Positions 1 through 64,000 of a DNA stretch of 64,000 nt are shown here, piece after piece (within the stretch, counting starts at the first letter, position 1; each line of letters starts with the position of its first letter). Origin of the DNA: a virus (lineage: Duplodnaviria; Heunggongvirae; Uroviricota; Caudoviricetes). The notes beneath the pieces were generated by a model. The model saw nothing but the letters and a program-made list of their open reading frames with translations. It was not told where the DNA came from and did not search any database. Both the position numbers and the translations under genes were made by a program. Location of the stretch: the IMG/VR virus record IMGVR_UViG_3300000553_000021, positions 13,528 to 77,527 of that record. One strand, 5' to 3'.

Positions 1-1
1 T

Positions 2-613
2 AATGGTGATATTATCGATGGATGGGCAATTAATAGAGGTAGTAAATGGAAAAAACAACATACCAAAGTTATATCTAAACTATTAAAACTTTCAAACAAA
101 ACTCAAATAATTTGGATAAGAGGAAATCACGATGAGTTTTTACATGAATTTATGGGAAACCATTTTGGTGGTATTGAAATTAGAGAAGATTATGTTCTTA
201 ACTTACATAATTCTATGGAGAGTTACTATATTTTCCATGGAGATGTTATTGATGTTTTTATAACAAAGTATAAATGGTTGGCAAAAATAGGTTCAATAGG
301 ATATGATTTTGCACTTACACTTAATCGTTGGTATAATCATTATAGAAAATGGAGAAATTTACCATATCAATCCATATCACAAAAAATAAAAGGTGGTGTT
401 AAAGCTGCAACTAATTATATAAATGATTTTGAAACAACTGCATTATCTATGGCAACTAAAAAAGGATGTGATGGAGTAATGTGTGGACATATTCATCAAC
501 CAGAGGATAGAATGATAAATGGTAAACGATATGTTAATAGTGGTGATTGGGTAGAAAACCTATCAGCAATTTTAGTAGATAAAGAAAATAATGTATATTT
601 ATATAAAAGTTAA
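2..613 (+). CDS. calcineurin-like metallophosphoesterase (LpxH-like); 5' end lies outside window
   Basis: Frame open from window edge; metallophosphatase blocks RGNHDEF and CGHIHQP present. Confidence 0.6.
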   Translation, partial: NGDIIDGWAINRGSKWKKQHTKVISKLLKLSNKTQIIWIRGNHDEFLHEFMGNHFGGIEIREDYVLNLHNSMESYYIFHGDVIDVFITKYKWLAKIGSIGYDFALTLNRWYNHYRKWRNLPYQSISQKIKGGVKAATNYINDFETTALSMATKKGCDGVMCGHIHQPEDRMINGKRYVNSGDWVENLSAILVDKENNVYLYKS

Positions 614-617
614 CATT

Positions 618-878
618 ATGGCAAAGAACTCAATTTTACAAAACGAAAACAAAAACACAATCAACGAACAGGAGATTGAATTAGCTATTTTACATTTAGT
701 AGAATTAGCAGAAAAAGCACACAACGAAGAACTACATGGTTTAGAAGAAGCACTTAATAGTGGTTTTATTGATGAATTTGAAGTTGCAAAATATAGAAAT
801 TTAAAAAAAGGTGAAGTTAAAGGTTTACATATCGCAATTGATATTTTAAATCATATTATTCATCATAACCAAAATTAA
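618..878 (+). CDS. hypothetical protein
   Basis: ORF track (591..878); internal ATG 618 (MAKNS...) avoids overlap with upstream gene. Confidence 0.45.
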   Translation: MAKNSILQNENKNTINEQEIELAILHLVELAEKAHNEELHGLEEALNSGFIDEFEVAKYRNLKKGEVKGLHIAIDILNHIIHHNQN

Positions 879-881
879 TGT

Positions 882-1601
882 ATGAAAAAATTATTTATAT
901 TATTAAGCGTATTTTTAGTAAGTCTTGTTGCAAATAGTCAAACAATTGGTTCCACAAAGACAGAGCAGTTTAAGGCATCGTTTGAAACAAAAAGTGATAT
1001 CTCACAATTTATGAATTATGATGGACCTCAAATCCCGATTCAATTATTAAAATGTGGAATAAGTGATGAAATGTACGAACAATATCCAGAACTTAAAGAA
1101 AAAAGGGTTGGTTTGGGCGTGGCTAATATTACATTGGAATATCTTGATAATCTTAATAGATTTACATTTACTGAAGATAAGACTGAAATTAAAAATCGCA
1201 TGGTTAAGCAATTTCAAGCTTCGCAGGCAGGTATTTCGCAAGATAAGCTCGATGGTAGGGGTAAAATCCGATTAGCACACTACTTTGTTGAAATTGAATG
1301 TTATGATTATTCAGTATCAGAAGATGAAGAAGTAAACTTAAAGAATGGTGTTAAAAATTTAATGGTAACAAGAATAGGTTTACAAGTCCGTTTTACAGAT
1401 GCAGAGAATGGAACAATAATTGCAGCAAGCGGATTGGGAGAAGCTAAAACTACAAGAGAATTGACTTTCCTTTCAGATGCAACAGTTGACCCTGTAAAAT
1501 TCAATCAATCTACTATTTCAATTGCAACTAAAAAAGCATTAGATATAGCATGTGCAAATATATTAAATAAAATGGTTAAAAAAGGTGTATTCACTAAATA
1601 A
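882..1601 (+). CDS. secreted/lipoprotein-like hypothetical protein
   Basis: N-terminal signal peptide MKKLFILLSVFLVSLVANSQ; 239 aa. Confidence 0.55.
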   Translation: MKKLFILLSVFLVSLVANSQTIGSTKTEQFKASFETKSDISQFMNYDGPQIPIQLLKCGISDEMYEQYPELKEKRVGLGVANITLEYLDNLNRFTFTEDKTEIKNRMVKQFQASQAGISQDKLDGRGKIRLAHYFVEIECYDYSVSEDEEVNLKNGVKNLMVTRIGLQVRFTDAENGTIIAASGLGEAKTTRELTFLSDATVDPVKFNQSTISIATKKALDIACANILNKMVKKGVFTK

Positions 1602-1603
1602 TT

Positions 1604-1801
1604 ATGGGAACAGCAGCAAAGAAAAAAAGACCAATGAGAAGTAGACGTTCTGGTGTTAAAAAAACAGAATTAGTTAAAAATAATTTGGAAATATTAAAAA
1701 AATTATCTACCTTTGTTTTAGTGGTAGGGTTATTAAGTTCATGTATTACAATCAATCCAAGACATCATCATGGATTTCACCATCACTATTATAGGAGATA
1801 A
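1604..1801 (+). CDS. small basic membrane-anchored protein
   Basis: K/R-rich N-terminus followed by hydrophobic helix; 65 aa. Confidence 0.4.
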   Translation: MGTAAKKKRPMRSRRSGVKKTELVKNNLEILKKLSTFVLVVGLLSSCITINPRHHHGFHHHYYRR

Positions 1802-1802
1802 T

Positions 1803-2006
1803 ATGATAAAACTTAAAGACCTGATAAAAGAAGAATATGATGAACATGAGAACGATAGAGATATGGTTACCGGTGTAGCGGAGCTTCTTTTGATGGTAAA
1901 GGATAAAGAAAATAGAAAAGAAATAGCAGATAATATGATTAATAAATTTAATGCAGAACATGTTATTTTTGATAAAGATGAATTTTTAAAAATGTGTGGT
2001 TGTTAA
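1803..2006 (+). CDS. hypothetical protein
   Basis: ORF track 1770..2006; ATG 1803 (MIKLKDL) abuts upstream stop. Confidence 0.4.
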   Translation: MIKLKDLIKEEYDEHENDRDMVTGVAELLLMVKDKENRKEIADNMINKFNAEHVIFDKDEFLKMCGC

Positions 2007-2178
2007 TATGAAACCATTTAAAACCATAGGATTGTTCTTAGCTGGTATAATGAGTATGTTTAGTGGCTCACCTAATATACCACATGGAACTGGTGGTTGT
2101 TGTGCAGAATGTGCAATAACAAAGGAAGATGATGATAAAATAGAAATGATTGTTCAAAATAAAAAGGAAAAGAAATGA
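1996..2178 (+). CDS. small hypothetical protein (signal-anchor, Cys-rich)
   Basis: ORF track; hydrophobic N-terminus, GGCCAECA motif. Confidence 0.35.
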   Translation: MVVNMKPFKTIGLFLAGIMSMFSGSPNIPHGTGGCCAECAITKEDDDKIEMIVQNKKEKK

Positions 2179-2477
2179 AAAAAGTATTAGGATTATTAGC
2201 AGTAGTATTTATGGTAGGTTGTGTAGCACCTTATCAAGCGGAAAGACCTTATAGTGTTACAGAAACAATCACAAAAGACAGTACTGGTAAAGAAGTTAAA
2301 ATTGTAACTAGAACATATGCAGATGGTACTCCTGTATCAACTCAAGTATATGTAAACACACCTTATTATTATAATGGAATTTTATATCCATATTGGGCAC
2401 CAAGTGTAGTAGTTCCTATTAGAATTGGTGGTGGATTTAGAGGTGGCTTCAGAGGTGGATTTAGAGGCAGACACTAA
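2175..2477 (+). CDS. lipoprotein with C-terminal GGFRGGFRGGFRG repeats
   Basis: Lipobox-like MKKVLGLLAVVFMVGC; Gly/Arg repeat tail. Confidence 0.5.
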   Translation: MKKVLGLLAVVFMVGCVAPYQAERPYSVTETITKDSTGKEVKIVTRTYADGTPVSTQVYVNTPYYYNGILYPYWAPSVVVPIRIGGGFRGGFRGGFRGRH

Positions 2478-2482
2478 TATAA

Positions 2483-3970
2483 ATGAAAAAATGGTTAGCA
2501 AGTTTATTCATAATTGTTACATTCTTATTCGCAAATAAAGCGATAGGACAAACCTATACCCAAACTTTTATAGATAAGTGTACGGGTCAGACGGTTAAAG
2601 CAACCACAACATATGTAAATGGAAACGCAGTAGTTTCTTTTTACAATCAAATACAAACATTCACACCACAGCAAGTTCAGTTGGGATTGTTGCAAGCATG
2701 GTTACAAGCTACATACGCAACATATCAATCAATGGCTTGTCCTGTTAATACAGTCGTAACTACTGTCGTAACACAGGCGGCAACAAATGCCGCAGCACAG
2801 GCTGCAAGTTCTGCCGCAAGTTCAGCCGCATCAGCAGCCGCAAGTTCGGCAGCAAGTAGTTCAGCATCATCTGCCGCAAGTAGTAGTGCAAGTTCGGCGG
2901 CAAGTAGTTCAGCAGCAACTGCCGCAGCACCTCCACCGCCGGCATCAACTCCACCTCCGGCAAGTAGCAGTTCTACAAGTGGAGGAACTGATACACCACC
3001 TCCTGCAAGTAGTAGTTCTACAAGTAGTGGGGGAGATACACCACCACCGGCAAGTAGTAGTTCATCATCTTCGAGTTCATCTTCATCAAGTAGTAGTTCT
3101 TCATCAGATAGTAAACCGGCAGCATCTTCGGATAGTAAATCTTCTGACAAACCGGCAGAAACTAAATCAGATAGTAAAAGTGATTCAAAATCCGAAAGTA
3201 AATCTGAAAGTAAAAAATCAGATGAAAAGAAAGATGACCAAAAGAAGGAGGAAAAAAAGAAAGAAGAAGAAAAGAAAAAAGAAGAGGAGAAAAAAAAGAA
3301 AGAACAACAAAGAGCATTAAATCCATTATTGTTAGCATCTGACTTAACAACAGCACAAGGAGCAGATGGTAAATATTCTGCAGCAATAACTGTCGGTATA
3401 TCTCAATCATCTATGGCGGGTGATGAAAGTTGGAGTGGAACATCAATGATATATTCAAATCTTAAACAATTTGTATTAGGTGGTGGATATACAAAAATGG
3501 ATTTCGAAAACGGACAACTAAACGCAATCAATTCTTATTCAACTGCATTTGCATATTTGAATGGAACATATATGAACTTATTAGGATATACATGGATTAA
3601 ACCAGATATCGTACATGGAACTTATGGATATAATGTTGGTTTAATTAATTTATTTTTACCAAATGGACATGGTGGTTTTGGTTATAGTATGAATACATCG
3701 ACAGTAGTATTTTGGACTAAACCATATCAGTATAGCCCAAAATTAACAATATCACCACAAATATTTACTATGTTTGCACCGATAGGTTGGAATAGTGTGA
3801 CGGGAGCAACAATGGTTAATAGACATATGGGATTTTTGACAGGTGCATCTTTCGACTATAAAATAAGTAAAAGGTTTGGATTTTCTTTCAATTATAAGAT
3901 GAGTGGCTCAACTCAACCTGGCACTCCCATATTACAAAATTTCTTAATAGGTAGTAGGGTCATATTATAG
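2483..3970 (+). CDS. secreted protein with long low-complexity (Ser/Ala, Pro-Ser, Lys/Glu) linker and beta-rich C-terminal domain
   Basis: Signal peptide MKKWLASLFIIVTFLFANKAIGQ; ~250 aa low-complexity linker; ~220-aa Gly/aromatic-rich C-terminal domain. Confidence 0.6.
   Translation: MKKWLASLFIIVTFLFANKAIGQTYTQTFIDKCTGQTVKATTTYVNGNAVVSFYNQIQTFTPQQVQLGLLQAWLQATYATYQSMACPVNTVVTTVVTQAATNAAAQAASSAASSAASAAASSAASSSASSAASSSASSAASSSAATAAAPPPPASTPPPASSSSTSGGTDTPPPASSSSTSSGGDTPPPASSSSSSSSSSSSSSSSSSDSKPAASSDSKSSDKPAETKSDSKSDSKSESKSESKKSDEKKDDQKKEEKKKEEEKKKEEEKKKKEQQRALNPLLLASDLTTAQGADGKYSAAITVGISQSSMAGDESWSGTSMIYSNLKQFVLGGGYTKMDFENGQLNAINSYSTAFAYLNGTYMNLLGYTWIKPDIVHGTYGYNVGLINLFLPNGHGGFGYSMNTSTVVFWTKPYQYSPKLTISPQIFTMFAPIGWNSVTGATMVNRHMGFLTGASFDYKISKRFGFSFNYKMSGSTQPGTPILQNFLIGSRVIL
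2790..3310 (+). repeat. low-complexity / short tandem codon repeats (GCAAGTTCxGCx, AAGAAGAAGAAAA) inside CDS 2483..3970
   Basis: Visible reiterated GCAGCAAGT/AGTAGT and AAGAAAGAAGAAGAAAAG tracts; generates spurious minus-strand ORFs. Confidence 0.8.
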
Positions 3971-4006
3971 TTTTTTATAATATGTAATCGATATTCTCAC
4001 TATTTT

Positions 4007-4037
4007 TTGGTAAATTGTGGAAATTGTCGTATATTTG
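4007..4037 (+). promoter_or_regulatory. Bacteroidetes-type sigma-A promoter (-33 TTG 4007-4009; -7 TATATTTG 4030-4037), leaderless into ATG 4043
   Basis: TAnnTTTG motif with a TTG 20 nt upstream; ATG 5 nt downstream. Confidence 0.5.
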
Positions 4038-4042
4038 ATTAT

Positions 4043-4915
4043 ATGGCAAAAGTATCATACTCACAATACACAATTTGGGCTAACTGTCCACATCAATATA
4101 AATTAAACTATATTGATAAATTAGGAACTTCAACATCAAACATTAATACCGTGTTTGGAACTTCAATGCATGAAGTCCTACAACACTACCTTACTGTCTT
4201 TTACGGAGTAAGTAAGAAGCAAGCAAATATGTTAGACCTTAAGGGTATGTTATTAGAATCCCTTAGAACGAATTTTACTAAGGAACAAGAGAAGGCACCA
4301 AAAGGAACGATAGTTTGTACCAAAAAAGAATTAGAGGAGTTCTATGGGGACGGTATTGAGATTTTACTATGGTTTGAAAAGCATAGTGATAGATTATTCT
4401 CAAAGAAAGGTTGGGAGCTTGTGGGTGTAGAAAAAACGTTAAATCTTAAAGTTAAAGATAATATTAATTTTTTAGGTTTCATAGATGTTCTGTTAAAACA
4501 TAAAGAAAGTGGTGAATATTATATCATTGACTTTAAAACAAGTGGTAGAGGTTGGACTAAGGATATGAAGAAAGATAAAACAAAACTTAATCAGTTATTG
4601 TTATACAAATATTTCTTAGCAGAACAATATAAGATTGATATAGAAAAGATTAAAGTAGAATATCACATTATCAAAAGAAAGGTAAGTAAAGATTTCGAAT
4701 ACCCAATCCCACATATTTCAGTATTTGTACCTGCGCATGGAACTAATACAACTAAGAGAGGGTACAAAGATTTTATGGAGTTTATTAATTCGGTATTTAA
4801 TGAGGATGGTTCGTATAATATGAATGCAAACTATGAACCAAATCCAGGTGAAAAGAATAAAAATTGTAGATTTTGTGAATTTAAGGATAGAAAATTGTGT
4901 TCTTTTTTTAAATAA
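4043..4915 (+). CDS. Cas4/RecB-like PD-(D/E)XK nuclease with Fe-S cluster cysteines
   Basis: IDVLL...IIDFKTSG (D...DhK nuclease motifs, like the DYKTG block of Cas4/AddB); one N-terminal Cys (CPHQY) and C-terminal CRFCEFKDRKLC; start moved to 4043 because 4007 lies inside the promoter. Confidence 0.6.
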   Translation: MAKVSYSQYTIWANCPHQYKLNYIDKLGTSTSNINTVFGTSMHEVLQHYLTVFYGVSKKQANMLDLKGMLLESLRTNFTKEQEKAPKGTIVCTKKELEEFYGDGIEILLWFEKHSDRLFSKKGWELVGVEKTLNLKVKDNINFLGFIDVLLKHKESGEYYIIDFKTSGRGWTKDMKKDKTKLNQLLLYKYFLAEQYKIDIEKIKVEYHIIKRKVSKDFEYPIPHISVFVPAHGTNTTKRGYKDFMEFINSVFNEDGSYNMNANYEPNPGEKNKNCRFCEFKDRKLCSFFK

Positions 4916-4956
4916 TGTTATATATATGTATATAATTAAAACAAACAAAATAAGTT

Positions 4957-5154
4957 ATGGCAGACAAAACACAATTGACATCTGTAAAAATATTAACTGA
5001 TTTGTATAAATCCTTTAAAGTTTTTACAATAACTGATGGGGTTACATTACAAAAACTGGTTAATAGAAGTATCGATCTTTATATGAACAACGAAGAATAT
5101 CGAACAACAATTACAAAATATACAGAGTTACAACAAAGTGGTTCACAATTTTAA
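4957..5154 (+). CDS. hypothetical protein
   Basis: ORF track; TAAGTTATGG start context. Confidence 0.45.
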   Translation: MADKTQLTSVKILTDLYKSFKVFTITDGVTLQKLVNRSIDLYMNNEEYRTTITKYTELQQSGSQF

Positions 5155-5169
5155 TAATTAAAACAAGTT

Positions 5170-6573
5170 ATGGCAAAAAAGAAAATCCTGTTATTAGCGG
5201 ATGACTTAAGAATGAGTAGTGGTATTGCTAATATGAGTAAGCAATTGGTAATGGGTTCACTACAACACTATGATTGGGTACAACTGGGTGCAGCAGTTCA
5301 CCATCCAGAAGAAGGTAAGATTTTAGATTTATGTGATGATGTTCGTGGTAAAACAGGAGTAGCCGATGCATATTTAAAAATTTATCCATCATCTGGATAT
5401 GGTACACCTGAAAAATTAAGACAAGTATTAGAGTTAGAAAAACCAGATGCTATCTTGCACTTTACCGATCCAAGATATTGGATATGGTTGTATGATATTG
5501 AGCATGAAATTAGACAACACACACCAATTTTCTTTTACCATATTTGGGATGATTTACCAGACCCTAAATACAACAGAGATTATTACGAAAGTTGTGATTG
5601 GATTGGTTGTATTTCTAAACAAACATTTGGAATTACAAATAGAGTTTGGAGTTTAACTACAAAAGATAGATGGAAACAACCAGAACCTTGGCAAGTAAGT
5701 TATGTACCACATGGTATTAATCCAAATGATTATAACGTAGTAGACGTACCTCAAGAGTTCAAACAAAAAATATTCGGTGATAAAACATATGATTTCGTAT
5801 TATATTGGAGCAACCGAAATATCAGAAGAAAACAACCTATTGAAGTTATCTATGCATTTAAAGAATTTGTAGCAAAGCTTACTGCTGAACAAGCAGCAAA
5901 GACAGTATTGTTAATGCATACACAACCAGTAGATGAAAACGGAACAGATTTACCTAAAGTAATTGCAGATAATGCACCTGAAATAAATGTAATATTTGAT
6001 AGTGGTAGATGGAGTGAAACCGAATTAAACTATCTTTACAATTTAGCAGATGTTACAATTAACTTAGCTTCTAATGAAGGATTTGGATTAGCAACTGCAG
6101 AAAGTATTATGGCAGGAACACCTATTATCGTAAATGTAACTGGTGGTATGCAAGATCAATGTGGGTTCTTATTTCAAAATGATGAAGTTGGTGGAAATTG
6201 GGATTACACAAGACCATCTGATTATGTTAAATGGGGTTCTTTGCATGATTGGAGATTATGGAAAGATAAATTAAAACATGGAGAATGGGTAAAACCAGTT
6301 TGGTCAACATCTCGTTCATTCACAGGTTCAGTTCCCACACCATATATTTTTGAAGACCATATTGATTTTGTAGAAGTAGCAGATAAAATCAAAGAGTGGT
6401 ATGATATGGGTAGAGATGAAAGAAAACATAAAGGTTTATTGGGTAGAGATTTTGCATTAGGAGTTGGTGGATTGAGTGTACAAAATATGTGCCAAACCCT
6501 AATTAACGGAATGGATACTGCATTACAAAATTGGAAACCTAGAAAAAAATACGAATTATTCAAATTAAAATAA
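5170..6573 (+). CDS. glycosyltransferase family 1 (GT4-like)
   Basis: C-terminal motif EGFGLATAESIMAGTPII, matching the GT1 E-x7-E / EGFG signature. Confidence 0.65.
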   Translation: MAKKKILLLADDLRMSSGIANMSKQLVMGSLQHYDWVQLGAAVHHPEEGKILDLCDDVRGKTGVADAYLKIYPSSGYGTPEKLRQVLELEKPDAILHFTDPRYWIWLYDIEHEIRQHTPIFFYHIWDDLPDPKYNRDYYESCDWIGCISKQTFGITNRVWSLTTKDRWKQPEPWQVSYVPHGINPNDYNVVDVPQEFKQKIFGDKTYDFVLYWSNRNIRRKQPIEVIYAFKEFVAKLTAEQAAKTVLLMHTQPVDENGTDLPKVIADNAPEINVIFDSGRWSETELNYLYNLADVTINLASNEGFGLATAESIMAGTPIIVNVTGGMQDQCGFLFQNDEVGGNWDYTRPSDYVKWGSLHDWRLWKDKLKHGEWVKPVWSTSRSFTGSVPTPYIFEDHIDFVEVADKIKEWYDMGRDERKHKGLLGRDFALGVGGLSVQNMCQTLINGMDTALQNWKPRKKYELFKLK

Positions 6574-6576
6574 GTT

Positions 6577-7839
6577 ATGGCAGAAATTAAAAAACCTTTA
6601 TTAGTAGTTCAAGGACCGGTGGCAACCCGTAGTGGATATGGTGACCATAGTAGAGATTTAGTTAGAAGTTTAATCAGTTTAGATAAATACGATATTAGAA
6701 TTATATCATTACGTTGGGGAAATACACCGATGAATGCATTAAATCCTAATAATGAAAGTGATAAACAAATTATAGATAGAATTGGTTTACCTATTGATAG
6801 AAAACCAGATGTATTTATTCAAATTTCAGTACCAAATGAATTTGAAGCAAAGGGTACATACAATATTGGTATCACAGCAGGTATTGAAACGACAGTAGCA
6901 CCTATTGATTGGATACATGGTTGTAATAGAATGGATTTAATTATAGTTCCATCTCAATTTTCTAAAGATGTATTAATTAATACTACTTATGTGGAAAAAA
7001 ATAATGTAACACAACAGGTAATGAATACGTTTAAAATTGTAAAACCAATTGAAGTTCTTTTTGAAGGATTTAATAATGAAACATTTGGAGCAAGTGATGT
7101 TCCAACTATTACTGAATTAGACCAAATCAAAGAAGATTTTGCATTTCTATTTACAGGTCACTGGTTACAAGGTGAATTAGGACATGACAGAAAAGATGTT
7201 GGTATGACGATTAAAACATTTTGTCACGCATTTGGTGGACAAAAGAACGCTCCGGCATTAGTATTAAAAACATCATCAGCAGGATTTAGTGTTAGAGATA
7301 GAGAGGATATGGCGGGCAGAATTGAACAACTTACTAAAGAGTTTGGTACAAGTTGTCCTCCAATTTATTTATTACATGGTGAGTTTACCGAAGATGAAAT
7401 GCATGGGTTATACGAAAATCCAAAAGTTAAAGCAATGGTATCTTTTACACATGGTGAAGGATTCGGTAGACCTCTTTTAGAATTTAGTTTGACTGGTAAG
7501 CCGGTGATTGCTTCTAATTGGAGTGGACATTTAGATTTCTTAAAGAGTGGTGCAGTATTATTAGAGGGTGAATTAAAAGATGTTCATCCATCGGCACAAA
7601 ATCAATTTATTATACAAAGTAGTAAGTGGTTTTATGTAAATTATAGTAGTGCAATTACTAAATTAAAAGATATTTATAAGAACTACGATAAATATAAAAT
7701 CGCATCATTTCAATTAGGTAAACAAAACAAACAGAATTTTAGTTTAGAACAAATGACTAAATTATTTGATACAATTTTAACTCAATATGTTCCAACAATA
7801 AAACAATTCATACCATTGAATTTACCAACATTAAACTAA
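6577..7839 (+). CDS. glycosyltransferase family 1
   Basis: EGFGRPLLEFSLTGKPVIAS motif; 420 aa. Confidence 0.6.
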   Translation: MAEIKKPLLVVQGPVATRSGYGDHSRDLVRSLISLDKYDIRIISLRWGNTPMNALNPNNESDKQIIDRIGLPIDRKPDVFIQISVPNEFEAKGTYNIGITAGIETTVAPIDWIHGCNRMDLIIVPSQFSKDVLINTTYVEKNNVTQQVMNTFKIVKPIEVLFEGFNNETFGASDVPTITELDQIKEDFAFLFTGHWLQGELGHDRKDVGMTIKTFCHAFGGQKNAPALVLKTSSAGFSVRDREDMAGRIEQLTKEFGTSCPPIYLLHGEFTEDEMHGLYENPKVKAMVSFTHGEGFGRPLLEFSLTGKPVIASNWSGHLDFLKSGAVLLEGELKDVHPSAQNQFIIQSSKWFYVNYSSAITKLKDIYKNYDKYKIASFQLGKQNKQNFSLEQMTKLFDTILTQYVPTIKQFIPLNLPTLN

Positions 7840-7840
7840 T

Positions 7841-8383
7841 ATGAATCAAATACATCATTATAGGCAATATTTTTACAAAGAAATACCAACCTCAATTAAT
7901 GAAGTAAAAAATGGTGCATTTTATAGATTATATGGTTACAAATACGAAGATACAGGTAAAACAGAATCTTATAGTGCAGCAGGAACGCCATTATTATTAG
8001 TTTTAGGAAAAAACACTAGAAAAGGATTAATACATTGTATAAAATTAAATGAATTACCATTGAGTAGATTTTTAAAATTATATGATGATATTCAAGACCA
8101 AAAATATACTAAAGAATTAATCAAAGAAATTGAAGATAATGATAAAACCTTTAATGATGATTTAGGATATGATACTGGTAGAAAAGCTATTTTAATTGAT
8201 AGAAGTGGTAAAACATTCTACAAAAAATCAGTTAAAAATAATAGTGATTTAAAAAAATATGATGTATATCGAACCTACAAAAAGAAAAATATAAAAATGA
8301 TTAAAGAATTATATTTTGATGTATCTAAATTAAAAACAAAATTAGGATTTAAAAACTTCAATAACGAAACAGAAATATTATAA
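7841..8383 (+). CDS. hypothetical protein
   Basis: ORF track, 180 aa. Confidence 0.5.
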   Translation: MNQIHHYRQYFYKEIPTSINEVKNGAFYRLYGYKYEDTGKTESYSAAGTPLLLVLGKNTRKGLIHCIKLNELPLSRFLKLYDDIQDQKYTKELIKEIEDNDKTFNDDLGYDTGRKAILIDRSGKTFYKKSVKNNSDLKKYDVYRTYKKKNIKMIKELYFDVSKLKTKLGFKNFNNETEIL

Positions 8384-8385
8384 AA

Positions 8386-9012
8386 ATGAAAATAAGTTAC
8401 GCAGTTACGGTTGCAGATGAAATTAAGGAAATACAAACTTTACTTCCTTTATTGATAGAAAACAAAATAGATACCGATGAAATTATTGTTCAATATGATA
8501 ATCAAAAGGTGACAGTTGAAGTATTGGAATATCTTAATGATTTGGTATTTGATAAGAAAATTGATAAATTAATTGGATATCCTCTTAATGGAGATTTTGG
8601 AACATACAAACAACATCTTAATCAAAATTGTTCAGGAGATTGGATATTTCAGTTAGATGCAGACGAAATTTTAGATACCAAATTAATAAATAATTTAGGT
8701 TCTATATTAGAAGGAAATCCAAATATTGAAATGTTTTTTATTCCTAGAATTAATATTGTAAACGGATTAACCGATGAGCATATTAAAAAATGGGGATGGC
8801 AAGTAAATGAATTGGGTTGGGTAAACTTTCCTGATGTACAAGGTAGATTATATCAAAACAAACAATCTATATTTTGGAGTGGTAAAGTACATGAACAATT
8901 ACAAGGATTTGAGAGCTATTCTATCTTTCCACAAGATGAGACATATTGTATTAAACACATTAAAGAAATAGAAAGACAAGAAAGACAAAACAATTTTTAT
9001 GAGCAATTATAA
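8386..9012 (+). CDS. glycosyltransferase family 2-like
   Basis: N-terminal ISYAVTVADE...; DxD-like QLDADEIL. Confidence 0.45.
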   Translation: MKISYAVTVADEIKEIQTLLPLLIENKIDTDEIIVQYDNQKVTVEVLEYLNDLVFDKKIDKLIGYPLNGDFGTYKQHLNQNCSGDWIFQLDADEILDTKLINNLGSILEGNPNIEMFFIPRINIVNGLTDEHIKKWGWQVNELGWVNFPDVQGRLYQNKQSIFWSGKVHEQLQGFESYSIFPQDETYCIKHIKEIERQERQNNFYEQL

Positions 9013-9640
9013 AGAAGTTACGGTCGTTTGTACAAGTTGTAATAGACCTGACCTATTAGAAAAAACATTAGATAGTTTTTTCAAATATAATACATATCCA
9101 ATTACAAAATTTGATATAATAGATGATAGTGGTGTTGTTGGATGTAATGATTATTTACAAGAAAAATTTCCATCAGTAAATTTTTGGTATAATGAAACTA
9201 ATATAGGACAGGTTGCAAGTATAGATAAAATATATGGATATGTAAGTACTCCGTATGTATTTCATATGGAAGAAGATTGGGAATTTTACAAAGAAGGATT
9301 TATAGAAGCATGTTTAGATGTAATTGATTTAGATGAAAAGATTATATGTGTATGGACTAGAGACCCTAACGATACACCACATCCATCATTAGATCCTACA
9401 TATGATATCAATGGAAAGGGTGTTAGGAGATTAGTATGGGGATTTGATGGACATTGGCATGGATTTACATTCAACCCATCACTAAAGAAAATTAAAGACT
9501 GGGATGGATATACAAAAATTGGGAGAGAATTAGAATTAAGTAAATATTATTATGAAAAGGGTTATTTTGCTATGATATTCACCGAAGGATATTGTAAACA
9601 TATTGGATGGGATAGGCATGTAACTGATAAAGGTGAATAA
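8999..9640 (+). CDS. glycosyltransferase family 2
   Basis: VTVVCTSCNRPDLLEKTLDSF...DIIDDSG, matching the GT2 pattern hhhhPxYNxxxxLxxxLxSh...hhhhDDGS. Confidence 0.55.
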   Translation: MSNYKEVTVVCTSCNRPDLLEKTLDSFFKYNTYPITKFDIIDDSGVVGCNDYLQEKFPSVNFWYNETNIGQVASIDKIYGYVSTPYVFHMEEDWEFYKEGFIEACLDVIDLDEKIICVWTRDPNDTPHPSLDPTYDINGKGVRRLVWGFDGHWHGFTFNPSLKKIKDWDGYTKIGRELELSKYYYEKGYFAMIFTEGYCKHIGWDRHVTDKGE

Positions 9641-10806
9641 TGGAAACACTAGAATTAATACCACAAATGACATTCGCAATAGCGAGTAAGAACAATTTTC
9701 GTTATGTAAAACATGCAGTTAAATACATTAGAGAAAACTGTTATCGTAAAAACCATGTAATCCATATTGGAATTGATGGTGAAGATACGGAATTGGAAGA
9801 TTGGGTAAAAGAACAAATACAAAATGGTGATACTAATATTATGGTATCAACTGGAGTAAGTGGAATTGCGGCAATCTATAACAATATAGCAAATAAATTA
9901 TCAACTGATTTCATTCTTATTTATCACGCAGATATGATAGCGGGTAAAGATATGGATTTGTATCTATATAAACAATGGCAAAAAGGATTGATAGTTTCGG
10001 CTACAAGAGTAGAACCACCATTGCATCCAGCAGACCCATCTAAAATCGTAGAGAACTTTGGATTGTGGCCAGAAGAAGATGTAAAGGATGGTTTTCAAAG
10101 AACTAATTGGGATAGATTTGTAGAACATGTTGCATATGATGCTGAAAAGGTAACAAAAGGAGTATTTGCACCTTGGTTAATTCATAAAGAGGATTATTGG
10201 GCAGTTGGTGGACATGATGAAACATTAAACTCACATAGCGAAGATAGAGACCTATTCAATCGTTTTCAGTTAAATGGATTTGATTTTGTTCAGCCATGGA
10301 GTGCATTGGTTTATCACTTAACATGTAGAGGTGGACAATTTGAGCATGCAATTACAACTGAAAATTTAGAAACAAAATCAGAAACTTGGACATCTTTGGC
10401 AAATGAAAATACAAAGAAGTTTATTAGAAAATGGGGAACACCACCTTTGTATGATGAATTTCAATATCCAATTGTAATGCCTAAATACAACATTGGTTTA
10501 ATGATTTATAATGCACCAATTGATTTAGTTATATTTTTAGAACCATATTTTACTACTATCTACACTAATAACTTAGGACAATTCGAAGGAGTTAGTAAAA
10601 TAAAAGATATTAATGATGAACTTACTAACGATATATTTGTGACAGTAAATGCACAACATATAACAAATGAAAATATAGAGTTTTTAATGAAATTACCATT
10701 TGTATTAAAACAAAATACACAAATTGGAGCGTTTAAAGTAGATATATTTAATCTATATATAAAAAACTATAATGAATATCAAAATGAATTAATTAAAGTA
10801 AATTAA
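9640..10806 (+). CDS. hypothetical protein (possible GT2-like N-terminal domain)
   Basis: TFAIASKNNFRYVKHAVKYI...IHIGIDG weakly GT-A like; 388 aa. Confidence 0.45.
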   Translation: METLELIPQMTFAIASKNNFRYVKHAVKYIRENCYRKNHVIHIGIDGEDTELEDWVKEQIQNGDTNIMVSTGVSGIAAIYNNIANKLSTDFILIYHADMIAGKDMDLYLYKQWQKGLIVSATRVEPPLHPADPSKIVENFGLWPEEDVKDGFQRTNWDRFVEHVAYDAEKVTKGVFAPWLIHKEDYWAVGGHDETLNSHSEDRDLFNRFQLNGFDFVQPWSALVYHLTCRGGQFEHAITTENLETKSETWTSLANENTKKFIRKWGTPPLYDEFQYPIVMPKYNIGLMIYNAPIDLVIFLEPYFTTIYTNNLGQFEGVSKIKDINDELTNDIFVTVNAQHITNENIEFLMKLPFVLKQNTQIGAFKVDIFNLYIKNYNEYQNELIKVN

Positions 10807-10838
10807 TCTTATATTTATATATTATAGAGGAAAATAAT

Positions 10839-12089
10839 ATGCCAGCAGTATCGAAAGCACAACAAAGATTTATGGGTATGGTTCACGCCGCACAAAAGAG
10901 CGAAGACCCTTCTCCATTTAGTAAAGATGTAAAGAAAGCAGCGGATTCTATGAGTGATAAAGCAGCTAAAGATTTTGCATCTACAAAACATAAAGGATTA
11001 CCTGACCACGTTAAAGAAAGTGATGATAAGTGGATTCCTAAAGATTTGAAAAAAGGAGCATTACATAAAGATATGGGTATTCCACAAGATGAAAAAATTC
11101 CAGTTAGTAAATTAAAAGCAGCAGCGGAAAAGGGTGGCAAAGAAGGTAAAAGAGCACAATTCGCATTGAATGTTCGAAAAGAAGGAAATGATATTACTGC
11201 AACACCTGAAGAACCAACAGTAGCAGATTTAGATGATATGCCATCTCCGGTGGCAGCGGTTAGTAATGAGGGTATTACAACAACACCAACTACACACGCA
11301 CCATCTTTACCAACACCAACAAATAATATTTTATGGACAGCAACTGGTAGAGTGTGTGAAGGCAGACCTATGGTTGAAAGAATTAGAATGTATGAGAAAA
11401 AAGGTGGTGGTTGGAGAATGGGTAAACAAAGAGATGAGCAAGTTTACAATAACTTAAAAGAATTCTACAAAAACGAAATACAACCTAGAAAAGAAGCTAA
11501 GGAATTAATAGTTAAGAGAAGAATGGGTGAAGGATATGTATTAACACCATATTCAAAAGAAAAACACGATGACTATTTCAATGATGAGTGGGATAAAGAT
11601 ATAAAAGGTGATGATGTTATTTTAAAACAAATAATTAAAAACGTTGAAGATAATATTAAATTATTAAGAAAAAAATTAAGTGATGGTAAAAAATTATCAC
11701 CTACTGCAAAAGATAATCTTAAAAAATCAATTGCATCGCATGTAACTTTATTAGATACATACAAAAAAGATTTAAAAAATTTAGGTGAAGGTACTTTAAA
11801 AGAAGATGATATGGCAGAACCAGGTGGTGATGTAGTTGCAAAAAATGGTACACAAGACCATGAGGTAGCAATGGCAAGAGCTTCTTTGTTAGCTATGAGT
11901 AAAGCAGTTCAAGATTTAATGGGAAAAATAGGAACAAACGAAGTAGACCTTCCAGGATGGGTACAAGACCATATTACAAATGCAGAAAACTACATTGTTC
12001 AAGCAGCAAAAGGATATAGACCGGAAGGGGATTTAGGAAACCATATTCAAAGACCAGAAGCACAAGTTAAATATTCAAATGGAAAATAA
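10839..12089 (+). CDS. DUF3008-like N-terminal domain fused to long Lys/Glu-rich C-terminal region
   Basis: N-terminus MPAVSKAQQRFMGMVHAAQKSE...DFASTKHKGLP resembles small bacterial DUF3008 proteins; 416 aa. Confidence 0.5.
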   Translation: MPAVSKAQQRFMGMVHAAQKSEDPSPFSKDVKKAADSMSDKAAKDFASTKHKGLPDHVKESDDKWIPKDLKKGALHKDMGIPQDEKIPVSKLKAAAEKGGKEGKRAQFALNVRKEGNDITATPEEPTVADLDDMPSPVAAVSNEGITTTPTTHAPSLPTPTNNILWTATGRVCEGRPMVERIRMYEKKGGGWRMGKQRDEQVYNNLKEFYKNEIQPRKEAKELIVKRRMGEGYVLTPYSKEKHDDYFNDEWDKDIKGDDVILKQIIKNVEDNIKLLRKKLSDGKKLSPTAKDNLKKSIASHVTLLDTYKKDLKNLGEGTLKEDDMAEPGGDVVAKNGTQDHEVAMARASLLAMSKAVQDLMGKIGTNEVDLPGWVQDHITNAENYIVQAAKGYRPEGDLGNHIQRPEAQVKYSNGK

Positions 12090-12456
12090 AGATATAGAAC
12101 AATACATCATTGATTTGATGCAGTTACAATGCCAGGTTAAAGTATTTCATTGGCAAACTAAAGTATATGGTAAACACATTGCTTTAGATAGATTATTTGA
12201 GGCAATTATAGATAACATTGATGAGTTTACAGAAACGGCAATGGGTAAATATAATAGAGTTGATTTTAGTGGTGCAAACTATTCATTTGTTAATATCACA
12301 GATTCGGAAGTTTTAAAAGCAATTGATGAATTTATTGATAAAGCAATTGCATTAGATGATAAGGTAGAACCTAAAAAAGATAGTGACCTATTAAATCTTA
12401 GAGATGAACTTTTAGGTAAACTAAATCAAACTAAATACTTATTGACTTTAAAATAG
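12079..12456 (+). CDS. Dps/ferritin-like protein (short)
   Basis: QVKVFHWQTKVYGKHIALDRLFEAIIDNIDEFTETAMGKY aligns with the Dps ferroxidase-centre helices A/B (FHWNVKG...HE..D...E). Confidence 0.45.
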   Translation: MENKDIEQYIIDLMQLQCQVKVFHWQTKVYGKHIALDRLFEAIIDNIDEFTETAMGKYNRVDFSGANYSFVNITDSEVLKAIDEFIDKAIALDDKVEPKKDSDLLNLRDELLGKLNQTKYLLTLK

Positions 12457-12459
12457 GGT

Positions 12460-13245
12460 ATGTACAAAATATTGTCAACCGGTACTTCATTTAATCATGG
12501 ACTGGGATTGCATTTTTATGAAAGATATAATAATAGTTTACCTCTAAACTATATATTGTCAGAAAAAGAAAGAAAATTTAATGTAGATAATTCATTTCAT
12601 TCTATTTTAGCTAAAAGATTAAATGTAGAAAGTGAAATATATTCAGGTGATAATTTTGGGTTAGATACAGCCTTTGATGACTTAATATGTGGTATTAAGT
12701 TAGAAGTTGAAAAGGAACAACCAATACCAATAAAAATTGTGATAATACAATTATCAACCGCAGAAAAAGATTTTTTTATATACAATAATAAAGTTTTTAG
12801 GTTAAACTTTAATTCACCGCATGTGTTTTTAGCATCAAAAAATAAATTGATTGATAGTATAGATAATTCTATTAAAGAAGATTTTATACAAAAATTAGAA
12901 TTAGAATTTGATAAATATTTTACAAACACAACATTGTGGAGAGAACAACATTCTATATGGTTCGTTGATAAATTAAATGAATTACATGATTATCTTTTAA
13001 AAAAAGGAGTTACACTAAAAATAATATCATATTATAATGATTTTAATTCAGTTATAGATTCATTTAAAGAAAATATGTTTGTAACCTTTTTATATAATGG
13101 CGCTAAATTTTATAATGTAAAATCTTTAGTAGATGATAAAAAACTAAGAATAAAAGATGATATATCAATAACAAATGATGAACATCCTAATTTCAAAGCA
13201 CATGAAATAGTTGCAAATAATATATTCGATTCATTAAATATTTAA
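12460..13245 (+). CDS. hypothetical protein
   Basis: ORF track, 261 aa. Confidence 0.5.
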   Translation: MYKILSTGTSFNHGLGLHFYERYNNSLPLNYILSEKERKFNVDNSFHSILAKRLNVESEIYSGDNFGLDTAFDDLICGIKLEVEKEQPIPIKIVIIQLSTAEKDFFIYNNKVFRLNFNSPHVFLASKNKLIDSIDNSIKEDFIQKLELEFDKYFTNTTLWREQHSIWFVDKLNELHDYLLKKGVTLKIISYYNDFNSVIDSFKENMFVTFLYNGAKFYNVKSLVDDKKLRIKDDISITNDEHPNFKAHEIVANNIFDSLNI

Positions 13246-13288
13246 TATTTATAGTATAGTAATAAACCCCCAAAAAATTACATAAATA

Positions 13289-13609
13289 ATGGATCAAAAC
13301 ATTTACACAGTCTTAATCACAGCAATTACCGTTTTAGGTGGTGCAAGTGCATGGAGATTTTACGAAAAAAGAGCAGAACATAGAGATAGAGATGAAGATT
13401 TTATCAGACATGATTGTAAAGACCGTATTGCTAAATTAGAAGCGTTATTATCACAAGCTGGTAAAGAAAAAGATGATTTAAGAGGAATGATATTAGACCT
13501 TACAAAACAAGTAGCAGCATTATCAGTTAAAGTTGAGTTCCTAACAAAAGAAAACGAAAAGTTAAAGGCAAATAAACCAGAAAACAATAAGAAGCAATTA
13601 AATGGCTAA
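13289..13609 (+). CDS. membrane-anchored coiled-coil protein
   Basis: N-terminal TM (VLITAITVLGGASAW) then coiled-coil. Confidence 0.45.
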   Translation: MDQNIYTVLITAITVLGGASAWRFYEKRAEHRDRDEDFIRHDCKDRIAKLEALLSQAGKEKDDLRGMILDLTKQVAALSVKVEFLTKENEKLKANKPENNKKQLNG

Positions 13610-14432
13610 ACAACTATTAGATGAGTGTATTATCGTATCAAAGAAATTTGGTAATGATATGGTTTTGGCAAAAAATAGAGATAGGGCATATAAACCCGAA
13701 ATTGAAATTGTACAAACACTTATCAATGGTATAGAAGTTGTTTATTTGCATGATATTACTACCGATTGGAGTGAGGGAATGAATGAATATGGTATCGGTA
13801 TTGTAAATGCATCTCTTTTAGTTGGGTATGATGAAAAAGAGAAATCAATTATTAGTAAAACTGGTAAGAAATCTAAAGATGGTGAAAGAATTAGACACGC
13901 ATTAGGTCACAAATCACTTAAAGAAGCTCTACCGGAAGTAGTTAAATACAATGGTGGGGTTAAAGGACATACATTTATAGCAGACCCTAAACATCTAATT
14001 ACAGTCGAAATGACATCAAAGCATGCACCTGTAATTAAACAACAAGACCCTTCTAAATTATATGTTAGAACTAATCATGGTTTAGCCCATCCTGACGCGG
14101 GATATACTGATGGTCCAGATTATAAAAGTTCAGTAATTCGTAGAGCAACAGCAAAGGCATTTATAAAAGGATTAAACAACTGGAAAGAGGAATTACCAGT
14201 GTTGAGACATAATAAGTTTTCACATGATAATCCAAATAATATGAGTAGAGATACAGAAAAAATGAAAACTACATCACAAATGGAGTTAAATTTAACTGAA
14301 AAAATATTCATATTGAATTATTGGGGTGATAGAGTAGAAGGATTCAAAGGAATTAGAAGTGAATTACCTTCTGATTATATGCCAAAAATAAAGATTATAA
14401 TTAAAGATTTAAAAGAAACACCTGGTAACTAA
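13602..14432 (+). CDS. hypothetical protein; possible Ntn-hydrolase (C45/choloylglycine-hydrolase-like)
   Basis: Early Cys (DECIIVSKKFGNDMVLAKNRD) resembles the CBAH N-terminal C..GRNMD block; weak. Confidence 0.45.
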   Translation: MAKQLLDECIIVSKKFGNDMVLAKNRDRAYKPEIEIVQTLINGIEVVYLHDITTDWSEGMNEYGIGIVNASLLVGYDEKEKSIISKTGKKSKDGERIRHALGHKSLKEALPEVVKYNGGVKGHTFIADPKHLITVEMTSKHAPVIKQQDPSKLYVRTNHGLAHPDAGYTDGPDYKSSVIRRATAKAFIKGLNNWKEELPVLRHNKFSHDNPNNMSRDTEKMKTTSQMELNLTEKIFILNYWGDRVEGFKGIRSELPSDYMPKIKIIIKDLKETPGN

Positions 14433-14959
14433 TGATACTTTTAAGAGATTTATTAAACGAAGATAAGAAATTAAGAATATTTGATTTTGATGATACATTA
14501 GTAAAAACAAAATCATTTATTTTTATAACACATAAAGATGGAACTAAATCTAAATTAAGTCCAGGTGAATATGCAGTTTATACACAAAAACCTGGTGATA
14601 AATTCGATTTTTCAGATTTCAATAATGTAAACGAACCAGAACAAATAATGGGTTATACTAAATTACTTAAAAGATTTGTAAGTAGTGAGGGTGAAAGAAA
14701 GGTAACAATATTAACAGCAAGAGCAGCATATGCACCCGTTAAACAATACTTAAAAGATATTGGTATGGGTAGTATTTATGTTGTAGCATTAGGTGATAGT
14801 GACCCACAAAAGAAAGCAAAATATATCGAGGATCAAATTAAAAAAGGATATGATGATGTATTTTTTATAGATGACTCATCAAAAAATATAGCAGCAGTTC
14901 AACAATTAGAAAAGAAATATCCAGAAGTTAAATTTAGAATACAATTAGCCAAACTTTAA
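14432..14959 (+). CDS. HAD-superfamily hydrolase
   Basis: Motif I FDFDDTLV (DxDxT); later VFFIDDS. Confidence 0.5.
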   Translation: MILLRDLLNEDKKLRIFDFDDTLVKTKSFIFITHKDGTKSKLSPGEYAVYTQKPGDKFDFSDFNNVNEPEQIMGYTKLLKRFVSSEGERKVTILTARAAYAPVKQYLKDIGMGSIYVVALGDSDPQKKAKYIEDQIKKGYDDVFFIDDSSKNIAAVQQLEKKYPEVKFRIQLAKL

Positions 14960-14995
14960 TTTGGTAATCTAAATTTTATTTAGTAAATTAGTTAT

Positions 14996-15760
14996 ATGAA
15001 ATCATTAAGATTTTGGACAAAAGAAAACTTTGAAGTAACAACTGAACCGGTTTGGAATTTAACTGAAAGAATTAATAGTGTTCATACTACATCTGGAAAT
15101 GATGAAAGTGGAACTTGCACATACACCTACAATGAATTAGGATATAGGGGTGATTCAATTTATAAAGGTGGATTTAGAATATTATCAGTAGGTGATTCAC
15201 ATACAGAAGGAGTCGGTGTAAGTGATGATGAAACATGGTCACATCAATTATCTCAACTAATACCAAATGGGGTAGATTTAAACGCGGGTTTTGGTGGTAG
15301 AAGTAATGATTATATTGCAAGAACGATATTAACTTTATTTAAAACGTTTCGACCAGATATCGTATTAGTAATGTATACCTATCCAACTCGTAAAGAGTAT
15401 TATACAAAAAAAGGTGATTTACAACCATTTCATGTTAATCCTTGGGGATATTTTAAAAACAATCCAATTGGACAAGAGGAACATAGGGCCTATTTAAACA
15501 TTTCACATGATGAAAATGATATGGTTAATTGGTATAAAAATCATTTATTAATAAGTAATTTTTTAAAAGCAAATAATACTCCTTTCTTTTGGAATGGTAG
15601 TTTTTTGAATGATAAAACCATTATTGAAGATAATAGATTTGATGGTGATTATGATAATTTCTTTGATAAATCAGCAGAAAAAACACACGCCGGACCAATG
15701 CATAATAAATTATATGCTAAAAAACTACATACTTTTTTAAAACAACATAATGCAATTTAA
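14996..15760 (+). CDS. SGNH/GDSL-like hydrolase
   Basis: ILSVGDSHTEG (GDS block), GGRSND block. Confidence 0.5.
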   Translation: MKSLRFWTKENFEVTTEPVWNLTERINSVHTTSGNDESGTCTYTYNELGYRGDSIYKGGFRILSVGDSHTEGVGVSDDETWSHQLSQLIPNGVDLNAGFGGRSNDYIARTILTLFKTFRPDIVLVMYTYPTRKEYYTKKGDLQPFHVNPWGYFKNNPIGQEEHRAYLNISHDENDMVNWYKNHLLISNFLKANNTPFFWNGSFLNDKTIIEDNRFDGDYDNFFDKSAEKTHAGPMHNKLYAKKLHTFLKQHNAI

Positions 15761-16595
15761 TTCAATATATCTTAATGGTTGTTCTTTTATGTGGGGTGTA
15801 GGACATTCAAATACATCTGTGTTTAAATATTTTGAAGAAACCAAAGACATTAATACATCACATGGTGAGCATTTTAATGGAAAAAGTTTATTTAATAATT
15901 ACGATTGGGTAAGACAGGATACTAATATTGCGGGTAGACTAAAAAAACATTATAACGATATAGTAATAATAGATGAATCTATATATGGTGGTTCATTACA
16001 AAGAGTAGTTCGTAAAACATATAATTGGATATTCAATAATGATAATCAAGCAAAAGAAACTCTATTCATATTAGAATGGCCTATTGGTGTTAGAAATGAA
16101 ATATACATTCCATTACAAAAACGATATGTAAACTATACTGCAAATTTTGATAATTTTGATAATATAGATCCATATTTACATAGATTAATGATTAATGAAA
16201 TTGCACCAAATTTCTTTGCAGATGGTGTAGCATTTTTAGAGGATTTACAGGCATTCGTTGGATTATTGTCATACATAAAAAGTATTGGTGGGAAGTACCT
16301 AATATTATTAGATGAATTTCCAATGGATATTATATCAGATGAAACAACTAAATATGTTGATAAAAATCAAATTAAAAATATATTAAATAATACAATTGTA
16401 CCGAATGTGGTTGTATTTGAAAAGGATGGAAAAACTACTCGTTCTATGATTGAATATTATAGAGAATATGAGAATGCAACATTTACATTGGATACAATAG
16501 GAGAATTAATGGATGATCATAATTCAATTAGAGCATCAAGATTAATAACAGAACAAATTATTAGAAATATAAAAGAGAATTATGAAATTAATTAA
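15750..16595 (+). CDS. hypothetical protein (possible divergent SGNH-like)
   Basis: LNGCSFMWGVGH N-terminal block resembles neighbouring SGNH paralogs. Confidence 0.45.
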   Translation: MQFNSIYLNGCSFMWGVGHSNTSVFKYFEETKDINTSHGEHFNGKSLFNNYDWVRQDTNIAGRLKKHYNDIVIIDESIYGGSLQRVVRKTYNWIFNNDNQAKETLFILEWPIGVRNEIYIPLQKRYVNYTANFDNFDNIDPYLHRLMINEIAPNFFADGVAFLEDLQAFVGLLSYIKSIGGKYLILLDEFPMDIISDETTKYVDKNQIKNILNNTIVPNVVVFEKDGKTTRSMIEYYREYENATFTLDTIGELMDDHNSIRASRLITEQIIRNIKENYEIN

Positions 16596-16830
16596 ATCGG
16601 AAAAAGCATTAGAATTATTAGAGGGTATTGGGGTAGTAATGAGAATACTAGCCTTTGGTATGCTATCTATATTTAATAAAGATACTCCATTTTTAGCTAT
16701 GTGGATTATAAATACGATAGATGCTGTTATTTTAACTTATTGTGCATGGGAACGAAATAATAGACCTTATATCTTACTTAATGCATTTTGGTTATTAGTA
16801 GGTATAATTGGCATATATAATACCTTATAA
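16582..16830 (+). CDS. small membrane protein
   Basis: two hydrophobic helices. Confidence 0.4.
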   Translation: MKLIKSEKALELLEGIGVVMRILAFGMLSIFNKDTPFLAMWIINTIDAVILTYCAWERNNRPYILLNAFWLLVGIIGIYNTL

Positions 16831-16832
16831 TT

Positions 16833-17726
16833 ATGAAAACTAAAGATGATATATCCACATCAAAATATATTCAAAGGTATGGTTTAATGTATTTTAAATA
16901 CAAAAAAGATACTACCAAATTAATAGTTACATCTCCAAAATGTGGAACTAGATATTTTACAGGATTAGCAGAATATAATACCGATTTTATTAGATTCCAT
17001 CCATCATTAGATACGATGGAAGCAAATGATAAGTATTTTGATGAATTATCTGAAATATATTGGATTGTAAGACCACCAATGGAGCATGCAATTTCTGCTA
17101 TTATGACAGAACATTCATCTAATATGGATAATTTAACAAACCCAAATCAAACTTCATCTAAATTAAAAATTAAAAAACAAGATGAAGATTGGAAACTTAA
17201 TGTTTTAGAACAATTATTATCGGATATATTAACTAAACCATATTTTACAAGTAATAGTCGTGATGGTATAGATGGTGTTTTTAGCCATTATAACCCAAGA
17301 TATGAAAATATTTACAATGATATACCAAATAGACTTGAATTATTTTCAAAAATAAAATTTATAGAATTAAAAGATTTATCTAACTTAATTAAAAATGAAT
17401 TTAATATAACTGATAATTTTAAAAGTAAAGAATATGGCATGGATAGATTTTTTACAAAAGATAGTTTAGTAGAAACAATTAAAATTAATTTTCCAGATAT
17501 GTGGGAAAAATTACAAGGAATAATTAATATCGAAGAACAGTATTATAACTTAATATTAAATTATGATTATCATCCCATATTTAGTGAAAAAATAAAAGAA
17601 TCACATAACGAAATAGATGTGGTATATGAAAAACTAAATAAAGAATTGGATATAGCATATCAAAAGCATGCAAAATATATTGAAACTTATTTAAAATATA
17701 AGAGTAAAAATATATGTAATGTATAA
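16833..17726 (+). CDS. hypothetical protein; possible sulfotransferase-like
   Basis: VTSPKCGTRYF resembles the PAPS 5'-phosphosulfate-binding PKSGTTW loop; IVRPPMEHAISA resembles the 3'-phosphate-binding block; weak. Confidence 0.45.
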   Translation: MKTKDDISTSKYIQRYGLMYFKYKKDTTKLIVTSPKCGTRYFTGLAEYNTDFIRFHPSLDTMEANDKYFDELSEIYWIVRPPMEHAISAIMTEHSSNMDNLTNPNQTSSKLKIKKQDEDWKLNVLEQLLSDILTKPYFTSNSRDGIDGVFSHYNPRYENIYNDIPNRLELFSKIKFIELKDLSNLIKNEFNITDNFKSKEYGMDRFFTKDSLVETIKINFPDMWEKLQGIINIEEQYYNLILNYDYHPIFSEKIKESHNEIDVVYEKLNKELDIAYQKHAKYIETYLKYKSKNICNV

Positions 17727-17759
17727 CTCATTGATTTACAATGACTTATAAAAAAGTAC

Positions 17760-17796
17760 CCTAAAAATTAGGTATTTTCAGTATATTTTCGTATCT
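17760..17796 (+). promoter_or_regulatory. promoter, -7 TATCTTTG 17789-17796 (no clear -33)
   Basis: TAnnTTTG 26 nt upstream of ATG 17823; preceded by the TAACTCATTGATT repeat element. Confidence 0.4.
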
Positions 17797-17822
17797 TTGA
17801 CTATATATCAAACATTAAAAAA

Positions 17823-18116
17823 ATGGGAAATACTGAAAAAAATGAGATTTATTTAGGTGGTGGAACTAATCTAATTTGTAAAAAAACTCAATTAGTAAGT
17901 ACACATAATAGATTACAATTAATTACACAAGGTGATGGTGCAATTGAATTAGATATAAAAATAGAAGCAGATTTTGGTACTATACCTGAAAAATATCATG
18001 AAGTATTTTTAAATATGGTAACTGCTAAATATTGTGATAAAGTATCATTTGGGGACAATCCATTTTCATTATGTGTTCCGGCTCCTAAACGAAAATGGTA
18101 TCAATTTTGGAAATAA
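17823..18116 (+). CDS. hypothetical protein
   Basis: ORF track 97 aa. Confidence 0.5.
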   Translation: MGNTEKNEIYLGGGTNLICKKTQLVSTHNRLQLITQGDGAIELDIKIEADFGTIPEKYHEVFLNMVTAKYCDKVSFGDNPFSLCVPAPKRKWYQFWK

Positions 18117-18126
18117 ACAATAAGTT

Positions 18127-18249
18127 ATGAATAGTATATTAAATTACATTGCTATCGGAGTTGTTGGAACTACTATATGGGTGTGTTTTGAAATATGGAG
18201 AGCACCCTTATTAGAGGAACAAAAAGATGGTAGCTGGAAAACAATTAAA
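18127..18249 (+). CDS. small membrane peptide (40 aa)
   Basis: TAAGTTATG start context; hydrophobic helix; not in ORF track (shorter than 60 aa). Confidence 0.3.
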
Positions 18250-18286
18250 CCGGCAAAAAAATTATTTAAATCTAAAAAAAAGTAAT

Positions 18287-18598
18287 ATGAAAAAGTACAT
18301 TAGTGGAGCATTAAAATTAGTAGCAGCAGGATTGTTATTATATACAGTCTACGAACAAAATAAAGTTATTCAAAAGTATAAGCATGAAAATGTACATATG
18401 GTGAACGATAAAGGTGACACCGTAAGTATGGAGATTAATGCAAATGATACTCAAAAAGTTATCGATTCTTTAACTGATGAATTATTCAATGCAAATACTG
18501 CTACTGGTAGATACGAATTAAGTTTACAACATTTAGAAGAAGTAAACCCAAAAGCAGCTAAACAATTCAACGATTATTTACAAAACGAAACGGAATAA
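18287..18598 (+). CDS. membrane-anchored hypothetical protein
   Basis: ORF track 18227..18598; ATG 18287 gives the MKKYISGALKLVAAGLLLYTV signal-anchor. Confidence 0.5.
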   Translation: MKKYISGALKLVAAGLLLYTVYEQNKVIQKYKHENVHMVNDKGDTVSMEINANDTQKVIDSLTDELFNANTATGRYELSLQHLEEVNPKAAKQFNDYLQNETE

Positions 18599-18599
18599 A

Positions 18600-18899
18600 A
18601 TGGAAACACAAAATTCAGTAGGAGCAGATATGGGTGGAACATACCCAAAGATAGATGCAACTGGTAATTCAATTTACGAAACATGTGTAAGTTGTGGTAA
18701 AGAAACAACTACACTTAAATCAACTCACATAGACTTTAGAACAGGTTATGTAGAGGGAGCAGGACAATTGTGTTGGGAGTGTTATACAGGTAAATCTAGG
18801 AGTCTTATTACAATAGATGAAAGAACTATCATTGATACACCAAACGACCAGGAATTAGGTGCAAAGGTACGACAATTATATTGGGATAGTAAGAAATAA
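18600..18899 (+). CDS. zinc-ribbon protein
   Basis: CVSCGKE...CWECY Cys4. Confidence 0.45.
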   Translation: METQNSVGADMGGTYPKIDATGNSIYETCVSCGKETTTLKSTHIDFRTGYVEGAGQLCWECYTGKSRSLITIDERTIIDTPNDQELGAKVRQLYWDSKK

Positions 18900-18914
18900 T
18901 TTCAATGTTATTTT

Positions 18915-18945
18915 TTGGTTATATGATAAATTGTCAGTATATTTG
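18915..18945 (+). promoter_or_regulatory. promoter (-33 TTG 18915-17; -7 TATATTTG 18938-45)
   Basis: 20-nt spacing; followed by perfect inverted repeat GTGAATA-N11-TATTCAC (18956-18980). Confidence 0.45.
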
Positions 18946-19017
18946 TTAAAGAAATGTGAATATATATTATAATTATTCACGTAATAGGTTACATATTTTT
19001 TAATTAAAACAAAGTTT

Positions 19018-19200
19018 ATGGCTAGTAAGAAAGAAGAAGTTTTCCAACAACTTAAAGCGTTATGGGAAACATTCGAAGCAGAACACAACAAAACAACAAA
19101 AGTTTCTCAAAAGAATGCGAGAACTGCAATCGGTGACTTAAAAAAGTTAGTTACGGATTATAGACAAGCTTCAGTAGAAGAAACAAAATCAGCAAAGTAA
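19018..19200 (+). CDS. Bacteroidetes histone H1-like nucleoid protein (globular-domain type)
   Basis: NKTTKVSQKNARTAIGDLKKLVTDYR resembles the KFYEKGNKAAGTRxRKAxQExK core of Bacteroidetes histone-H1-like proteins; 60 aa. Confidence 0.45.
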   Translation: MASKKEEVFQQLKALWETFEAEHNKTTKVSQKNARTAIGDLKKLVTDYRQASVEETKSAK

Positions 19201-19207
19201 ATCCAAA

Positions 19208-19246
19208 GGGGTACTGACAACTAGTCACTACCCTTTTTTATTTTTA
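19208..19246 (+). terminator. rho-independent terminator
   Basis: GGGTACTGAC-AACTA-GTCACTACCC hairpin followed by TTTTTTATTTTT. Confidence 0.6.
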
Positions 19247-19271
19247 AACAACAAAACAACAAAAAACAAAC

Positions 19272-21803
19272 ATGAAAAAAGCAGGATTATTGTTATCGGC
19301 TCTATTCGTAACTATTTTGTCATTTGGACAGATTAGTGGTAGAGTGGTAGACGGAACAACAAAAGAAGCGTTAGCGGGAGCTAGTATTTCGACTGAAAAT
19401 GGTGCTAATGCAACATCTGGATTAGATGGTACATTCACACTTAAAACAACAAAGAAAGGTGAGGATATCAAAGTATCTTATCTTGGTTTTAAAACAGCAA
19501 AAGTAGATGCAAAGGATGGTATTGTAATTGAGTTACAATCTACATCTATTGGATTGAAAGAAGTTGCAGTATTTGCTAACTTAGGTGTGGATAGAAAAAC
19601 TCCGGTTGCTATCTCATCAGTTAATGCAAAATTCGCAGCTGAGAATTTAGGTACACAAGAATTACCTGAATTATTGAGAATTACTCCTTCTGCATTTGTA
19701 ACTAAATCAGGTGGTGGTTATGGTGACTCTCGTATTAACATTAGAGGGTTCGATAACAAAAATATCGCAGTATTGATTAATGGTGTACCTGTAAACGATA
19801 TGGAAGGTGGTACAGTCTATTTTTCTAACTGGGCAGGTATTGGTGATGAGTTGAAAGAAATTCAAGTACAAAGAGGTTTGGGTGCTTCTAAATTAGCTAT
19901 CCAATCAGTAGGTGGTACTATGAATATTATTACTAAAACAACCGATGCTGAAAAAGGTGGTTCAATCTCTCAATCTTTGACTGATTTCGGACAATCTAAG
20001 ACAGTATTATCATTATCAACAGGTAACACTAAGAATGGTGCATTTTCTTTCGTAGGTTCAACTACACAAGGAAGTGAGTATGTAAACAATTCATATATTA
20101 AAGCATATTCTTATTTCTTATCTTACGCTAAAGATATTAAAAACCACAAATTATCAGTAACATTCTTAGGTGCACCACAAGAGCACGGACAACGTTCTTC
20201 TATGTTGACTGCAGCTGAGTATAATCAATATGGTTTAAAATATAATAAAGATGTTTATGTTGTAAATGGTCAACAAAAGAATATCAATATTAACTATTTC
20301 CATAAACCAATCTTCCAAGTTAATGACTTCTGGCAGATTTCACCTAAAACATCATTAACAACTGCTGTTTATACATCATTTGGACATGGTGGTGGTTCAG
20401 GTACAATTGGTACAACTCCATCTGCAAGAAATGCACAAGGTCAAATTATTGCTGACCCTATCACAACTGCAAACGCAACAAACGTAAATGGTTCTGCATT
20501 TGGTATCAGAAATTCAATCAACAATCACGTTTGGACAGGTGCTTTATCTACATTAAACACAAAATTAACAAAAGAATTAAACTTATCTTTTGGTGTTGAT
20601 GGTAGAACTTATAAAGGAACTCACTTCCGTGAAATGAGAGATTTAGTAGGTGGCTCTTTCTATAAAGACCCATTCACTCCACATGCGACAGTTGATGCTA
20701 ACGCAAACTCATATATCGATGTAACTAAAGTAACTCCAGTAAACAATAGAGTAGCTTATGACTACGATGGTTTAGTGAACTATTTAGGTACATTCGGACA
20801 ATTAGAGTACACTAAGAATAAATTATCAGTATTTGCACAAGGTGCTATTTCTGAAACTTATTATGGTAGAACTGATAGATATAACGCAACTCATACTGAA
20901 TACAATGCAGCTAAAGTTGATTTAACTGGTTATAATGCTAAATTTGGTGTAAACTATAACTTAGATGAATACAATAACGTATTTGTAAACGCTGGAAAAT
21001 ATAGTAGAGCTCCTTATTTGAGTTTCATCTATAATGGTACAACAACAACTACAAATCCTAATAGTGGTAACGCAGTAAACTCTAACATTAAAAATGAAGA
21101 AGCAAACTCTTATGAAGCAGGTTATGGCTTTAGAAGTAGAACTTTAACATTTAAGTTGAACGCTTACTATACTGAATTTAAGAATCGTTCTTTAGCATCT
21201 CCTTTATTAACTAATCCTGATGGAACACAATATAGTGCTTTAATCACAGGACAAGGTGCATTGCACAAAGGTGTTGAAGCTGAAGCAAAAGTAAAAGTAA
21301 CTAAAGCATTAGAAGTAGGTGCATTCGCATCTGCCGGTGATTGGAAGTGGAAAGGTAACGCATCTGCAACTTTATTAGATGCTGTTAAGAACACTACAAC
21401 AAAGGTTAATGTATATTCTGATGGTTTATTCGTAGGTAATCAGCCTCAAACTCAATTAGGAACTATCGTAAGATATCAAGTTACTAAGAGTTTAGATTTA
21501 GGTGGTGATTTCACATACAACGATAAATACTACGCTAACTACGACCCAAGTAAAAGAACAATCGCAACCGTGACTGCACAAGCATACAAAATCCCTGGAT
21601 TTGGTGTTGCAAATGCAAGAATTGGTTACAAATTGAAAATCGGTAAGTTTGATTCATATGCATCAGCACATGTTTACAACTTATTTGATAAACAATATTG
21701 GATTGAAGCAACTGACGGAAGTGGTACTAACGCTGGAACATTGCTAAATGGTTTCAAAGGTTGGGGTAGAACTTCAGATGTAAGTTTGAAGATTAATTTT
21801 TAA
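19272..21803 (+). CDS. TonB-dependent outer-membrane receptor (CarboxypepD_reg + plug + beta-barrel)
   Basis: Signal peptide; ISGRVVDGTTKEALAGASIS (carboxypeptidase-regulatory-like domain); plug region RINIRGF...VLINGVPVND...VQRGLGASKLAIQSVGGTMNIITK; terminal ...KINF. Confidence 0.75.
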   Translation: MKKAGLLLSALFVTILSFGQISGRVVDGTTKEALAGASISTENGANATSGLDGTFTLKTTKKGEDIKVSYLGFKTAKVDAKDGIVIELQSTSIGLKEVAVFANLGVDRKTPVAISSVNAKFAAENLGTQELPELLRITPSAFVTKSGGGYGDSRINIRGFDNKNIAVLINGVPVNDMEGGTVYFSNWAGIGDELKEIQVQRGLGASKLAIQSVGGTMNIITKTTDAEKGGSISQSLTDFGQSKTVLSLSTGNTKNGAFSFVGSTTQGSEYVNNSYIKAYSYFLSYAKDIKNHKLSVTFLGAPQEHGQRSSMLTAAEYNQYGLKYNKDVYVVNGQQKNININYFHKPIFQVNDFWQISPKTSLTTAVYTSFGHGGGSGTIGTTPSARNAQGQIIADPITTANATNVNGSAFGIRNSINNHVWTGALSTLNTKLTKELNLSFGVDGRTYKGTHFREMRDLVGGSFYKDPFTPHATVDANANSYIDVTKVTPVNNRVAYDYDGLVNYLGTFGQLEYTKNKLSVFAQGAISETYYGRTDRYNATHTEYNAAKVDLTGYNAKFGVNYNLDEYNNVFVNAGKYSRAPYLSFIYNGTTTTTNPNSGNAVNSNIKNEEANSYEAGYGFRSRTLTFKLNAYYTEFKNRSLASPLLTNPDGTQYSALITGQGALHKGVEAEAKVKVTKALEVGAFASAGDWKWKGNASATLLDAVKNTTTKVNVYSDGLFVGNQPQTQLGTIVRYQVTKSLDLGGDFTYNDKYYANYDPSKRTIATVTAQAYKIPGFGVANARIGYKLKIGKFDSYASAHVYNLFDKQYWIEATDGSGTNAGTLLNGFKGWGRTSDVSLKINF

Positions 21804-21831
21804 TTCGCAGTCAAGTATATACTCAACAAAA

Positions 21832-21860
21832 AGCCCTCATAGAAATATGGGGGTTTTTAT
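21832..21860 (+). terminator. rho-independent terminator
   Basis: CCCTCATA-GAAA-TATGGGGG hairpin + TTTTT. Confidence 0.5.
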
Positions 21861-21915
21861 TTGGTAATTTAATTTAATTTTAATATATTTATATATACAT
21901 TAAACAAAAACAATT

Positions 21916-22587
21916 ATGAAAAAAGTGTTATTATTAGTTATCATCGTTTTAGCATTCTTTGCTATCGGTGGTAAAGCACAAGATTTGGTAGTTTTAAAAC
22001 ACACAAACTACACAGCAACTTATAGTAAATCATTACATTATCCAGTATTGGTAGAATGGTGGGACACAAAAGCAAAAGTAGGTTGTGCATCACCTATGGC
22101 GAGAAAAGATCAATTTGCACCAGATCCATTAGCAGCAGCTGATACAAAATTGCAAGCTGATTATGATTTAATCAATCAAACTCACAAAGCAAAAGGATTA
22201 AAAGGTGTTGATAGAGGGCATATGTGTCCAGCAGCGGATAACCTTTGCCAAACTCCACAAGTTCAAGCTGAGTGTTTCTATTTTTCTAATATGGCAGCTC
22301 AATATCACGCATTAAACGCAGGTGATTGGAAGTCAGTAGAAACAGCAGAAAGACAATGGTCAATTGCAAATGATTCAGTACATGTATGGTGTGGTAATAT
22401 TGGTGTAGCTGAAAAAGTTGGAACAACAACAATTCCTAAACAATGCTGGAAAGTAGTTTACATTGTTAAAACTAAAGAATACTTAGCATTCTTATTTGAT
22501 AATGTTGATGGAAAACAAACAGGTTTAGAATCACATAAAGTTGATGTAGCTACAATTACAAAATTAACTGGATTTAAGTTCAAATAG
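21916..22587 (+). CDS. secreted DNA/RNA non-specific endonuclease (Serratia NucA family)
   Basis: Signal peptide MKKVLLLVIIVLAFFAIGGKAQ; active-site motif DRGHMCPAADN; downstream N...W..E block. Confidence 0.65.
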   Translation: MKKVLLLVIIVLAFFAIGGKAQDLVVLKHTNYTATYSKSLHYPVLVEWWDTKAKVGCASPMARKDQFAPDPLAAADTKLQADYDLINQTHKAKGLKGVDRGHMCPAADNLCQTPQVQAECFYFSNMAAQYHALNAGDWKSVETAERQWSIANDSVHVWCGNIGVAEKVGTTTIPKQCWKVVYIVKTKEYLAFLFDNVDGKQTGLESHKVDVATITKLTGFKFK

Positions 22588-22591
22588 TTTT

Positions 22592-23218
22592 ATGGAAAAT
22601 GAAGGTTTCTTTCCCAATATAGATAAGGGTTATAAAAAAGTAGATAACTCATCTAAAGGAACTCTAAAAAGAGGATTGGGTAGTAGACAATTATTAGCAG
22701 CTGAGATTACGGAAGCACAAGGACGTTCTCGTTCAGCAAAAGATACAGCAAGGACATTAGGGGTATCATACAACACATATAAAAAGTATGCAAAGTTGTA
22801 TGGTATCTTTGATATCGATTATAACCCTACGAATGTTCCTATTGAACGCAGATTAAAACTGACGGTAGGTAAATATCCATTAAGTGAGATATTACAAGGT
22901 ATGCATCCGACATACCCAATTAGTAAGCTAAAGAGAAGATTGATTAAAAATGATGTGTTTCCTGAGTGTTGCACAGCATGTGGATTTGATGAAGTAAGAG
23001 TAACAGATGGTAAAGCACCCCTGTTATTAGATTTCTTAGATGGTGATTATAGAAACCATACTTTAGAGAACTTACGATTCTTATGTTACAATTGTTTCTT
23101 TTTATTAATAGGTAAGAGAAAGATACCTAAGAACGGACAGTTTGCAGAACAAGGTGTCACTGCGGAAGATGATGATGAAGAAATTATTGAAGAAGATTTG
23201 GAAGATACAGAAATTTAA
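22592..23218 (+). CDS. HNH endonuclease (zinc-finger type)
   Basis: CCTACGFDE...LDGDYRNHTLENLRFLCYNCF. Confidence 0.5.
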   Translation: MENEGFFPNIDKGYKKVDNSSKGTLKRGLGSRQLLAAEITEAQGRSRSAKDTARTLGVSYNTYKKYAKLYGIFDIDYNPTNVPIERRLKLTVGKYPLSEILQGMHPTYPISKLKRRLIKNDVFPECCTACGFDEVRVTDGKAPLLLDFLDGDYRNHTLENLRFLCYNCFFLLIGKRKIPKNGQFAEQGVTAEDDDEEIIEEDLEDTEI

Positions 23219-23228
23219 CGTATCTTTA
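23198..23228 (+). promoter_or_regulatory. promoter (-33 TTG 23198-200; -7 TATCTTTA 23221-28) overlapping 3' end of HNH gene
   Basis: 20-nt spacing; weaker -7 (A instead of terminal G). Confidence 0.35.
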
Positions 23229-23252
23229 ATTATAAACAAAAACAATTAAGTT

Positions 23253-23480
23253 ATGGCAAAGTATTATGAAGTACAAGTTACAATGCACCATGAAGTAGAT
23301 AACGGAAAGGGCGTAAGTAAAGTAAAGAAAACAAAAGAAAACTATTTAGTGGATGCAATGAGCGTAACTGAAGCAGAAGCTAGAGTAGTTAAGTTATTCA
23401 CCGATTCAGCAATCAATGTAGATTATGAAGTTACTGGTGCTAAAGAAAGTAAAATTATTGAAGTAGTAAACGCAGAATAA
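23253..23480 (+). CDS. hypothetical protein
   Basis: ORF track; TAAGTTATGG context. Confidence 0.45.
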   Translation: MAKYYEVQVTMHHEVDNGKGVSKVKKTKENYLVDAMSVTEAEARVVKLFTDSAINVDYEVTGAKESKIIEVVNAE

Positions 23481-23794
23481 TGAATACCTTATTTGTAGAT
23501 TTTGATGGAACAACATTTGAGCATGCAACTGAAAACATATTACCTGGAACAAAGGAAAAGTTTGAAGAATGGAATGCAAAGGGATATACTATCATTATAA
23601 CTACGGCAAGACCTTCATCTGCTAAAGAACAAACCCTAAGAGCATTAGACGAAAATGGCTTAAAATATCACGCTATTATATTTGATTTACCTAATGGAGA
23701 TAGAGTTGTAATAAACGATATCAAAGAGGGTAGAGAAAGAGCATTTGCATATAATGTAGAACGAAATGGTGGTATAGGTCACTTAGATTTATAA
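23480..23794 (+). CDS. HAD-like hydrolase (small)
   Basis: LFVDFDGTTF (DxDGT motif I). Confidence 0.4.
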   Translation: MNTLFVDFDGTTFEHATENILPGTKEKFEEWNAKGYTIIITTARPSSAKEQTLRALDENGLKYHAIIFDLPNGDRVVINDIKEGRERAFAYNVERNGGIGHLDL

Positions 23795-23795
23795 T

Positions 23796-24110
23796 ATGAG
23801 TTTTATAATAACAAGTAAATGTACAGATTTATGTGATGGTGGGTGTTTAAAGGTTTGTCCTATGGATTGTATTCATGGACCTATCAATCCTACCGGTGAG
23901 GGTAAAGAGCTCCAAGAAGCAAAGCAAAATGGGGTTAAAGGCATACAATTATACATAAACCCTAATGATTGTATTGATTGTAGTGCTTGTATACCTGAAT
24001 GTCCTGTTGACGCCATTGTATCTAGTGAGAAAATAGCTATACAACTCGGTGAATATCAATCAGTTACACGAAATTATGAATTTTTTGGGTTAAAATATTT
24101 GGATAATTGA
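23796..24110 (+). CDS. 2x[4Fe-4S] ferredoxin
   Basis: CIDCSACIPECPVDAI (CxxCxxCxxxCP) plus the N-terminal Cys cluster CTDLCDGGCLKVCPMDC. Confidence 0.65.
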   Translation: MSFIITSKCTDLCDGGCLKVCPMDCIHGPINPTGEGKELQEAKQNGVKGIQLYINPNDCIDCSACIPECPVDAIVSSEKIAIQLGEYQSVTRNYEFFGLKYLDN

Positions 24111-24129
24111 TAATTTTTTCGTAATTTAG
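24099..24129 (+). promoter_or_regulatory. promoter (-33 TTG 24099-101; -7 TAATTTAG 24122-29)
   Basis: Same TCGTAATTTAGAC -7 block as at 44888; 20-nt spacing. Confidence 0.4.
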
Positions 24130-24165
24130 ACATATATTTATATTTAATAACTAAAACAAAACAAA

Positions 24166-24438
24166 ATGGGATTATTCCAATTCATTAAAGACTTGTTTGG
24201 TAAAGCAACACAATTAGAAGCACAAGTGGAAACTTTCGTTAAGGAAGTAGAAACTAAAGTTCCAGGTGAAACTGCAACTAATTTGAGAAATGACCTAAAC
24301 AAAGTTAAGAAAGTGAAAGCAGATACTATCGCTCAGGTAGAGAAAGTAGAAGCTAAAGTTAAGGAAGTAGAAGCTAAGGTTAAAACAGCAACAGCTAAAA
24401 AACCTAAAACTACTGCTACTAAGAAAACAACTAAATAA
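24166..24438 (+). CDS. Lys/Glu-rich protein with histone-H1-like basic tail
   Basis: Repeated KVEAKVKEVEAKVK; tail AKKPKTTATKKTTK. Confidence 0.45.
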   Translation: MGLFQFIKDLFGKATQLEAQVETFVKEVETKVPGETATNLRNDLNKVKKVKADTIAQVEKVEAKVKEVEAKVKTATAKKPKTTATKKTTK

Positions 24439-24439
24439 T

Positions 24440-24470
24440 TTGGTGGTTTTAAAAATAAAGTGTATCTTTA
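24440..24470 (+). promoter_or_regulatory. possible promoter (-33 TTG 24440-42; -7 TATCTTTA 24463-70)
   Basis: 20-nt spacing; weak -7. Confidence 0.3.
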
Positions 24471-24505
24471 ACAAGTAAACAATTAAAAATTAAAAACAAA
24501 CAACA

Positions 24506-24658
24506 ATGAAAAAAGTGTTAGCAATTTTCGCTATCGCAGCTTTAGCAGCTTGTGGTGGTGCAAAAACAGAAGTTAAAACCGATTCAACATCAGTAAAAAC
24601 AGATTCAACAGCAGTAGTTGCTGATTCTACTAAAACTGATAGTACAATCGTTAAGTAA
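24506..24658 (+). CDS. small lipoprotein with KTDST repeats (50 aa)
   Basis: MKKVLAIFAIAALAACGG lipobox; repeats KTDSTSV/KTDSTAV/KTDSTIV; not in ORF track (shorter than 60 aa). Confidence 0.45.
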   Translation: MKKVLAIFAIAALAACGGAKTEVKTDSTSVKTDSTAVVADSTKTDSTIVK

Positions 24659-24665
24659 TTTAAGA

Positions 24666-24697
24666 GGGGATAAGAGATTATCCCCTTTTTTATTTTT
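24666..24697 (+). terminator. rho-independent terminator
   Basis: GGGGATAA-GAGA-TTATCCCC perfect hairpin + TTTTTTATTTTT. Confidence 0.7.
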
Positions 24698-24710
24698 ATG
24701 GAGTAACAAG

Positions 24711-25148
24711 ATGATTAAATGGAAACAAGAAATGCAAGAAAGTTACAATTTATATTTAGATGATATTAGAGAACCTAAACAATCATTCAAAAAGACTGGT
24801 GATAATAGATATGTGGATTTACATTGGAAAGTAGTACGAAATTATCAAGAATTTGTAGAACAAATTGTATTACATGGTATTCCAAATATTGTATCATTTG
24901 ACCACGATTTAGGTGAGGAACATATAAACTACTATTTTGATAATGGTGGTAGAGAAAATCCACCCGACCCGTTAAAAGGCCACTTTACTGAAAAAACAGG
25001 ATATGATTGTGCAAAATGGTTAGTAGAATATTTAACCGAAAATGGTTTACCTATGCCGGAGTATTTAATACATTCAGCTAATCCTGTGGGTAGTGAAAAT
25101 ATTAGGGCAATCCTTAAAAGATACACCGAAATACACCAATTTTCATAA
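24711..25148 (+). CDS. receiver-like (CPR-type) domain protein
   Basis: LYLDDIREP...IVSFDHDLG...GYDCAKWLVEY...IHSANPVGSEN resembles cyclic-phosphate-processing receiver domains seen in phages; start moved to ATG 24711 after the terminator. Confidence 0.4.
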   Translation: MIKWKQEMQESYNLYLDDIREPKQSFKKTGDNRYVDLHWKVVRNYQEFVEQIVLHGIPNIVSFDHDLGEEHINYYFDNGGRENPPDPLKGHFTEKTGYDCAKWLVEYLTENGLPMPEYLIHSANPVGSENIRAILKRYTEIHQFS

Positions 25149-25240
25149 CTCATTGATTATCAACGACTTACGATATTAGTAAAAAAACTAATATGTAAGT
25201 GATTGAGCGTCAACGATTTTAAAAAAACTTTCCAAAAAGC

Positions 25241-25271
25241 TTGGCGGTTTGGATATTTTTTCGTAACTTTG
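25241..25271 (+). promoter_or_regulatory. promoter (-33 TTG 25241-43; -7 TAACTTTG 25264-71), part of repeated module
   Basis: TTGGCGGTTTGG...TCGTAACTTTGGGTATA, near-identical to 28043-28073. Confidence 0.5.
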
Positions 25272-25295
25272 GGTATAACCAAACATCAAAAAAAT

Positions 25296-25556
25296 ATGTG
25301 TACTAAAAAACACCCTAAATTAAAGATGATTAAATGTATCAAATGTAACGGACCTATGCCTGAACTTAGATTACTAAAATTCGGTTATCGTAATTGTGTT
25401 AATTGTAGCACAGTTGAACGTGTAGGTGGTGTTGCAATTGCTAATCATAAGACGGGTAATGAAATACAAATTATGCCTGCTAAAGATGCTGCTCGCTTAT
25501 ACAAGTTATCACAACGACAAGGATATGGGGTATGTAAAGGTATGAAACATAATTAA
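25296..25556 (+). CDS. zinc-ribbon protein
   Basis: CIKCNGP...CVNC; ATG 25296 chosen downstream of the promoter. Confidence 0.45.
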   Translation: MCTKKHPKLKMIKCIKCNGPMPELRLLKFGYRNCVNCSTVERVGGVAIANHKTGNEIQIMPAKDAARLYKLSQRQGYGVCKGMKHN

Positions 25557-25560
25557 TAAT

Positions 25561-25797
25561 ATGATATTTAAACTTTTAATTCTAAACAAATGTGGAGTCA
25601 CCACACTAAAAACTGAAAAAACACGTATGACTACTTTAAAGTCTAAATTCGAATTTATCACAAATTCATTAAACGAAGCATTGTTACAAGCTAACACAAC
25701 TCAAAGTGAACAAAAGAGAGCGTATTACTTGAGTAGAGCAATGTACTATTCACAAAGATTAGGAACTTTAGCTAAGAGAGCTAAGATTTCAGCATAA
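25561..25797 (+). CDS. hypothetical protein
   Basis: ORF track; stop codon abuts the tRNA-like element. Confidence 0.35.
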   Translation: MIFKLLILNKCGVTTLKTEKTRMTTLKSKFEFITNSLNEALLQANTTQSEQKRAYYLSRAMYYSQRLGTLAKRAKISA

Positions 25798-25844
25798 GAT
25801 AGTTCGGAACATTGGTAGGGGTTCGATTCCCCTACTATCTTCAA
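25796..25844 (+). other. tRNA acceptor/T-arm-like minihelix (not a complete tRNA)
   Basis: AAGATAGT...AGGGG-TTCGATT-CCCCT-ACTATCTT; GGTTCGATTCC matches the T-loop consensus, but only 13 nt separate the 5' acceptor strand from the T-stem (no D or anticodon arms). Confidence 0.45.
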
Positions 25845-25870
25845 TTAATTAAAATCTAAAACATAAAAGT

Positions 25871-27943
25871 ATGAGTTGGTATGACAGATTTAGAGGTAGT
25901 TACTCAAAAAACAAAACAACTAAAAAATCAGCAAGTTCCTTTTGGGCCGATGAATGGAGCCAGTATGATACACCTAGTACTTATTGGAGTGGTGGTACAT
26001 GGAAGCCAGCTGAGGTAAATAAAGTAGAGGCATCAACTGCCGATATGATTAAATTGAATGCACACAAAAGAGCAATCTCAAACTTTGTAAACATTCTTAC
26101 AAACAAACCTATTCCTGTTAAGTTCGCACAAAAAGGTGACTCTTATACGGATGGTAAATCAGTAGTATTATCTGCTGAGGTTAAACCAGAAAAGTTTGAC
26201 GTAGCTGTGGGGTTAGCATTGCACGAAGCATCACACATTGTTCTTACGGACTTTGAATTGTTGCCTAAATATCAAGCACCAAATGATTTATTCAATGGCT
26301 TTGCAAAAGCAGCAGGTAAAGATCCTCAAACATTAGATAGTGCAGCATATGAGTTAAACAAAGATAACTTATTCGATGTAGTTAAATCATTGGTAAACTT
26401 TGTAGAGGATAGACGTATTGACCAATATATCTACAATACTTGTCCAGGATATAGAGATTATTACAGAGCATTGTATGATGAGTATTTCTATTCCGATACA
26501 ATTGATAAGGGATTAAAGAGTGACGAATTTACGGATGAGAGCTTAGAAAGTTATATGTTCCGTATTATCAATATCACAAACGCTAATACTGACTTATCAA
26601 AGTTAAAAGGTTTGAGAGAGATTTACGAAGCATTGGACTTAAAGAATATTGATAGATTGAAAAACACTACTGACTCATTGGCAGTAGCAGAAAAGATTAC
26701 CAATACAATCTTACAAAATATTACCGTCCAAGTAAAACCTAAACAAAAACAACAAGGTGATGGTGATGGTGAGGGTGATGATGAAGTTGAGGAAATTGAT
26801 GATTTGGGTGATAACTTTGAGATAACTGATGGTGATGATGCGGGTGGTAAGAAAGTTAAGTTATCTAAGAATGCTATGGAGCAATTAAAGAAAGCTATCA
26901 AAAAGCAAAAGGATTTCGTAAACAATAATGTTAAGAAAAAGCAAATCAGTAAGAAAGAAGCTGATACATTGGAGCAAATTGACAAGAGTGGTACTGAAAT
27001 GACATCGGTAGGTGACACTCAATTGGAGAATGGTGGTTATATCAAACCTGTTCAATGTATTGTTTCAAAGAAAATGACTGAGGCATTAATGCAAGATAGT
27101 GATTTCCCATTTGCATATTGGTATGAGAAAAGTGGTAAAGATAAGAAAGGTGAGTGGCAAGGTTGGAATGAGGAAACATTACGCAGAGGTATCTTAATGG
27201 GTACTATATTAGGTAAGCGTATTGCAGTTCGTAGTGAGGAACGTGAGACAGTTAATCCTCGACAAAAGAATGGTAGAATTGACAAACGATTAGTTGCAGC
27301 TTTAGGTTATGATTATGTAAATGTATTCAGTACCAAAGAAGTTGACCGCTTTAAGAAAGTAATGTTACATATTACCTTAGATGGTAGTGGTAGTATGAGT
27401 GGTACATGTTGGAACGATGCATTAGCAGTTTCTATTGCTATTTGTAAAGCCGCTTCAATGGTATCTAACTTAGCAGTACAGGTTTCTATTAGAGGTACGT
27501 GGGGTAACAAACCTTACATATGTATCGCTTATGATAGCCGTTTTGATAAGTTTGAGAAAGTGAAACGATTGTTCCCAGCATTGCAAGCAAATGGTACAAC
27601 ACCTGAGGGGTTATGTTTCCAAGCAATTATGAAACACTTTGTAGAAAGTAACAAAGATATGGATAGTTATTTCTTAAACATATGTGATGGTGAGCCTTCG
27701 TTCTCAAATGACCAATGTTCTTATAGTGGACATAACGCTTTGTTACATACAAAGAAAATGGTTCATCAAATTAAGGATATGGGTATTAAAGTTATGAGTT
27801 ACTTTGTAGGTGACACATATGGTTACGGACGTTCACGTGATAATTTCAAAACAATGTACGGAAGTGACAGTAAATTCATTGACGTTAAACAAATCGTTCC
27901 TATTGTTAAGACTATGAACGAGTTATTTATGAAAAAAGATTAA
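25871..27943 (+). CDS. vWA-domain protein (CobT-like)
   Basis: MIDAS motif HITLDGSGSMSG near C-terminus; acidic DGDGEGDDEVEE linker; 690 aa. Confidence 0.55.
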   Translation: MSWYDRFRGSYSKNKTTKKSASSFWADEWSQYDTPSTYWSGGTWKPAEVNKVEASTADMIKLNAHKRAISNFVNILTNKPIPVKFAQKGDSYTDGKSVVLSAEVKPEKFDVAVGLALHEASHIVLTDFELLPKYQAPNDLFNGFAKAAGKDPQTLDSAAYELNKDNLFDVVKSLVNFVEDRRIDQYIYNTCPGYRDYYRALYDEYFYSDTIDKGLKSDEFTDESLESYMFRIINITNANTDLSKLKGLREIYEALDLKNIDRLKNTTDSLAVAEKITNTILQNITVQVKPKQKQQGDGDGEGDDEVEEIDDLGDNFEITDGDDAGGKKVKLSKNAMEQLKKAIKKQKDFVNNNVKKKQISKKEADTLEQIDKSGTEMTSVGDTQLENGGYIKPVQCIVSKKMTEALMQDSDFPFAYWYEKSGKDKKGEWQGWNEETLRRGILMGTILGKRIAVRSEERETVNPRQKNGRIDKRLVAALGYDYVNVFSTKEVDRFKKVMLHITLDGSGSMSGTCWNDALAVSIAICKAASMVSNLAVQVSIRGTWGNKPYICIAYDSRFDKFEKVKRLFPALQANGTTPEGLCFQAIMKHFVESNKDMDSYFLNICDGEPSFSNDQCSYSGHNALLHTKKMVHQIKDMGIKVMSYFVGDTYGYGRSRDNFKTMYGSDSKFIDVKQIVPIVKTMNELFMKKD

Positions 27944-28042
27944 AAAACACTAAAAAACCTAACTGATTGATTATCAACAAGTTATATATTACACTAAAAA
28001 GTGGGGCATAACTGGTTGATTATCAGTAGGTTAAAAAAAGAT

Positions 28043-28073
28043 TTGGCGGTTTGAGAAAATTGTCGTAACTTCG
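28043..28073 (+). promoter_or_regulatory. promoter (-33 TTG 28043-45; -7 TAACTTCG 28066-73), part of repeated module
   Basis: TTTGGCGGTTTGAG...TGTCGTAACTTCGAGTATA. Confidence 0.45.
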
Positions 28074-28125
28074 AGTATATTCGAAAGGGTAAAATATTAA
28101 ACATTAAACAATAAACACTAAAAGT

Positions 28126-29358
28126 ATGAGTAAGGTAAAAAACATGGAATTTGGGTACACAAACGAAATTTACAAAGTAGAAAATGTTAAATCTCGTTTT
28201 TGTTTGGTAAACACAAAAGGTGATGTATTAGATAGTACAGCATCAACAATTGTAGGTAGTTCATTAAGAAAGAAAGCCGCAACAACTGGTAAAGCAGTTA
28301 GAGGTTATGTAGGTAAAAATGGTGATAAATCATATCGTTTAGTTGATATGCAAGAATACACCGATTTGTTAGTTAGACCTATGAATACTGACATCGCTGA
28401 AACTATCGTAGAAAATCCTACGGAGCATGAGGATGTTAAGAAATTCATTCACGAGGATGGTATCGCATTGAAACCAGCTAACTTAATTATGAATGAGTTA
28501 AAGTGGAAATACTTATTACGTTCAGCAGTTCGCGCTCGTAATATTATGATGACCGGACCTGCTGGTAGTGGTAAGACAATGGCCGCTAAAGCATTAGTAG
28601 AAGCGTTAAAGAGACCTTTCTACTACTTTAACTTAGGTGCAACGCAAGACCCGCGTGCTGCGTTAATTGGTAACACACACTTTAACAAAGCAAGTGGTAC
28701 TTATTTTAGTGAGAGTGCGTTTGTAAAAGCAATCAAAACGCCATACGCAGTAATCTTATTGGATGAGTTGAGTAGAGCACATCCTGAGGCATCAAATATC
28801 TTAATGACTGTGTTAGACCAAACACAAAGATACTTAAGATTAGATGAGCAAGATAATTCACCAATTGTTAAGGTAGCTGAGGGTGTTACATTTATCGCAA
28901 CTGCCAATATCGGTTCGGAGTATACAGCAACACGTGTTATGGACCGTGCGTTGTTAGACCGTTTCGTTACAATTGAGGTAGATACATTAGATAAGGATAA
29001 GGAGTTTGAATTGTTAGAGATGTTATATCCTGACACAAACAAAGAGGATTTGAAAGCAGTAGCTGAAATTGCAGCACACACTAGAGACCAAATCAAAGGT
29101 GATGCTGGTAAATTAACTACCGCAATTTCTACTCGTATTTCAGTAGAGATGGCTGGTTTGTTATATGATGGTTTTGATTTGTTAGAAGCAGCTGAGGTAG
29201 CAATCTTCCCGTTCTATTCACAAGATGGTGGAATGGATAGTGAGCGTACTTATATCAAACAATTAGTGCAAAAATATTTGCGTACTGATGATGGTGAAAA
29301 GTTATTCAACGAAGTGACAGAGGATGCTAACGCAGACGACGATACAATCACTTGGTAG
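28126..29358 (+). CDS. AAA+ ATPase, MoxR/CobS-like
   Basis: Walker A MMTGPAGSGKT; Walker B VILLDELSRA. Confidence 0.65.
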   Translation: MSKVKNMEFGYTNEIYKVENVKSRFCLVNTKGDVLDSTASTIVGSSLRKKAATTGKAVRGYVGKNGDKSYRLVDMQEYTDLLVRPMNTDIAETIVENPTEHEDVKKFIHEDGIALKPANLIMNELKWKYLLRSAVRARNIMMTGPAGSGKTMAAKALVEALKRPFYYFNLGATQDPRAALIGNTHFNKASGTYFSESAFVKAIKTPYAVILLDELSRAHPEASNILMTVLDQTQRYLRLDEQDNSPIVKVAEGVTFIATANIGSEYTATRVMDRALLDRFVTIEVDTLDKDKEFELLEMLYPDTNKEDLKAVAEIAAHTRDQIKGDAGKLTTAISTRISVEMAGLLYDGFDLLEAAEVAIFPFYSQDGGMDSERTYIKQLVQKYLRTDDGEKLFNEVTEDANADDDTITW

Positions 29359-29365
29359 TAGTGTA

Positions 29366-29392
29366 GGGTAGGGTTCTCATACTACCCTACCC
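29366..29392 (+). other. GC-rich hairpin (GGGTAGGGT / ACCCTACCC) without T-tract
   Basis: 9-bp stem; immediately upstream of the terminator hairpin. Confidence 0.4.
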
Positions 29393-29402
29393 GAACTAAC
29401 AT

Positions 29403-29433
29403 AATAGGGGTGCAAAGGGCATCCCTATTTTTA
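29403..29433 (+). terminator. rho-independent terminator
   Basis: ATAGGGGTGC-AAAGG-GCATCCCTAT hairpin (one G:U wobble) + TTTTTAT. Confidence 0.55.
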
Positions 29434-29454
29434 TATAACTTAAACAAATCAAAA

Positions 29455-30054
29455 ATGGCATTAACTAAAAATGTAACAGATTTTATAGAGCATGTCAAGG
29501 GACATTGCAGACGAGTAGGAATTAAGTGTGAAATACGACCTGTTAAATATTTGGTATTGAGTGGTAATATTAGATGTGGTGGTTACTTTGATGATGATAA
29601 TAAAAAGTTAGTAGTAGCTGGTAAACATAAAGACTGGTTAGGTATATTAGCACATGAATACGCTCACCTTACACAATGGGAAGAAAATTGTGAAGCATGG
29701 GCAAAAGGTTGTACAGGATTAAATAACTTAGAACATTGGTTAAGTGGCAATAAAATACGAAGTGTAAAAGATGCCGTAACCCGTGCGCGAAATTTAGAAC
29801 ATGATAACGAATTGAGATCGGTAAAGATAATTAAGAAGTGGAAACTGCCTGTTAATTTACCGGAGTACATTCAAAAAGCAAATGCTTACTTACAATTCTA
29901 CAATTATATGAGGTATAGTAGAAGATGGAGTAGACCTAATAATTCACCATACAGCAACCCAAAAGTATGGAAGCAAATGCCAACAAAATTCAATATGAAA
30001 TACGAAACTATGGGTAAAAAGTGGTTTCAATTATATAAAGATAATAACATTTAA
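29455..30054 (+). CDS. hypothetical protein
   Basis: ORF track 29410..30054; ATG 29455 lies downstream of the terminator. Confidence 0.5.
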   Translation: MALTKNVTDFIEHVKGHCRRVGIKCEIRPVKYLVLSGNIRCGGYFDDDNKKLVVAGKHKDWLGILAHEYAHLTQWEENCEAWAKGCTGLNNLEHWLSGNKIRSVKDAVTRARNLEHDNELRSVKIIKKWKLPVNLPEYIQKANAYLQFYNYMRYSRRWSRPNNSPYSNPKVWKQMPTKFNMKYETMGKKWFQLYKDNNI

Positions 30055-30055
30055 T

Positions 30056-30364
30056 ATGCAAGGTAAAGAAAGTGATAAAAGAGATGTACAACTTAGTGCA
30101 CTATTAGCATTGTGTATATTATTCGCACTTATAGCAGCAGGACTTGTTAGTTGTGGTGTTAAACCAAAACACAAAGAACAACTAAGGATTTCTCAATATC
30201 AAGAGGGTGATGTAGTATATTTGAAACCTGACTCTACAATTGGGGTTATTGGTGATGTAAATCTATACACACGTGATATTGAATATAAAATAGGTTATAA
30301 AAATAATCAAGGTGAAATTCAATATCAACTTTTTACGGAAACACAAATTTATAGTAAAAAATAG
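30056..30364 (+). CDS. membrane protein
   Basis: hydrophobic segment ALLALCILFALIAAGLV. Confidence 0.4.
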   Translation: MQGKESDKRDVQLSALLALCILFALIAAGLVSCGVKPKHKEQLRISQYQEGDVVYLKPDSTIGVIGDVNLYTRDIEYKIGYKNNQGEIQYQLFTETQIYSKK

Positions 30365-30368
30365 AGTT

Positions 30369-30578
30369 ATGAAAAATTTAAGTAAGCTGGTGACAAGAAC
30401 ATTAGCGGTACTGGTAGTATTATCAGTATATTTTTGGTTAGTTCAATCATCTTTTTGGTTATTGAATAAAGCCAGTACAATAGCAAACATTATAGGATTG
30501 CTTGGATTGGGTATTATGACAGTAATTGGTTTGGTAGCCATTTACAATTTTATTAGTTACATAAAAGGTAAATTATGA
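30369..30578 (+). CDS. small membrane protein
   Basis: ORF track 30312..30578; ATG 30369 gives MKNLSKLVTRTLAVLVVLSV. Confidence 0.4.
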   Translation: MKNLSKLVTRTLAVLVVLSVYFWLVQSSFWLLNKASTIANIIGLLGLGIMTVIGLVAIYNFISYIKGKL

Positions 30579-30808
30579 TAGTGTGGTATTTACTTATTAG
30601 TGTTTTATATTGTGCTACATTTATAGCATTTATGAAAACAAAAGAAAATAATGAAAGTGAAAGTGAAAATTATATGGATAGATATGGTGATTGGCATATG
30701 AAATACATATTATTGTGTGTGTTAGGAACTATCATATGGCCTTTAGTTATTCCGTTCATTATCTTTTACAAAGTGGCATTCAAATTATTAAACAAAAACA
30801 AAAAGTAA
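30575..30808 (+). CDS. small membrane protein
   Basis: two TM helices. Confidence 0.4.
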   Translation: MIVWYLLISVLYCATFIAFMKTKENNESESENYMDRYGDWHMKYILLCVLGTIIWPLVIPFIIFYKVAFKLLNKNKK

Positions 30809-30811
30809 AAT

Positions 30812-31192
30812 ATGATAGTAATAATAATATTATTTACAATACTGATAATTACATTTGAAGGAGTTAGTTATTCAGTCTACGGACCAATTCTCAATTCAAA
30901 AGTTGTAAATGAAGCATTAGATTATCACGCTCCAAAAGGTGTTAGATTAAATCAATTTGATGCTGGTATTTTGACATTGGGTGATATGAGTGATTATGGT
31001 ATTAATGAAATGCCGTTTATAGCATGTAATAGTGCATCTATCTTATCCAAATACTACATAAGTGGTGTGGGTAGAGTTAATAGATTTTCAAAAGAACATA
31101 GACGAATTAAACAAATATTCAAACAGGCTCATGACGAGCTTAATAAAAAAACACCAACAAAAACAATTAAACAAAAATTAAACATTAAATAA
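30812..31192 (+). CDS. membrane-anchored protein
   Basis: N-terminal TM MIVIIILFTILIITF. Confidence 0.4.
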   Translation: MIVIIILFTILIITFEGVSYSVYGPILNSKVVNEALDYHAPKGVRLNQFDAGILTLGDMSDYGINEMPFIACNSASILSKYYISGVGRVNRFSKEHRRIKQIFKQAHDELNKKTPTKTIKQKLNIK

Positions 31193-31294
31193 AAACAAAT
31201 AGTATGAAAAGAAAGTACTGGACAACAAAAAACAATCATTCACCTAAACAAAAGGGAACAAACAAAATTACAAATAAATAAAAAACAAAATAAT

Positions 31295-31582
31295 ATGAAA
31301 AAAATAGAAATGCTTAGACAATCAGGTAAAACTACAAGAATTGCCAATTTCGTAATAGACCAACTACACTCAGTAGGGGAGGTAATTGTAACCGACCATA
31401 CAAGTTTTGAATTTCCAGACATTGATAATATGTCTTCTATTAGAAATCTTATTGAGAAAGTAGAAAAGCTTGATGCAGCAAATTCACCAGGAAATAGAAG
31501 GATAGAATTTGAAATTTTCGATTCACAGAATACGAAATTGATAAGATTTAGGATGAATAAAACATTAAACAAAACAAAATAA
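31295..31582 (+). CDS. hypothetical protein
   Basis: ORF track. Confidence 0.45.
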   Translation: MKKIEMLRQSGKTTRIANFVIDQLHSVGEVIVTDHTSFEFPDIDNMSSIRNLIEKVEKLDAANSPGNRRIEFEIFDSQNTKLIRFRMNKTLNKTK

Positions 31583-31583
31583 T

Positions 31584-32435
31584 ATGAAAAAAGTATTAGC
31601 ATTAGTAGCATTAGTAGTGACATTAGGTAGTTGTACCCGTATCAGTCCAACCGAAGTAGGATTTAAGATTGACAATAGTGGTGATTATAGAGGTATAGAT
31701 AGTTTACCTTTATTGACTGGGTTTCAGTTTTACACACCGGGTTTTACATATATTGTGACAATCCCAACAACACAACAACACGTCGCATGGGTTGAGGATG
31801 CAAGTGAGGGTAAACCAATTGATGAAGCAATTGTAGTTAGTTGTAATGGTGGTGCCGGTTTCAAAATGGATATTGGTTTAAACTACCGTGTTAATCCAAC
31901 AAAAGCATCTAAGATTTACTTAAAGTATAAAACGGATGACTTAGAAAGTATTACAAACACTTATTTACGAAATGTAGTTAGAGGTAGTATGCAAGATGTG
32001 AGTGGTTTATTGACAGTTGATAGTATCTTAAATAACTTACCAGGTTTTGAAGCAGCAGTTCGTAAGAATGTAACTGAACGATTTGAGAAAGATGGTTTCA
32101 TTGTAGATAACTTTAGTATCTTAAAACAACCAACACCAACTGATAAGAGTTTATCCGATGCGATTAACGCTAAGATTAGAGCAAAGCAAGATGCTGAAAC
32201 ATCAAAGATGCAATTACAAAGTTCAATCGCTGAGGCTAACAAACAAATTGCTAAAGCAAGAGGTGATAGTGCAACGAAAGTAATTAACGCAATGGGTGAG
32301 GCTGAGGCAGTTAAGAAAATTCAGCAAGTATTGACTCCTACTTATGTTGAGTATATCAAAGCAAGTAGATGGAACGGAGTTCAACCATCAGTTGTAGGTG
32401 GTGGCGGTGGAATGATATTACAATTAAAACAATAA
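31584..32435 (+). CDS. SPFH/band-7 (prohibitin/HflKC-like) lipoprotein
   Basis: Lipobox MKKVLALVALVVTLGSC; C-terminal coiled-coil DAINAKIRAKQDAETSKMQLQSSIAEANKQIAKARGD typical of band-7 family. Confidence 0.5.
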   Translation: MKKVLALVALVVTLGSCTRISPTEVGFKIDNSGDYRGIDSLPLLTGFQFYTPGFTYIVTIPTTQQHVAWVEDASEGKPIDEAIVVSCNGGAGFKMDIGLNYRVNPTKASKIYLKYKTDDLESITNTYLRNVVRGSMQDVSGLLTVDSILNNLPGFEAAVRKNVTERFEKDGFIVDNFSILKQPTPTDKSLSDAINAKIRAKQDAETSKMQLQSSIAEANKQIAKARGDSATKVINAMGEAEAVKKIQQVLTPTYVEYIKASRWNGVQPSVVGGGGGMILQLKQ

Positions 32436-32443
32436 AATATTAA

Positions 32444-32470
32444 GGGGAGCAGAAATGTTCCCCTTTTTTT
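32444..32470 (+). terminator. rho-independent terminator
   Basis: GGGGAGCA-GAAA-TGTTCCCC hairpin + TTTTTTTGTTTTT. Confidence 0.65.
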
Positions 32471-32502
32471 GTTTTTCACATTATTTATTATTATATTTAA
32501 CT

Positions 32503-32787
32503 ATGGAATTTAATAAGACAGACGAAGAATTAAAGGGGATGAGTGATGATGAATTGTTTGCTTATTTAGATGCAAAGGCAGCACATTTAAAAAAACATAC
32601 AGCACCCCTAAGCAATTGGCATGTTAAACGATATGCCCACATTGGAGAGGCAGTAACTAAAACGGATAAAGGAACAGATGAAGTGTTCTCTAATGGGTTA
32701 TATGATAGTTTAAAACCGATTATAGAAGCAAACGATAGTGAGTCCTTTAACCGAATGGCAGAAAAAATAAAACAAAGAAACAAATAA
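32503..32787 (+). CDS. hypothetical protein
   Basis: ORF track 32455..32787; ATG 32503 lies after the terminator. Confidence 0.45.
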   Translation: MEFNKTDEELKGMSDDELFAYLDAKAAHLKKHTAPLSNWHVKRYAHIGEAVTKTDKGTDEVFSNGLYDSLKPIIEANDSESFNRMAEKIKQRNK

Positions 32788-32972
32788 TGGGATTTAACCA
32801 CTGCTACATAAAAAATATTAGTTCCGTTATGTGGGAATTAGAAACATTTGGAATAGAAAAATTTGTAAAAGTTTATCAAAGCTATGATGCATATAGTGGT
32901 GATAGTGAAGCAATACAATTTATAGAAAAAACCTTAAAAGAATATTATGAGCAAACAACAACTACCGAATAA
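32787..32972 (+). CDS. hypothetical protein
   Basis: ORF track. Confidence 0.35.
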   Translation: MGFNHCYIKNISSVMWELETFGIEKFVKVYQSYDAYSGDSEAIQFIEKTLKEYYEQTTTTE

Positions 32973-33252
32973 TACACCAATCGATGAAAGTGGTGACGAA
33001 GATTATGTATACCAACAATGGCTAGAACAAGAAAAATTGAATGAACAATATTGGAATACAAAAGCAGAGGACACAATTGAAACAATAAATTCAGTATATG
33101 AAACTCGCTTCTGCTACGCTGACGTAATTGCAGCAATATTAGAAGTGACAAGTGATGAGGAATTAGCAGAAGCAATTGGACATTCACTTAATGCATTATA
33201 TGTACGAAGATTAACATTTGAAAGTTATGGACCACACACCGATATACGATAA
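32947..33252 (+). CDS. acidic hypothetical protein
   Basis: ORF track. Confidence 0.4.
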   Translation: MSKQQLPNNTPIDESGDEDYVYQQWLEQEKLNEQYWNTKAEDTIETINSVYETRFCYADVIAAILEVTSDEELAEAIGHSLNALYVRRLTFESYGPHTDIR

Positions 33253-33595
33253 GATTAAACGAGGAGATTATAATTATTCTAAACTATTCACACAGGCGGA
33301 TAAGTTAAGAAAGGATGCAAATTATATGTACGAAACCACTTATAAAAATTATGGTGGTACGGATGAAAAGAATAGAGTAGAATTAGCACAAGAAGCATCA
33401 CATAAACACCGATTAAGAGCCGTTAAAATGGAGTTAGAAGCACATAGAGACGAGCAAATGATACTTTGGACATTAAGGAGAGATTTAAAGGATGTGTTTG
33501 GTGTAGATTTATGGGATGAAGCTACTGAAAAAGTGGATGGTGATTTGTTAGCACTTTATACTTATTATAAGAAATATGCGAGAAATAAAAATTAA
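33218..33595 (+). CDS. hypothetical protein
   Basis: ORF track. Confidence 0.45.
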   Translation: MKVMDHTPIYDKIKRGDYNYSKLFTQADKLRKDANYMYETTYKNYGGTDEKNRVELAQEASHKHRLRAVKMELEAHRDEQMILWTLRRDLKDVFGVDLWDEATEKVDGDLLALYTYYKKYARNKN

Positions 33596-34832
33596 GTTTA
33601 CGGAATACAAAAGTAGTTGGGGTATAGTTGATGTTGACTATTATAGTGAGCAGGCTAGAGCAACTATGATTAAAGATGGTTATATGAAGCAATTCCTTAT
33701 TAGTGCAGAACATTATGGAAATGCTAGGTTTGTTGAGGATGAGGAAATATATTGTATGATATATACCGAATCAATTTCATCAGCAATACCAGGATTTATA
33801 CAATTGCCAAAAGCAAACGAATTATTAGAAAAACTTAGGACTGGTGTTATAAAGAAGTTCATATTCTATGGTGAGGATATGGACTTTCTTACTGTCGGTG
33901 GTCCTGTTCCACACTTAGTAAAAGACCTAAATGATTTCTTTGGAGACCAGATTGATAAGGTTTGGATAACAATAGCATCTAAAAACTGGTCGCATGATTG
34001 GGGTAACATTAATGTAGTTTATAATTTAGGATGTTTACCTTATTTCTTAGAGAACAATATCGAAAAGATTGAAAAGGAAAATATTGTAGTTAATAGTTAT
34101 AATGCACAAAAGCATTTCTATACTACTAATAACCAACCAAGAGAAGCAAGATTACACTTATATAAACATCTGTTAGAAAATAGATTAATGAGTAAGTGTG
34201 AGGCAAGTTTCTTTTTTAGACACCACCAAGAACAAGATAAAAGATATTTGGTTTATAGTGATAGAGAAAGAGATGGTGATAAAGTTTTACTACCAATTAT
34301 AGATGACTCATTTCAGTTTCCAACAAGAATATTTGATAATGAAGTAGAGGGTAGTTATTTCTTTAATTGTAAGTGGGTAAACTTTCCTAAGAACAATAAC
34401 GCATTAATTGATTTAGTTATAGAAACCCTAAGTGACCCGGTGGATTTTTGTTCACTAACTGAAAAAACATTTAGACCTATCATATGTAAGAAACCATTTT
34501 TAGTATTTGGTAGTGCTGGGTTATATAAAGGATTAGAGGAAATGGGATTTAAACTATTTCCACAATTATATGATGCAGATGAATTAGATGATACTACTGA
34601 ATTTCAGGAACTAATGTGGGAACTAAGACATGAGGATAATGCAAAAGCTGCTTTCTATAAAATTAGATTTGCAAAATTTTTAAAGATAGTAGATAGATTG
34701 GCTGCTATGGATATAGAGGAATTAAGAGAATTAGTAGACGAAACTTATTTTAATTGTGAGTATAATTATCAGGTGTTATTAAACATAATCAAAAAAGAGA
34801 AAGAGGACACACTTAAGTTGTTTTCAATATGA
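33576..34832 (+). CDS. hypothetical protein
   Basis: ORF track 418 aa. Confidence 0.5.
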   Translation: MREIKIKFTEYKSSWGIVDVDYYSEQARATMIKDGYMKQFLISAEHYGNARFVEDEEIYCMIYTESISSAIPGFIQLPKANELLEKLRTGVIKKFIFYGEDMDFLTVGGPVPHLVKDLNDFFGDQIDKVWITIASKNWSHDWGNINVVYNLGCLPYFLENNIEKIEKENIVVNSYNAQKHFYTTNNQPREARLHLYKHLLENRLMSKCEASFFFRHHQEQDKRYLVYSDRERDGDKVLLPIIDDSFQFPTRIFDNEVEGSYFFNCKWVNFPKNNNALIDLVIETLSDPVDFCSLTEKTFRPIICKKPFLVFGSAGLYKGLEEMGFKLFPQLYDADELDDTTEFQELMWELRHEDNAKAAFYKIRFAKFLKIVDRLAAMDIEELRELVDETYFNCEYNYQVLLNIIKKEKEDTLKLFSI

Positions 34833-35935
34833 TAAGATATTTTAAAACTGAAAATGGAATATTAGGAACTCAATTTTTGGAGCAAACCCAAAATCAAAAC
34901 TATCATATTAAGATTGTTCCTATGGATAATGTCTATGTTATCCATATGATGGATAATAACCCATATCCAAATGTTGATTCAGTTGTTGAATTTGTAAAGA
35001 AATACAATCCTATTAAATTAATAATAGATTTTACATCAGTAGAAACTTATATAGAAAATAAAGTAATAGAGGAATTTGAAACTAAAATTACAAATGTAGA
35101 CCTAAAAATACTTACTGTCAATATTACAAATAATCAATATAAATCACATGTATTTTTTCCAGTACATGCATTTCAAATGGTAGATACATTTGAAAATAGA
35201 ATAGATACAATAAATTATATACAGGAACATAATCTAAATACAAAGAAAAGATTAAAAAAATATTTATTCTTAAATCATCATTTAAGAACTGAAAGATTCA
35301 AAATATATGAGTCATTATATACTAATAATAAAGTAGATGATGGTTTGGTTAGTTTTTGTTGGAATTTAGATACCAAAGATTTTAATGCACAATGGTATAG
35401 TGTAACCAAAAACGATATAGAATACATAAAAAATTCAGTTGCTTATAAAACATTACCATTAGAATTAGATGGTATGAATGAAGCAGAAGCAAATTATAAG
35501 TTAGTTAAAAATGAAATACAAAATCCAGTTTTCTTTTCCCCACCTAATACAAATGTAACACATTATTTTAATGTTTATTTTGAAATAATAACCGAAGGAT
35601 TTAGTAGTAATACACCATTTCATCAATATGTAGATAGAACTAATTTATTACATTATTCTGAAAAAATATGGAAACCCATTCTATTTGGCACGCCATTTTG
35701 TTTTTGGGGACCTGAAAATACATTAGAGGAATTTAGTAAATATTTTGGAATGACATTTAATTGCCCTTTATACTATTGTAATGTTGGATATGATTTAGAT
35801 GAATTTTGTAATAAAGTAAATGAATTATCAAATTTATCATATTTAGAATTACATAAATTATATTATGAATATTTTGATGAAATTATGAATAATCAAAAAA
35901 TATTAATTAGTTATATTAAAAACCTACATATATGA
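34829..35935 (+). CDS. hypothetical protein
   Basis: ORF track 368 aa. Confidence 0.5.
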   Translation: MIRYFKTENGILGTQFLEQTQNQNYHIKIVPMDNVYVIHMMDNNPYPNVDSVVEFVKKYNPIKLIIDFTSVETYIENKVIEEFETKITNVDLKILTVNITNNQYKSHVFFPVHAFQMVDTFENRIDTINYIQEHNLNTKKRLKKYLFLNHHLRTERFKIYESLYTNNKVDDGLVSFCWNLDTKDFNAQWYSVTKNDIEYIKNSVAYKTLPLELDGMNEAEANYKLVKNEIQNPVFFSPPNTNVTHYFNVYFEIITEGFSSNTPFHQYVDRTNLLHYSEKIWKPILFGTPFCFWGPENTLEEFSKYFGMTFNCPLYYCNVGYDLDEFCNKVNELSNLSYLELHKLYYEYFDEIMNNQKILISYIKNLHI

Positions 35936-36336
35936 GTGAAAGAAAGTATCTCCCAACATTAGCGGAGTTAATTGACAGATTGAGTATAGCTCAATTAAAA
36001 GAAGTAAAGATTCCTGAACACAAAGCAGAATATGCAAAAGAAATTGCAGACATCGTACATGATATTCAATTGTGTTTAGATGATAGTGACACGCCGGTTA
36101 GTGCAGAAACTATTAGAGCAATTGTAGTATTAGCACAAATTAATACTCACATTTGGCAGAACGAATCAAACTATCGTAAAGGTATTAAAGAGGGTAACAA
36201 TTTAGAATTAACACATGGTATCAATGGTATAAGAAATACAGCCAAAAACAAAATTCAAGAAGTTGTGGGTGGACGTATGGACTATAAGATTGATTGTTTA
36301 GCAGCAGAGTTTAAAGATTGGGAAATTTCTTGGTAA
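35932..36336 (+). CDS. hypothetical protein
   Basis: ORF track. Confidence 0.5.
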   Translation: MSERKYLPTLAELIDRLSIAQLKEVKIPEHKAEYAKEIADIVHDIQLCLDDSDTPVSAETIRAIVVLAQINTHIWQNESNYRKGIKEGNNLELTHGINGIRNTAKNKIQEVVGGRMDYKIDCLAAEFKDWEISW

Positions 36337-36397
36337 AATAACCCTAAAATAAGGTAACATATTAGAAAAAACCCTAATATACTACCCTAAAACATAA

Positions 36398-36441
36398 CCC
36401 ATTGATTATCAGCAAGTTATAACTAGTTGATTTTCAATGGG
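36398..36441 (+). repeat. 44-bp imperfect palindrome CCCATTGATTATCAGCAAGTTATAACTAGTTGATTTTCAATGGG (module repeat, long form)
   Basis: Outer arms CCCATTGA/TCAATGGG; central GTTATAAC and AACTAGTT palindromes; related copies at 44756-44806, 27961-27995, 25146-25175, 17724-17745. Confidence 0.7.
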
Positions 36442-36540
36442 TTATTTATGTCTATTACATTTTTTTTATATATGAAAAAAACATATATGTAACTCATTGA
36501 TTATCATCAAAAAACTTCTAAAAATACTTTGACCAAGCCA

Positions 36541-36570
36541 TTGTCACGTCGCTAAATAGTCGTAACTTTG
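36541..36570 (+). promoter_or_regulatory. promoter (-33 TTG 36541-43; -7 TAACTTTG 36563-70), conserved with 44870-44899
   Basis: CATTGTCACGTCGCTAAATAGTCGTAACTTTGGG vs CATTGCCACGTCGCAAAAAAGTCGTAATTTAGAC. Confidence 0.55.
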
Positions 36571-36616
36571 GGTATATCCCAACAATGAGAGGGGTGGTAT
36601 ATAAAAAAATTATAAT

Positions 36617-37444
36617 ATGAATACAATGAAATTTACAACAATCGGTAATGCTAAAAAGGTAACTGGTTTATCTTATTTAGGTAGTGTAGCAAGTAGTTCA
36701 AAAATTGCTAAAGGTTTAAAGTACAATGAGATGACTTATATATTGTATCTTGCACCTGCTGAACAAAGTGGTTATAATGTTTGTCCTGGTTCTACCGAAG
36801 AATGCCGAACAGCGTGTTTAACTGAAAGTGGACATAATAGAATTGACGTAAAGAAAAACGCAATCAATAACGCTCGTATCAAAAAGACTAAATTGTTCTT
36901 TGAGCATAGAGAGTTCTTTATGGCTTGGTTGATTATGGAAATTACAAAAGCTAGAGTTGAAGCAATTAAGCAAGGTTATAAGTTTTCAGTTCGTATCAAT
37001 GGTACATCTGATATTAGTTTAGTTAGTTTCAAATTAGGTGATATGAATATATTGGAGTATTTTCCAAATGTTCAATTCTATGATTATACTAAAGTTGCTA
37101 ATCGTTTCAAATTGACTGAAAAATATCCTAACTACGATTTAACATATTCGTTCAGCGGTTACAATATGTTACAATCTATGGAGTTATTACAAAGTGACAA
37201 AGGTAGGGTTGCTATGGTATTTGAGGGTAAAGTATTACCTAAAACCTTTATGGGTATTGAGGTTATTGATGGTGATGCATATGATATGAGATACTACGAT
37301 GCAAAGAATGTTATTGTAGGATTGAAGTTTAAGAAAGTAAGAAATAAAATTGATACTGCTAACAACAAGTTCATTATACCAATGGATAGTAAATTTAGTG
37401 TTTATGAAAAACAACAAACGAAAGTTAAAGTTACTGCCAAATAG
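36617..37444 (+). CDS. hypothetical protein with CPGSTEECRTAC Cys motif
   Basis: ORF track 275 aa; first gene after the repeat/promoter module. Confidence 0.5.
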   Translation: MNTMKFTTIGNAKKVTGLSYLGSVASSSKIAKGLKYNEMTYILYLAPAEQSGYNVCPGSTEECRTACLTESGHNRIDVKKNAINNARIKKTKLFFEHREFFMAWLIMEITKARVEAIKQGYKFSVRINGTSDISLVSFKLGDMNILEYFPNVQFYDYTKVANRFKLTEKYPNYDLTYSFSGYNMLQSMELLQSDKGRVAMVFEGKVLPKTFMGIEVIDGDAYDMRYYDAKNVIVGLKFKKVRNKIDTANNKFIIPMDSKFSVYEKQQTKVKVTAK

Positions 37445-37559
37445 TAACAAACGAAGTGACCAGTTAGAAGCTGGTGTATATGATGGTAGGTATAAACAAA
37501 AGGTTGTACCTAACAAAATTAAAAAAGCCAACAAATTGTGGGCTCGTAAAAACAAATAA
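37404..37559 (+). CDS. possible small highly basic protein (51 aa)
   Basis: In-frame ATG of ORF 37350..37559; fills an otherwise empty 115-nt gap; overlaps the upstream gene by 41 nt. Confidence 0.25.
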   Translation: MKNNKRKLKLLPNSNKRSDQLEAGVYDGRYKQKVVPNKIKKANKLWARKNK

Positions 37560-37571
37560 AAATTATAATAT

Positions 37572-37964
37572 ATGAATTTAGAATTATCTTTATTGGAATT
37601 AAATCAGTTGTATTATGCAACTGCTAAGTTAGTGGAACAAAATGAGTCTCACCTAAAGGAATTAGGTAGAAATGTAAGTAGTATTAATTACTTTAAAGCT
37701 GAATTAGACAAATCTATATTGTTGAGAGATAAAATACAAACAGCATTATATGATGAAGCTAAAAAATTAGATGAAGCTATTGAGTATGTAACTAAATTCA
37801 AAGCTGAACAATACGATAAAGAACGTGACTTACTTAAAAGTAATTCACATTATGTAAGTAACGAAGAAGCTGATGAAGATGCTAGAGATTATTCAGCATT
37901 CAATGATTATGCTAATAGTATGAATGAAGCACAAGCCGAAGATAGAAAATTAGGTAACATATAA
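37572..37964 (+). CDS. hypothetical protein
   Basis: ORF track. Confidence 0.45.
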   Translation: MNLELSLLELNQLYYATAKLVEQNESHLKELGRNVSSINYFKAELDKSILLRDKIQTALYDEAKKLDEAIEYVTKFKAEQYDKERDLLKSNSHYVSNEEADEDARDYSAFNDYANSMNEAQAEDRKLGNI

Positions 37965-37974
37965 TAATAACAAT

Positions 37975-38223
37975 ATGGAAAATACAGCAATGAGGTTTCA
38001 CACATTAGATTATAAAAGTAAATTATCTTTGATTAATAGATTATTAAAAATGTATTACTTTGAATTAGACACGACACCTAACGCGGAATATAATTATAGA
38101 GATTTATTAGAAATACGTATTGATAAGATAAAAAAAACACGTTATCTTTTACTAAATGGAACATATAAAACAAAAGTAAAAAATACAGATAATCTTATTA
38201 ATCATTTAAAACATATGAAATAA
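37975..38223 (+). CDS. hypothetical protein
   Basis: ORF track. Confidence 0.4.
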   Translation: MENTAMRFHTLDYKSKLSLINRLLKMYYFELDTTPNAEYNYRDLLEIRIDKIKKTRYLLLNGTYKTKVKNTDNLINHLKHMK

Positions 38224-38224
38224 T

Positions 38225-38905
38225 ATGAGTAGATCAAAATATTACATAGCTACAATCCCAATGAAAAATGAGGAGCAAGTTATGGAAATCAAAAAGGTAT
38301 TAGAACAAATCTTTGGTTGGGTAGTATTGAAAGGTAGACATAGTGATAGAAAATCAGTATTAAAGAATTGGGCAAAGAGTAAACAAAATGATGTACCTTG
38401 GAGATTAGCTGAATACATTGATATTTACTTACACCCAAAAAATCCAAACTATACTAATAAAGCAGGTATCAAAAGACAGAATATGGATTTAGCTACTATG
38501 AGTGTTGTTACTGCTCGTATATTGGGTAGAATGAAATTGAGTTTAGCAGATGGACACTATAATAAACTACAAAGTAAAAAGAATCCTGCTTTCCAAGCTA
38601 TATCTAATTCTTTGTATGGAAATGGACAAAAAGTTGTAGTGACAAAAACACCAAAAAACTCACCACATTCGGGTAAACCTTACGGACAAGTTGCTAAACA
38701 AATATGGCAGTTTATGAATAATAGACCTGATGCAACTTATACTGAAATGAAAACATTTTATGATGTTGATATTAGAGGTAATAGTGGTATCATTGAGGGT
38801 GGTAGTTTTGTTCATCACTTACAATCATTAAGAAACCCATCCACAAAAAGAGGTTGGTATTTAGCTAAACAATTAAACGGCAAGTATGCATTGAGGGGTT
38901 GTTAA
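38225..38905 (+). CDS. hypothetical protein
   Basis: ORF track 226 aa. Confidence 0.5.
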   Translation: MSRSKYYIATIPMKNEEQVMEIKKVLEQIFGWVVLKGRHSDRKSVLKNWAKSKQNDVPWRLAEYIDIYLHPKNPNYTNKAGIKRQNMDLATMSVVTARILGRMKLSLADGHYNKLQSKKNPAFQAISNSLYGNGQKVVVTKTPKNSPHSGKPYGQVAKQIWQFMNNRPDATYTEMKTFYDVDIRGNSGIIEGGSFVHHLQSLRNPSTKRGWYLAKQLNGKYALRGC

Positions 38906-38906
38906 T

Positions 38907-39116
38907 ATGAAAACATTTGTAGCAATTTACTTTATATTAATGCTCCCTATGGTAATACAAACTCATAACTTAATGAAGCTTGGTATAGATGAAAGAATAA
39001 GAAATAGTGTTAGATATAACTTTAGAGTATTCATACGATTAATATTCTATATGCCGCGGTGGTGGTGGTTATTCTTTATAGACTTAACAAATAAATTTAA
39101 AAATAAAAACAAATAA
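38907..39116 (+). CDS. small membrane protein
   Basis: hydrophobic N-terminus. Confidence 0.35.
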   Translation: MKTFVAIYFILMLPMVIQTHNLMKLGIDERIRNSVRYNFRVFIRLIFYMPRWWWLFFIDLTNKFKNKNK

Positions 39117-39117
39117 T

Positions 39118-39339
39118 ATGGCAATTTACAATAACGATATTGACCCAAATGTATTAATGTGGGAACAATTAGAAGCAGAACGTATAGCAACAATGAGTGA
39201 CCCCAACTTTCAAAAATGGGTGCAAGAATTACATGTTTCTCAATCATATGAGGACCCAACATTAAAACATAACGCATTGGATATGATGAACCAATACGAT
39301 AGTAAAAATTATTCTAAATTAAACTTTAACATTAACTAA
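39118..39339 (+). CDS. hypothetical protein
   Basis: ORF track. Confidence 0.4.
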   Translation: MAIYNNDIDPNVLMWEQLEAERIATMSDPNFQKWVQELHVSQSYEDPTLKHNALDMMNQYDSKNYSKLNFNIN

Positions 39340-39340
39340 T

Positions 39341-39745
39341 ATGAACTTAATCGAATCAATAGAAAAATCAAAATGGATGTCAATAGCAGGTTATCATAAA
39401 GAAGCCTTGGACAAAGTAAATGAAGCATTATCATATCTTAATGAGAAAGATATAGCCGGTGAAACACATGTTAAAGTTTATACTCCTGTTTGGGGTGAGG
39501 CTATTATGACAAAGTATGGTAAAGCAAAACGTGTTGACCGATACGATAAGGTAGAAACAAAAACAATAGAGTTTTGGAAAGATCGTTTCTATGATTTATT
39601 ATTGTTATTCACACAAAGATATAATCGTAAGATGGGTATCAAACCAAAGAAAGAAAAACCATTTAAAAAACATGGTATTGAAACTTATATGAATACAGCA
39701 TCGTTTGGTAGTGCCGGACCTGCATATAGAAACCATTTAGACTAA
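39341..39745 (+). CDS. hypothetical protein
   Basis: ORF track. Confidence 0.45.
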   Translation: MNLIESIEKSKWMSIAGYHKEALDKVNEALSYLNEKDIAGETHVKVYTPVWGEAIMTKYGKAKRVDRYDKVETKTIEFWKDRFYDLLLLFTQRYNRKMGIKPKKEKPFKKHGIETYMNTASFGSAGPAYRNHLD

Positions 39746-39900
39746 TGAAAACATATTACGATATAACCATAGTGACAAAGTTAGGTGATAAGGTGAATAT
39801 AAACAAATTATCCTATTCACACATTACACAGCTAACCACTAATGAGGATATAGAAACAATAATAATAAACAAAGAATATTCAAAGAAAATAAAAAAATAA
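39745..39900 (+). CDS. small hypothetical protein (51 aa)
   Basis: TAATG stop-start overlap with upstream gene; fills the gap before 39905. Confidence 0.3.
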   Translation: MKTYYDITIVTKLGDKVNINKLSYSHITQLTTNEDIETIIINKEYSKKIKK

Positions 39901-39904
39901 AATT

Positions 39905-40159
39905 ATGAGTTACGTTAGTATAGACATTGATATTGATGACATTATGTATTCGTTATCTAGACGTGAAAAACAAGAATTAGTTGATGAACTTTATGAAGAT
40001 GGGTATTGCCCAAAAGCATTAGAGGGAACACTAAAGGATGATGAAATACAATATCCAAAAGATTTCGATTTACAAGTCAAAAAGTTAATCGGTAATAGTT
40101 GGAAGTTATCCAAAGAGGATGAGGAAACAATATTAAGAATAGCAAATAAATTAGTATAG
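39905..40159 (+). CDS. hypothetical protein
   Basis: ORF track. Confidence 0.4.
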   Translation: MSYVSIDIDIDDIMYSLSRREKQELVDELYEDGYCPKALEGTLKDDEIQYPKDFDLQVKKLIGNSWKLSKEDEETILRIANKLV

Positions 40160-40160
40160 T

Positions 40161-40499
40161 ATGAAAATCAAATCACATTTTCCTCCATTTTGTTTTGAAA
40201 GTCCGGTGACTGGAAAGAAATGGATAGTATGTACCGGTAAAGGTGCAGAATGGATAGAAGTAAACCGATGGTATGGGTGGACAGAGTTGGAAGGTATGTG
40301 GGATAAGATTGTGTATGGACATGAAAAGACATGGGAAACCAAAAGTGACAAGAAAGAATACAAAGTTAAAGGTAGTAAAGATAATGTGTATAAGGTAGTT
40401 AATGATGGTGGTATTTGGACTTGTAGTTGTCCCGCACATGGTTTCGGTAGAGGTAAAGATTGTAAACATATTATTCAAATAAAAAGTAAAAAGAAATAA
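40161..40499 (+). CDS. SWIM zinc-finger protein
   Basis: C-terminal WTCSCPAHGFGRGKDCKHIIQ = CxCx(n)CxH SWIM signature. Confidence 0.5.
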   Translation: MKIKSHFPPFCFESPVTGKKWIVCTGKGAEWIEVNRWYGWTELEGMWDKIVYGHEKTWETKSDKKEYKVKGSKDNVYKVVNDGGIWTCSCPAHGFGRGKDCKHIIQIKSKKK

Positions 40500-40500
40500 A

Positions 40501-40650
40501 ATGAGTAACGAAAAAATTGAAGTAAACATCTATTATTACATAGATGAAGATGGAAAAAAAGTATATGACTTTGAACAAATGACTGATGAGTTTGAACAAA
40601 AGTTATCGGAATTGGATGATAGTGTAGTAGTAATCGTATCAGTTGAATAA
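40501..40650 (+). CDS. small acidic protein (49 aa)
   Basis: ATG directly after upstream stop; not in ORF track. Confidence 0.3.
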   Translation: MSNEKIEVNIYYYIDEDGKKVYDFEQMTDEFEQKLSELDDSVVVIVSVE

Positions 40651-40666
40651 TTAAAACAAATTAAAG

Positions 40667-40828
40667 ATGGAGCAAAAAGAAAGTAATTCAAACAAACACT
40701 TTAGAATAAGTGTATTAAAATCTGGTGTTAGAATGTTCGGTTGTGTATTCTTAATGTATGGTAGTTTATTCACAGCAGGATGTTTATTATTTATTGCCGA
40801 ATGTTTCGGAGTAATTGAAGAACTATAA
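40667..40828 (+). CDS. small membrane protein (53 aa)
   Basis: hydrophobic helices; A-rich TTAAAACAAATTAAAG upstream. Confidence 0.3.
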   Translation: MEQKESNSNKHFRISVLKSGVRMFGCVFLMYGSLFTAGCLLFIAECFGVIEEL

Positions 40829-40839
40829 AATTTAAAACA

Positions 40840-41052
40840 ATGATAAAAGATAAAAAAGAAACAGGTATTGAAATTGATTTAACAGGTCCTAATGGTAATG
40901 CATTTTATCTAATTGGTACAGCAAAGAACTTAGCTAAACAATTAGGATTAGATGGTAAAGCAATTCAATTAGAAATGATGCAAGGTAATTATGAGCATTT
41001 AATAAATGTATTTGATAAACACTTTGGAGAATTTGTAACCTTATATAGATAA
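40840..41052 (+). CDS. hypothetical protein
   Basis: ORF track. Confidence 0.4.
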   Translation: MIKDKKETGIEIDLTGPNGNAFYLIGTAKNLAKQLGLDGKAIQLEMMQGNYEHLINVFDKHFGEFVTLYR

Positions 41053-41138
41053 AATTATGTTAGTAAGAGTAATAGAAATTGGAATGATAACTGGATTTGT
41101 ATTGGCACTATGGGGTGTTGATAGTATTATAAATAAAT

Positions 41139-41543
41139 TTGAAAACAAAAATAAAAAATAATTTTATGGGATTAGATATGTTCGCTTTTTCTACTAAAGC
41201 AAAACCAAAATCGGAAGTAGACTTTGAAACTAAAAACTTTCAACCAGAAGAAATACACTATTGGCGTAAGCACCCTAACTTACATGGTTGGATGCAGGAT
41301 TTATATTATGAGAAAGGTGGTAAGGGAAATGACTTTAATGGTGACTGTGTTGTATTAACATTAGATGATTTAGATTGTTTAGAACATGATTTGAAACAAT
41401 TTGATTTACCTGATACCTCTGGTTTTTTCTTTGGTAATTCATCAAGTGATGATGATGAATTAAAAAATGATTTGGAGTTTGTAGCTAAAGCCAGAGAAGT
41501 AATTGCAAATGGTAAGACAGTTTATTATACAAGTTGGTGGTAA
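41139..41543 (+). CDS. hypothetical protein
   Basis: ORF track. Confidence 0.45.
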   Translation: MKTKIKNNFMGLDMFAFSTKAKPKSEVDFETKNFQPEEIHYWRKHPNLHGWMQDLYYEKGGKGNDFNGDCVVLTLDDLDCLEHDLKQFDLPDTSGFFFGNSSSDDDELKNDLEFVAKAREVIANGKTVYYTSWW

Positions 41544-41689
41544 AATGCAAAGTTATGAAAAAACTAATAAAGAAAACAATTAGACAAATCTTTCATAAAT
41601 TAAAAGAGAAAAAGAAAGAAAAACTTTTAATTAAAAAAATGGAAAGTGATTGGAACGAAAGATTAAAATACATTCAAAGTAAATAAATT

Positions 41690-42052
41690 ATGAGTATACA
41701 AAAAATGAGTAGAAACCCTATAATGTTAGTAGATAAGGTATTTGAAATTCCATTATTTGCCGCTACGGGACAACAATACATATGTACCGAAGTTGCAGAT
41801 TTAGGTGTGGATGCACGTAGTAAAAGATATGGGGTATATTTAAAATGGCTTCCAACATCATATTCAGTACCTGAAGTATTAAGAATGGATATTGAAATAT
41901 TTAGTTCATCTAATAGTTTAATTAATGTAACCTTATATGAAAAAACGGATAATGGTAGTTATGTTGTAACTTGTAATGGAACATTTCTTAGGGATTTAAT
42001 ATCAACACCTAGTAAAATACAAAGATTGATTACTGAACTAATTAACAAATAA
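41690..42052 (+). CDS. hypothetical protein, paralog of 48039..48407
   Basis: Shared MLVDK.F.IP.F.A.T..Y.C..V......YSVPE pattern. Confidence 0.5.
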   Translation: MSIQKMSRNPIMLVDKVFEIPLFAATGQQYICTEVADLGVDARSKRYGVYLKWLPTSYSVPEVLRMDIEIFSSSNSLINVTLYEKTDNGSYVVTCNGTFLRDLISTPSKIQRLITELINK

Positions 42053-42429
42053 TGAAAACAAAAACATACTTTAGTGAGTTTCGTAGTGACATTGCGGTAG
42101 CTATTTTGGGTAAAGATGATTACCGATATGATGTTCTCAAACCTATCTTTGATGAATGTGGTTTTGGATTTACCGAAACATCATCAGCATGTGTATTCAT
42201 TGATGGTGAGATTAAACTAACCAAAGATGAATTGAAGTGGGTTGAGGCACATGAGGTAGCACATATATTATTAAAACATACAAAGGATAGAAACCCTAAC
42301 GATGAAATAGCAGCAGATATGTTTGCAATCATCTTACTAAAAGATAAAGGATATAATAAAGCCGCACAATTAGTAGAGGACAAATTTGAAGAAAGACATA
42401 AACGTAAATATTATGAAACTAACAATTAA
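42052..42429 (+). CDS. ImmA/IrrE-family zinc metallopeptidase (DUF955-like)
   Basis: HEVAHILLKH (HExxH) followed by EIAADMFAIILL (E..A..FA block). Confidence 0.55.
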   Translation: MKTKTYFSEFRSDIAVAILGKDDYRYDVLKPIFDECGFGFTETSSACVFIDGEIKLTKDELKWVEAHEVAHILLKHTKDRNPNDEIAADMFAIILLKDKGYNKAAQLVEDKFEERHKRKYYETNN

Positions 42430-42721
42430 TAACTTTAAGAAACTTAAAGAACAAAGATGGGATGAACAAAACTATATTGAAAGTATTACTGAAAAAGTTG
42501 ACCGTTATGAAATTAGTGTATGGAGAGACCATATGCGACAATATATTATGTTAGAAAGAAAGCCAGTAGAAAATGGTTATTACATAATTGGTAAATGGAG
42601 TAACGAAGCACATTGTGTAAGATATCCATATTGGATAAAGCATGAGGATATAGTGGATATTACAAAACTGATGGATAAACTTAAATTAATGACAGATAGT
42701 TGGTCACCTAAATTATTATAA
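42413..42721 (+). CDS. MLTIKNI-family small protein (divergent member, MKLTINN start)
   Basis: ORF track 42386..42721; internal ATG 42413 gives MKLTINNFKKL...RYEISVW...GYYIIGKWS matching family blocks. Confidence 0.4.
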   Translation: MKLTINNFKKLKEQRWDEQNYIESITEKVDRYEISVWRDHMRQYIMLERKPVENGYYIIGKWSNEAHCVRYPYWIKHEDIVDITKLMDKLKLMTDSWSPKLL

Positions 42722-42722
42722 A

Positions 42723-43301
42723 ATGAAAAAATTATTAGTGGGGTTATTATTATTTGCAACATTTAGTTGTAACGGACAAAATTTAGATACATCCTTAACA
42801 AAAGAGGACAGTATGAATGTAAAGAATGTTCAAATGGCAGTGTGGTCGTTACCATTTAAACATAAAGATATTATAGTAGCACAGGCGATATTAGAGAGTG
42901 GGTGGTTTAAATCCCGTAATTGTGTTAATAACAATAACCTATTCGGAATGAGGCGGGCATACACCAGAATGACAACAAGTGATACTACATTAAACGGATA
43001 TGCACACTACGCAAATTGGAGAATGAGTGTTATTGATTATTATTTATTACAATCAACACGAGAAAGTATTATACCATCCAGTAGAGCACAATACTTTAGA
43101 TATTTGGACAAAGTATATAGTGAAGTTGGTAGGAATTATAGTGACCAATTAAAGGATATATTAAGTAGATTGAATTTAGAAACGGATGAACCAAAGGTAG
43201 AACCAAAAGTAATTAAACATAAAACTATTAAACATGCAAAAGCCAGTAAACTTTCAAAAGGTAGACAACGAAATATTAAAAATAAAAAGTCAGAGTATTA
43301 G
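42723..43301 (+). CDS. secreted peptidoglycan hydrolase (glucosaminidase/FlgJ-type domain), lysin-like
   Basis: Signal/lipobox MKKLLVGLLLFATFSC; VAQAILESGWFKSRNCVNNNNLFGMR matches the glucosaminidase AQAxLESGWG...NNLFGIK block. Confidence 0.55.
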   Translation: MKKLLVGLLLFATFSCNGQNLDTSLTKEDSMNVKNVQMAVWSLPFKHKDIIVAQAILESGWFKSRNCVNNNNLFGMRRAYTRMTTSDTTLNGYAHYANWRMSVIDYYLLQSTRESIIPSSRAQYFRYLDKVYSEVGRNYSDQLKDILSRLNLETDEPKVEPKVIKHKTIKHAKASKLSKGRQRNIKNKKSEY

Positions 43302-43776
43302 AATAGATGTATGTAATTCACCTGAAGGATTTTTTGTATTCCAAGATAATGGAGGACCTGCCCAAACGTGGAACAATGCCGTTCTATTTGAAATGGATTG
43401 GGCAAATGATAAATACAATGTTAAAATATGTGCTTTAGGTGAGGGAGTTGATGGTTGGTATATACATGAAAACTTACCAATACCAAAATCATATATGAAA
43501 ACATTAAGTTTATTCAAAGAGTTTGTTCATGATAATATGTTGGATGTAGCATCGAAAGTATCTTTACACAAAATAGAACCTAATACAATGGGACTAACTG
43601 AATTAGATGCGGTTGAAATATCACATACAGTCGCAAGTAGTTCAGGTCCGACATCGTATGTAGTGACAGAAAATGTTGGTGGGTTAGCTGGGTTATGGAG
43701 TTGTACTTGTCCTGCATATCAGTATAGTAAATCATTACCACAAACTTGTAAACATATTAAACAATTAAATCCGTAG
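43234..43776 (+). CDS. SWIM zinc-finger protein
   Basis: C-terminal WSCTCPAYQYSKSLPQTCKHIKQL; start uncertain (overlaps upstream gene by 68 nt). Confidence 0.45.
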   Translation: MQKPVNFQKVDNEILKIKSQSIRIDVCNSPEGFFVFQDNGGPAQTWNNAVLFEMDWANDKYNVKICALGEGVDGWYIHENLPIPKSYMKTLSLFKEFVHDNMLDVASKVSLHKIEPNTMGLTELDAVEISHTVASSSGPTSYVVTENVGGLAGLWSCTCPAYQYSKSLPQTCKHIKQLNP

Positions 43777-43779
43777 TAT

Positions 43780-44088
43780 ATGATAACAATTGCAAATATA
43801 AGATCAGAGTTAATGCATATGCAAATATATGATGGGATTTATATAGATGATATTATAGAAAAGAAAAAAAATGGTTATAATATATATCATATATGTTTAA
43901 GAAATCATGAGGGTGCAACATACAACATTTTCTTTTATAGAGAATTGGGACAGGGTGGTATACCTACAAAATATCTATTTGGTTGTCCTGAAGCAGAATT
44001 GGGTGAGTATTTAAGTGAGGATGAAGTAAAAGCAAAGGGTATGGTGATATACACATTTACCAAATTAATTAAATCAGCAAGAGGATAA
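43780..44088 (+). CDS. MLTIKNI-family small protein
   Basis: MITIANIRSEL...YNIYHICLRNHEG...TYNIFFYRE. Confidence 0.5.
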   Translation: MITIANIRSELMHMQIYDGIYIDDIIEKKKNGYNIYHICLRNHEGATYNIFFYRELGQGGIPTKYLFGCPEAELGEYLSEDEVKAKGMVIYTFTKLIKSARG

Positions 44089-44089
44089 T

Positions 44090-44449
44090 ATGTTACACAT
44101 TAAAAACTATTCAAAAATAATAGGTGACTTTATTGAATATAAAGAATATACATTAGGTATCGAATCTATAACACAAATGGCAGACAGCTATCATATATTA
44201 GTTTACTTAAATCGTGATGGAGTAAAAGAGGACTATATCGGTATGGAATTGACACGAACTAAAAAAGCAAAGTATAGATACCAATTATATCAAACACATA
44301 TGCATCATAATAATACCGCAGTGACATTAGATTGTATCCAGAATTTAGATTGGTTTGGGTATATAATATGTAAAATGGCAGGTAATGGTAATTGGCAGAT
44401 GAATATACCAGCATGGTCACAAAATAACCCTAGTAAAAAAATAAATTAA
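44090..44449 (+). CDS. MLTIKNI-family small protein
   Basis: MLHIKNYSKIIG...SYHILVYLNRDG...YRYQLYQTH. Confidence 0.5.
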   Translation: MLHIKNYSKIIGDFIEYKEYTLGIESITQMADSYHILVYLNRDGVKEDYIGMELTRTKKAKYRYQLYQTHMHHNNTAVTLDCIQNLDWFGYIICKMAGNGNWQMNIPAWSQNNPSKKIN

Positions 44450-44455
44450 AACACA

Positions 44456-44725
44456 ATGAAAACATTTAATGATTTAGAATTTGTACCACACTTAATGGGT
44501 GTAGGTATTATGAGCCGTATTACATTTGATAATGGATATGGTGCATCAGTAGTTAAAACACCTTACACTTATGGTGGTGATAAGGATTTGTATGAATTGG
44601 CAGTATTAGATAACGATGGTAATTTAACATATGAAACACCTGTTACGGATGATGTTATAGGTTATTTAAGACCTATGGATGTAACGGACGTAATGGAAAA
44701 AATACAGCAACTACCTAAGATATAG
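44456..44725 (+). CDS. hypothetical protein
   Basis: ORF track. Confidence 0.4.
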   Translation: MKTFNDLEFVPHLMGVGIMSRITFDNGYGASVVKTPYTYGGDKDLYELAVLDNDGNLTYETPVTDDVIGYLRPMDVTDVMEKIQQLPKI

Positions 44726-44750
44726 TAAAAAATCTTAATATGTTGGGTAT

Positions 44751-44806
44751 ATTTCATAACTCATTGATTATCAGCAAGTTATAACTAGTTGGTATTCAAT
44801 GGGTTA
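44751..44806 (+). repeat. module repeat TTTCATAACTCATTGATTATCAGCAAGTTATAACTAGTTGGTATTCAATGGG
   Basis: Near-identical to 36398-36441; a second degenerate copy AACTCGTTGATACTCAATAA at 44821-44843. Confidence 0.7.
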
Positions 44807-44869
44807 TAATTGTTTGACGTAACTCGTTGATACTCAATAAAAACTTTTAAAAATAGTTACCTAAATGCA

Positions 44870-44899
44870 TTGCCACGTCGCAAAAAAGTCGTAATTTAG
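44870..44899 (+). promoter_or_regulatory. promoter (-33 TTG 44870-72; -7 TAATTTAG 44892-99)
   Basis: Conserved with 36541-36570; 19-nt spacing. Confidence 0.5.
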
Positions 44900-44946
44900 A
44901 CTATTACCGACAGGATAGGGTACAATACATAACAAAAATTTATAAT

Positions 44947-45297
44947 ATGAGAGTAATTGATGAAAAAGCAATAGAGTATCTTAAAGGCAATCCTATTGTT
45001 GCCGCATTTATTGATGAAGTTAATGATAAACGATTTAAGTATTACACAAACGCAAGTATGCCTGACCAATATCAAGATGTGATACCTGAAATTGGTAACA
45101 AATACATTCGTTTATGGTGTGGTAGTAGTTGTTGGGGATTTATTAGTAGAGTGGATGGTGACTTAAAAGGTGCACCGATTAAGAAAGGTGATTTGTTAAA
45201 AGCCGCAACTTGGAAAGCACCTGCAAAACATAGTAGAGGTAACATTATAGATGGTACTGCTCAATGGGGTGAATATGGACCTTCTTATATTAAATAA
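44947..45297 (+). CDS. hypothetical protein
   Basis: ORF track; first gene after module. Confidence 0.5.
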   Translation: MRVIDEKAIEYLKGNPIVAAFIDEVNDKRFKYYTNASMPDQYQDVIPEIGNKYIRLWCGSSCWGFISRVDGDLKGAPIKKGDLLKAATWKAPAKHSRGNIIDGTAQWGEYGPSYIK

Positions 45298-45315
45298 TAA
45301 AACAAATAATAAGTT

Positions 45316-45969
45316 ATGAAATTAACACTAAATAAAGGTCAGAAGTTATGGTTTACAAGTGACACACATTATAACCACGCTAACATTTGTAGTTCAACAA
45401 CAAAGTGGACAGACCCGGTGACTTGTAGAGAGTTCAATACATTAGAACATATGAACGCACATTTAGTTGGTAATATAAATGAAGTAGTTGGACAAGATGA
45501 TATTTTATTTCATTTGGGAGATTGGAGCTTCGGTGGGTTTGAACAAATACAAAAGTTTAGAGACCAAATTGTATGTAAGAATGTTCACCTTATATTGGGT
45601 AATCACGACCACCACATTGAAAACAATAGATTTGATTGCCAAAACTTATTTAGTTCAGTAAACAAATATTTGGACTTGACTGTAAAATGGAATGTGGGTA
45701 CGCCGTTTAGTGGTGAACATAAATTTATATTAATGCACTTTCCAATTGCAAGTTGGGATAATATGGCAAGAGGTTCAATTCATTTGCACGGACACGTTCA
45801 CTTTACTGCCGATAAAAGAATTGGTTTAGGTAAAATGATGGATGTAGGTTGTGATGGTAACAATTTATATCCAATTGAAATGAGTGAAGTATTTAAGTTG
45901 TTGAGAAACCAACCAATCAAAAGTTTATTTGAATTTGACCATCATGAAATTGTAGAAAACTATAAATAA
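45316..45969 (+). CDS. calcineurin-like metallophosphoesterase
   Basis: SDTHY (DxH), LGDWSF (GD), LGNHDHH (GNHD), HGHVHF (GHxH). Confidence 0.65.
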   Translation: MKLTLNKGQKLWFTSDTHYNHANICSSTTKWTDPVTCREFNTLEHMNAHLVGNINEVVGQDDILFHLGDWSFGGFEQIQKFRDQIVCKNVHLILGNHDHHIENNRFDCQNLFSSVNKYLDLTVKWNVGTPFSGEHKFILMHFPIASWDNMARGSIHLHGHVHFTADKRIGLGKMMDVGCDGNNLYPIEMSEVFKLLRNQPIKSLFEFDHHEIVENYK

Positions 45970-45975
45970 TATAAT

Positions 45976-46287
45976 ATGCTAACAATAAATAATATAGATG
46001 GTATAGTAGGACTCTCTGCAAATGGTAACCGAATAAACGGATTTAGATTAGATAATAACAATTTGATATCTGGAAATCATTATGTGTTTGTAATGAAACA
46101 AAATTACAATAGTAGAAAGATTGAAGTGTGGTTAAATAGAAACCGAAATGAATTGGGTAAATATCAAATGTTTGTTATGGGTTGGAAAAGTGGAACAATT
46201 ATTGAAGTGACACCAAATCAATTAAAAGATGCCGTTGAAGGTGCCGTATGTGTTAGAGACTGTTTACAATTATTAGATAAATGCTAA
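45976..46287 (+). CDS. MLTIKNI-family small protein
   Basis: MLTINNIDGIVG...HYVFVM...IEVWLNRNR...GKYQMFVMG. Confidence 0.5.
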   Translation: MLTINNIDGIVGLSANGNRINGFRLDNNNLISGNHYVFVMKQNYNSRKIEVWLNRNRNELGKYQMFVMGWKSGTIIEVTPNQLKDAVEGAVCVRDCLQLLDKC

Positions 46288-46297
46288 AATATAAAAT

Positions 46298-47392
46298 ATG
46301 AAATTAGAAACGATTTACAAAAAGACAAAGACTGGTGCAACGCAAGAGTGGACAATTGAAGTAGTGGGTAATAAATACCGAACTCATAGTGGACAAGTTG
46401 GTGGACAAATTACAACGAATGAATGGACAATCGTTTATGGTAAGAATGAGGGTAAGTTAAATGAAACTACCGATAAGGAGCAAGCAATGAAAGAAGCGGT
46501 AGCTAAACGAACAAAGAAGTTAGAGAGTGGTTACTTTGAGAATGTTAAAGATATTAATAAGCAACAATACTTTGAACCTATGTTAGCTGCTAAATGGGAA
46601 GATTGTAAAGATAAGGTTACATATCCTATTTACTCTCAACCAAAGTTAGATGGTATTCGTTGTATAGTGACACGACATGGTATGTTTAGTAGAAATGGTA
46701 AACCAATCATTTCAGCTCCACATATTTTCAAAGCATTAGTTCCACTATTTGAGGAAACGCCTGATTTGATATTTGATGGTGAGTTATATGCTGATAAGTT
46801 TGCTAATGATTTCAATAAAATTGTATCGTTAGTTAAGAAAACAAAACCAACGGATAAGGACTTAAAAGAAAGTAAAAAGAATATTCAGTATCACATTTAC
46901 GATTTACCAAGTGTTGATGATACATTTAAGGTTAGATATTCAACATTATGTTCATTGAGATTACCAAAAGAATGTATTGTAGTAAAAACACATTTGGCCA
47001 AAAATGAAGATATTGTAATGGAACGATATGGTGAATATGTAGAAGCAGGTTACGAAGGACAGATGTTAAGAATAGATGGTTTGTATGAAAACAAACGAAG
47101 TAAGAACTTATTAAAACACAAATCGTTTGTTGATGATGAATATACTATTTTAGATATTGTAGAGGGTGAGGGAAACCGAACTGGAACTGCTGGGTATATG
47201 GTATTTGAGACAGAGGATGGTAAACGCTTCAAATCAAATGTAAAAGGAACTTGGGATGAAACTGCTGAAATGCTTAAAAGTAAAAAGAAACTAATAGGTA
47301 AACAAGCAACGATTAAGTATTTTAACTTAACGCCAGATGGAATACCTCGTTTCCCTTATGTAATTAATATAGATAGAGAAAGTTATGAATAG
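46298..47392 (+). CDS. lig: ATP-dependent DNA ligase
   Basis: Motif I SQPKLDGIRC (KxDG), III LIFDGELYA, IV YEGQMLRID, V NLLKHKS. Confidence 0.8.
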   Translation: MKLETIYKKTKTGATQEWTIEVVGNKYRTHSGQVGGQITTNEWTIVYGKNEGKLNETTDKEQAMKEAVAKRTKKLESGYFENVKDINKQQYFEPMLAAKWEDCKDKVTYPIYSQPKLDGIRCIVTRHGMFSRNGKPIISAPHIFKALVPLFEETPDLIFDGELYADKFANDFNKIVSLVKKTKPTDKDLKESKKNIQYHIYDLPSVDDTFKVRYSTLCSLRLPKECIVVKTHLAKNEDIVMERYGEYVEAGYEGQMLRIDGLYENKRSKNLLKHKSFVDDEYTILDIVEGEGNRTGTAGYMVFETEDGKRFKSNVKGTWDETAEMLKSKKKLIGKQATIKYFNLTPDGIPRFPYVINIDRESYE

Positions 47393-47708
47393 ACCAATAA
47401 ATTTTAGAAAGATAAATAATACAAAATTCACAACATCAAAAGGATATGAATATTCGTTTCAATACGATGGTGTACATCCTGAGGTGTGGGTATTTCGTTT
47501 TCCTGATAATACAAACAATGTTTTGGCATTTATTATGATATGGGAATATCAAAGATATGAAATAAGGAGAGCCGGAAATGGTAAAGGTACTACTTGGATT
47601 GATACACTACACAAAGGAAGCTTTGATAAAGCAACTATGAAAACAATGGATTCATTTACCGATTGGGTGAAAGATAGAATAGAACATTTTGAATCACAAT
47701 ACGATTAA
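47385..47708 (+). CDS. hypothetical protein
   Basis: ORF track. Confidence 0.45.
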   Translation: MNRPINFRKINNTKFTTSKGYEYSFQYDGVHPEVWVFRFPDNTNNVLAFIMIWEYQRYEIRRAGNGKGTTWIDTLHKGSFDKATMKTMDSFTDWVKDRIEHFESQYD

Positions 47709-47709
47709 T

Positions 47710-48027
47710 ATGATAACAATACAAAATTTAGATAAAATATTAGCAATCAATTCACAGAGAGTTGAAGTGATGCATTTTCAAGAATATAATAGTTTATATG
47801 AATTTGAATTTATGCATGATAACATTAATTCAACTACATTCAGAGTTCATATGAATAGACATCATGATTGGGGTGATAAGGGTTCGTATAGAATGAAATT
47901 GTGGGATAGTATATCCAGTTCACCATTGGAATATAACTTTGAATTGTATAATGTAAAAGACCCATTTTGTTTATTAGCATATTTGCATGATGTAATTATG
48001 GATTGGGATATAATAACAAATAAATAA
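47710..48027 (+). CDS. MLTIKNI-family small protein
   Basis: ATG 47710 gives MITIQNLDKIL...; ORF track 47689..48027. Confidence 0.5.
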   Translation: MITIQNLDKILAINSQRVEVMHFQEYNSLYEFEFMHDNINSTTFRVHMNRHHDWGDKGSYRMKLWDSISSSPLEYNFELYNVKDPFCLLAYLHDVIMDWDIITNK

Positions 48028-48038
48028 AATAATAAAGT

Positions 48039-48407
48039 ATGAAATCAATTAAAAAAGAAAAAGGAGCATGGATGTTAGTAGATAAAGAGTTTAACATTCC
48101 AGTATTCAATGCAAATACACAAATGTATAAATGTATTGATGTTAGTGAAATAGCATCATCACCGGGAGGTAAAGATTACACTATTTCTTTAAGTGAAGTA
48201 AAACAACAATATTCAGTTCCAGAAAGAATAAATATTGATTTGTTTATACCAATTGATGGAAATGGTGGACTTGCTCATGTAACAATGAATGAGGTAGACC
48301 CAAAACGTGGTGATGTTAAATTAGGACAGACACTTACTCCCAAAGAAAACATAACTACTTTGGAAGGACTTAAAAAAGTATTTTACGAAATGGCAAAAAA
48401 AATGTAA
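48039..48407 (+). CDS. hypothetical protein, paralog of 41690..42052
   Basis: WMLVDKEFNIPVF...QYSVPERINIDLF parallels MLVDKVFEIPLF...SYSVPEVLRMDIEIF. Confidence 0.5.
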   Translation: MKSIKKEKGAWMLVDKEFNIPVFNANTQMYKCIDVSEIASSPGGKDYTISLSEVKQQYSVPERINIDLFIPIDGNGGLAHVTMNEVDPKRGDVKLGQTLTPKENITTLEGLKKVFYEMAKKM

Positions 48408-48408
48408 T

Positions 48409-48702
48409 ATGTTAAAGATAAATAATCCGACTGATATATTAGGAATGAATTTTGTAGGTGGCAAATACAAATTAAAGGAAGCCGAAGAACATGATGATAG
48501 ATATACATTTTCATTTCAAGATACCGATACAAATTGGGTAATCATTCACATATATCGAAAACCTATATGGGATAGTGAAAGAAGTGTAAATATGTATAGT
48601 GTGGACAATGGAACAATGCGTAATCATAGAGTATCTGCTAAATGGTTTGGTATGATTAAGAATGTTCAACTTACATTTAATGAAGCATTAAAAGATTTAT
48701 AG
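48409..48702 (+). CDS. MLTIKNI-family small protein
   Basis: MLKINNPTDILGM... Confidence 0.5.
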   Translation: MLKINNPTDILGMNFVGGKYKLKEAEEHDDRYTFSFQDTDTNWVIIHIYRKPIWDSERSVNMYSVDNGTMRNHRVSAKWFGMIKNVQLTFNEALKDL

Positions 48703-48703
48703 T

Positions 48704-49246
48704 ATGAGAAAGAAAATAATATTCATCGATATAGATGGACCATTAGCATGGGGAACATGGATGGATGGTAAGGTTAAGATAAACGAAAACACATCGGCAG
48801 AGTTTACAATACCTTACGCTTGGGATAGGGCAGATTGTGAAGCATTAGCTGAGATATGTGATAAAACAAATGCTGAATTAGTGTTAAGTTCTGATTGGAA
48901 AATGCATTTCACATTAAAACAAATGAGTGACATTTTCATTGAGTATGGTATCTATGCAAAACTTATTGATACCACAACCCATATGAATACCAGACAAATG
49001 GGGATATGGAATAAGATGAGTAATCCATCTTTAGAGTTTGAAAGAGCACATCAAATTGCGAAATGGGCTAAGGATAATAAAATTAGTAATTGGATTGCAA
49101 TTGATGATATGAAGTTAAGTGCAGAGTTCAAATGGATGAATGCTCGTATTCCAATGTGGAGGCATGTACAAGTTACTGGTGATTTTGGATATGGTGGTAG
49201 GTTAAGAGATAAGGTTGATGAATGTATTAAAAAACTAAATAAATAA
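48704..49246 (+). CDS. HAD-like hydrolase
   Basis: IIFIDIDGPLA motif I variant; WIAIDDMK (motif IV-like). Confidence 0.4.
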   Translation: MRKKIIFIDIDGPLAWGTWMDGKVKINENTSAEFTIPYAWDRADCEALAEICDKTNAELVLSSDWKMHFTLKQMSDIFIEYGIYAKLIDTTTHMNTRQMGIWNKMSNPSLEFERAHQIAKWAKDNKISNWIAIDDMKLSAEFKWMNARIPMWRHVQVTGDFGYGGRLRDKVDECIKKLNK

Positions 49247-49249
49247 GTT

Positions 49250-49753
49250 ATGAGAAAATTAAAATATATCCTACAAGATTTCTATTGGTTAAAGGCATTG
49301 AACTCACCATTCAAACCATTCAGTATAAAAACATATTGTGGTAAAACAAAAGTGGGCGTTCCTTATTTCCTACCAAGAGTGTGGGTTAAGGATAAGGAGA
49401 AGCCAGGTTGGAAAACATCTCGTCCACAAAAATTTGGATTTAGTTATTGTAGTTTAGGTTGGAAAACAAAATGGACTGATTGTGATTATAGATACGAATG
49501 GGGTCCTGTATTATCATTTGTATTCTTTGGTTATCAAATTGCTGTTATGGTAGGGTTTAGGGATAGAAATGCAGTTGACCATTATTGGGAAGCATGGTTA
49601 TTCTATGAAAACAATACCGATAAAACTAAATCAAAACAGGAAAGGGTAGAACAATGTAGAGATGAATTTCCAATGGTATGGACAAAGAGTAGTGTTAATG
49701 GTAAAGAAACAATTGATTACTACGATATAGTATTAAAAGAAAAATATAAATAA
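49250..49753 (+). CDS. hypothetical protein
   Basis: ORF track; TAAGTTATG context. Confidence 0.5.
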   Translation: MRKLKYILQDFYWLKALNSPFKPFSIKTYCGKTKVGVPYFLPRVWVKDKEKPGWKTSRPQKFGFSYCSLGWKTKWTDCDYRYEWGPVLSFVFFGYQIAVMVGFRDRNAVDHYWEAWLFYENNTDKTKSKQERVEQCRDEFPMVWTKSSVNGKETIDYYDIVLKEKYK

Positions 49754-49911
49754 TGAAAAATCCAAAGTATGTATTGAATAGAATTATCAATGCATTTATC
49801 AATGGTTATTATGGTAGGACACCACACTATTGGGAAAGGGGTAGATATAATAAAGCATATAGATTACACTATCGAGGTAGTAAACGAATTAAAATTAAGT
49901 TAAATGAATAA
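49753..49911 (+). CDS. small basic protein (52 aa)
   Basis: TAATG overlap start; fills the 150-nt gap; not in ORF track. Confidence 0.3.
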   Translation: MKNPKYVLNRIINAFINGYYGRTPHYWERGRYNKAYRLHYRGSKRIKIKLNE

Positions 49912-50248
49912 GTTATTATTAGGTATATTGTATGGATTGGTAGCACAAGTTCTTACCTTTCTACAATTACAGGGTGGAATTAAATATCATTGGAACGAAA
50001 AATATCCTATCTTAATTATATTAGCTTCAATGCCAATTAGTTTTATATTCATTAAATCAGTTGGTTGTATGGTAGAATATAGTAATGGTGGTTTATGGTT
50101 ATCTAGGTTGGTAGGGTTTGTAGTAGGTGTATTTGTATTCAGTATATTAAGTAGTGTCCTGTTCAAAGAGCCTATCACATCCAAAACCATTGTGTGTTTA
50201 TTATTGGCATTCACAATTTTATTAATTCAAATATTTGTAAAAGGTTAA
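49904..50248 (+). CDS. integral membrane protein (about 4 TM)
   Basis: four hydrophobic helices. Confidence 0.45.
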   Translation: MNKLLLGILYGLVAQVLTFLQLQGGIKYHWNEKYPILIILASMPISFIFIKSVGCMVEYSNGGLWLSRLVGFVVGVFVFSILSSVLFKEPITSKTIVCLLLAFTILLIQIFVKG

Positions 50249-50250
50249 TT

Positions 50251-51483
50251 ATGAAAAATATATTATTAGGATTTTTATTAGTAGGTTTGTTCAGTTGTTC
50301 TAAAGTAGTTATAACACCATTACCGGTTATTCCACCATCAACAACACCTGTTACTACAACATACCAAACTTTAACTGCTGGTTATTATGTTGGAAAGACA
50401 TCTTATCAATTAAAAACACCATTTAAATTTGTTAATGTTGATAGTATACGTTTAGTATTAGGTATTAGAAATAAAGGTATCTATAATGGTAACAATAATT
50501 TAGGATATGTCTACATTGATATTAATGGTGATGGGTTAGAGGATATATTTTATCCGTATGAGTCCAATGGAAATTTTACAACTAAACCAGATGTTATTAT
50601 TAATAAGGGTAATCATTATGAATTAGATAATAGTATGTTACCTGATAACTTTGTTGGGACAGTAAATACTAGAAAAACAATTGTAGGTGATTTCAATAAT
50701 GATAGTTTACCTGATTTATTCTTAATTAATCAAGGATTGGATGCATCACCCTATCCTGGTGAACAATGCACATTATTACTAAGTGACAAAACTACTCATA
50801 AATACAAATTAGGTGATTTATCTATGTTACCAACTGCATTTTGGCATGGAGGTGCAAGTGGGGATTTAAATGGTGATGGTAATTTAGACATAATTGTTTT
50901 AGGTGGGCATCCTGCAAAAGTTTTATATGGTGATGGGAAAGGTAATTTTACAGGCCAAGATTGGCAATACAATGCAGGTTATGGTTATATTACTGGCGAA
51001 ATTATTGATGTTGATAATGATGGTAAGAATGATATTATATTAAGTGGTGATGAGGGAAGACCTGCACCTGCTTTATATTCACCTTCTACTATTTTTTTTA
51101 ACAAAAATAATAATTTTCAAACACAAACTCAAATATGTTTACCTAGTACAACTGGTTGGGGTAGTGTTATGGACATTGCATGTGCTGATGTTGATGGTGA
51201 TGGTATTAATGAAATATTTCTTGATAGAACAGGTGATATAACAGGAAGTTGGTATGGTGGATATACAATCAATGTATATAAATCCGACAAAACATATCAA
51301 ACATTTTCAGATGTAACTACAACGTATATTAAAAATAATGTTTCAATTCAACCACAAACAACTGCATGGATGTGGAGAATGTTATTATATAAATCAAATA
51401 ATATATGGGTATTAAATGGTTTTACAACTGATCAACATTCAACGATATGGGTACAAAACACAACAACTAAAATATTTGAATAA
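50251..51483 (+). CDS. lipoprotein with FG-GAP/VCBS-like beta-propeller repeats
   Basis: Lipobox MKNILLGFLLVGLFSC; repeated DxNGDGxxDI blocks (DINGDGLEDIF, GDLNGDGNLDII, DVDNDGKNDII, DVDGDGINEIF); ATG 50251. Confidence 0.5.
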   Translation: MKNILLGFLLVGLFSCSKVVITPLPVIPPSTTPVTTTYQTLTAGYYVGKTSYQLKTPFKFVNVDSIRLVLGIRNKGIYNGNNNLGYVYIDINGDGLEDIFYPYESNGNFTTKPDVIINKGNHYELDNSMLPDNFVGTVNTRKTIVGDFNNDSLPDLFLINQGLDASPYPGEQCTLLLSDKTTHKYKLGDLSMLPTAFWHGGASGDLNGDGNLDIIVLGGHPAKVLYGDGKGNFTGQDWQYNAGYGYITGEIIDVDNDGKNDIILSGDEGRPAPALYSPSTIFFNKNNNFQTQTQICLPSTTGWGSVMDIACADVDGDGINEIFLDRTGDITGSWYGGYTINVYKSDKTYQTFSDVTTTYIKNNVSIQPQTTAWMWRMLLYKSNNIWVLNGFTTDQHSTIWVQNTTTKIFE

Positions 51484-51653
51484 TGAGTAGATACGATAGA
51501 ATACTATTAGAGAAAGCAAAAGATTACTATATGAAAAAAATTAAATTGTTAGAATCTTTGGATAAACATCTTACTGAAAAAGGAAACTTCACGAAAGGTC
51601 AGCAAGATTTATTACGGAAACTTACAAATGATAATACTTATTCAAAAAAGTAA
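51483..51653 (+). CDS. small hypothetical protein (56 aa)
   Basis: TAATG overlap start; not in ORF track. Confidence 0.3.
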   Translation: MSRYDRILLEKAKDYYMKKIKLLESLDKHLTEKGNFTKGQQDLLRKLTNDNTYSKK

Positions 51654-51658
51654 TACAT

Positions 51659-51856
51659 ATGAATTGGGAAAACAAATTAAAAGCAACTGGCTTTCTTTCG
51701 CTTAAAAACAAAGAGGGTGATACATTTTCTTATATTAAATTAGATGATGCAGCAAAGATAGCCGAAATGGCTTATAATGAAGCTTTAGACAAAGTTAAAG
51801 AAATCTATAAAGATGAAAAGGATATTGTTGATACAATAAAAGATTTGAAGTTATAA
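51659..51856 (+). CDS. hypothetical protein
   Basis: ORF track. Confidence 0.4.
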   Translation: MNWENKLKATGFLSLKNKEGDTFSYIKLDDAAKIAEMAYNEALDKVKEIYKDEKDIVDTIKDLKL

Positions 51857-53013
51857 TGCAATTTATTTACCACAATGAATATTATGGTATAGAATTTAGT
51901 TATTTTGAAAATAAAGGTTATTCATTAGTAGAAATACCACAAAATGATTACACTTACATTAACAAAATAAAAAATGGTGATGTATTATTTATAAAATTAG
52001 ATGATATTGATTACATTAATGCAAGTGTAAATAAAGAATATAAACTTACTATATTTTTATTTATTAATCATGAATATTGTAATAGACACAGAAGAAAAGC
52101 TATTATTGAAAATAGAAATATAAATCATAGAATATATTTTCTAACTACACATTTAGATAACGATACAACTGAATGTGATTTAGCATTAAGAACAAAATGC
52201 CTACCTTTTAAATCTTTATTTTCAGAAAAAGCATTTCAATTGAAAGATTCAAGAAACAAAAAATATAATTTCTTTAATCGTTCTATCAATTTACGCAGAA
52301 TTAAAATATTTGAACTTATTAAAAAACATAACATTCAATTAAAAGATTGTTATTATACATTTGGTCTTATAATAAAGAAAAACACATTTGGTGATATTAA
52401 ATCAATTAGTGATTTTATTAATTATAGAAATAGTCCAGGTGGGGGCAGAGATGGAAACGATGATTTAACATTTGATATTGAGTATTTAAATCAATTTACA
52501 AATGAGTTTTTTATATACGAAAATAAAATAGATGTTGAATTGGGTAATATACAAAGTTCAGATAGTATAGACATGTATGATGAAGTGAACATTAATTCAT
52601 TAGACTCATATGCATCTTTTATAGTTGAAAGTAGTGGTGATAGTGGTGATGATTTACGTTTGACAGAAAAAACGATAAGAGCTTGGTTATGTAAAAATAT
52701 ATTCATATCTTTACAATGTAGAGGATTTAATAGAGCACTCCGAAATAATGGAATAGAAACATTTGAAGATGTATTTGGTTTAGATACGAATTGGGATGAA
52801 AATATAAGTGAAACGGAAAGAATAGAAACATTTGTTAATGCATTAAAACGATTTAATGAATTACCAATTGAGGAAGTAGAACAAATATACAATACTGATA
52901 GTGTTCAACAAAGATTAGAAAATAATTATAGAATTGTTAATGGATGTTTTAATCCACTTAACGCTATTATGGAAATAGATAAATTGATTGGTTATGAAAA
53001 TAATGTTTATTAG
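51856..53013 (+). CDS. hypothetical protein
   Basis: ORF track 385 aa. Confidence 0.5.
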   Translation: MQFIYHNEYYGIEFSYFENKGYSLVEIPQNDYTYINKIKNGDVLFIKLDDIDYINASVNKEYKLTIFLFINHEYCNRHRRKAIIENRNINHRIYFLTTHLDNDTTECDLALRTKCLPFKSLFSEKAFQLKDSRNKKYNFFNRSINLRRIKIFELIKKHNIQLKDCYYTFGLIIKKNTFGDIKSISDFINYRNSPGGGRDGNDDLTFDIEYLNQFTNEFFIYENKIDVELGNIQSSDSIDMYDEVNINSLDSYASFIVESSGDSGDDLRLTEKTIRAWLCKNIFISLQCRGFNRALRNNGIETFEDVFGLDTNWDENISETERIETFVNALKRFNELPIEEVEQIYNTDSVQQRLENNYRIVNGCFNPLNAIMEIDKLIGYENNVY

Positions 53014-53704
53014 TGACACTCATGGTAGACACAATGAGATTACTAGTTTATATAGTGAGTTACCCTATGTAGACATGATTATACATAGTGGGGATTGTAC
53101 TCGTTATGGTGAATATGATGAAACGGATTTGTTTCTAAAATGGTATGCAAATAAAAATGCTAAACATAAGGTATTAATTGCAGGTAATCATGATTTTGTA
53201 TTTCAGAATCAAGATAGAAAGAATTTGTTATTAGCAAACAATCCAACAATTACTTATTTAGAAGATGAGTATATTAATATAGATGGTATGGGTATCTATG
53301 GTAGTCCATGGTCACCTATTTATGGTATGTGGGCATTTATGAAACATAGAAACCAAGAATTAGATGAAGTATGGCAAAAAGTTCCTACTGATGGTAGTAT
53401 AGATATATTAGTTACACATACACCTAGATATGGTAGACATGATATAAGTGTAAGAGGTAATTATCATGTTGGTTGTGAAATGTTAGCAAATCGTATCAAT
53501 GATATTAAACCTAAAGTGCATGTATGTGGACATATACATGAATGTGGTGGTATGATTGTTGAGGAAACATATGAAACACCAATAAAAGGAATGGTTAGTT
53601 TAAATGCATCTTTATTAGATATTAGATATTATTTATCTAATCCTATATGGATATGGGATACTGAAAGTGATGAATGGAGTTCAATAAATAAACATGAAAA
53701 ATAA
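52988..53704 (+). CDS. calcineurin-like metallophosphoesterase
   Basis: ISDTHGRH, HSGDCTRYG, AGNHDF, CGHIHE; start may be 53003 (MFISDTHG). Confidence 0.65.
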   Translation: MVMKIMFISDTHGRHNEITSLYSELPYVDMIIHSGDCTRYGEYDETDLFLKWYANKNAKHKVLIAGNHDFVFQNQDRKNLLLANNPTITYLEDEYINIDGMGIYGSPWSPIYGMWAFMKHRNQELDEVWQKVPTDGSIDILVTHTPRYGRHDISVRGNYHVGCEMLANRINDIKPKVHVCGHIHECGGMIVEETYETPIKGMVSLNASLLDIRYYLSNPIWIWDTESDEWSSINKHEK

Positions 53705-54332
53705 ACTTTGGGTATTCGGTTGTTCATTATCTACTGGATTTGGTGGACACAATTATGTTGTAAACGAAAACAAAACATGGCCTAAATTATTAGCAGATAA
53801 ATTGAATTTAGAATTAGATAATTCAGCACATGCCGGTCAATGTAATTGGGTTTCAATACTACAATTTATTGATAAGAGAGATCAAATACAAAAAGGTGAT
53901 AAGGTAATATTTGAATTTACATTCTTTGATAGATATAATATTTATCCAACTCGTGCACAATTAATAGATTTAGAAGCATTTTTTATTCAACATAAACATG
54001 ATTTAAGTGAAGTATCACAACAATATAGAGATACCAATTTTAACTGGTTTAAAAAACAAGTTTTAAAGTGGTGTTTAGATAATGATATAAATTTATATGT
54101 ATGGAGTGTTGAGGGACAAACCCATATAGAGTTTAAAAGATACAACGAAATAATTGAATTTATTACAGCACCAAATTCAACGAATGATAATATAAATTAT
54201 TCATTTTATTATAAATGGCAAGATATATCAAATGAACAACATATAGTTAAACCTAATGGTGAAATAGATAGACATTTTAATGAATTAGGACATCAACGAA
54301 TGGCAAATCATTTTTATTCTAAGATAATTTGA
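53694..54332 (+). CDS. SGNH-hydrolase-like protein (paralog of 54893..55648)
   Basis: N-terminal LWVFGCSLSTGFGG; C-terminal DRHFNELGHQRMANHF (DxxH block). Confidence 0.45.
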   Translation: MKNKLWVFGCSLSTGFGGHNYVVNENKTWPKLLADKLNLELDNSAHAGQCNWVSILQFIDKRDQIQKGDKVIFEFTFFDRYNIYPTRAQLIDLEAFFIQHKHDLSEVSQQYRDTNFNWFKKQVLKWCLDNDINLYVWSVEGQTHIEFKRYNEIIEFITAPNSTNDNINYSFYYKWQDISNEQHIVKPNGEIDRHFNELGHQRMANHFYSKII

Positions 54333-54358
54333 TATTTATATAAAATAAAACAAATAAT

Positions 54359-54613
54359 ATGATTAAGTTAGAAGCATTTGAACCATTTAAAGAAGCTAAC
54401 CCAGAATTAGCAGCAACGGGTAAATATGGTGTATTAGTATTAGACAAAGGTACATGGATACCACTTGAAATAACTGAAGAAGATTTCGGTAAATATAAAC
54501 AAGTACATCCACAAAGCCAAAATCAAACAGATGAGGATAAGGCTTTGCATGAAGCCGCTTTTGAAACAAATAAAGGTGGACATTCTGCTTGGGTATTAGT
54601 AGAATTGGTATAA
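54359..54613 (+). CDS. small hypothetical protein, tandem paralog A
   Basis: LEAFEPFK...GVLVLDKGTWIPLEITEEDFGKY vs the next ORF. Confidence 0.45.
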   Translation: MIKLEAFEPFKEANPELAATGKYGVLVLDKGTWIPLEITEEDFGKYKQVHPQSQNQTDEDKALHEAAFETNKGGHSAWVLVELV

Positions 54614-54628
54614 TTAAAATAATATAAT

Positions 54629-54889
54629 ATGTTACAATTAAATGCCTTTAATCATTTTAAAAATGAAATTAAAAATAAACCCTTAGTTGATGAGGGTTTA
54701 TTTGGTGTCTTAGTCCTAACAAAACAAAGTTGGGTGCCCACTAAAATAACAGAACAAGACTTTGCCCGTTATGAACATGTATCTTATTATGATAGTGAGG
54801 AACTTCGTATTAAATTAGAAGATGCAGCTTGGAAATTGGGAAATACAATAGCACCAATGTGGCCGTTAGTTAGATTAATTGAATGGTAA
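54629..54889 (+). CDS. small hypothetical protein, tandem paralog B
   Basis: LNAFNHFK...GVLVLTKQSWVPTKITEQDFARY. Confidence 0.45.
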   Translation: MLQLNAFNHFKNEIKNKPLVDEGLFGVLVLTKQSWVPTKITEQDFARYEHVSYYDSEELRIKLEDAAWKLGNTIAPMWPLVRLIEW

Positions 54890-54892
54890 TTA

Positions 54893-55648
54893 ATGAATAA
54901 GTTATACATTTACGGATGTTCACATAGTGCAGGTAATTTATTAGGTTACGCACATACTGAAAATCAATATTTAGAAAAGTTAGGAGAGGGTATTAGATAT
55001 TTATCTACTCAATATACCGAATGGCTTGGTCATATTGGTAATCCTTTTTATGTGCAATTAGCAAATGAATTGGGATTGGAGTGGATATTAAGAGCTGAAG
55101 GTGGGCATAGTAATCAACAACAATTCAAAAGATTATTAGGTGATTTACATAAAATAAACAAAGATGATACTATAATATTTCAATTTACACATTTTGTTAG
55201 ATTTGAAGTTCCAATTTTACAAAACGGCAAGTGGATAAGTGATGGTTGGCAAAAGGGTGGTAGTTTGGTATTTGACGATCCTAAATACCAACATTTTTAT
55301 TTAACACATTTGGATTTTGAAATACCATTTATAATAGAAATAGTTAAACAAATACTTACATTATTAAAATACATAGAAACCAATATAGGTGCAAAAGTTT
55401 ATATTTGGTCAATGGATAGTATTAGTGATGAAATAAATGAATATACTAAATTAGTAGAACAGCCTAATTTAATTAGATTTGAAATAGATGGTGAAATCTA
55501 CAATTATTTAAGTGGTGTTACCAATAGTATAGATAGAAATGAACACTTTATAATTAAGCATGAAACAAAAGGTGAAGTTGATGATATGCATTTTGGTGAA
55601 TTAGGTCATAAATTTATGTATGAAAATATTTTGAAGTTTATAAAATAA
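54893..55648 (+). CDS. SGNH-hydrolase-like protein
   Basis: LYIYGCSHSAGNLLG; C-terminal DDMHFGELGHKFMYENI. Confidence 0.45.
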   Translation: MNKLYIYGCSHSAGNLLGYAHTENQYLEKLGEGIRYLSTQYTEWLGHIGNPFYVQLANELGLEWILRAEGGHSNQQQFKRLLGDLHKINKDDTIIFQFTHFVRFEVPILQNGKWISDGWQKGGSLVFDDPKYQHFYLTHLDFEIPFIIEIVKQILTLLKYIETNIGAKVYIWSMDSISDEINEYTKLVEQPNLIRFEIDGEIYNYLSGVTNSIDRNEHFIIKHETKGEVDDMHFGELGHKFMYENILKFIK

Positions 55649-55657
55649 ATAGTATAT

Positions 55658-55918
55658 TTGAATATGAATATATTTAGAAAAATCAAAAGAATATTTATAC
55701 CTGAGTGGCATACTTTCTTATTAAAAAATGGTGATAAGTATGAATTGAGAGTATATAAGAATGGTGAAAGAGTAAATTATTATGATTTATATAAAACCAA
55801 AAAGGGAAGTAAAATTCTTAAGGAGTATTTAAATGAACAACAAACAAACGAAATTAAAAGGCAGAAAGAAGATTCAAAAGAAAACTATAAGAGAACAACA
55901 AAACGCAAAGATTTATAG
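55658..55918 (+). CDS. basic hypothetical protein
   Basis: ORF track. Confidence 0.4.
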   Translation: MNMNIFRKIKRIFIPEWHTFLLKNGDKYELRVYKNGERVNYYDLYKTKKGSKILKEYLNEQQTNEIKRQKEDSKENYKRTTKRKDL

Positions 55919-55932
55919 AAAACATACATAAT

Positions 55933-56199
55933 ATGATAGTAAAAGAATTTTTAAGATATGGAGATAAACTTTGTATAGTTAAAAAAAGAATAAACTCGGA
56001 GAGAATAAACGATGTATCAGCCGCTAAAGATTTATATGAAGCAGAACATTGTGTTAAAAATCCACATAATCCATTTGAATATATTTTTTTACAAATAATA
56101 CCAGACCTACACTATGAGCAAATCATTGAGTCAAAAGGAAATGCTATTAAAGAGTATAATGAAATCCGACAAGAAGAAACAGAACAAAACAATTATTAA
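55933..56199 (+). CDS. hypothetical protein
   Basis: ORF track. Confidence 0.4.
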   Translation: MIVKEFLRYGDKLCIVKKRINSERINDVSAAKDLYEAEHCVKNPHNPFEYIFLQIIPDLHYEQIIESKGNAIKEYNEIRQEETEQNNY

Positions 56200-56273
56200 T
56201 AATTCAGTAGGTAAAACCAATACAAAAGGTACTATTGATGTAAAGGCTAAGAATAGAAAGTCACAATAATATT

Positions 56274-56303
56274 TTGTCACTTTGATATTTTGTTGTATCT
56301 TTG
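56274..56303 (+). promoter_or_regulatory. promoter (-33 TTG 56274-76; -7 TATCTTTG 56296-303), leaderless into ATG 56308
   Basis: 19-nt spacing; ATG 4 nt after the -7 motif. Confidence 0.5.
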
Positions 56304-56307
56304 ATAT

Positions 56308-56589
56308 ATGAAAAGTAGAAGAAACAAAAATAATGAAGATGGCTCAATTAGAAAGTTATTCATGCAACAACTCCTAAATACTATTAAAAATAGTGAATTT
56401 ATGGAAGGTGTAATGAATGAACTAATTGCGTTATATAATCAAAATACTGATGAACAAAACGAATTAGATTTTGATGAAACGATGTTACCTGATATGTTAG
56501 AGGTATGTGTTGAGAATGAACAATATGAAATAGCAGCAAGGTTACACAAACAAATAACTAAATTACAAAACAATGTTGAAGCAGGATAA
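56308..56589 (+). CDS. hypothetical protein
   Basis: ORF track. Confidence 0.45.
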   Translation: MKSRRNKNNEDGSIRKLFMQQLLNTIKNSEFMEGVMNELIALYNQNTDEQNELDFDETMLPDMLEVCVENEQYEIAARLHKQITKLQNNVEAG

Positions 56590-56785
56590 AAAAGGTTATT
56601 ATATTATTGAATCGGCATTAGACCTAAAACAATGGCATAGATTAACCGATTTAACAATGAGAGAGAAAATTCAGTTAAAAGCAGAATTAGACCCACCAAA
56701 AGTTAAGAAACCAACAACTAAAAAGAAAGTAGTTAAAAAAGAGGATAGACCGGAGCCAACCGATTTCGATAAATGGTTTAGATAA
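56573..56785 (+). CDS. hypothetical protein with basic tail
   Basis: ORF track. Confidence 0.4.
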   Translation: MLKQDKKGYYIIESALDLKQWHRLTDLTMREKIQLKAELDPPKVKKPTTKKKVVKKEDRPEPTDFDKWFR

Positions 56786-56786
56786 T

Positions 56787-56978
56787 ATGGAAAAAATATA
56801 CGCACAAAGAATGATAGAATGGTCAGAACAAGCAAAAGAAACATTGACCATTCGTAAAGAAATTATAATTGATGATACTATAACCGATGAGCAATTGGGA
56901 ATTATCATTAGACAAATGTATTCAGCAAAAGTAGAAGCAGAAAATGAATCAATAGATAGATGTAAAAAATATGTTTAG
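56787..56978 (+). CDS. hypothetical protein
   Basis: ORF track. Confidence 0.35.
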   Translation: MEKIYAQRMIEWSEQAKETLTIRKEIIIDDTITDEQLGIIIRQMYSAKVEAENESIDRCKKYV

Positions 56979-57589
56979 TGAAAGAGTATTATTGTAGATA
57001 TTGTGGAAAGGAAAGTACATATACGGATGTAGATTATTTAATAGGTAACGATCATTTGAGTTGTGTATTAAACGCAATGGATGAAGCTAAAAAACCAAAA
57101 GTTATGAAAATTAAAGGGTGGGAAAAAATAAGTGGATATGTATACAAAGGATATGCATTAGTAAATCCAATACACAATGCCGGTGAGACAAAATATATGG
57201 TAGATGTATTAGACTTAAACTTACCACATAAACCAAAATGGGAATTGAGTGTATTGACATCGGAACATAAATGGTTGGGTAGCAAATCAGATAATTTTGG
57301 TATCTTATTGTGGGATGATAATCGTATGAATGTAACACGTTCAGTTAATAAAGAGGACATGCAATCACTAGCAAAGTTTAATAGAGTATTTGAGGAAATG
57401 ATAGATGAAATGTTGGGAATAAGATTAGCATCAGCACCAGCATATAGTAGCCATTCAATGGGGGGTATTGTAAATAATGTAACTAATAGTGGAACTACAA
57501 TACCATATGCACAAATGATACAAACTCAACAAAGTTTATCAGCACAAATTAAACAATTAACTAAAAAGATAAATGGTGGAAGCAAATAA
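56978..57589 (+). CDS. hypothetical protein
   Basis: ORF track 203 aa; N-terminal CRYCGKE Cys pair. Confidence 0.5.
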   Translation: MKEYYCRYCGKESTYTDVDYLIGNDHLSCVLNAMDEAKKPKVMKIKGWEKISGYVYKGYALVNPIHNAGETKYMVDVLDLNLPHKPKWELSVLTSEHKWLGSKSDNFGILLWDDNRMNVTRSVNKEDMQSLAKFNRVFEEMIDEMLGIRLASAPAYSSHSMGGIVNNVTNSGTTIPYAQMIQTQQSLSAQIKQLTKKINGGSK

Positions 57590-57794
57590 AATAGAAAATC
57601 CAAAATCGGATGAGAAAGTATGTTTCAACTGCCAACATATGTTATGGTTAGTAGGTGTGGGACAAGGTGTGAAGTGTGGATTGACAATGAAAGCAATATC
57701 AAGTCGTTACTACACCTGTGATAAGTTTGAGTTTAAGAGTGGTGGTAGTTATGATGACCTATTTAACAAAGTTGGAGTAGCACATAAAAACTAA
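57573..57794 (+). CDS. zinc-binding small protein
   Basis: CFNCQH...CGL...CDKF. Confidence 0.4.
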   Translation: MVEANKIENPKSDEKVCFNCQHMLWLVGVGQGVKCGLTMKAISSRYYTCDKFEFKSGGSYDDLFNKVGVAHKN

Positions 57795-57798
57795 TATA

Positions 57799-57945
57799 TG
57801 GAATATATAAGTGAGCATCCGTTTTATTTAGTTATAGTAATAGCATTTTGTATGGTATTTTTCTTAACAAGAGCGGATATGAAACATGATAAACATAGAA
57901 AACTAATTGAGGAAAGAAAAAAGAAAAAACTATGCAAGAAATAAT
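57799..57945 (+). CDS. small membrane peptide (48 aa)
   Basis: single TM, basic tail; not in ORF track. Confidence 0.3.
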
Positions 57946-58174
57946 AACAATCATATCAATATTTGTAGGTATGTTTATATTATTCCAAATCGAAAGAATT
58001 GGAAATAAGAAACAGAATAGAATTAATAAAGAAACAGAATTAAGATTAGGTGACACAAAGTTACAAAAGTTTTATACTGAAATGAATACCGATAGAAACG
58101 ATGGTTGGACAAAGCAACATTATAAATTTTTATACGAAGCAAGATTAAAAGAATTAATGGATGGCAATAGGTAA
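57932..58174 (+). CDS. membrane-anchored hypothetical protein
   Basis: N-terminal TM IITIISIFVGMFILF. Confidence 0.4.
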   Translation: MQEIITIISIFVGMFILFQIERIGNKKQNRINKETELRLGDTKLQKFYTEMNTDRNDGWTKQHYKFLYEARLKELMDGNR

Positions 58175-58391
58175 ACATTGTATAGAGTGTAAAAGATGGT
58201 ACCCGTTATTTATGTTCAAAAAGGATATAAGGGTATTTCAGTTACCAATCGCATACGGAAAGGTGAGGAGATGTAGATTATGTGTTCACACCGAAAGTGG
58301 TAAGGGTGGGGTTGTTAGGTGGACAGGTGAGGATTTCAAAGTAGTGACACTGACATGGAAACAAAGATTAAAAGAATTATTTAATAAATAA
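58161..58391 (+). CDS. zinc-ribbon protein
   Basis: CIECKRW...CRLCVH. Confidence 0.4.
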   Translation: MAIGKHCIECKRWYPLFMFKKDIRVFQLPIAYGKVRRCRLCVHTESGKGGVVRWTGEDFKVVTLTWKQRLKELFNK

Positions 58392-58403
58392 AAACAATAA
58401 GTT

Positions 58404-59096
58404 ATGGATTTAAGTTTAGTATTAGCATTTTTAGTGCTATTTGGTATTATGTGTATATTTGCAATAGGATTTTTAGTAGGTGCAAAACAACAAAGTAAAG
58501 TACCAAAACAAACCGAAAATAGATTTGACAACGATGGATTTGACAAAGAAGCATTTCAAAAGTTAGCAGGTATTATACCAACAAAACCTAACGATGAGCT
58601 TCGCCAAATGTTAGTTAAAAACAATGTCTTTGATAAGGAAAAAATTATTAAGGAATTAGTTAAAGCAGCAGAAAATAGTGACTTCCCTGCGCCGGACCCA
58701 TCAATTAATATACGAACTGCAAAGATTTCTACAATTGATAGAAATGGTAATAGTGACCCTTTAGCAGATTTACCAATGAGTAGAGTATCAATAGAAACAA
58801 AAGAAAAAATAGCTGAATTAGTTAAAGCGGATATTGCTAAACAGATAGAGGATAAAGTAAATTCATTACCAATTGCAGTCCAAAACTTAATGGACCCGAA
58901 TAAGGTACATGATATGATTGCAAGTCCTGGTATCAAACCAAAAAGAAAATACACAAAAAGAAAACCAAAGATAGTTAATCAATTTGCAAATCAGAATAGA
59001 GCAGAAATTGAAGCAAACGAAGCTGCATCTATTCAATTGACCGGTGAAAGTGACTCACATTACTATTATAAACAAACTAAAGATAAAAAGAAATAG
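58404..59096 (+). CDS. membrane-anchored hypothetical protein
   Basis: N-terminal TM; TAAGTTATGG context. Confidence 0.5.
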   Translation: MDLSLVLAFLVLFGIMCIFAIGFLVGAKQQSKVPKQTENRFDNDGFDKEAFQKLAGIIPTKPNDELRQMLVKNNVFDKEKIIKELVKAAENSDFPAPDPSINIRTAKISTIDRNGNSDPLADLPMSRVSIETKEKIAELVKADIAKQIEDKVNSLPIAVQNLMDPNKVHDMIASPGIKPKRKYTKRKPKIVNQFANQNRAEIEANEAASIQLTGESDSHYYYKQTKDKKK

Positions 59097-59098
59097 TT

Positions 59099-59398
59099 TT
59101 GCTTACTATTAAAAACATATCAAAGTTAAATGGGTACGAAGCACATCCTTGGAAAATAGATACAATATCGACCAATGATGACACTTATATATTCTTAATT
59201 GATAACGCCGATAAACATTTTATAACTACGGCAGTATTACATAGAATACCACAAGATATTGATGGAAATATACTATATAGTTTGACCGTTTATAGGGATG
59301 AACAATTAATACCTAAAAGCCTATTAAGTTCACCTAAATCATTGGGTAAACATATTATAAATTTACTTAATATGATTGAGTTTACCAATCCTTTTTAA
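59099..59398 (+). CDS. MLTIKNI-family small protein (TTG start)
   Basis: (L)LTIKNISKLNG...TYIFLI...AVLHRIPQDIDG. Confidence 0.45.
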   Translation: MLTIKNISKLNGYEAHPWKIDTISTNDDTYIFLIDNADKHFITTAVLHRIPQDIDGNILYSLTVYRDEQLIPKSLLSSPKSLGKHIINLLNMIEFTNPF

Positions 59399-59449
59399 CA
59401 TATATAACTGGTTGAAAATCAATGAATTAGCTCTAAAATACCAATATTT

Positions 59450-59480
59450 TTGGTAGTTTGGGGCTTTTTTCGTATCTTTG
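59450..59480 (+). promoter_or_regulatory. promoter (-33 TTG 59450-52; -7 TATCTTTG 59473-80), leaderless into ATG 59486
   Basis: TTTCGTATCTTTGACTATATG is the same block as 17786-17800. Confidence 0.5.
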
Positions 59481-59485
59481 ACTAT

Positions 59486-59752
59486 ATGATAACAATTAAA
59501 AATAGTGATGCAATTATCCGACGAGACCTTACTGATAATTGGTATGTGTTGGGTATTAAGATGGGTTATAATGCATATTATATTAATCTAACACAAACGG
59601 GTGCATTAAAATTCAAAAATTGTAAGTTATTTAGAGAGCCAAATGCAGCCGGTTTATACATACTCAAACATGGGAATTATACGTGTTCACTAACCAAACA
59701 GCAATTAGGTGATATGAATTATGTTTTAAAATGTTTAGAAACTTTTATATGA
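59486..59752 (+). CDS. MLTIKNI-family small protein
   Basis: MITIKNSDAIIRR...; ORF track 59450..59752 trimmed to the ATG after the promoter. Confidence 0.5.
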   Translation: MITIKNSDAIIRRDLTDNWYVLGIKMGYNAYYINLTQTGALKFKNCKLFREPNAAGLYILKHGNYTCSLTKQQLGDMNYVLKCLETFI

Positions 59753-60048
59753 TAACAATAAAGAATTACAGCGAGATATGTGGCCATAAGGTAGGAGTTA
59801 ATGGACATAGAATTGTAGGTGTGGATGAATTACCAACACAATATAGTATTATTATTTATGATAATGTAAACCCACGTTTTACAATATGTTTAGAACGATT
59901 GGGTATTAATGGTGATTATGAATTATGGGTAAGAAATGTATCACCATATACAAATCATAAAATAATTAAAAGATTAATGATACCAAAAGCAGATATTCAA
60001 AACAAATGGATATTATTAGAACATTTAGACGAGTTATTAAGTAAATAA
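59749..60048 (+). CDS. MLTIKNI-family small protein
   Basis: MITIKNYSEICG...; ATGA overlap with the upstream stop. Confidence 0.5.
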   Translation: MITIKNYSEICGHKVGVNGHRIVGVDELPTQYSIIIYDNVNPRFTICLERLGINGDYELWVRNVSPYTNHKIIKRLMIPKADIQNKWILLEHLDELLSK

Positions 60049-60143
60049 TGTACGATAAGCAAACGATAGTATATGTAGTGGTGATTATGTTGATGTATGT
60101 TTATTACCTATATGATTATATTAAAAAGAAAAACAAATAAGTT

Positions 60144-60464
60144 ATGTTCAAAGCAGGAGACCACTACATACATTTTACTAAATATGGTGGCGTAAACAAA
60201 GGTATTGTAAAAAGAATTGCCTATTCTAATGTATGGGATGGTGCAAACAAAGTGGTATATAAAAGACCACATATCATTACACAAAACAATTTCAATTTGG
60301 AATTAGATGGTAGTGATGGTAGAGTATATAAAATAGATAGAGAAATTACAGAGGAGCAAGTAGCTAAAATGGCTGAGTTTGTATCCGATATAAAAGATAG
60401 AAAGGAACAAACTAAAAAAGATATAACTAAAAGATTTGAAAAAACAATCTTACCATTAAAATAA
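60144..60464 (+). CDS. hypothetical protein
   Basis: ORF track; TAAGTTATG context. Confidence 0.45.
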   Translation: MFKAGDHYIHFTKYGGVNKGIVKRIAYSNVWDGANKVVYKRPHIITQNNFNLELDGSDGRVYKIDREITEEQVAKMAEFVSDIKDRKEQTKKDITKRFEKTILPLK

Positions 60465-60469
60465 ACAAT

Positions 60470-61348
60470 ATGAATTTAGGTTACGCTTGTATTAACATGA
60501 GTATGGGTAAGAAGGTCACTACAAACCGAACAATGGTTAAGAGGACCTTTGAGGCTAAGGGGTTAGATTATGTATCGGAGTTAGCGTTGCTTAATTCAAA
60601 GGATATTATCAAAGTATTAGAATGGAATAGACAGAATGGAATTATGTTCTTTCGTTTATCCTCAACAATAATACCTTGGGGTGACCACATTGATATAACT
60701 ACTCTCAAAGATTACAAAGAGATTAAGAGTGAGTTAAAGAAAGCCGGTGACTTCGCTAAGTTCTGGAATATGAGGATAACATCACATCCAGGTCCGTTCA
60801 ATGTATTAGTATCGCCTAAAGAGGAAGTGGTATTAAATACGATAGCTGATTTAGAATTACATGCTAAGATATTTGATATGATGGGGTTATCTAAAACACC
60901 TTATAACAAAATTAATATACATTGTAACGGAGTGTATGGCGATAAGATAAAAGCAATGGATAGATTTTGTGATAACTTTGCACGATTATCCGATTCAGTT
61001 CGTAGCCGATTAACAATTGAGAATGATGACAAAGCTAGTATGTATTCAGTTAAGGACTTAATGTATATTCACAATAAGATAGGAATACCTATTACATTTG
61101 ATTATCATCATCATAAATTTTGTACCGGTGGATTGAGTGAGCAAGAAGCATTGGAGTTAGCAATAACAACATGGCCTAAAGGTATAACGCCAGCAGTTCA
61201 CTATTCGGAAAGTAGAGACGATAAGAAACCGCAGGCACATAGTGATTACATTGAAAGGTTACCTGAAACATATGGTAATGTGGTGGACATAATGGTAGAA
61301 GCAAAACAAAAAGAATTAGCAATATTAAAATTTATAAAGAATGATTAA
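60470..61348 (+). CDS. uvdE: UV-damage endonuclease UvdE/Uve1 family
   Basis: LGYACINMS start, FRLSS, SHPGPFNVL, TIENDD, FDYHHH, VHYSE, MVEAKQKELA blocks typical of the UVDE TIM-barrel family. Confidence 0.65.
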   Translation: MNLGYACINMSMGKKVTTNRTMVKRTFEAKGLDYVSELALLNSKDIIKVLEWNRQNGIMFFRLSSTIIPWGDHIDITTLKDYKEIKSELKKAGDFAKFWNMRITSHPGPFNVLVSPKEEVVLNTIADLELHAKIFDMMGLSKTPYNKINIHCNGVYGDKIKAMDRFCDNFARLSDSVRSRLTIENDDKASMYSVKDLMYIHNKIGIPITFDYHHHKFCTGGLSEQEALELAITTWPKGITPAVHYSESRDDKKPQAHSDYIERLPETYGNVVDIMVEAKQKELAILKFIKND

Positions 61349-61517
61349 AGTATTAAAATCAATCGGACGGGCAGCATTAATTATATTAGGTGGATTAACA
61401 CTTGGAGTTTCTTTATTTGCAATATGCAATAATATAACTGCAGATTGGGCAATTGTATCATTGGTTTGTATTTTAATAGGAATTACTGCATTTATAGATT
61501 ACAAAATAAACAATTAA
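61341..61517 (+). CDS. small membrane protein (58 aa)
   Basis: two TM helices; overlaps upstream stop; not in ORF track. Confidence 0.3.
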   Translation: MIKVLKSIGRAALIILGGLTLGVSLFAICNNITADWAIVSLVCILIGITAFIDYKINN

Positions 61518-61518
61518 T

Positions 61519-61758
61519 ATGATAACAGGAATAGTAATATACTTAATAGGATTTTTTTTAACACTAACATTTTTCAAATACTTTGGAGTTAAGATAGGAT
61601 TTGATTATACAAATAATACATCGTGGGATGATTGGAGTAGTAATGAGACAGCATATACTGCATTTGCATTAACATGGTTTGCAGTAGTACCAATGTTATT
61701 AATAGCAGGTATTATGCGAGCAGTATTTTTATTTTGTAAATGGTATTTAAAAAGATAA
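61519..61758 (+). CDS. small membrane protein
   Basis: two TM helices. Confidence 0.4.
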   Translation: MITGIVIYLIGFFLTLTFFKYFGVKIGFDYTNNTSWDDWSSNETAYTAFALTWFAVVPMLLIAGIMRAVFLFCKWYLKR

Positions 61759-61762
61759 AACA

Positions 61763-61984
61763 ATGACATTAGAATTTAGTTTATTAAGTAAATACAAATC
61801 GTTGGTGGGAATAGTAGTAGAAAGACACGGTAAGATGTTGAAAGATAATGATGGTAAACCATTGTTCCAATCAACCGTCGTTATTAGTTTAGGTTTCCTA
61901 TTTGGTTATCTGTCACTACACTTTGATTTGGGTGCGGCAATAGCAATGGATGATATGATTACACGATATAAAGACACATTATAA
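61763..61984 (+). CDS. small membrane protein
   Basis: ORF track. Confidence 0.4.
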   Translation: MTLEFSLLSKYKSLVGIVVERHGKMLKDNDGKPLFQSTVVISLGFLFGYLSLHFDLGAAIAMDDMITRYKDTL

Positions 61985-61985
61985 T

Positions 61986-62249
61986 ATGCTAACAATTAAA
62001 AATCCACAAAGGTTAATAGGTGAGGAATATAGTGATTGGTTAAAAGTAATTAGTGTAAAAGAACATAATAATCATTATGAGTTTACATTAGCTAATAAAG
62101 AAATGAGCCAAATAGAAACTTTCTTATTACATAGAAAACGAACAGAGAATGGCAATTATATACTGGAATATAATAGTCACACACTATGGTTAAATAAAGA
62201 TGAATTTGACACAATCGATAAGATTATAATTTGTATGCAAACTATATAA
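61986..62249 (+). CDS. MLTIKNI-family small protein
   Basis: MLTIKNPQRLIGE...HYEFTL...FLLHRKRTENGNYILEYNS. Confidence 0.5.
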   Translation: MLTIKNPQRLIGEEYSDWLKVISVKEHNNHYEFTLANKEMSQIETFLLHRKRTENGNYILEYNSHTLWLNKDEFDTIDKIIICMQTI

Positions 62250-62253
62250 GAAT

Positions 62254-62565
62254 ATGCTAGTAATAAAAAACATAGATAAGATAGCCGGTAGACATATAGA
62301 AACAACATGTGGTATTTTTGAAATATACAATATAATACAAAAGGATCATGTATATGGATTTACATTGAGAAATTTTGATAATCATAATAACTTTGTTCAA
62401 TTGAAGTTAGCTAGAACAAACCCAGTTTTATATAATGACCATTATCAGTTATCAATCAATGGATTTAGTGGAACATATGTTATGCTAAATGCTAGTGGGT
62501 TATCGGATAAAGAAAAGTTTTTAGAATGGATGGTAGAATTGTTGAATAGTCATTGGAATAAATAG
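62254..62565 (+). CDS. MLTIKNI-family small protein
   Basis: MLVIKNIDKIAGR... Confidence 0.5.
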   Translation: MLVIKNIDKIAGRHIETTCGIFEIYNIIQKDHVYGFTLRNFDNHNNFVQLKLARTNPVLYNDHYQLSINGFSGTYVMLNASGLSDKEKFLEWMVELLNSHWNK

Positions 62566-62631
62566 CAGCGGGGGCTGGGGGGACTCGGTGTCGATTAGGA
62601 AAATTTTTTGATAGTAGAAAACATATATACA

Positions 62632-62937
62632 ATGCTTACAATAACTAATATAGATAAGTTACAAAATGAAATGGTTGCATACAATGGTAGTAATTGGATG
62701 GTAACTAAAATCAATATTAATAATGAGTTAGATTACTACGGAATAGTGATACGAAAACAACCTGATACAGCAGGTGAATATATAGTATTCTACTTAATGA
62801 GAGACAGTGTTGGTGATGGGGAATATGAATTACATAGTAACAAAAGTAGTACAAAGAGACGGATACACACAACGGATATAAAGACTCTGTATAAATTCTT
62901 ATCATTAATACAAAAAGAAATTCGTAGGTTATGCTAA
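62632..62937 (+). CDS. MLTIKNI-family small protein
   Basis: MLTITNIDKLQNE...; ORF track 62608..62937. Confidence 0.5.
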   Translation: MLTITNIDKLQNEMVAYNGSNWMVTKININNELDYYGIVIRKQPDTAGEYIVFYLMRDSVGDGEYELHSNKSSTKRRIHTTDIKTLYKFLSLIQKEIRRLC

Positions 62938-63275
62938 ACATACAAAACATATTTAGAATAAGACATAAGACAATACAAATAGGTGGTGAGACGTGGACAA
63001 TAGATAATGCATTAGAACTTGATTTATTAGATGGTAATTATTATCAATTCAGTATACATTCATTCTTTAATAACCAAATGGTTTACATATTTTTGAATAG
63101 AGAAACAAAAGGAGAAAAGCAAAAAGAACAAATCTATAATCATTTTGAAAGGAGAGGTGAACATTATGAGTTGACAAATAGTTGGAATACGGATATGGTT
63201 ACAATTAATAAAGAACTATTAAGTATACCAGGATTATTATTGTTTATGCAACATATGTTAGAAACAATAAAATAG
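62931..63275 (+). CDS. MLTIKNI-family small protein
   Basis: MLNIQNIFRIRHK... Confidence 0.5.
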   Translation: MLNIQNIFRIRHKTIQIGGETWTIDNALELDLLDGNYYQFSIHSFFNNQMVYIFLNRETKGEKQKEQIYNHFERRGEHYELTNSWNTDMVTINKELLSIPGLLLFMQHMLETIK

Positions 63276-63281
63276 AATACA

Positions 63282-63611
63282 ATGCTAAAAATAAAGAATT
63301 ACTATTATGATAACCCAATGGGAAAGAATTATTATTTCTTTGAGGGTTGTAGTATGTATAATGCATTAGAAAAGGAATTAGTTTATGTATTTTTTATAAG
63401 AGATAAGGATTGTGTTAAACTATGTGAAATTAATTTAGCCAGAGAGCCTAATCCTGAGGGTAAGTATGGTATGTGGGGTGTGGCAGATGATACTAAATAC
63501 CGAACAACGCCGACTAGGTATATAGATAAGGAACTAATAACGAATTGGAACTGGGTAGTAACCGATATGAATGGAATTATACATGATATATTAAGAATGC
63601 AACAATGCTAA
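63282..63611 (+). CDS. MLTIKNI-family small protein
   Basis: MLKIKNYYYDNPM... Confidence 0.5.
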   Translation: MLKIKNYYYDNPMGKNYYFFEGCSMYNALEKELVYVFFIRDKDCVKLCEINLAREPNPEGKYGMWGVADDTKYRTTPTRYIDKELITNWNWVVTDMNGIIHDILRMQQC

Positions 63612-63928
63612 GAATAGAAAACATAGATAAAATAATCAATCAAAGAATTGTATTAAATATAGTAAGGCCAGATAGGAGAGGAACTTATTATATACTTAAC
63701 ACATGGAGATGGTTGCAAGAGGGAAATGAATTATACTATTTTCATTTGAGACATATAAACAAATTACATAGTGATGTGAGAATAGTATTGAATAGGTTTA
63801 AGACAGGTGAGGGTTATATACTTTGGGACGAGGATAACCCAAATAATAGTATGTTAGTAACGGCAGAACAAATGAAAGATAAACAAACCTTTCTTAAAGC
63901 AATTGAATTAATAATGGTAATGAAATAA
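63605..63928 (+). CDS. MLTIKNI-family small protein
   Basis: MLRIENIDKIINQ... Confidence 0.5.
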   Translation: MLRIENIDKIINQRIVLNIVRPDRRGTYYILNTWRWLQEGNELYYFHLRHINKLHSDVRIVLNRFKTGEGYILWDEDNPNNSMLVTAEQMKDKQTFLKAIELIMVMK

Positions 63929-63929
63929 T

Positions 63930-64000
63930 ATGCTAACGATAGAAAACATACAACGATTAAAAAACAAAACATTAGGAAATAGTTTCTATTATGTTGATAG
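63930..64000 (+). CDS. MLTIKNI-family small protein, 3' end outside window
   Basis: MLTIENIQRLKNKTLGNSFYYVD... runs to the window end. Confidence 0.45.
   Translation, partial: MLTIENIQRLKNKTLGNSFYYVD

Follow-up and report, generated by a model that had tools for sequence, protein, structure and literature searches.

A palindromically doubled IHF-type consensus in promoter cassettes of a Caudoviricetes phage and in Bacteroidota spacers: candidate sites of a DNABII architectural protein

Six intergenic regions of the analyzed phage DNA (a stretch of 64,000 nucleotides, hereafter the 64-kb window) contain a reiterated 25-nt unit, TAACYYRTTGAT-N-ATCAAYRRGTTA, in which the E. coli IHF consensus, WATCAANNNNTTR, occurs twice in inverted orientation, the central W being common to both copies. 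According to the interpretation preferred here, which is given about an even chance of being right, the units are candidate architectural sites at which an IHF-like DNABII dimer, probably encoded by the host, would bind, and they lie in terminator/promoter cassettes that mark gene-order breakpoints. The window was scanned with the pattern TAACYNNTTGATNATCAANNRGTTA, allowing at most three mismatches, and the shuffled window served as the control. Ten matches were obtained, compared with 0.04 ± 0.20 in the shuffles, and the element is thus more frequent than composition predicts, as had been supposed in the initial annotation. Nine of the ten matches lay in spacers, whereas the tenth, inside a gene at 24042, is probably due to chance. 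The four short copies and the half-copy annotated earlier were all recovered, two at their original starts (17724 and 25146) and three with starts corrected from 27961, 28008 and 59407 to 27960, 28009 and 59405. Three degenerate copies adjoin promoters (25196, 36490 and 44820), the last two being the second copies that had been said to follow each long form. A two-fold-symmetric repeat tied to promoter cassettes at module boundaries was borne out. The features of the six cassettes are as follows.

17724-17748, no strand: single 25-nt unit TAACTCATTGATTTACAATGACTTA (pattern match)
17768-17799, plus strand: Bacteroidota-type promoter, -33 TTAG, -7 box TATCTTTG at 17792 (repeat family and box match)
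25146-25170, no strand: single unit TAACTCATTGATTATCAACGACTTA, both arms matching the IHF consensus
25196-25220, no strand: degenerate unit TAAGTGATTGAGCGTCAACGATTTT on the promoter side, with an A7 tract after it, 61 nt from the -7 box
25241-25271, plus strand: promoter TTGGCGGTTTGGATATTTTTTCGTAACTTTG, -7 box at 25264 (repeat family and box match)
27960-27984, no strand: unit TAACTGATTGATTATCAACAAGTTA, perfect pattern match, both arms matching the IHF consensus
28009-28033, no strand: promoter-proximal unit TAACTGGTTGATTATCAGTAGGTTA (pattern and IHF-consensus scan)
28042-28073, plus strand: promoter TTTGGCGGTTTGAGAAAATTGTCGTAACTTCG, -7 box at 28066, preceding the MoxR-type AAA ATPase gene 28126-29358
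36341-36390, plus strand: three ACCCTAA boxes (36341, 36371, 36384) 5' of the long form
36394-36445, no strand: long form of tandem units 36395-36419 and 36420-36444, a 52-nt palindrome with arms matching the IHF consensus
36490-36514, no strand: promoter-proximal half unit TAACTCATTGATTATCATCAAAAAA, TTGA 66 nt from the -7 box
36539-36570, plus strand: promoter CATTGTCACGTCGCTAAATAGTCGTAACTTTG, -7 box at 36563, preceding the GP88-family gene 36617-37444
44756-44807, no strand: second long form, units 44757-44781 and 44782-44806, 94% identical to the first
44820-44844, no strand: promoter-proximal half unit TAACTCGTTGATACTCAATAAAAAC with A/T tracts after it, 65 nt from the -7 box
44868-44899, plus strand: promoter CATTGCCACGTCGCAAAAAAGTCGTAATTTAG, -7 box TAATTTAG at 44892, preceding gene 44947-45297
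59405-59429, no strand: single unit TAACTGGTTGAAAATCAATGAATTA, right arm AATCAATGAATTA matching the IHF consensus
59449-59480, plus strand: promoter TTTGGTAGTTTGGGGCTTTTTTCGTATCTTTG, -7 box at 59473, unit TTGA 61 nt upstream

The long palindromic form was found at the two places annotated, namely, 36398-36441 (CCCATTGATTATCAGCAAGTTATAACTAGTTGATTTTCAATGGG) and 44756-44807, the second ending one nucleotide beyond the earlier limit of 44806; their identity was determined over 53 nt. Both are 52-nt palindromes (from 36394 and 44756) with 26-nt arms and 0 nt between them, the arms being 85% and 81% complementary, respectively. The perfect outer stem comprises 12 bp and not 8 bp as proposed, and the internal mini-palindromes, which had been taken for separate features, represent the junction of two tandem units. 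Units 28009 and 27960, lying 22 nt apart, are 81% complementary. In the proximal units of the 36490 and 44820 cassettes, the promoter-side arm is replaced by A-tracts, and A5-6/T4-6 tracts lie about 6 nt from the core (36507-36512 and 44837-44851), whereas other copies have a second consensus half instead. The left arm of half unit 36490 agrees exactly with the IHF consensus when read on the minus strand, and an A6 tract stands in place of the right arm; the minus-strand arm AATCAATGAGTTA of the unit at 17724 is likewise an exact match. The ACCCTAA heptamer is mildly enriched in the window (14 occurrences vs. 7.6, a count of 14 being reached in 1 of 100 shuffles). The three direct repeats preceding the first long form are real, but their iteron-like label was not supported. 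In related loci, the ACCC(C/T) box forms the 5' base of a hairpin with a GC clamp, ACCCC...GGGGT with a T-run, in which it pairs with the GGGG(T) located after the first unit.

Each of the six element-bearing intergenic regions ends in a Bacteroidota-type promoter (-33 TTTG, -7 TAnnTTTG), with -7 boxes at 17792, 25264, 28066, 36563, 44892 and 59473, which agrees with the annotation of a promoter downstream of every element. The two promoter types distinguished there proved to be a single one, the Bacteroidota -33/-7 type with variant -33 regions. The strict pattern TTTG-N17-21-TAnnTTTG was enriched in the window (16 vs. 4.6), and elements were found upstream of six of approximately ten promoter-like sites, four intergenic ones (4006, 18914, ~21860 and 56273) having no element. 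The distances from the proximal unit to the -7 box in the window were 50, 61, 61, 61, 65 and 66 nt (61 nt from the unit TTGA to the box at 17792 in the first cassette). With steps of about 5-6 nt, these distances do not put every proximal unit on the same side of the helix. In the diverged relatives of the phage, the proximal TTGA was 55 nt (n = 14), 65-67 nt (n = 14) or 61 nt (four cases) from the -7 box, the modes of 55 and 66 nt differing by one helical turn, and the spacer between unit and promoter retained its length while its sequence changed. No peak at a fixed unit-to-(-7) distance was revealed in bacterial or in unrelated viral/phage loci; consequently, a fixed site-to-promoter distance as a general rule outside the relatives of the phage was ruled out.

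Exact matches to WATCAANNNNTTR in the window numbered 25, compared with 12.2 ± 3.8 expected, and 12 of the 25 were element arms; the match includes the 4-bp spacer and A/G at the last position, this consensus being that of the proteobacterial heterodimer, which may differ from the specificity of Bacteroidota DNABII proteins. An independent logo was constructed from 43 cores in chromosomal loci of one Microscillaceae genome (carrying hypD/F/B, trpC and sensor-kinase genes), chosen solely by TTGA...TCAA. The resulting sequence, TAA-N4-TTGAT-W-ATCAA-N4-TTA, has T/A/A at positions -12 to -10, T at -1, W at 0, A at +1 and T/T/R at +10 to +12, while both N4 blocks are free, non-complementary and without information. 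Nine positions that the selection had left unanchored agree with WATCAANNNNTTR, in its exact spacing, and every consensus position recurs on both halves. Dickeya IHF sites include the arm sequences TATCAATGAGTTA and AATCAACGAGTTA verbatim (PMC9452768), and the window sequence ttgatTATCAGcaagTTA (36403-36420) differs from the lambda H' IHF site, ttgctTATCAAtttgTTG (PMC2709558), only at non-consensus or R positions. In the IHF-H' complex, the kinks are 9 bp apart, with WATCAR between them (bioRxiv 10.1101/382655); the TT and AA steps of TTGAT-W-ATCAA have the same 9-bp spacing, although for a homodimer on the 25-bp unit the exact kink register is one that we infer. As a doubled IHF consensus, the unit points to a DNABII architectural protein and not to a classical repressor.

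The strict motif had at least 120 matches in bacterial genomes and at least 120 in viral contigs. Among the bacterial matches listed, approximately 86% belonged to the FCB group and 8% to PVC, and seven were outside both, shares that the scan order could skew. Sites inside ORFs were rare (4 of 151 in the bacterial set, 5 of 242 in the viral set), and the bacterial spacers holding the motif were divergent in 30 cases vs. convergent in 16. In one bacterial chromosome, the motif occurs about once per 2 kb between unrelated housekeeping genes, which is the pattern of a nucleoid protein and not of a regulon. Mis-binned phage contigs were rejected as a source of the bacterial matches: no homologue of the window proteins was present in the 120 bacterial loci, and the motif-rich loci carry hyp, trp and sensor genes. 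The concentration of a symmetric motif in the FCB group fits a homodimer site in lineages that do not have the IHF alpha/beta heterodimer. Meanwhile, the idea of an operator private to the phage had to be abandoned, since the motif abounds in the spacers of unrelated Bacteroidota chromosomes and in many viral contigs. Among 50,697 phage records, neither megablast nor blastn detected anything similar to the region, protein searches for cultured relatives gave distant matches only, and no earlier description of the palindrome was found in the literature searched by sequence strings.

Bacteroidetes possess an IHF-alpha-like clade and no IHF-beta, and homodimerisation with sequence reading by the IHF-alpha-like protein 'is to be tested' (bioRxiv 10.1101/2024.06.24.600358); all crAss-like phages of Bacteroidota encode IHF-like subunits (PMC7886860). 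HU proteins have likewise been reported from Bacteroidetes. As IHF-beta is missing from Bacteroidota, a homodimer would be needed at the unit, and an abundant doubled IHF consensus in their spacers and phages is the trace that a sequence-specific homodimer would leave. When E. coli HU-alpha, IhfA and IhfB were used as phmmer queries, none of the 392 six-frame ORFs of the window was matched, and 645 kb of related loci yielded neither an HU/IHF gene nor any other recognisable DNA-binding gene. Across 225 loci, the sole phmmer match was a bacterial HU (locus L219), upstream of whose gene neither a palindromic nor a consensus site was detected. The most probable binder would be a host IHF-alpha-like homodimer, the alternative being a phage copy encoded outside the window. 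It should be noted that several observations weigh against the DNABII reading, namely, a binder that is hypothetical, with no candidate gene in the window or in the 645 kb of related loci, as well as the proteobacterial origin of the consensus, the uneven spacings in the window, the lack of a fixed distance elsewhere, the extra bases of the phage copies and the GC-clamped copies.

The best surviving of the other explanations, although an unlikely one, is that the units act in RNA, as 3'-end hairpins that terminate transcription, guard mRNA from 3' exonucleases or constitute double-strand RNase sites, and share their sequence through duplication. Such a role would accord with the location of the units just past stop codons (a median of 54 nt to the upstream gene vs. 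221 nt to the next), two of them even overlapping the stop codon: the first three bases of the unit at 17724 are that of ORF 16833-17726, and the unit at 25146 overlaps that of ORF 24618-25148. The long forms are predicted to fold into very stable RNA hairpins (-26.4 kcal/mol, z -7.5, at 36394 and -23.9 kcal/mol, z -7.0, at 44756) followed by U-rich stretches; they are AT-rich, and their U tracts are interrupted. In many cases, the first unit of the relatives' cassettes caps the ACCCC...GGGGT hairpin with T5-6, the GC-clamped form taken by a minority of copies (-25 to -29 kcal/mol, z -7 to -9), and a hairpin with a U-run as in a terminator was found only in these versions, in some relatives. 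These hairpins have several G·U pairs, and some are without the left TTGAT core (e.g., L013 and L039); structure rather than protein binding seems to be kept in them. Counts of G·U vs. A·C on the sense strand were 20/27, 79/56 and 27/17, the last two, from viral sets, representing a mild G·U excess. However, the single units of the window fold weakly (-2.2 to -7 kcal/mol, z -0.2 to -2.4; -7.0 kcal/mol, z -1.9, at 17724; -2.5 kcal/mol, z -0.7, at 25146; -4.8 kcal/mol at 27960; -2.2 kcal/mol, z -0.2, at 59405), five of the seven no better than shuffles. Arm-to-arm pairing of N4 did not exceed that with shuffled partners either in the bacterial set (48 vs. 42.6 ± 5.1) or in the phage family (82 vs. 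87.1 ± 4.9), G-C was absent at pair 7-19 of the unit, the flanks were complementary for at most 1 bp, and an extended stem was present in only about 13 of 187 phage-family units. This indicates selection on the sequence of the unit and not on its pairing. Furthermore, the hairpin-incapable promoter-proximal half units are the best conserved in position, and the bacterial copies, with their non-complementary N4, are commoner in divergent spacers. No Rfam family was matched in the whole window at the gathering threshold, and at E ≤ 10 over 36300-36650 only noise was obtained (miRNA models, best E-value 0.4); no tRNA or tmRNA was found. A terminator scan of 36200-36700 found none, whereas ordinary GC-rich T-run terminators occur elsewhere in the window (~19205, 21830, 24660 and 29400). 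A known structured RNA family was thus rejected by the Rfam scans and by pairing no better than shuffled, and the weak folds of the single units and the scan of 36200-36700 do not support intrinsic terminators. Consequently, the structured RNA/DNA element of the initial annotation does not apply to the single units, with their weak folds, no covariation and no Rfam match, and may apply only to the long forms.

It is improbable that the cassette promoters are switched on or off in time by an ordinary dimeric transcription factor, of the host or from a phage gene outside the window, and that the resemblance to IHF sites is coincidental. The two-fold symmetry with two conserved blocks per half-site, the placement upstream of the promoters listed above with a distance conserved in the relatives, and the extra bases that the phage copies keep beyond the bacterial logo (C4/G22, YYR; TAAC/GTTA) would suit such an operator, but neither the density of the motif among bacterial housekeeping genes nor the agreement of the nine unanchored positions with WATCAANNNNTTR in exact spacing does. 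Among 60 window ORFs, no helix-turn-helix or other regulator domain was found, and Pfam and PHROGs scans of 60 plus 10 window ORFs revealed no DNA-binding domain. By eye, similar-looking boxes were rejected on spacing or abundance: that of FNR/CRP (FNR, TTGAT-N4-ATCAA), the 7-1-7 box of Fur, which has just the central TGATAATCA in common with the unit, and that of DnaA, which is unpaired and differs by one mismatch. The same inspection rejected integron attC sites, which would need RYYYAAC...GTTRRRY, and CRISPR repeats were rejected by the lack of regular spacing. Of the dimeric-regulator operator proposed earlier, the site of a dimeric DNA-binding protein is the part that the evidence favours, whereas the window yielded no regulator gene and the doubled IHF consensus points elsewhere. 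Very improbable is a neutral selfish repeat of the REP/BIME or MITE kind, spread by recombination or a transposase and having no role in expression, which the repeated, extragenic, palindromic nature of the units, their occasional grouping in inverted pairs or in arrays with as many as six members, the coincidence of cassette presence or absence with gene-order differences and the RIP/RIB precedent in E. coli could suggest, but against which stand the lack of RAYT or IS200/IS605-type transposases among the 60 window ORFs scanned with Pfam, the instability of single units as the hairpins such transposases need, a consensus kept across phyla-level distances and in unrelated phages, and the constrained position of units relative to promoters.

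The cassettes 36380-36625 and 44742-44955 align with those of relatives L016 and L025 (78% mean column identity). The gene block of approximately 7.3 kb between the duplicated cassettes (37965-44725) is absent in L016. A cassette lies upstream of the homologue of gene 44947 in 20 of 37 distinct relatives, and its presence or absence coincides with gene-order differences between them. Spacers between the end of a transcription unit and the next promoter hold one to six units, the arrays reaching six (L006:7395-7640); inverted pairs also occur. Being near-identical, the cassettes could serve as recombination points for the gain or loss of gene blocks.

IHF sites of E. coli, lambda attP H', lambda pL and Mu Pe resemble the units in the exact 13-bp consensus WATCAANNNNTTR, in their intergenic location, often upstream of promoters, and in an A/T tract beside asymmetric copies; lambda H' also shares the ATTG-N5-CAAT symmetry with the unit. 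As candidate sites, the units differ in that two copies of the consensus, with one central base pair in common, make up a perfect-type palindrome, that the phage hosts are Bacteroidota without IHF-beta, and that arrays of 1-6 and tandem 52-nt palindromes occur. Enterobacterial RIP/RIB elements (BIMEs) are repeated extragenic palindromes with an IHF consensus at the ends of transcription units; those of E. coli join REP palindromes to an IHF site, which lies between two REP hairpins. The present element shares with REP/BIMEs its repeated and extragenic nature, with stable stem-loops only in tandem pairs; however, the palindrome here consists of the IHF-type sequence, single units make poor hairpins, no REP-type transposase was found in the scanned ORFs, and the element resides in a phage and is coupled to promoters. 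PeSL cassettes of T4-type phages combine a repeated intergenic stem-loop with a host-type early promoter and are linked to the gain and loss of gene blocks. Near-identical stem-loop and promoter cassettes likewise flank a variable gene block here, whereas neither the phage lineage nor the promoter type is related, the conserved part resembles a protein site, is common to host chromosomes and is thus more than a phage-specific stem-loop, and recombination at the cassettes is presumed. TF1 of phage SPO1 is a DNABII protein that has preferred sites near early promoters and prefers hydroxymethyluracil DNA. Like TF1, crAss IHF is a phage-associated DNABII protein, thought to compact virion DNA and with no site motif known; no DNABII gene was found in the present window. 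The stoperators of Cluster A mycobacteriophages and the 17-bp palindromes of Cluster O are reiterated intergenic sites near sigma-A-type promoters; both are phage-specific, the stoperators being bound by the phage repressor, whereas the present motif is common to host chromosomes and matches a nucleoid-protein consensus.

Since it matches the IHF sequence and litters the gene-free spacers of Bacteroidota, the motif is most likely the putative docking site of a host-type DNA-bending protein, and less likely a phage-specific operator or an RNA. Each 25-bp unit has the IHF recognition sequence on both strands, mirrored at one central A/T pair; the unit nearest the promoter, centred about 57-73 bp upstream of the presumed transcription start, retains only the distal arm and an A/T tract and resembles a canonical asymmetric IHF site. 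The anatomy, statistics and distribution of the units and their lack of RNA-type covariation are observed, whereas the binder, the bending and any effect on transcription are inferred. The bound protein might fold the upstream DNA and thereby set promoter strength or, alternatively, insulate the promoter from upstream transcription and supercoiling, while the transcript of the long form, as a strong hairpin, may stop or stabilise upstream transcripts. A broader proposal, which is tentative and on balance doubtful, is that Bacteroidota, and perhaps the wider FCB/PVC, have a homodimeric, sequence-specific IHF-like protein whose optimal site, YAA-N4-TTGAT-W-ATCAA-N4-TTR, would be a genome-wide intergenic repeat copied by phages into portable cassettes for early transcription and module swapping.

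The 25-mer offers a concrete substrate for the question of whether Bacteroidetes IHF-alpha-like proteins read sequence, and the simple motif marks regulatory spacers in Bacteroidota and their viruses, which is of use in genome annotation. For this uncultured lineage of Bacteroidota jumbo phages, the cassettes provide a testable model of how promoters for the host RNA polymerase are arranged and suggest that identical cassettes may drive the exchange of modules.

The 44-nt sequence reported in the initial annotation was found at 36398-36441, with a near copy at 44756-44807, and each long form proved to be a 52-nt palindrome whose two 26-nt arms adjoin with no spacer (complementarity 85% and 81%, respectively). 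The common unit derived from the copies was the 25-mer TAACYYRTTGAT-N-ATCAAYRRGTTA, which, with up to three mismatches allowed, matched the window at 10 positions, whereas 0.04 were expected; the recurrence described earlier was real and non-random. Every element-bearing spacer was closed by a promoter-like site, and a -7 box was identified in all six, in agreement with the claim that a promoter follows each element. The three ACCCTAA repeats described earlier were all present, but the heptamer was only weakly enriched.

Repeated units and promoter-like sites in the window
17724, 25146, 27960, 28009, 59405: single units (pattern matches)
36395 + 36420; 44757 + 44782: long forms, two tandem units each (pattern matches)
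24042: pattern match inside the ferredoxin gene, probably due to chance
25196, 36490, 44820: degenerate copies, nearest to promoters
17792, 25264, 28066, 36563, 44892, 59473: -7 boxes of element-bearing spacers
4006, 18914, ~21860, 56273: intergenic promoter-like sites without an element

The window (64 kb, ~30% G+C, essentially all genes on the + strand) had no resemblance to any cultured phage in a DNA-level search, while IMG/VR contigs, the longest of about 270 kb, contained 39 and 57 relatives of two of its proteins; these comparisons place it in an uncultured jumbo-phage lineage known mostly from freshwater metagenomes. Promoter-like boxes (-33 TTTG / -7 TAnnTTTG) gave 16 strict matches against 4.6 expected. 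This promoter type, together with the gene for a SusC-like TonB-dependent receptor and the lipoprotein signal peptides present in window proteins, points to a putative Bacteroidota host.

Genes of the window (+ strand for essentially all)
19272-21803: SusC-like TonB-dependent receptor, full-length (CarboxypepD_reg + Plug + beta-barrel)
28126-29358: MoxR/CbbQ AAA ATPase
23796-24110: 4Fe-4S ferredoxin
24618-25148: cREC_REC domain protein
46298-47392: ATP-dependent DNA ligase
48704-49246: HAD_SAK_2 domain, RNA-repair type
60470-61348: UV endonuclease UvdE
31584-32435: SPFH/Band-7 protein
45976, 47710, 48409, 61986, 62254, 62632, 62931, 63605, 63930: small paralogous ORFs

A gene for an outer-membrane transporter is unusual among the auxiliary genes of a phage, and the window combines several further auxiliary and repair genes (MoxR/CbbQ to SPFH/Band-7). 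The approximately nine small paralogous ORFs, of about 100 aa, share the start ATGCTAAC (MLTI.NI..; repeat families D3/D8), and no Pfam match was obtained for the seven scanned. Ser/Ala-rich tandem coding repeats (2790-3080; families D1 and D12; periods 12/24 and 45 nt) were observed in the 495-aa ORF 2483-3970. The spacer before gene 25871 contains what resembles the 3' part of a tRNA, with T-arm and acceptor end (GGTAGGGGTTCGATTCCCCTACTATCTTCA, ~25810-25850); ARAGORN did not call it, and it could be left over from an att site or from a tRNA that has decayed.

Each arm of the unit reads W-ATCAA-NNNN-TTR on either strand, so that the unit consists of two such sequences, inverted and with the central W in common. 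Exact matches to the IHF consensus, which was carried over from another phylum than that of the putative host, numbered 25 in the window against 12.2 ± 3.8 expected, and the 12 of them lying in elements explain the excess. Arms such as TATCAATGAGTTA and AATCAACGAGTTA are found letter for letter among predicted IHF consensus sites tabulated in the literature, the genes associated with these sites having changed expression in ihf mutants (PMC9452768), and the lambda H' site ttgctTATCAAtttgTTG (PMC2709558) is nearly identical to the string at 36403-36420. The TT and AA steps in TTGAT-W-ATCAA are 9 bp apart, as are the two kinks of the IHF-H' complex, which flank WATCAR (bioRxiv 10.1101/382655). 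On the evidence as a whole, the chances that the unit is a DNABII protein site are considered about even.

The strict palindrome gave at least 120 matches in 185,579 species genomes and at least 120 in IMG/VR. Among the 120 genome matches listed, assigned by record title, 73 were from Bacteroidota, 27 from Fibrobacterota, 3 from other FCB phyla, 10 from PVC and 7 from outside both groups. None of these 120 bacterial loci encoded homologues of window proteins, and the most motif-rich ones (a Microscillaceae genome) encoded hydrogenase-maturation, tryptophan-synthesis and sensor proteins; the loci are therefore chromosomal, and stray phage contigs were ruled out. In 79 kb of these Microscillaceae loci, all 43 TTGA...TCAA cores that the search pattern had not itself selected were used for a logo. 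It had T-A-A at -12..-10, T at -1, A/T at 0, A at +1 and T-T-A/G at +10..+12, with no information in either four-base block, and is the mirrored IHF consensus, found without being asked for. ORFs contained very few of the sites (4 of the 151 bacterial and 5 of the 242 viral ones), and bacterial sites were twice as frequent in divergent as in convergent spacers.

Fibrobacterota contributed their 27 listed matches although the phylum is small, and in Fibrobacter loci (L109, L115-L118, L127, L128, L136 and others) the palindrome lies in ~50% G+C DNA and has neither T-runs nor extended stems. A near-constant extended sequence, ccgctttaaaacacTAACCCATTGATTTTCAATGGGTTAttttatgcctgtagc, was observed in several freshwater Bacteroidota MAG contigs (L114, L126, L130, L134, L175, L208), twice on one 20.7-kb contig, and could be a conserved locus or mobile-element ends.

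A primarily RNA-hairpin role is unlikely, although part of the evidence agrees with the earlier suggestion of a structured RNA: the long forms fold very stably (-26.4 and -23.9 kcal/mol, z about -7), units lie near upstream stop codons, and in several relatives the first unit 3' of the upstream gene forms the tip of an ACCCC...GGGGT hairpin (-25 to -29 kcal/mol) followed by a T-run, some of these hairpins having G·U pairs and lacking the left TTGAT core. Single units, however, reached -2.2 to -7.0 kcal/mol, in most cases without exceeding the stability of shuffled sequences, and pairing of variable positions between arms showed no excess over arms of different sites (82 vs 87.1 ± 4.9 in the phage family; 48 vs 42.6 ± 5.1 in bacteria). 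Flank complementarity past one base pair was absent, G·U was not clearly above A·C on the sense strand, no Rfam model matched, and ordinary GC-rich, T-run terminators occur elsewhere in the window (one canonical example at ~19205-19245, just 5' of the SusC-like gene). For single units the evidence thus favours a DNA site, and a terminator or stabiliser role of the distal paired copies is likely secondary, not defining the element. The combination of G7 with C19 (both arms ending ATCAAC) was observed in 0 of 104 family units against ~7 expected from base frequencies, which may be due to kinship of the copies.

In relatives, the nearest unit lies 55 nt (n = 14 distinct sequences), 65-67 nt (n = 14) or 61 nt (n = 4) from the -7 box, the 55 and 66 modes differing by one helical turn; within the 55-nt class, the stretch separating unit and -33 box is always 25 nt long but differs in sequence. 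This promoter-nearest unit retains the distal arm (TAACTCGTTGAT) with an A/T tract in place of the proximal one, similar to asymmetric IHF sites, in which an A-tract is combined with WATCAANNNNTTR. A fixed distance was absent across bacteria and unrelated phages; positioning is therefore constrained within each promoter lineage, with no universal rule. Against a DNABII site, the distances at the window's six promoters (50, 61, 61, 61, 65 and 66 nt) place them not all on one helical face, the consensus was transferred from another phylum, and no DNABII gene was found in the window. Other DNA-binding domains were likewise absent from 60 window ORFs, from which we infer a binder encoded by the host or elsewhere in the phage genome. 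Between one and three classical HU/IHF-like proteins occur in Bacteroidetes, one of them acting as a host factor in CTnDOT integration (PMC5499826); these bacteria, which lack IHF-beta, also have an 'IHF-alpha-like' clade, for which the source study names dimer state and specificity as points to be tested (bioRxiv 10.1101/2024.06.24.600358); all crAss-like Bacteroidota phages encode IHF-like subunits (PMC7886860). Such proteins are in principle candidate binders. The site of another transcription factor is a more doubtful reading than the hairpin, and a functionless repeat is very improbable; the operator for a dimeric regulator proposed initially came close, and an IHF-type architectural site common to the host phylum would fit better.

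Mean column identity is 78% when the two long-form cassettes are aligned together with the related phage loci L016 and L025. In L016, the homologue of gene 44947 directly follows the GP88 operon without a cassette, and thus the window has ~7.3 kb of small ORFs and a second cassette at that point. Of 37 distinct relatives, 20 had units in the 320 nt upstream of this gene and 17 had none there. Recombination has been proposed for PeSL elements of T4-type phages, and the presence/absence pattern appears to fit such a process at the cassettes. Cassettes carry one to six units; the largest array observed (L006:7395-7640, related phage contig; recurring in L002:45-230) has five at ~25-27-nt spacing, then a proximal unit and the promoter. 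Just past the -7 box, the 5' leader 36571-36616 bears a short inverted repeat, GGGTATATCCC, with analogous GGG...CCC pairs in homologous leaders of relatives, which could form a 5' stem-loop of transcripts.

The repeated cassette is better described as a predicted IHF-type architectural site combined with a promoter and, in some cases, also with a terminator hairpin. A dimeric DNABII protein would bind each unit and bend the DNA sharply, and bend arrays upstream of the -33/-7 promoter could wrap upstream DNA onto RNA polymerase or, alternatively, isolate the promoter from upstream transcription.

Follow-up and report, generated by a model that had tools for sequence, protein, structure and literature searches.

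The locus analysed here raises the question of how a phage comes to carry many copies of one small gene, some of them in tandem and others scattered among enzyme genes, and what these copies might do. The first-pass annotation of the window (the whole stretch of 64,000 nt of phage DNA that was analysed) had grouped six ORFs lying among ligase, phosphoesterase and SWIM genes with a tandem array at 59–64 kb, on the basis of a common N-terminal signature and internal blocks, and had proposed that they arose by repeated duplication combined with cassette-like insertion.

The six dispersed ORFs belong to the family of the tandem array

All six ORFs are present as described and encode proteins of 97–119 amino acids (ORF list of the 64,000-nt window; Table 1). 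An HMM trained on eight genes of the 59–64 kb array (array-only HMM) was run on the 122 + strand ORFs. The six were recovered with E-values from 2.8e-11 to 1.2e-5; they cluster with the array, as their signature had suggested, and none fell apart from it. Their matches cover the entire domain (profile positions 1–2 to 95–102) and thus extend beyond the N-terminus. The top non-member (57077–57589) gave an E-value of 2.2e-3 and an hhalign probability of 14%, versus 97–99% for true members, and no further small ORF of the window qualified by HMM and hhalign. The most divergent of the six is the member at 43780; its hhalign probability of 96.9% (E 1.7e-10) is not an independent value, since the profile alignment (A2) contains this ORF itself. 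The next member, at 44090, starts 1 nt past the stop of the 43780 gene and was the top match (P0002, E 1.5e-16) in a profile search of 1.84 billion proteins, the ORF itself being part of the query profile. The orthogroup of the 42413 member is the richest in database matches: about 80 of 268 retrieved proteins begin with MKLTIKN or MRLTIKN.

Conservation was also analysed by position (numbering of 61986–62249). M1, I4, N6 and the equivalents of Y31 and R50 are invariant in 14 aligned window copies, and the equivalent of Y58 is kept in most, not all, of the six dispersed ones. In a set of 132 family sequences, I4 and N6 show no variation, and Y31, R50, Y58 and the other motif positions are at least 90% conserved. 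We conclude that each of the six ORFs is a true member, maintained in its own right, of a multigene family specific to this lineage; we call the family MLTIKN, for the motif at its N-terminus (M-L-T-I-x-N-[IY]-x-K-[IL]-x-G).

Table 1. Family members and associated features of the window (E, array-only HMM; dN/dS, against strain L057; identity, to the ortholog in the distant relative L059)
Feature	Position	Strand	Length (aa)	E	dN/dS	Identity	Remarks
Member MKLTINN	42413-42721	+	102	1.4e-9	0.12	77%	One additional residue after Met
Member MITIANI	43780-44088	+	102	1.2e-5	0.23		
Member MLHIKNY	44090-44449	+	119	2.0e-10	0.46		
Member MLTINNI	45976-46287	+	103	2.8e-11	0.54	37%	
Member MITIQNL	47710-48027	+	105	1.5e-6	0.49	81%	
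Member MLKINNP	48409-48702	+	97	1.7e-7	0.35	58%	
Member (M)LTIKNISKL	59099-59398	+	99				TTG start; six-frame HMM E 1.4e-9; outside training set
Tandem member	59486-59752	+					4-nt ATGA overlap with next
Tandem member	59749-60048	+					
Tandem member	61986-62249	+					
Tandem member	62254-62565	+					
Tandem member	62632-62937	+					7-nt ATGCTAA overlap with next
Tandem member	62931-63275	+					
Tandem member	63282-63611	+					7-nt ATGCTAA overlap with next
Tandem member	63605-63928	+					
Member MLTIENIQRL...	63930-64000	+					Sixteenth copy; truncated by window end
HExxH (HEVAH) peptidase-like gene	42052-42429	+	125				3' end overlaps member at 42413
Repeated intergenic module	44726-44946	+					Between the two dispersed clusters; 79% identical overall to second copy
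Second module copy	36337-36616	+					Bacteroidota-type -7 box TAACTTTG at 36563

Copy number and gene context

The earlier count of 16 copies in 64 kb holds, with 14 ATG-start members, one TTG-start member (overlooked when ATG starts only are read) and one cut off by the window end. Past that end the array continues with 10–13 further genes in the source contigs (L183–L188), and ~25–28 copies per genome are reached once this continuation is counted. At ~28 genes of ~315 nt, the family occupies roughly 6% of a 150-kb genome and makes up roughly a tenth of the gene number of such a phage.

The layout in three clusters around a repeated intergenic module is likewise correct. The two copies of the module have a 53-nt core at 94% identity, and a 27-nt core occurs at these two sites only. 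The copy between the dispersed clusters contains a palindrome (CATAACTCATTGA...TCAATGGGTTAT) and TAACYCRTTGAT boxes (17 occurrences of the box motif versus 2.3 expected); it is probably regulatory or a promoter. The sole terminator-like hairpin in the 41–49.5 kb region (44986–45003) lies inside the gene after the module and adjoins no family gene.

The member at 42413 does overlap the upstream peptidase-like gene, by 17 nt, whereas the ImmA/IrrE label given to that gene is best kept as provisional, its matches being sub-threshold (Peptidase_M48, E 6.7e-4; M78, E 2.3e-3) or weak (a precomputed PF10463 Peptidase_U49 match). The 45976 gene is directly upstream of an ATP-dependent DNA ligase gene (46298–47392) and the 48409 gene directly upstream of a HAD_SAK_2 phosphatase-like gene. 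Identifiable neighbours comprise the ligase, phosphoesterases, the HAD phosphatase, a glucosaminidase and UvdE; most others have no Pfam match.

The dispersed copies are old and fixed in place

Paralog identity among the six is only 14–28%, and the duplications that produced the dispersed copies are therefore old. All six are found at the same places in the close relatives L057 and L058, with dN/dS values of 0.12–0.54 against the former. Four of them have orthologs in the distant relative L059 at 37–81% identity, as compared with about 20% between paralogs. The 45976 gene is fast-evolving (79% identical to its L057 ortholog), and its L059 ortholog keeps the position directly upstream of the ligase gene. 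Orthologs of the 42413 gene in IMG/VR loci are 70–90% identical. Purifying selection acts on these six old paralogs, which are fixed parts of a DNA-metabolism gene block and not recent insertions. They are bona fide paralogs of the main array genes, and no origin other than repeated duplication is reasonable for the family.

The second half of the first-pass proposal fared differently. According to it, the copies would be mobile cassettes that reached their places between the ligase, phosphoesterase and SWIM genes by independent insertions, either site-specific or mediated by repeats, in the manner of integron cassettes or of the promoter–stem-loop (PeSL) cassettes of T4-type phages. Several observations fit: the copies are scattered among conserved enzyme genes, L059 has a different order of genes around them than the window, the arrays show unit-precise indels and there is a gene-precise indel nearby (the 122-aa gene 48039–48407 is missing in L057, with start-to-start junctions). 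However, the longest direct repeats flanking the six are 5–8 nt, equal to the background of the window + strand ORFs (mode 7), and information content across the family genes revealed no conservation further upstream than position −1 relative to the start codon. Neither an integrase nor an attC-like element was recognised in the region. The divergence of the paralogs points to ancient duplications, and the positions are fixed in L057 and L058, with four positional or sequence orthologs in L059. For the six genes the cassette reading is largely refuted, and we regard it as very unlikely.

Probable gain and loss of array genes at the conserved gene head

Two natural one-gene copy-number differences were found in the tandem arrays, and both junctions fall within the conserved head ATGCTAACAATA. 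Between L183 and L184 the difference is one 331-nt unit, and in the L183 gene the first 18 nt come from the left copy and the body from the right one; between L187 and L185 it is one 103-aa unit, with the switch within ATATGCTAA. At these two junctions array genes are gained or lost whole, with the breakpoint in the first 7–18 nt of the ORF. Because the junctions lie inside the ORF, it is the gene's own head and no flanking element that is the repeat mediating the shuffling. From the two cases we infer that recombination at the head is the general mode of array change: new copies would appear and vanish through unequal recombination, with crossovers in the stretch of the head that is repeated at the start of each unit. 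One of the two junctions then runs into an 81%-identical block and may instead mark the border of a mosaic segment exchanged with another phage.

The head is conserved at synonymous sites too. Leu2 is encoded by CTA in 17 of 23 copies (74%) versus 7% genome-wide (binomial 1.6e-15), Ile4 by ATA in 22 of 27 versus 40%, and Thr3 by ACA in 16 of 19 versus 52%. The same bias is present in other phages, among 58 copies not chosen by the search pattern (CTA in 23 of 48 versus 9%). Such a codon bias could also reflect a translation or RNA signal.

The head might accordingly be kept mainly as a nucleic-acid signal, recombination there being a by-product; we think this rather unlikely. The signal could be an initiation context for a host that does without Shine–Dalgarno pairing, a stop for the upstream gene (ATGYTAA) or an RNA or DNA site for a regulator. 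The proposal is limited to the head and is compatible with our main explanation. It would account for a synonymous-site bias (rare CTA, plus ATA and ACA) that is inexplicable from the protein sequence; moreover, codon 3 is nearly always A-initial, which gives ATG-YTA-A and supplies the upstream gene with its TAA in the overlaps at 62931 and 63605, and family starts are tightly packed as TAAT-ATG. But TTA would yield the same TAA and is richer in A+T, so that the CTA preference is explained neither by the stop nor by low RNA structure. In addition, the head matches no known motif, and other genes of this phage start efficiently without it. We favour recombination between heads as the process that changes the arrays.

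Predicted fold and the conserved N-terminus

MLTIKN members are stand-alone proteins of 87–119 aa and apparently soluble, as judged from the AlphaFold model of 61986–62249 and a survey of pI values. The predicted fold begins with a short helix at the N-terminus, continues with an antiparallel sheet of five strands and ends in a long helix at the C-terminus. The 61986 model (132 homologs) reached a pLDDT of 94.6 and a pTM of 0.83, with a pLDDT of 93 for the first ten residues; the 45976 model has a pLDDT of 77. The order of elements is broadly alike in the two (six strands in the lower-confidence 45976 model, five in 61986), and no segment of either is predicted to be disordered or unfolded. 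On this constant scaffold the pI ranges from 5.3 to 9.4 across members. The fold's weak structural neighbours are for the most part small proteins with adaptor, chaperone, immunity or inhibitor roles (type III secretion chaperones, TriTu, Rv3902c, PsiB, AcrIF24 and RsfG). A LAGLIDADG homing endonuclease was considered and rejected, there being neither a profile match nor the LAGLIDADG catalytic helix.

Loci of T4 internal proteins are variable, and the targeting peptide is the only part that those proteins share. The MLTIKN N-terminus could by the same token be a targeting or processing signal for head-packaged proteins destined for injection into the host. Conservation is indeed highest in the first dozen residues, including the invariant I4 and N6, profile position 1 is residue 1 in nearly all relatives, and the nearest cultured relative is T4-like in morphogenesis, with a prohead core protease. 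Nevertheless, homology spans the whole domain; residues 1–10 are modelled with no low-confidence tail, which suggests that they are part of the fold; members do not keep the T4 protease motif (L/I)xE, residue 5 being K in 49% of them, E in 16% and Q in 14%; and the genes sit among DNA-metabolism, not morphogenesis, genes. This is the least probable of the readings that we weighed.

SUKH/Imm immunity proteins form tandem arrays in bacterial polymorphic-toxin loci, with viral expansions. MLTIKN paralogs, too, are diverged small alpha/beta proteins in tandem arrays, one of which gave a marginal Imm26 match (E 0.055); each could neutralise a matching toxin or nuclease, of the phage itself or of the host, including in superinfection exclusion. 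Yet none of 132 members reaches threshold against any Imm or SUKH Pfam model, no toxin-like gene was recognised beside the arrays (most neighbours have no Pfam match) and the fold similarity is within noise for this architecture. An immunity-type array is thus unlikely.

Distribution of the family

The profile search of 1.84 billion proteins returned 327 representatives at E ≤ 1e-3, nearly all of 87–125 aa and aligned from their first residue. Single IMG/VR loci of ≤13 kb carry 8–15 copies, and each family-bearing locus has the ligase, GP88-like and other genes in common with this phage. The family is seen in phage contigs only and is confined, as far as visible in a pattern-seeded sample of loci rather than complete genomes, to one clade of large (100–250 kb) uncultured freshwater phages with 16 to about 30 copies each. 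These phages likely infect Bacteroidota. No match was found in Pfam, PHROGs or NCBIfam, or by tblastn of GenBank phages; Flavobacterium phage immuto is without the family in the 150 of 160 kb searched, and these phage searches yielded no cultured carrier. No characterised homolog, significant fold match or conserved partner gene was found. MLTIKN is a previously undescribed family of about 100-residue proteins.

Possible role

Taken as a whole, the data are probably best explained by an old lineage-specific family with head-mediated flux in its arrays and members diversified as binders. The role is the weakest step of this explanation: most likely, we infer, these small proteins have diversified as binders that serve host takeover or counter-defence. 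Its members would be small cytoplasmic binding or inhibitor modules, each paralog recognising a different host target on the common scaffold. The pI spread, the nature of the weak structural neighbours and the amplification of T4 tifA (see below) speak for binders; on the other side, N6, Y31, R50 and Y58 are common to all paralogs, which equally fits one common ligand or partner.

A bolder version, which we put forward tentatively as possible but not likely, is a self-renewing repertoire of 25–30 diversified single-domain binders for counter-defence or takeover, each gene with a built-in recombination handle. The handle would be the 12–18-nt head at the start codon, held constant at synonymous sites by the rare CTA; through it, entire genes could be copied, lost or swapped while staying in register, and the whole would amount to a dedicated diversity-generating architecture.

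Small genes with no assigned function abound in large phages, and lineage-specific expansions are among the best pointers to host interaction. The structure of MLTIKN proteins is predicted with confidence and has no close relative among known ones, and the copy number of the family varies in natural populations at junctions that can be mapped. If the proteins are inhibitors of host defence or machinery, the family would provide a single scaffold in dozens of natural versions that differ in their targets, and the conserved head would be a simple, testable rule for expanding and pruning such repertoires. Should they prove to be something else, for example regulators or proteins injected into the host, the family would still point to a part of freshwater phage biology that is yet to be explored.

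Comparison with known systems

Paralogous families of jumbo phages and giant viruses are similar in being lineage-specific expansions that occupy several percent of the genome; unlike them, MLTIKN has no Pfam or PHROGs entry and no cultured carrier was found. Integron and PeSL-like cassettes differ from MLTIKN genes, which have no conserved flanking attC or promoter plus stem-loop element. CesT/SycE-like type III secretion chaperones and related small alpha/beta adaptor folds are among the weak structural neighbours. SUKH/Imm arrays likewise consist of diverged small single-domain alpha/beta proteins, thought to offer varied binding surfaces on one scaffold, whereas MLTIKN has no Imm/SUKH model match and no recognised adjacent toxins and occurs on phage contigs only. 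T4-type internal protein loci are comparable in that several small genes have a highly conserved peptide at the N-terminus in common and lie in a plastic region of a large, myovirus-like genome, with contents that differ among relatives; in MLTIKN, by contrast, homology extends over the whole domain, the model predicts a folded N-terminus, the protease motif is absent and the context is DNA metabolism.

Phage T4 amplifies the small inhibitor gene tifA, directed against ToxN, via 6–10 bp microhomologies (PMC9391042). The T4 copies are identical, recent and unstable, whereas a phage has 16 to about 30 MLTIKN copies, which are individually conserved and of ancient origin (about 20% identity); the microhomology arises by chance in T4 and is a conserved part of every MLTIKN gene; and the defence target is ToxN in T4, while a counter-defence role of MLTIKN would be by analogy. 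The two are alike in that a gene for a small (about 85–100 aa) accessory phage protein changes its tandem copy number by short-homology recombination (6–10 bp in T4, 7–18 nt in MLTIKN) and that this number differs between close strains. The copy-number flux of MLTIKN may thus resemble the 'genomic accordion' of tifA and of poxvirus K3L, an example cited in PMC9391042.

Membership of the dispersed ORFs and number of copies

An HMM trained only on eight genes of the 59-64 kb tandem array was searched against all 122 long + strand ORFs of the window. The six dispersed ORFs, which the first-pass annotation had placed in the MLTIKN family (named after its N-terminal motif), are all present at the coordinates listed in the table below and clustered with the array (E = 2.8e-11 to 1.2e-5), their alignments covering the whole domain length. 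The best ORF after these six was 57077-57589 (E = 2.2e-3). A total of at least 16 copies had been put forward, and 16 turned out to be the exact count for the window: a copy with a TTG start and one cut by the window end were found, and eleven other small ORFs failed in hhalign comparisons with a 132-sequence family profile, reaching at most 14% probability versus 97-99% for true members. The ORFs rejected in this way are 40161, 41690, 43234/43393, 44456, 47385, 48039, 54359, 54629, 56978/57077, 60144 and 61763. P0236 (953 aa) was also discarded, its six partial matches being spurious hits to a low-complexity repeat protein. Part of the family profile, in its C-terminal half, is weakly matched by the 56978/57077-57589 product (170-203 aa; E = 2e-3 to 2e-4; hhalign 14%), which could be a very distant relative or a chance match.

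Coordinates of features in the window (E-values of dispersed copies: array-only HMM among 122 ORFs; L057: close relative)
Feature	Position	Detail
Dispersed copy	42413	E = 1.4e-9
Dispersed copy	43780	E = 1.2e-5
Dispersed copy	44090	E = 2.0e-10
Dispersed copy	45976	E = 2.8e-11
Dispersed copy	47710	E = 1.5e-6
Dispersed copy	48409	E = 1.7e-7
15th member	59099-59398	TTG start; six-frame search with 14-gene profile, E = 1.4e-9
16th member	starts 63930	cut by window end
HExxH protein gene	42052-42429	125 aa (HEVAH)
Second paralog pair, first gene	41690-42052	120 aa; E = 6e-13 to second gene
Second paralog pair, second gene	48039-48407	122 aa
SWIM-like motif gene	40161-40499	
SWIM-like motif gene	43234/43393-43776	gene callers place start at 43393 (127 aa), not 43234
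Outer paralog	53694-54332	E = 7e-9 to other outer paralog
Inner paralog	54359-54613	MIKLEAF; E = 1e-13 to other inner paralog
Inner paralog	54629-54889	MLQLNAF
Outer paralog	54893-55648	
FG-GAP repeat lipoprotein-like gene	50251-51483	59% identical to L057 counterpart
Gene for 385-aa protein without assigned function	51856-53013	45% identical to L057 counterpart
Gap 5' of array member 59486	59399-59485	two Bacteroidota-type -7 boxes, TATTTTTG and TATCTTTG
UvdE-type UV damage endonuclease gene	60470-61348	PF03851 (precomputed annotation of identical locus)
Repeated module	36337-36616	
Repeated module	44726-44946	between two dispersed clusters
TAACYCRTTGAT box outside module	17724	
TAACYCRTTGAT boxes outside module	25146-25170	
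TAACYCRTTGAT boxes outside module	27960-28020	
TAACYCRTTGAT boxes outside module	59405-59429	

Sequence and predicted fold of the proteins

Paralogs inside the window are 14-28% identical, so distant that BLASTP barely links them, and have in common the signature M-L-T-I-x-N-[IY]-x-K-[IL]-x-G ... W-x-[IV] ... Y-x-[IF]-x-[LI] ... [IV]-x-L-x-R ... G-x-Y-x-L, after which comes an amphipathic helix at the C-terminus. No variation is seen at I4 or N6, and M1, Y31, R50 and Y58 are conserved in at least 90%. The pI ranges from 5.3 to 9.4, and the member sequences by themselves show no obvious signal peptide or membrane segment. AlphaFold, run with 132 homologs, gave a confident model of the array member 61986-62249 (pLDDT 94.6, pTM 0.83) with a helix at residues 7-10, strands at 20-26, 30-36, 43-49, 58-62 and 65-69, and helices at 71-74 and 77-86; the elements follow one another in broadly the same order in the model of dispersed copy 45976, where six strands are called versus five. 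Since residues 1-10 of the first model average a pLDDT of 93, the N-terminal signature probably belongs to the fold rather than forming a free tail. The conserved N-terminus might otherwise be read as a targeting peptide, as in the T4 internal proteins; however, it appears folded in the model and lacks the cleavage motif, and the protein bodies are homologous.

No match was found in Pfam, PHROGs or NCBIfam for the eight members scanned, six from the window and two from the array, nor in Pfam and PHROGs for any of the 132 aligned homologs. The arrays might be immunity-type arrays, but there is no Imm match and no toxin neighbour was recognised. Searching three members by tblastn against 50,697 GenBank phage records gave no match at E <= 1, and a six-frame HMM search of Flavobacterium phage immuto, which by DNA is the nearest cultured relative, gave nothing below E = 0.06 over 150 of its 160 kb. 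When 1.84 billion cluster representatives were searched with a profile, 327 proteins reached E <= 1e-3; among the matches listed, nearly all are 87-125 aa long and residue 1 corresponds to profile position 1. Prophage or cellular copies were not found by a narrow test with the DNA pattern ATGYTAACAATHAARAAYAT: of its 119 matches across 185,579 genomes of bacteria and archaea, none codes for a family member. Literature searches turned up no description of the family.

Distribution among phages

Family members occur in 22 of 50 IMG/VR stretches drawn with the DNA pattern of the head, i.e. the conserved first nucleotides of each family ORF. Several of these stretches carry 8-15 copies in 8-13 kb, and one 101-kb contig has about 29 copies over two stretches combined. 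Every family-bearing stretch has other genes in common with the window phage (e.g. ligase, 73-87%; GP88-like, 59-85%), which indicates one phage clade, its contigs measuring 100-251 kb. Beyond position 64000, the array of the window lineage continues with 10 further copies before the 149.5-kb contig ends, and with 12 and 13 in two other strains. In total the window lineage thus carries some 25-28 copies, which take up roughly 6% of the genome. The MLTIKN genes are a real, selected, lineage-specific multigene family.

The window has a G+C content of 30%, carries essentially all its genes on the + strand and matches metagenomic contigs of Trout Bog lake and related series, the longest of 149,544 bp. 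The sole GenBank phage with DNA similarity is immuto (69.5% over 315 nt, in a phosphoesterase gene). Bacteroidota-type -7 promoter boxes (TAnnTTTG) in several intergenic gaps and Bacteroidota-like lipoprotein signals at the N-terminus of several proteins make a Bacteroidota host likely. The FG-GAP repeat lipoprotein-like gene and the gene for the 385-aa protein lie among neighbours 95-98% identical to L057; these two long genes are hypervariable and possibly involved in host interaction.

History and neighbours of the dispersed copies

Cassette-like insertion of the dispersed copies had been suggested, with short flanking direct repeats as possible mediators. The repeats flanking the six genes are only 5-8 nt long, which is the background of window + strand ORFs generally, and the sequences preceding the family start codon show no conservation; for the six, mobile cassettes are largely refuted. 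All six copies are found at the same places in the close relative (L057/L058), with dN/dS values of 0.12-0.54. Three of them (45976, 47710 and 48409) belong to a block that has diverged more, with protein identities of 78-86% versus 95-100% for most neighbours. The neighbourhood is rearranged in a distant relative, L059; orthologs are still recognisable there for 47710 (81%), 42413 (77%), 48409 (58%) and 45976 (37%), the last with the ligase gene immediately downstream, as in the window. Similar orthologs were also found in many IMG/VR loci. With orthologs kept in relatives, repeats of background length and nothing conserved 5' of the start, the dispersed copies are old, individually conserved genes, and there is no sign of cassette insertion.

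The overlap of 42413 with the gene upstream was correctly noted and amounts to 17 nt; the name ImmA/IrrE protease given to that gene is tentative, its HExxH product being sub-threshold against M48 and M78, with a weak, likewise sub-threshold, precomputed match to Peptidase_U49 (Lit family). The overlap is not a conserved pairing, since the two genes are apart in L059.

A family member is found downstream of each gene of the second paralog pair, directly after 48039-48407 and one gene away from 41690-42052; the former gene is missing from L057 by a precise indel, start codon to start codon. Two further products end in a SWIM-like zinc motif, W-x-C-x-CPA...CKHI (Pfam SWIM sub-threshold, E = 0.004). 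The inner paralogs, outside the MLTIKN family (hhalign < 2%), are flanked by the outer ones, a layout which suggests nested duplication.

The intergenic module between two dispersed clusters is, as proposed, a true repeat, 79% identical over ~225 nt to its counterpart, with a palindrome CATAACCCATTGA...TCAATGGGTTAT inside. The window contains 17 occurrences of the 12-nt box TAACYCRTTGAT versus 2.3 expected, mostly between genes and often as inverted pairs. Module and boxes have the look of operators or promoters belonging to a phage regulator.

The conserved gene head

The head consensus is T followed by ATGCTAACAATAaAaAATATAgAtAAa. Leu2 is encoded by CTA in 17 of 23 copies versus 7% of window Leu codons (binomial P = 1.6e-15, with copies that are not independent), Ile4 by ATA in 22/27 versus 40%, and Thr3 by ACA in 16/19 versus 52%. 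Among 58 copies from other phages, outside the search-pattern selection, CTA was found in 23 of 48 cases versus 9% in the corresponding gene bodies. The head is conserved beyond the protein requirement; because protein identity is only ~20%, synonymous sites should long have been randomised. At the 7-nt overlaps at 62931 and 63605, ATG-YTA-A gives the upstream gene its TAA stop, which leaves the preference for CTA over TTA unexplained. The head may be kept uniform by recombination and conversion, by acting as a nucleic-acid signal, or by both; a translation or RNA signal would be compatible with recombination at the head.

In the gap before array member 59486, 6 nt separate the end of the second -7 box from the ATG, suggesting a transcript with no leader or almost none. 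The UvdE-type gene lies between the two parts of the tandem array and is followed by three small membrane-like ORFs.

Possible function

Tentatively, and with low confidence, the proteins might be small, diversified binders or inhibitors that serve in host takeover or counter-defence. This suggestion draws on the constant scaffold with variable charge, the large number of old paralogs, every one of them maintained by selection, the location among DNA-metabolism genes, which may be early-expressed, the more rapid evolution of certain member proteins and the nature of the weak structural neighbours.

Gain and loss of array genes

Two natural differences between near-identical strains of the source lineage, in loci continuing the array past the window end, are each exactly one gene long. 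A 331-nt unit present in L184 is absent from L183, where the gene at the junction joins the left copy's first 18 nt (ATGCTAACAATAAAAAAC) to the right copy's body. Similarly, a 103-aa unit of L185 is absent from L187, which matches the left copy up to and including ...ATATGCTAA and switches to the right copy after it; the block downstream is only 81% identical, so this junction may be a boundary left by exchange with a different phage. Copy number changes by precise units with junctions at the gene head, and unequal recombination at the head is probably the general mode of array expansion and contraction.

Small accessory gene expansions and microhomology-driven amplification are already known in large phages. 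As far as these searches show, the family, its fold, its size and its conserved in-gene head with rare-codon usage are undescribed. A precedent for the recombination proposed here is phage T4, which amplifies tifA, the gene of an 85-aa ToxN inhibitor, through microhomologies of 6-10 bp (PMC9391042).
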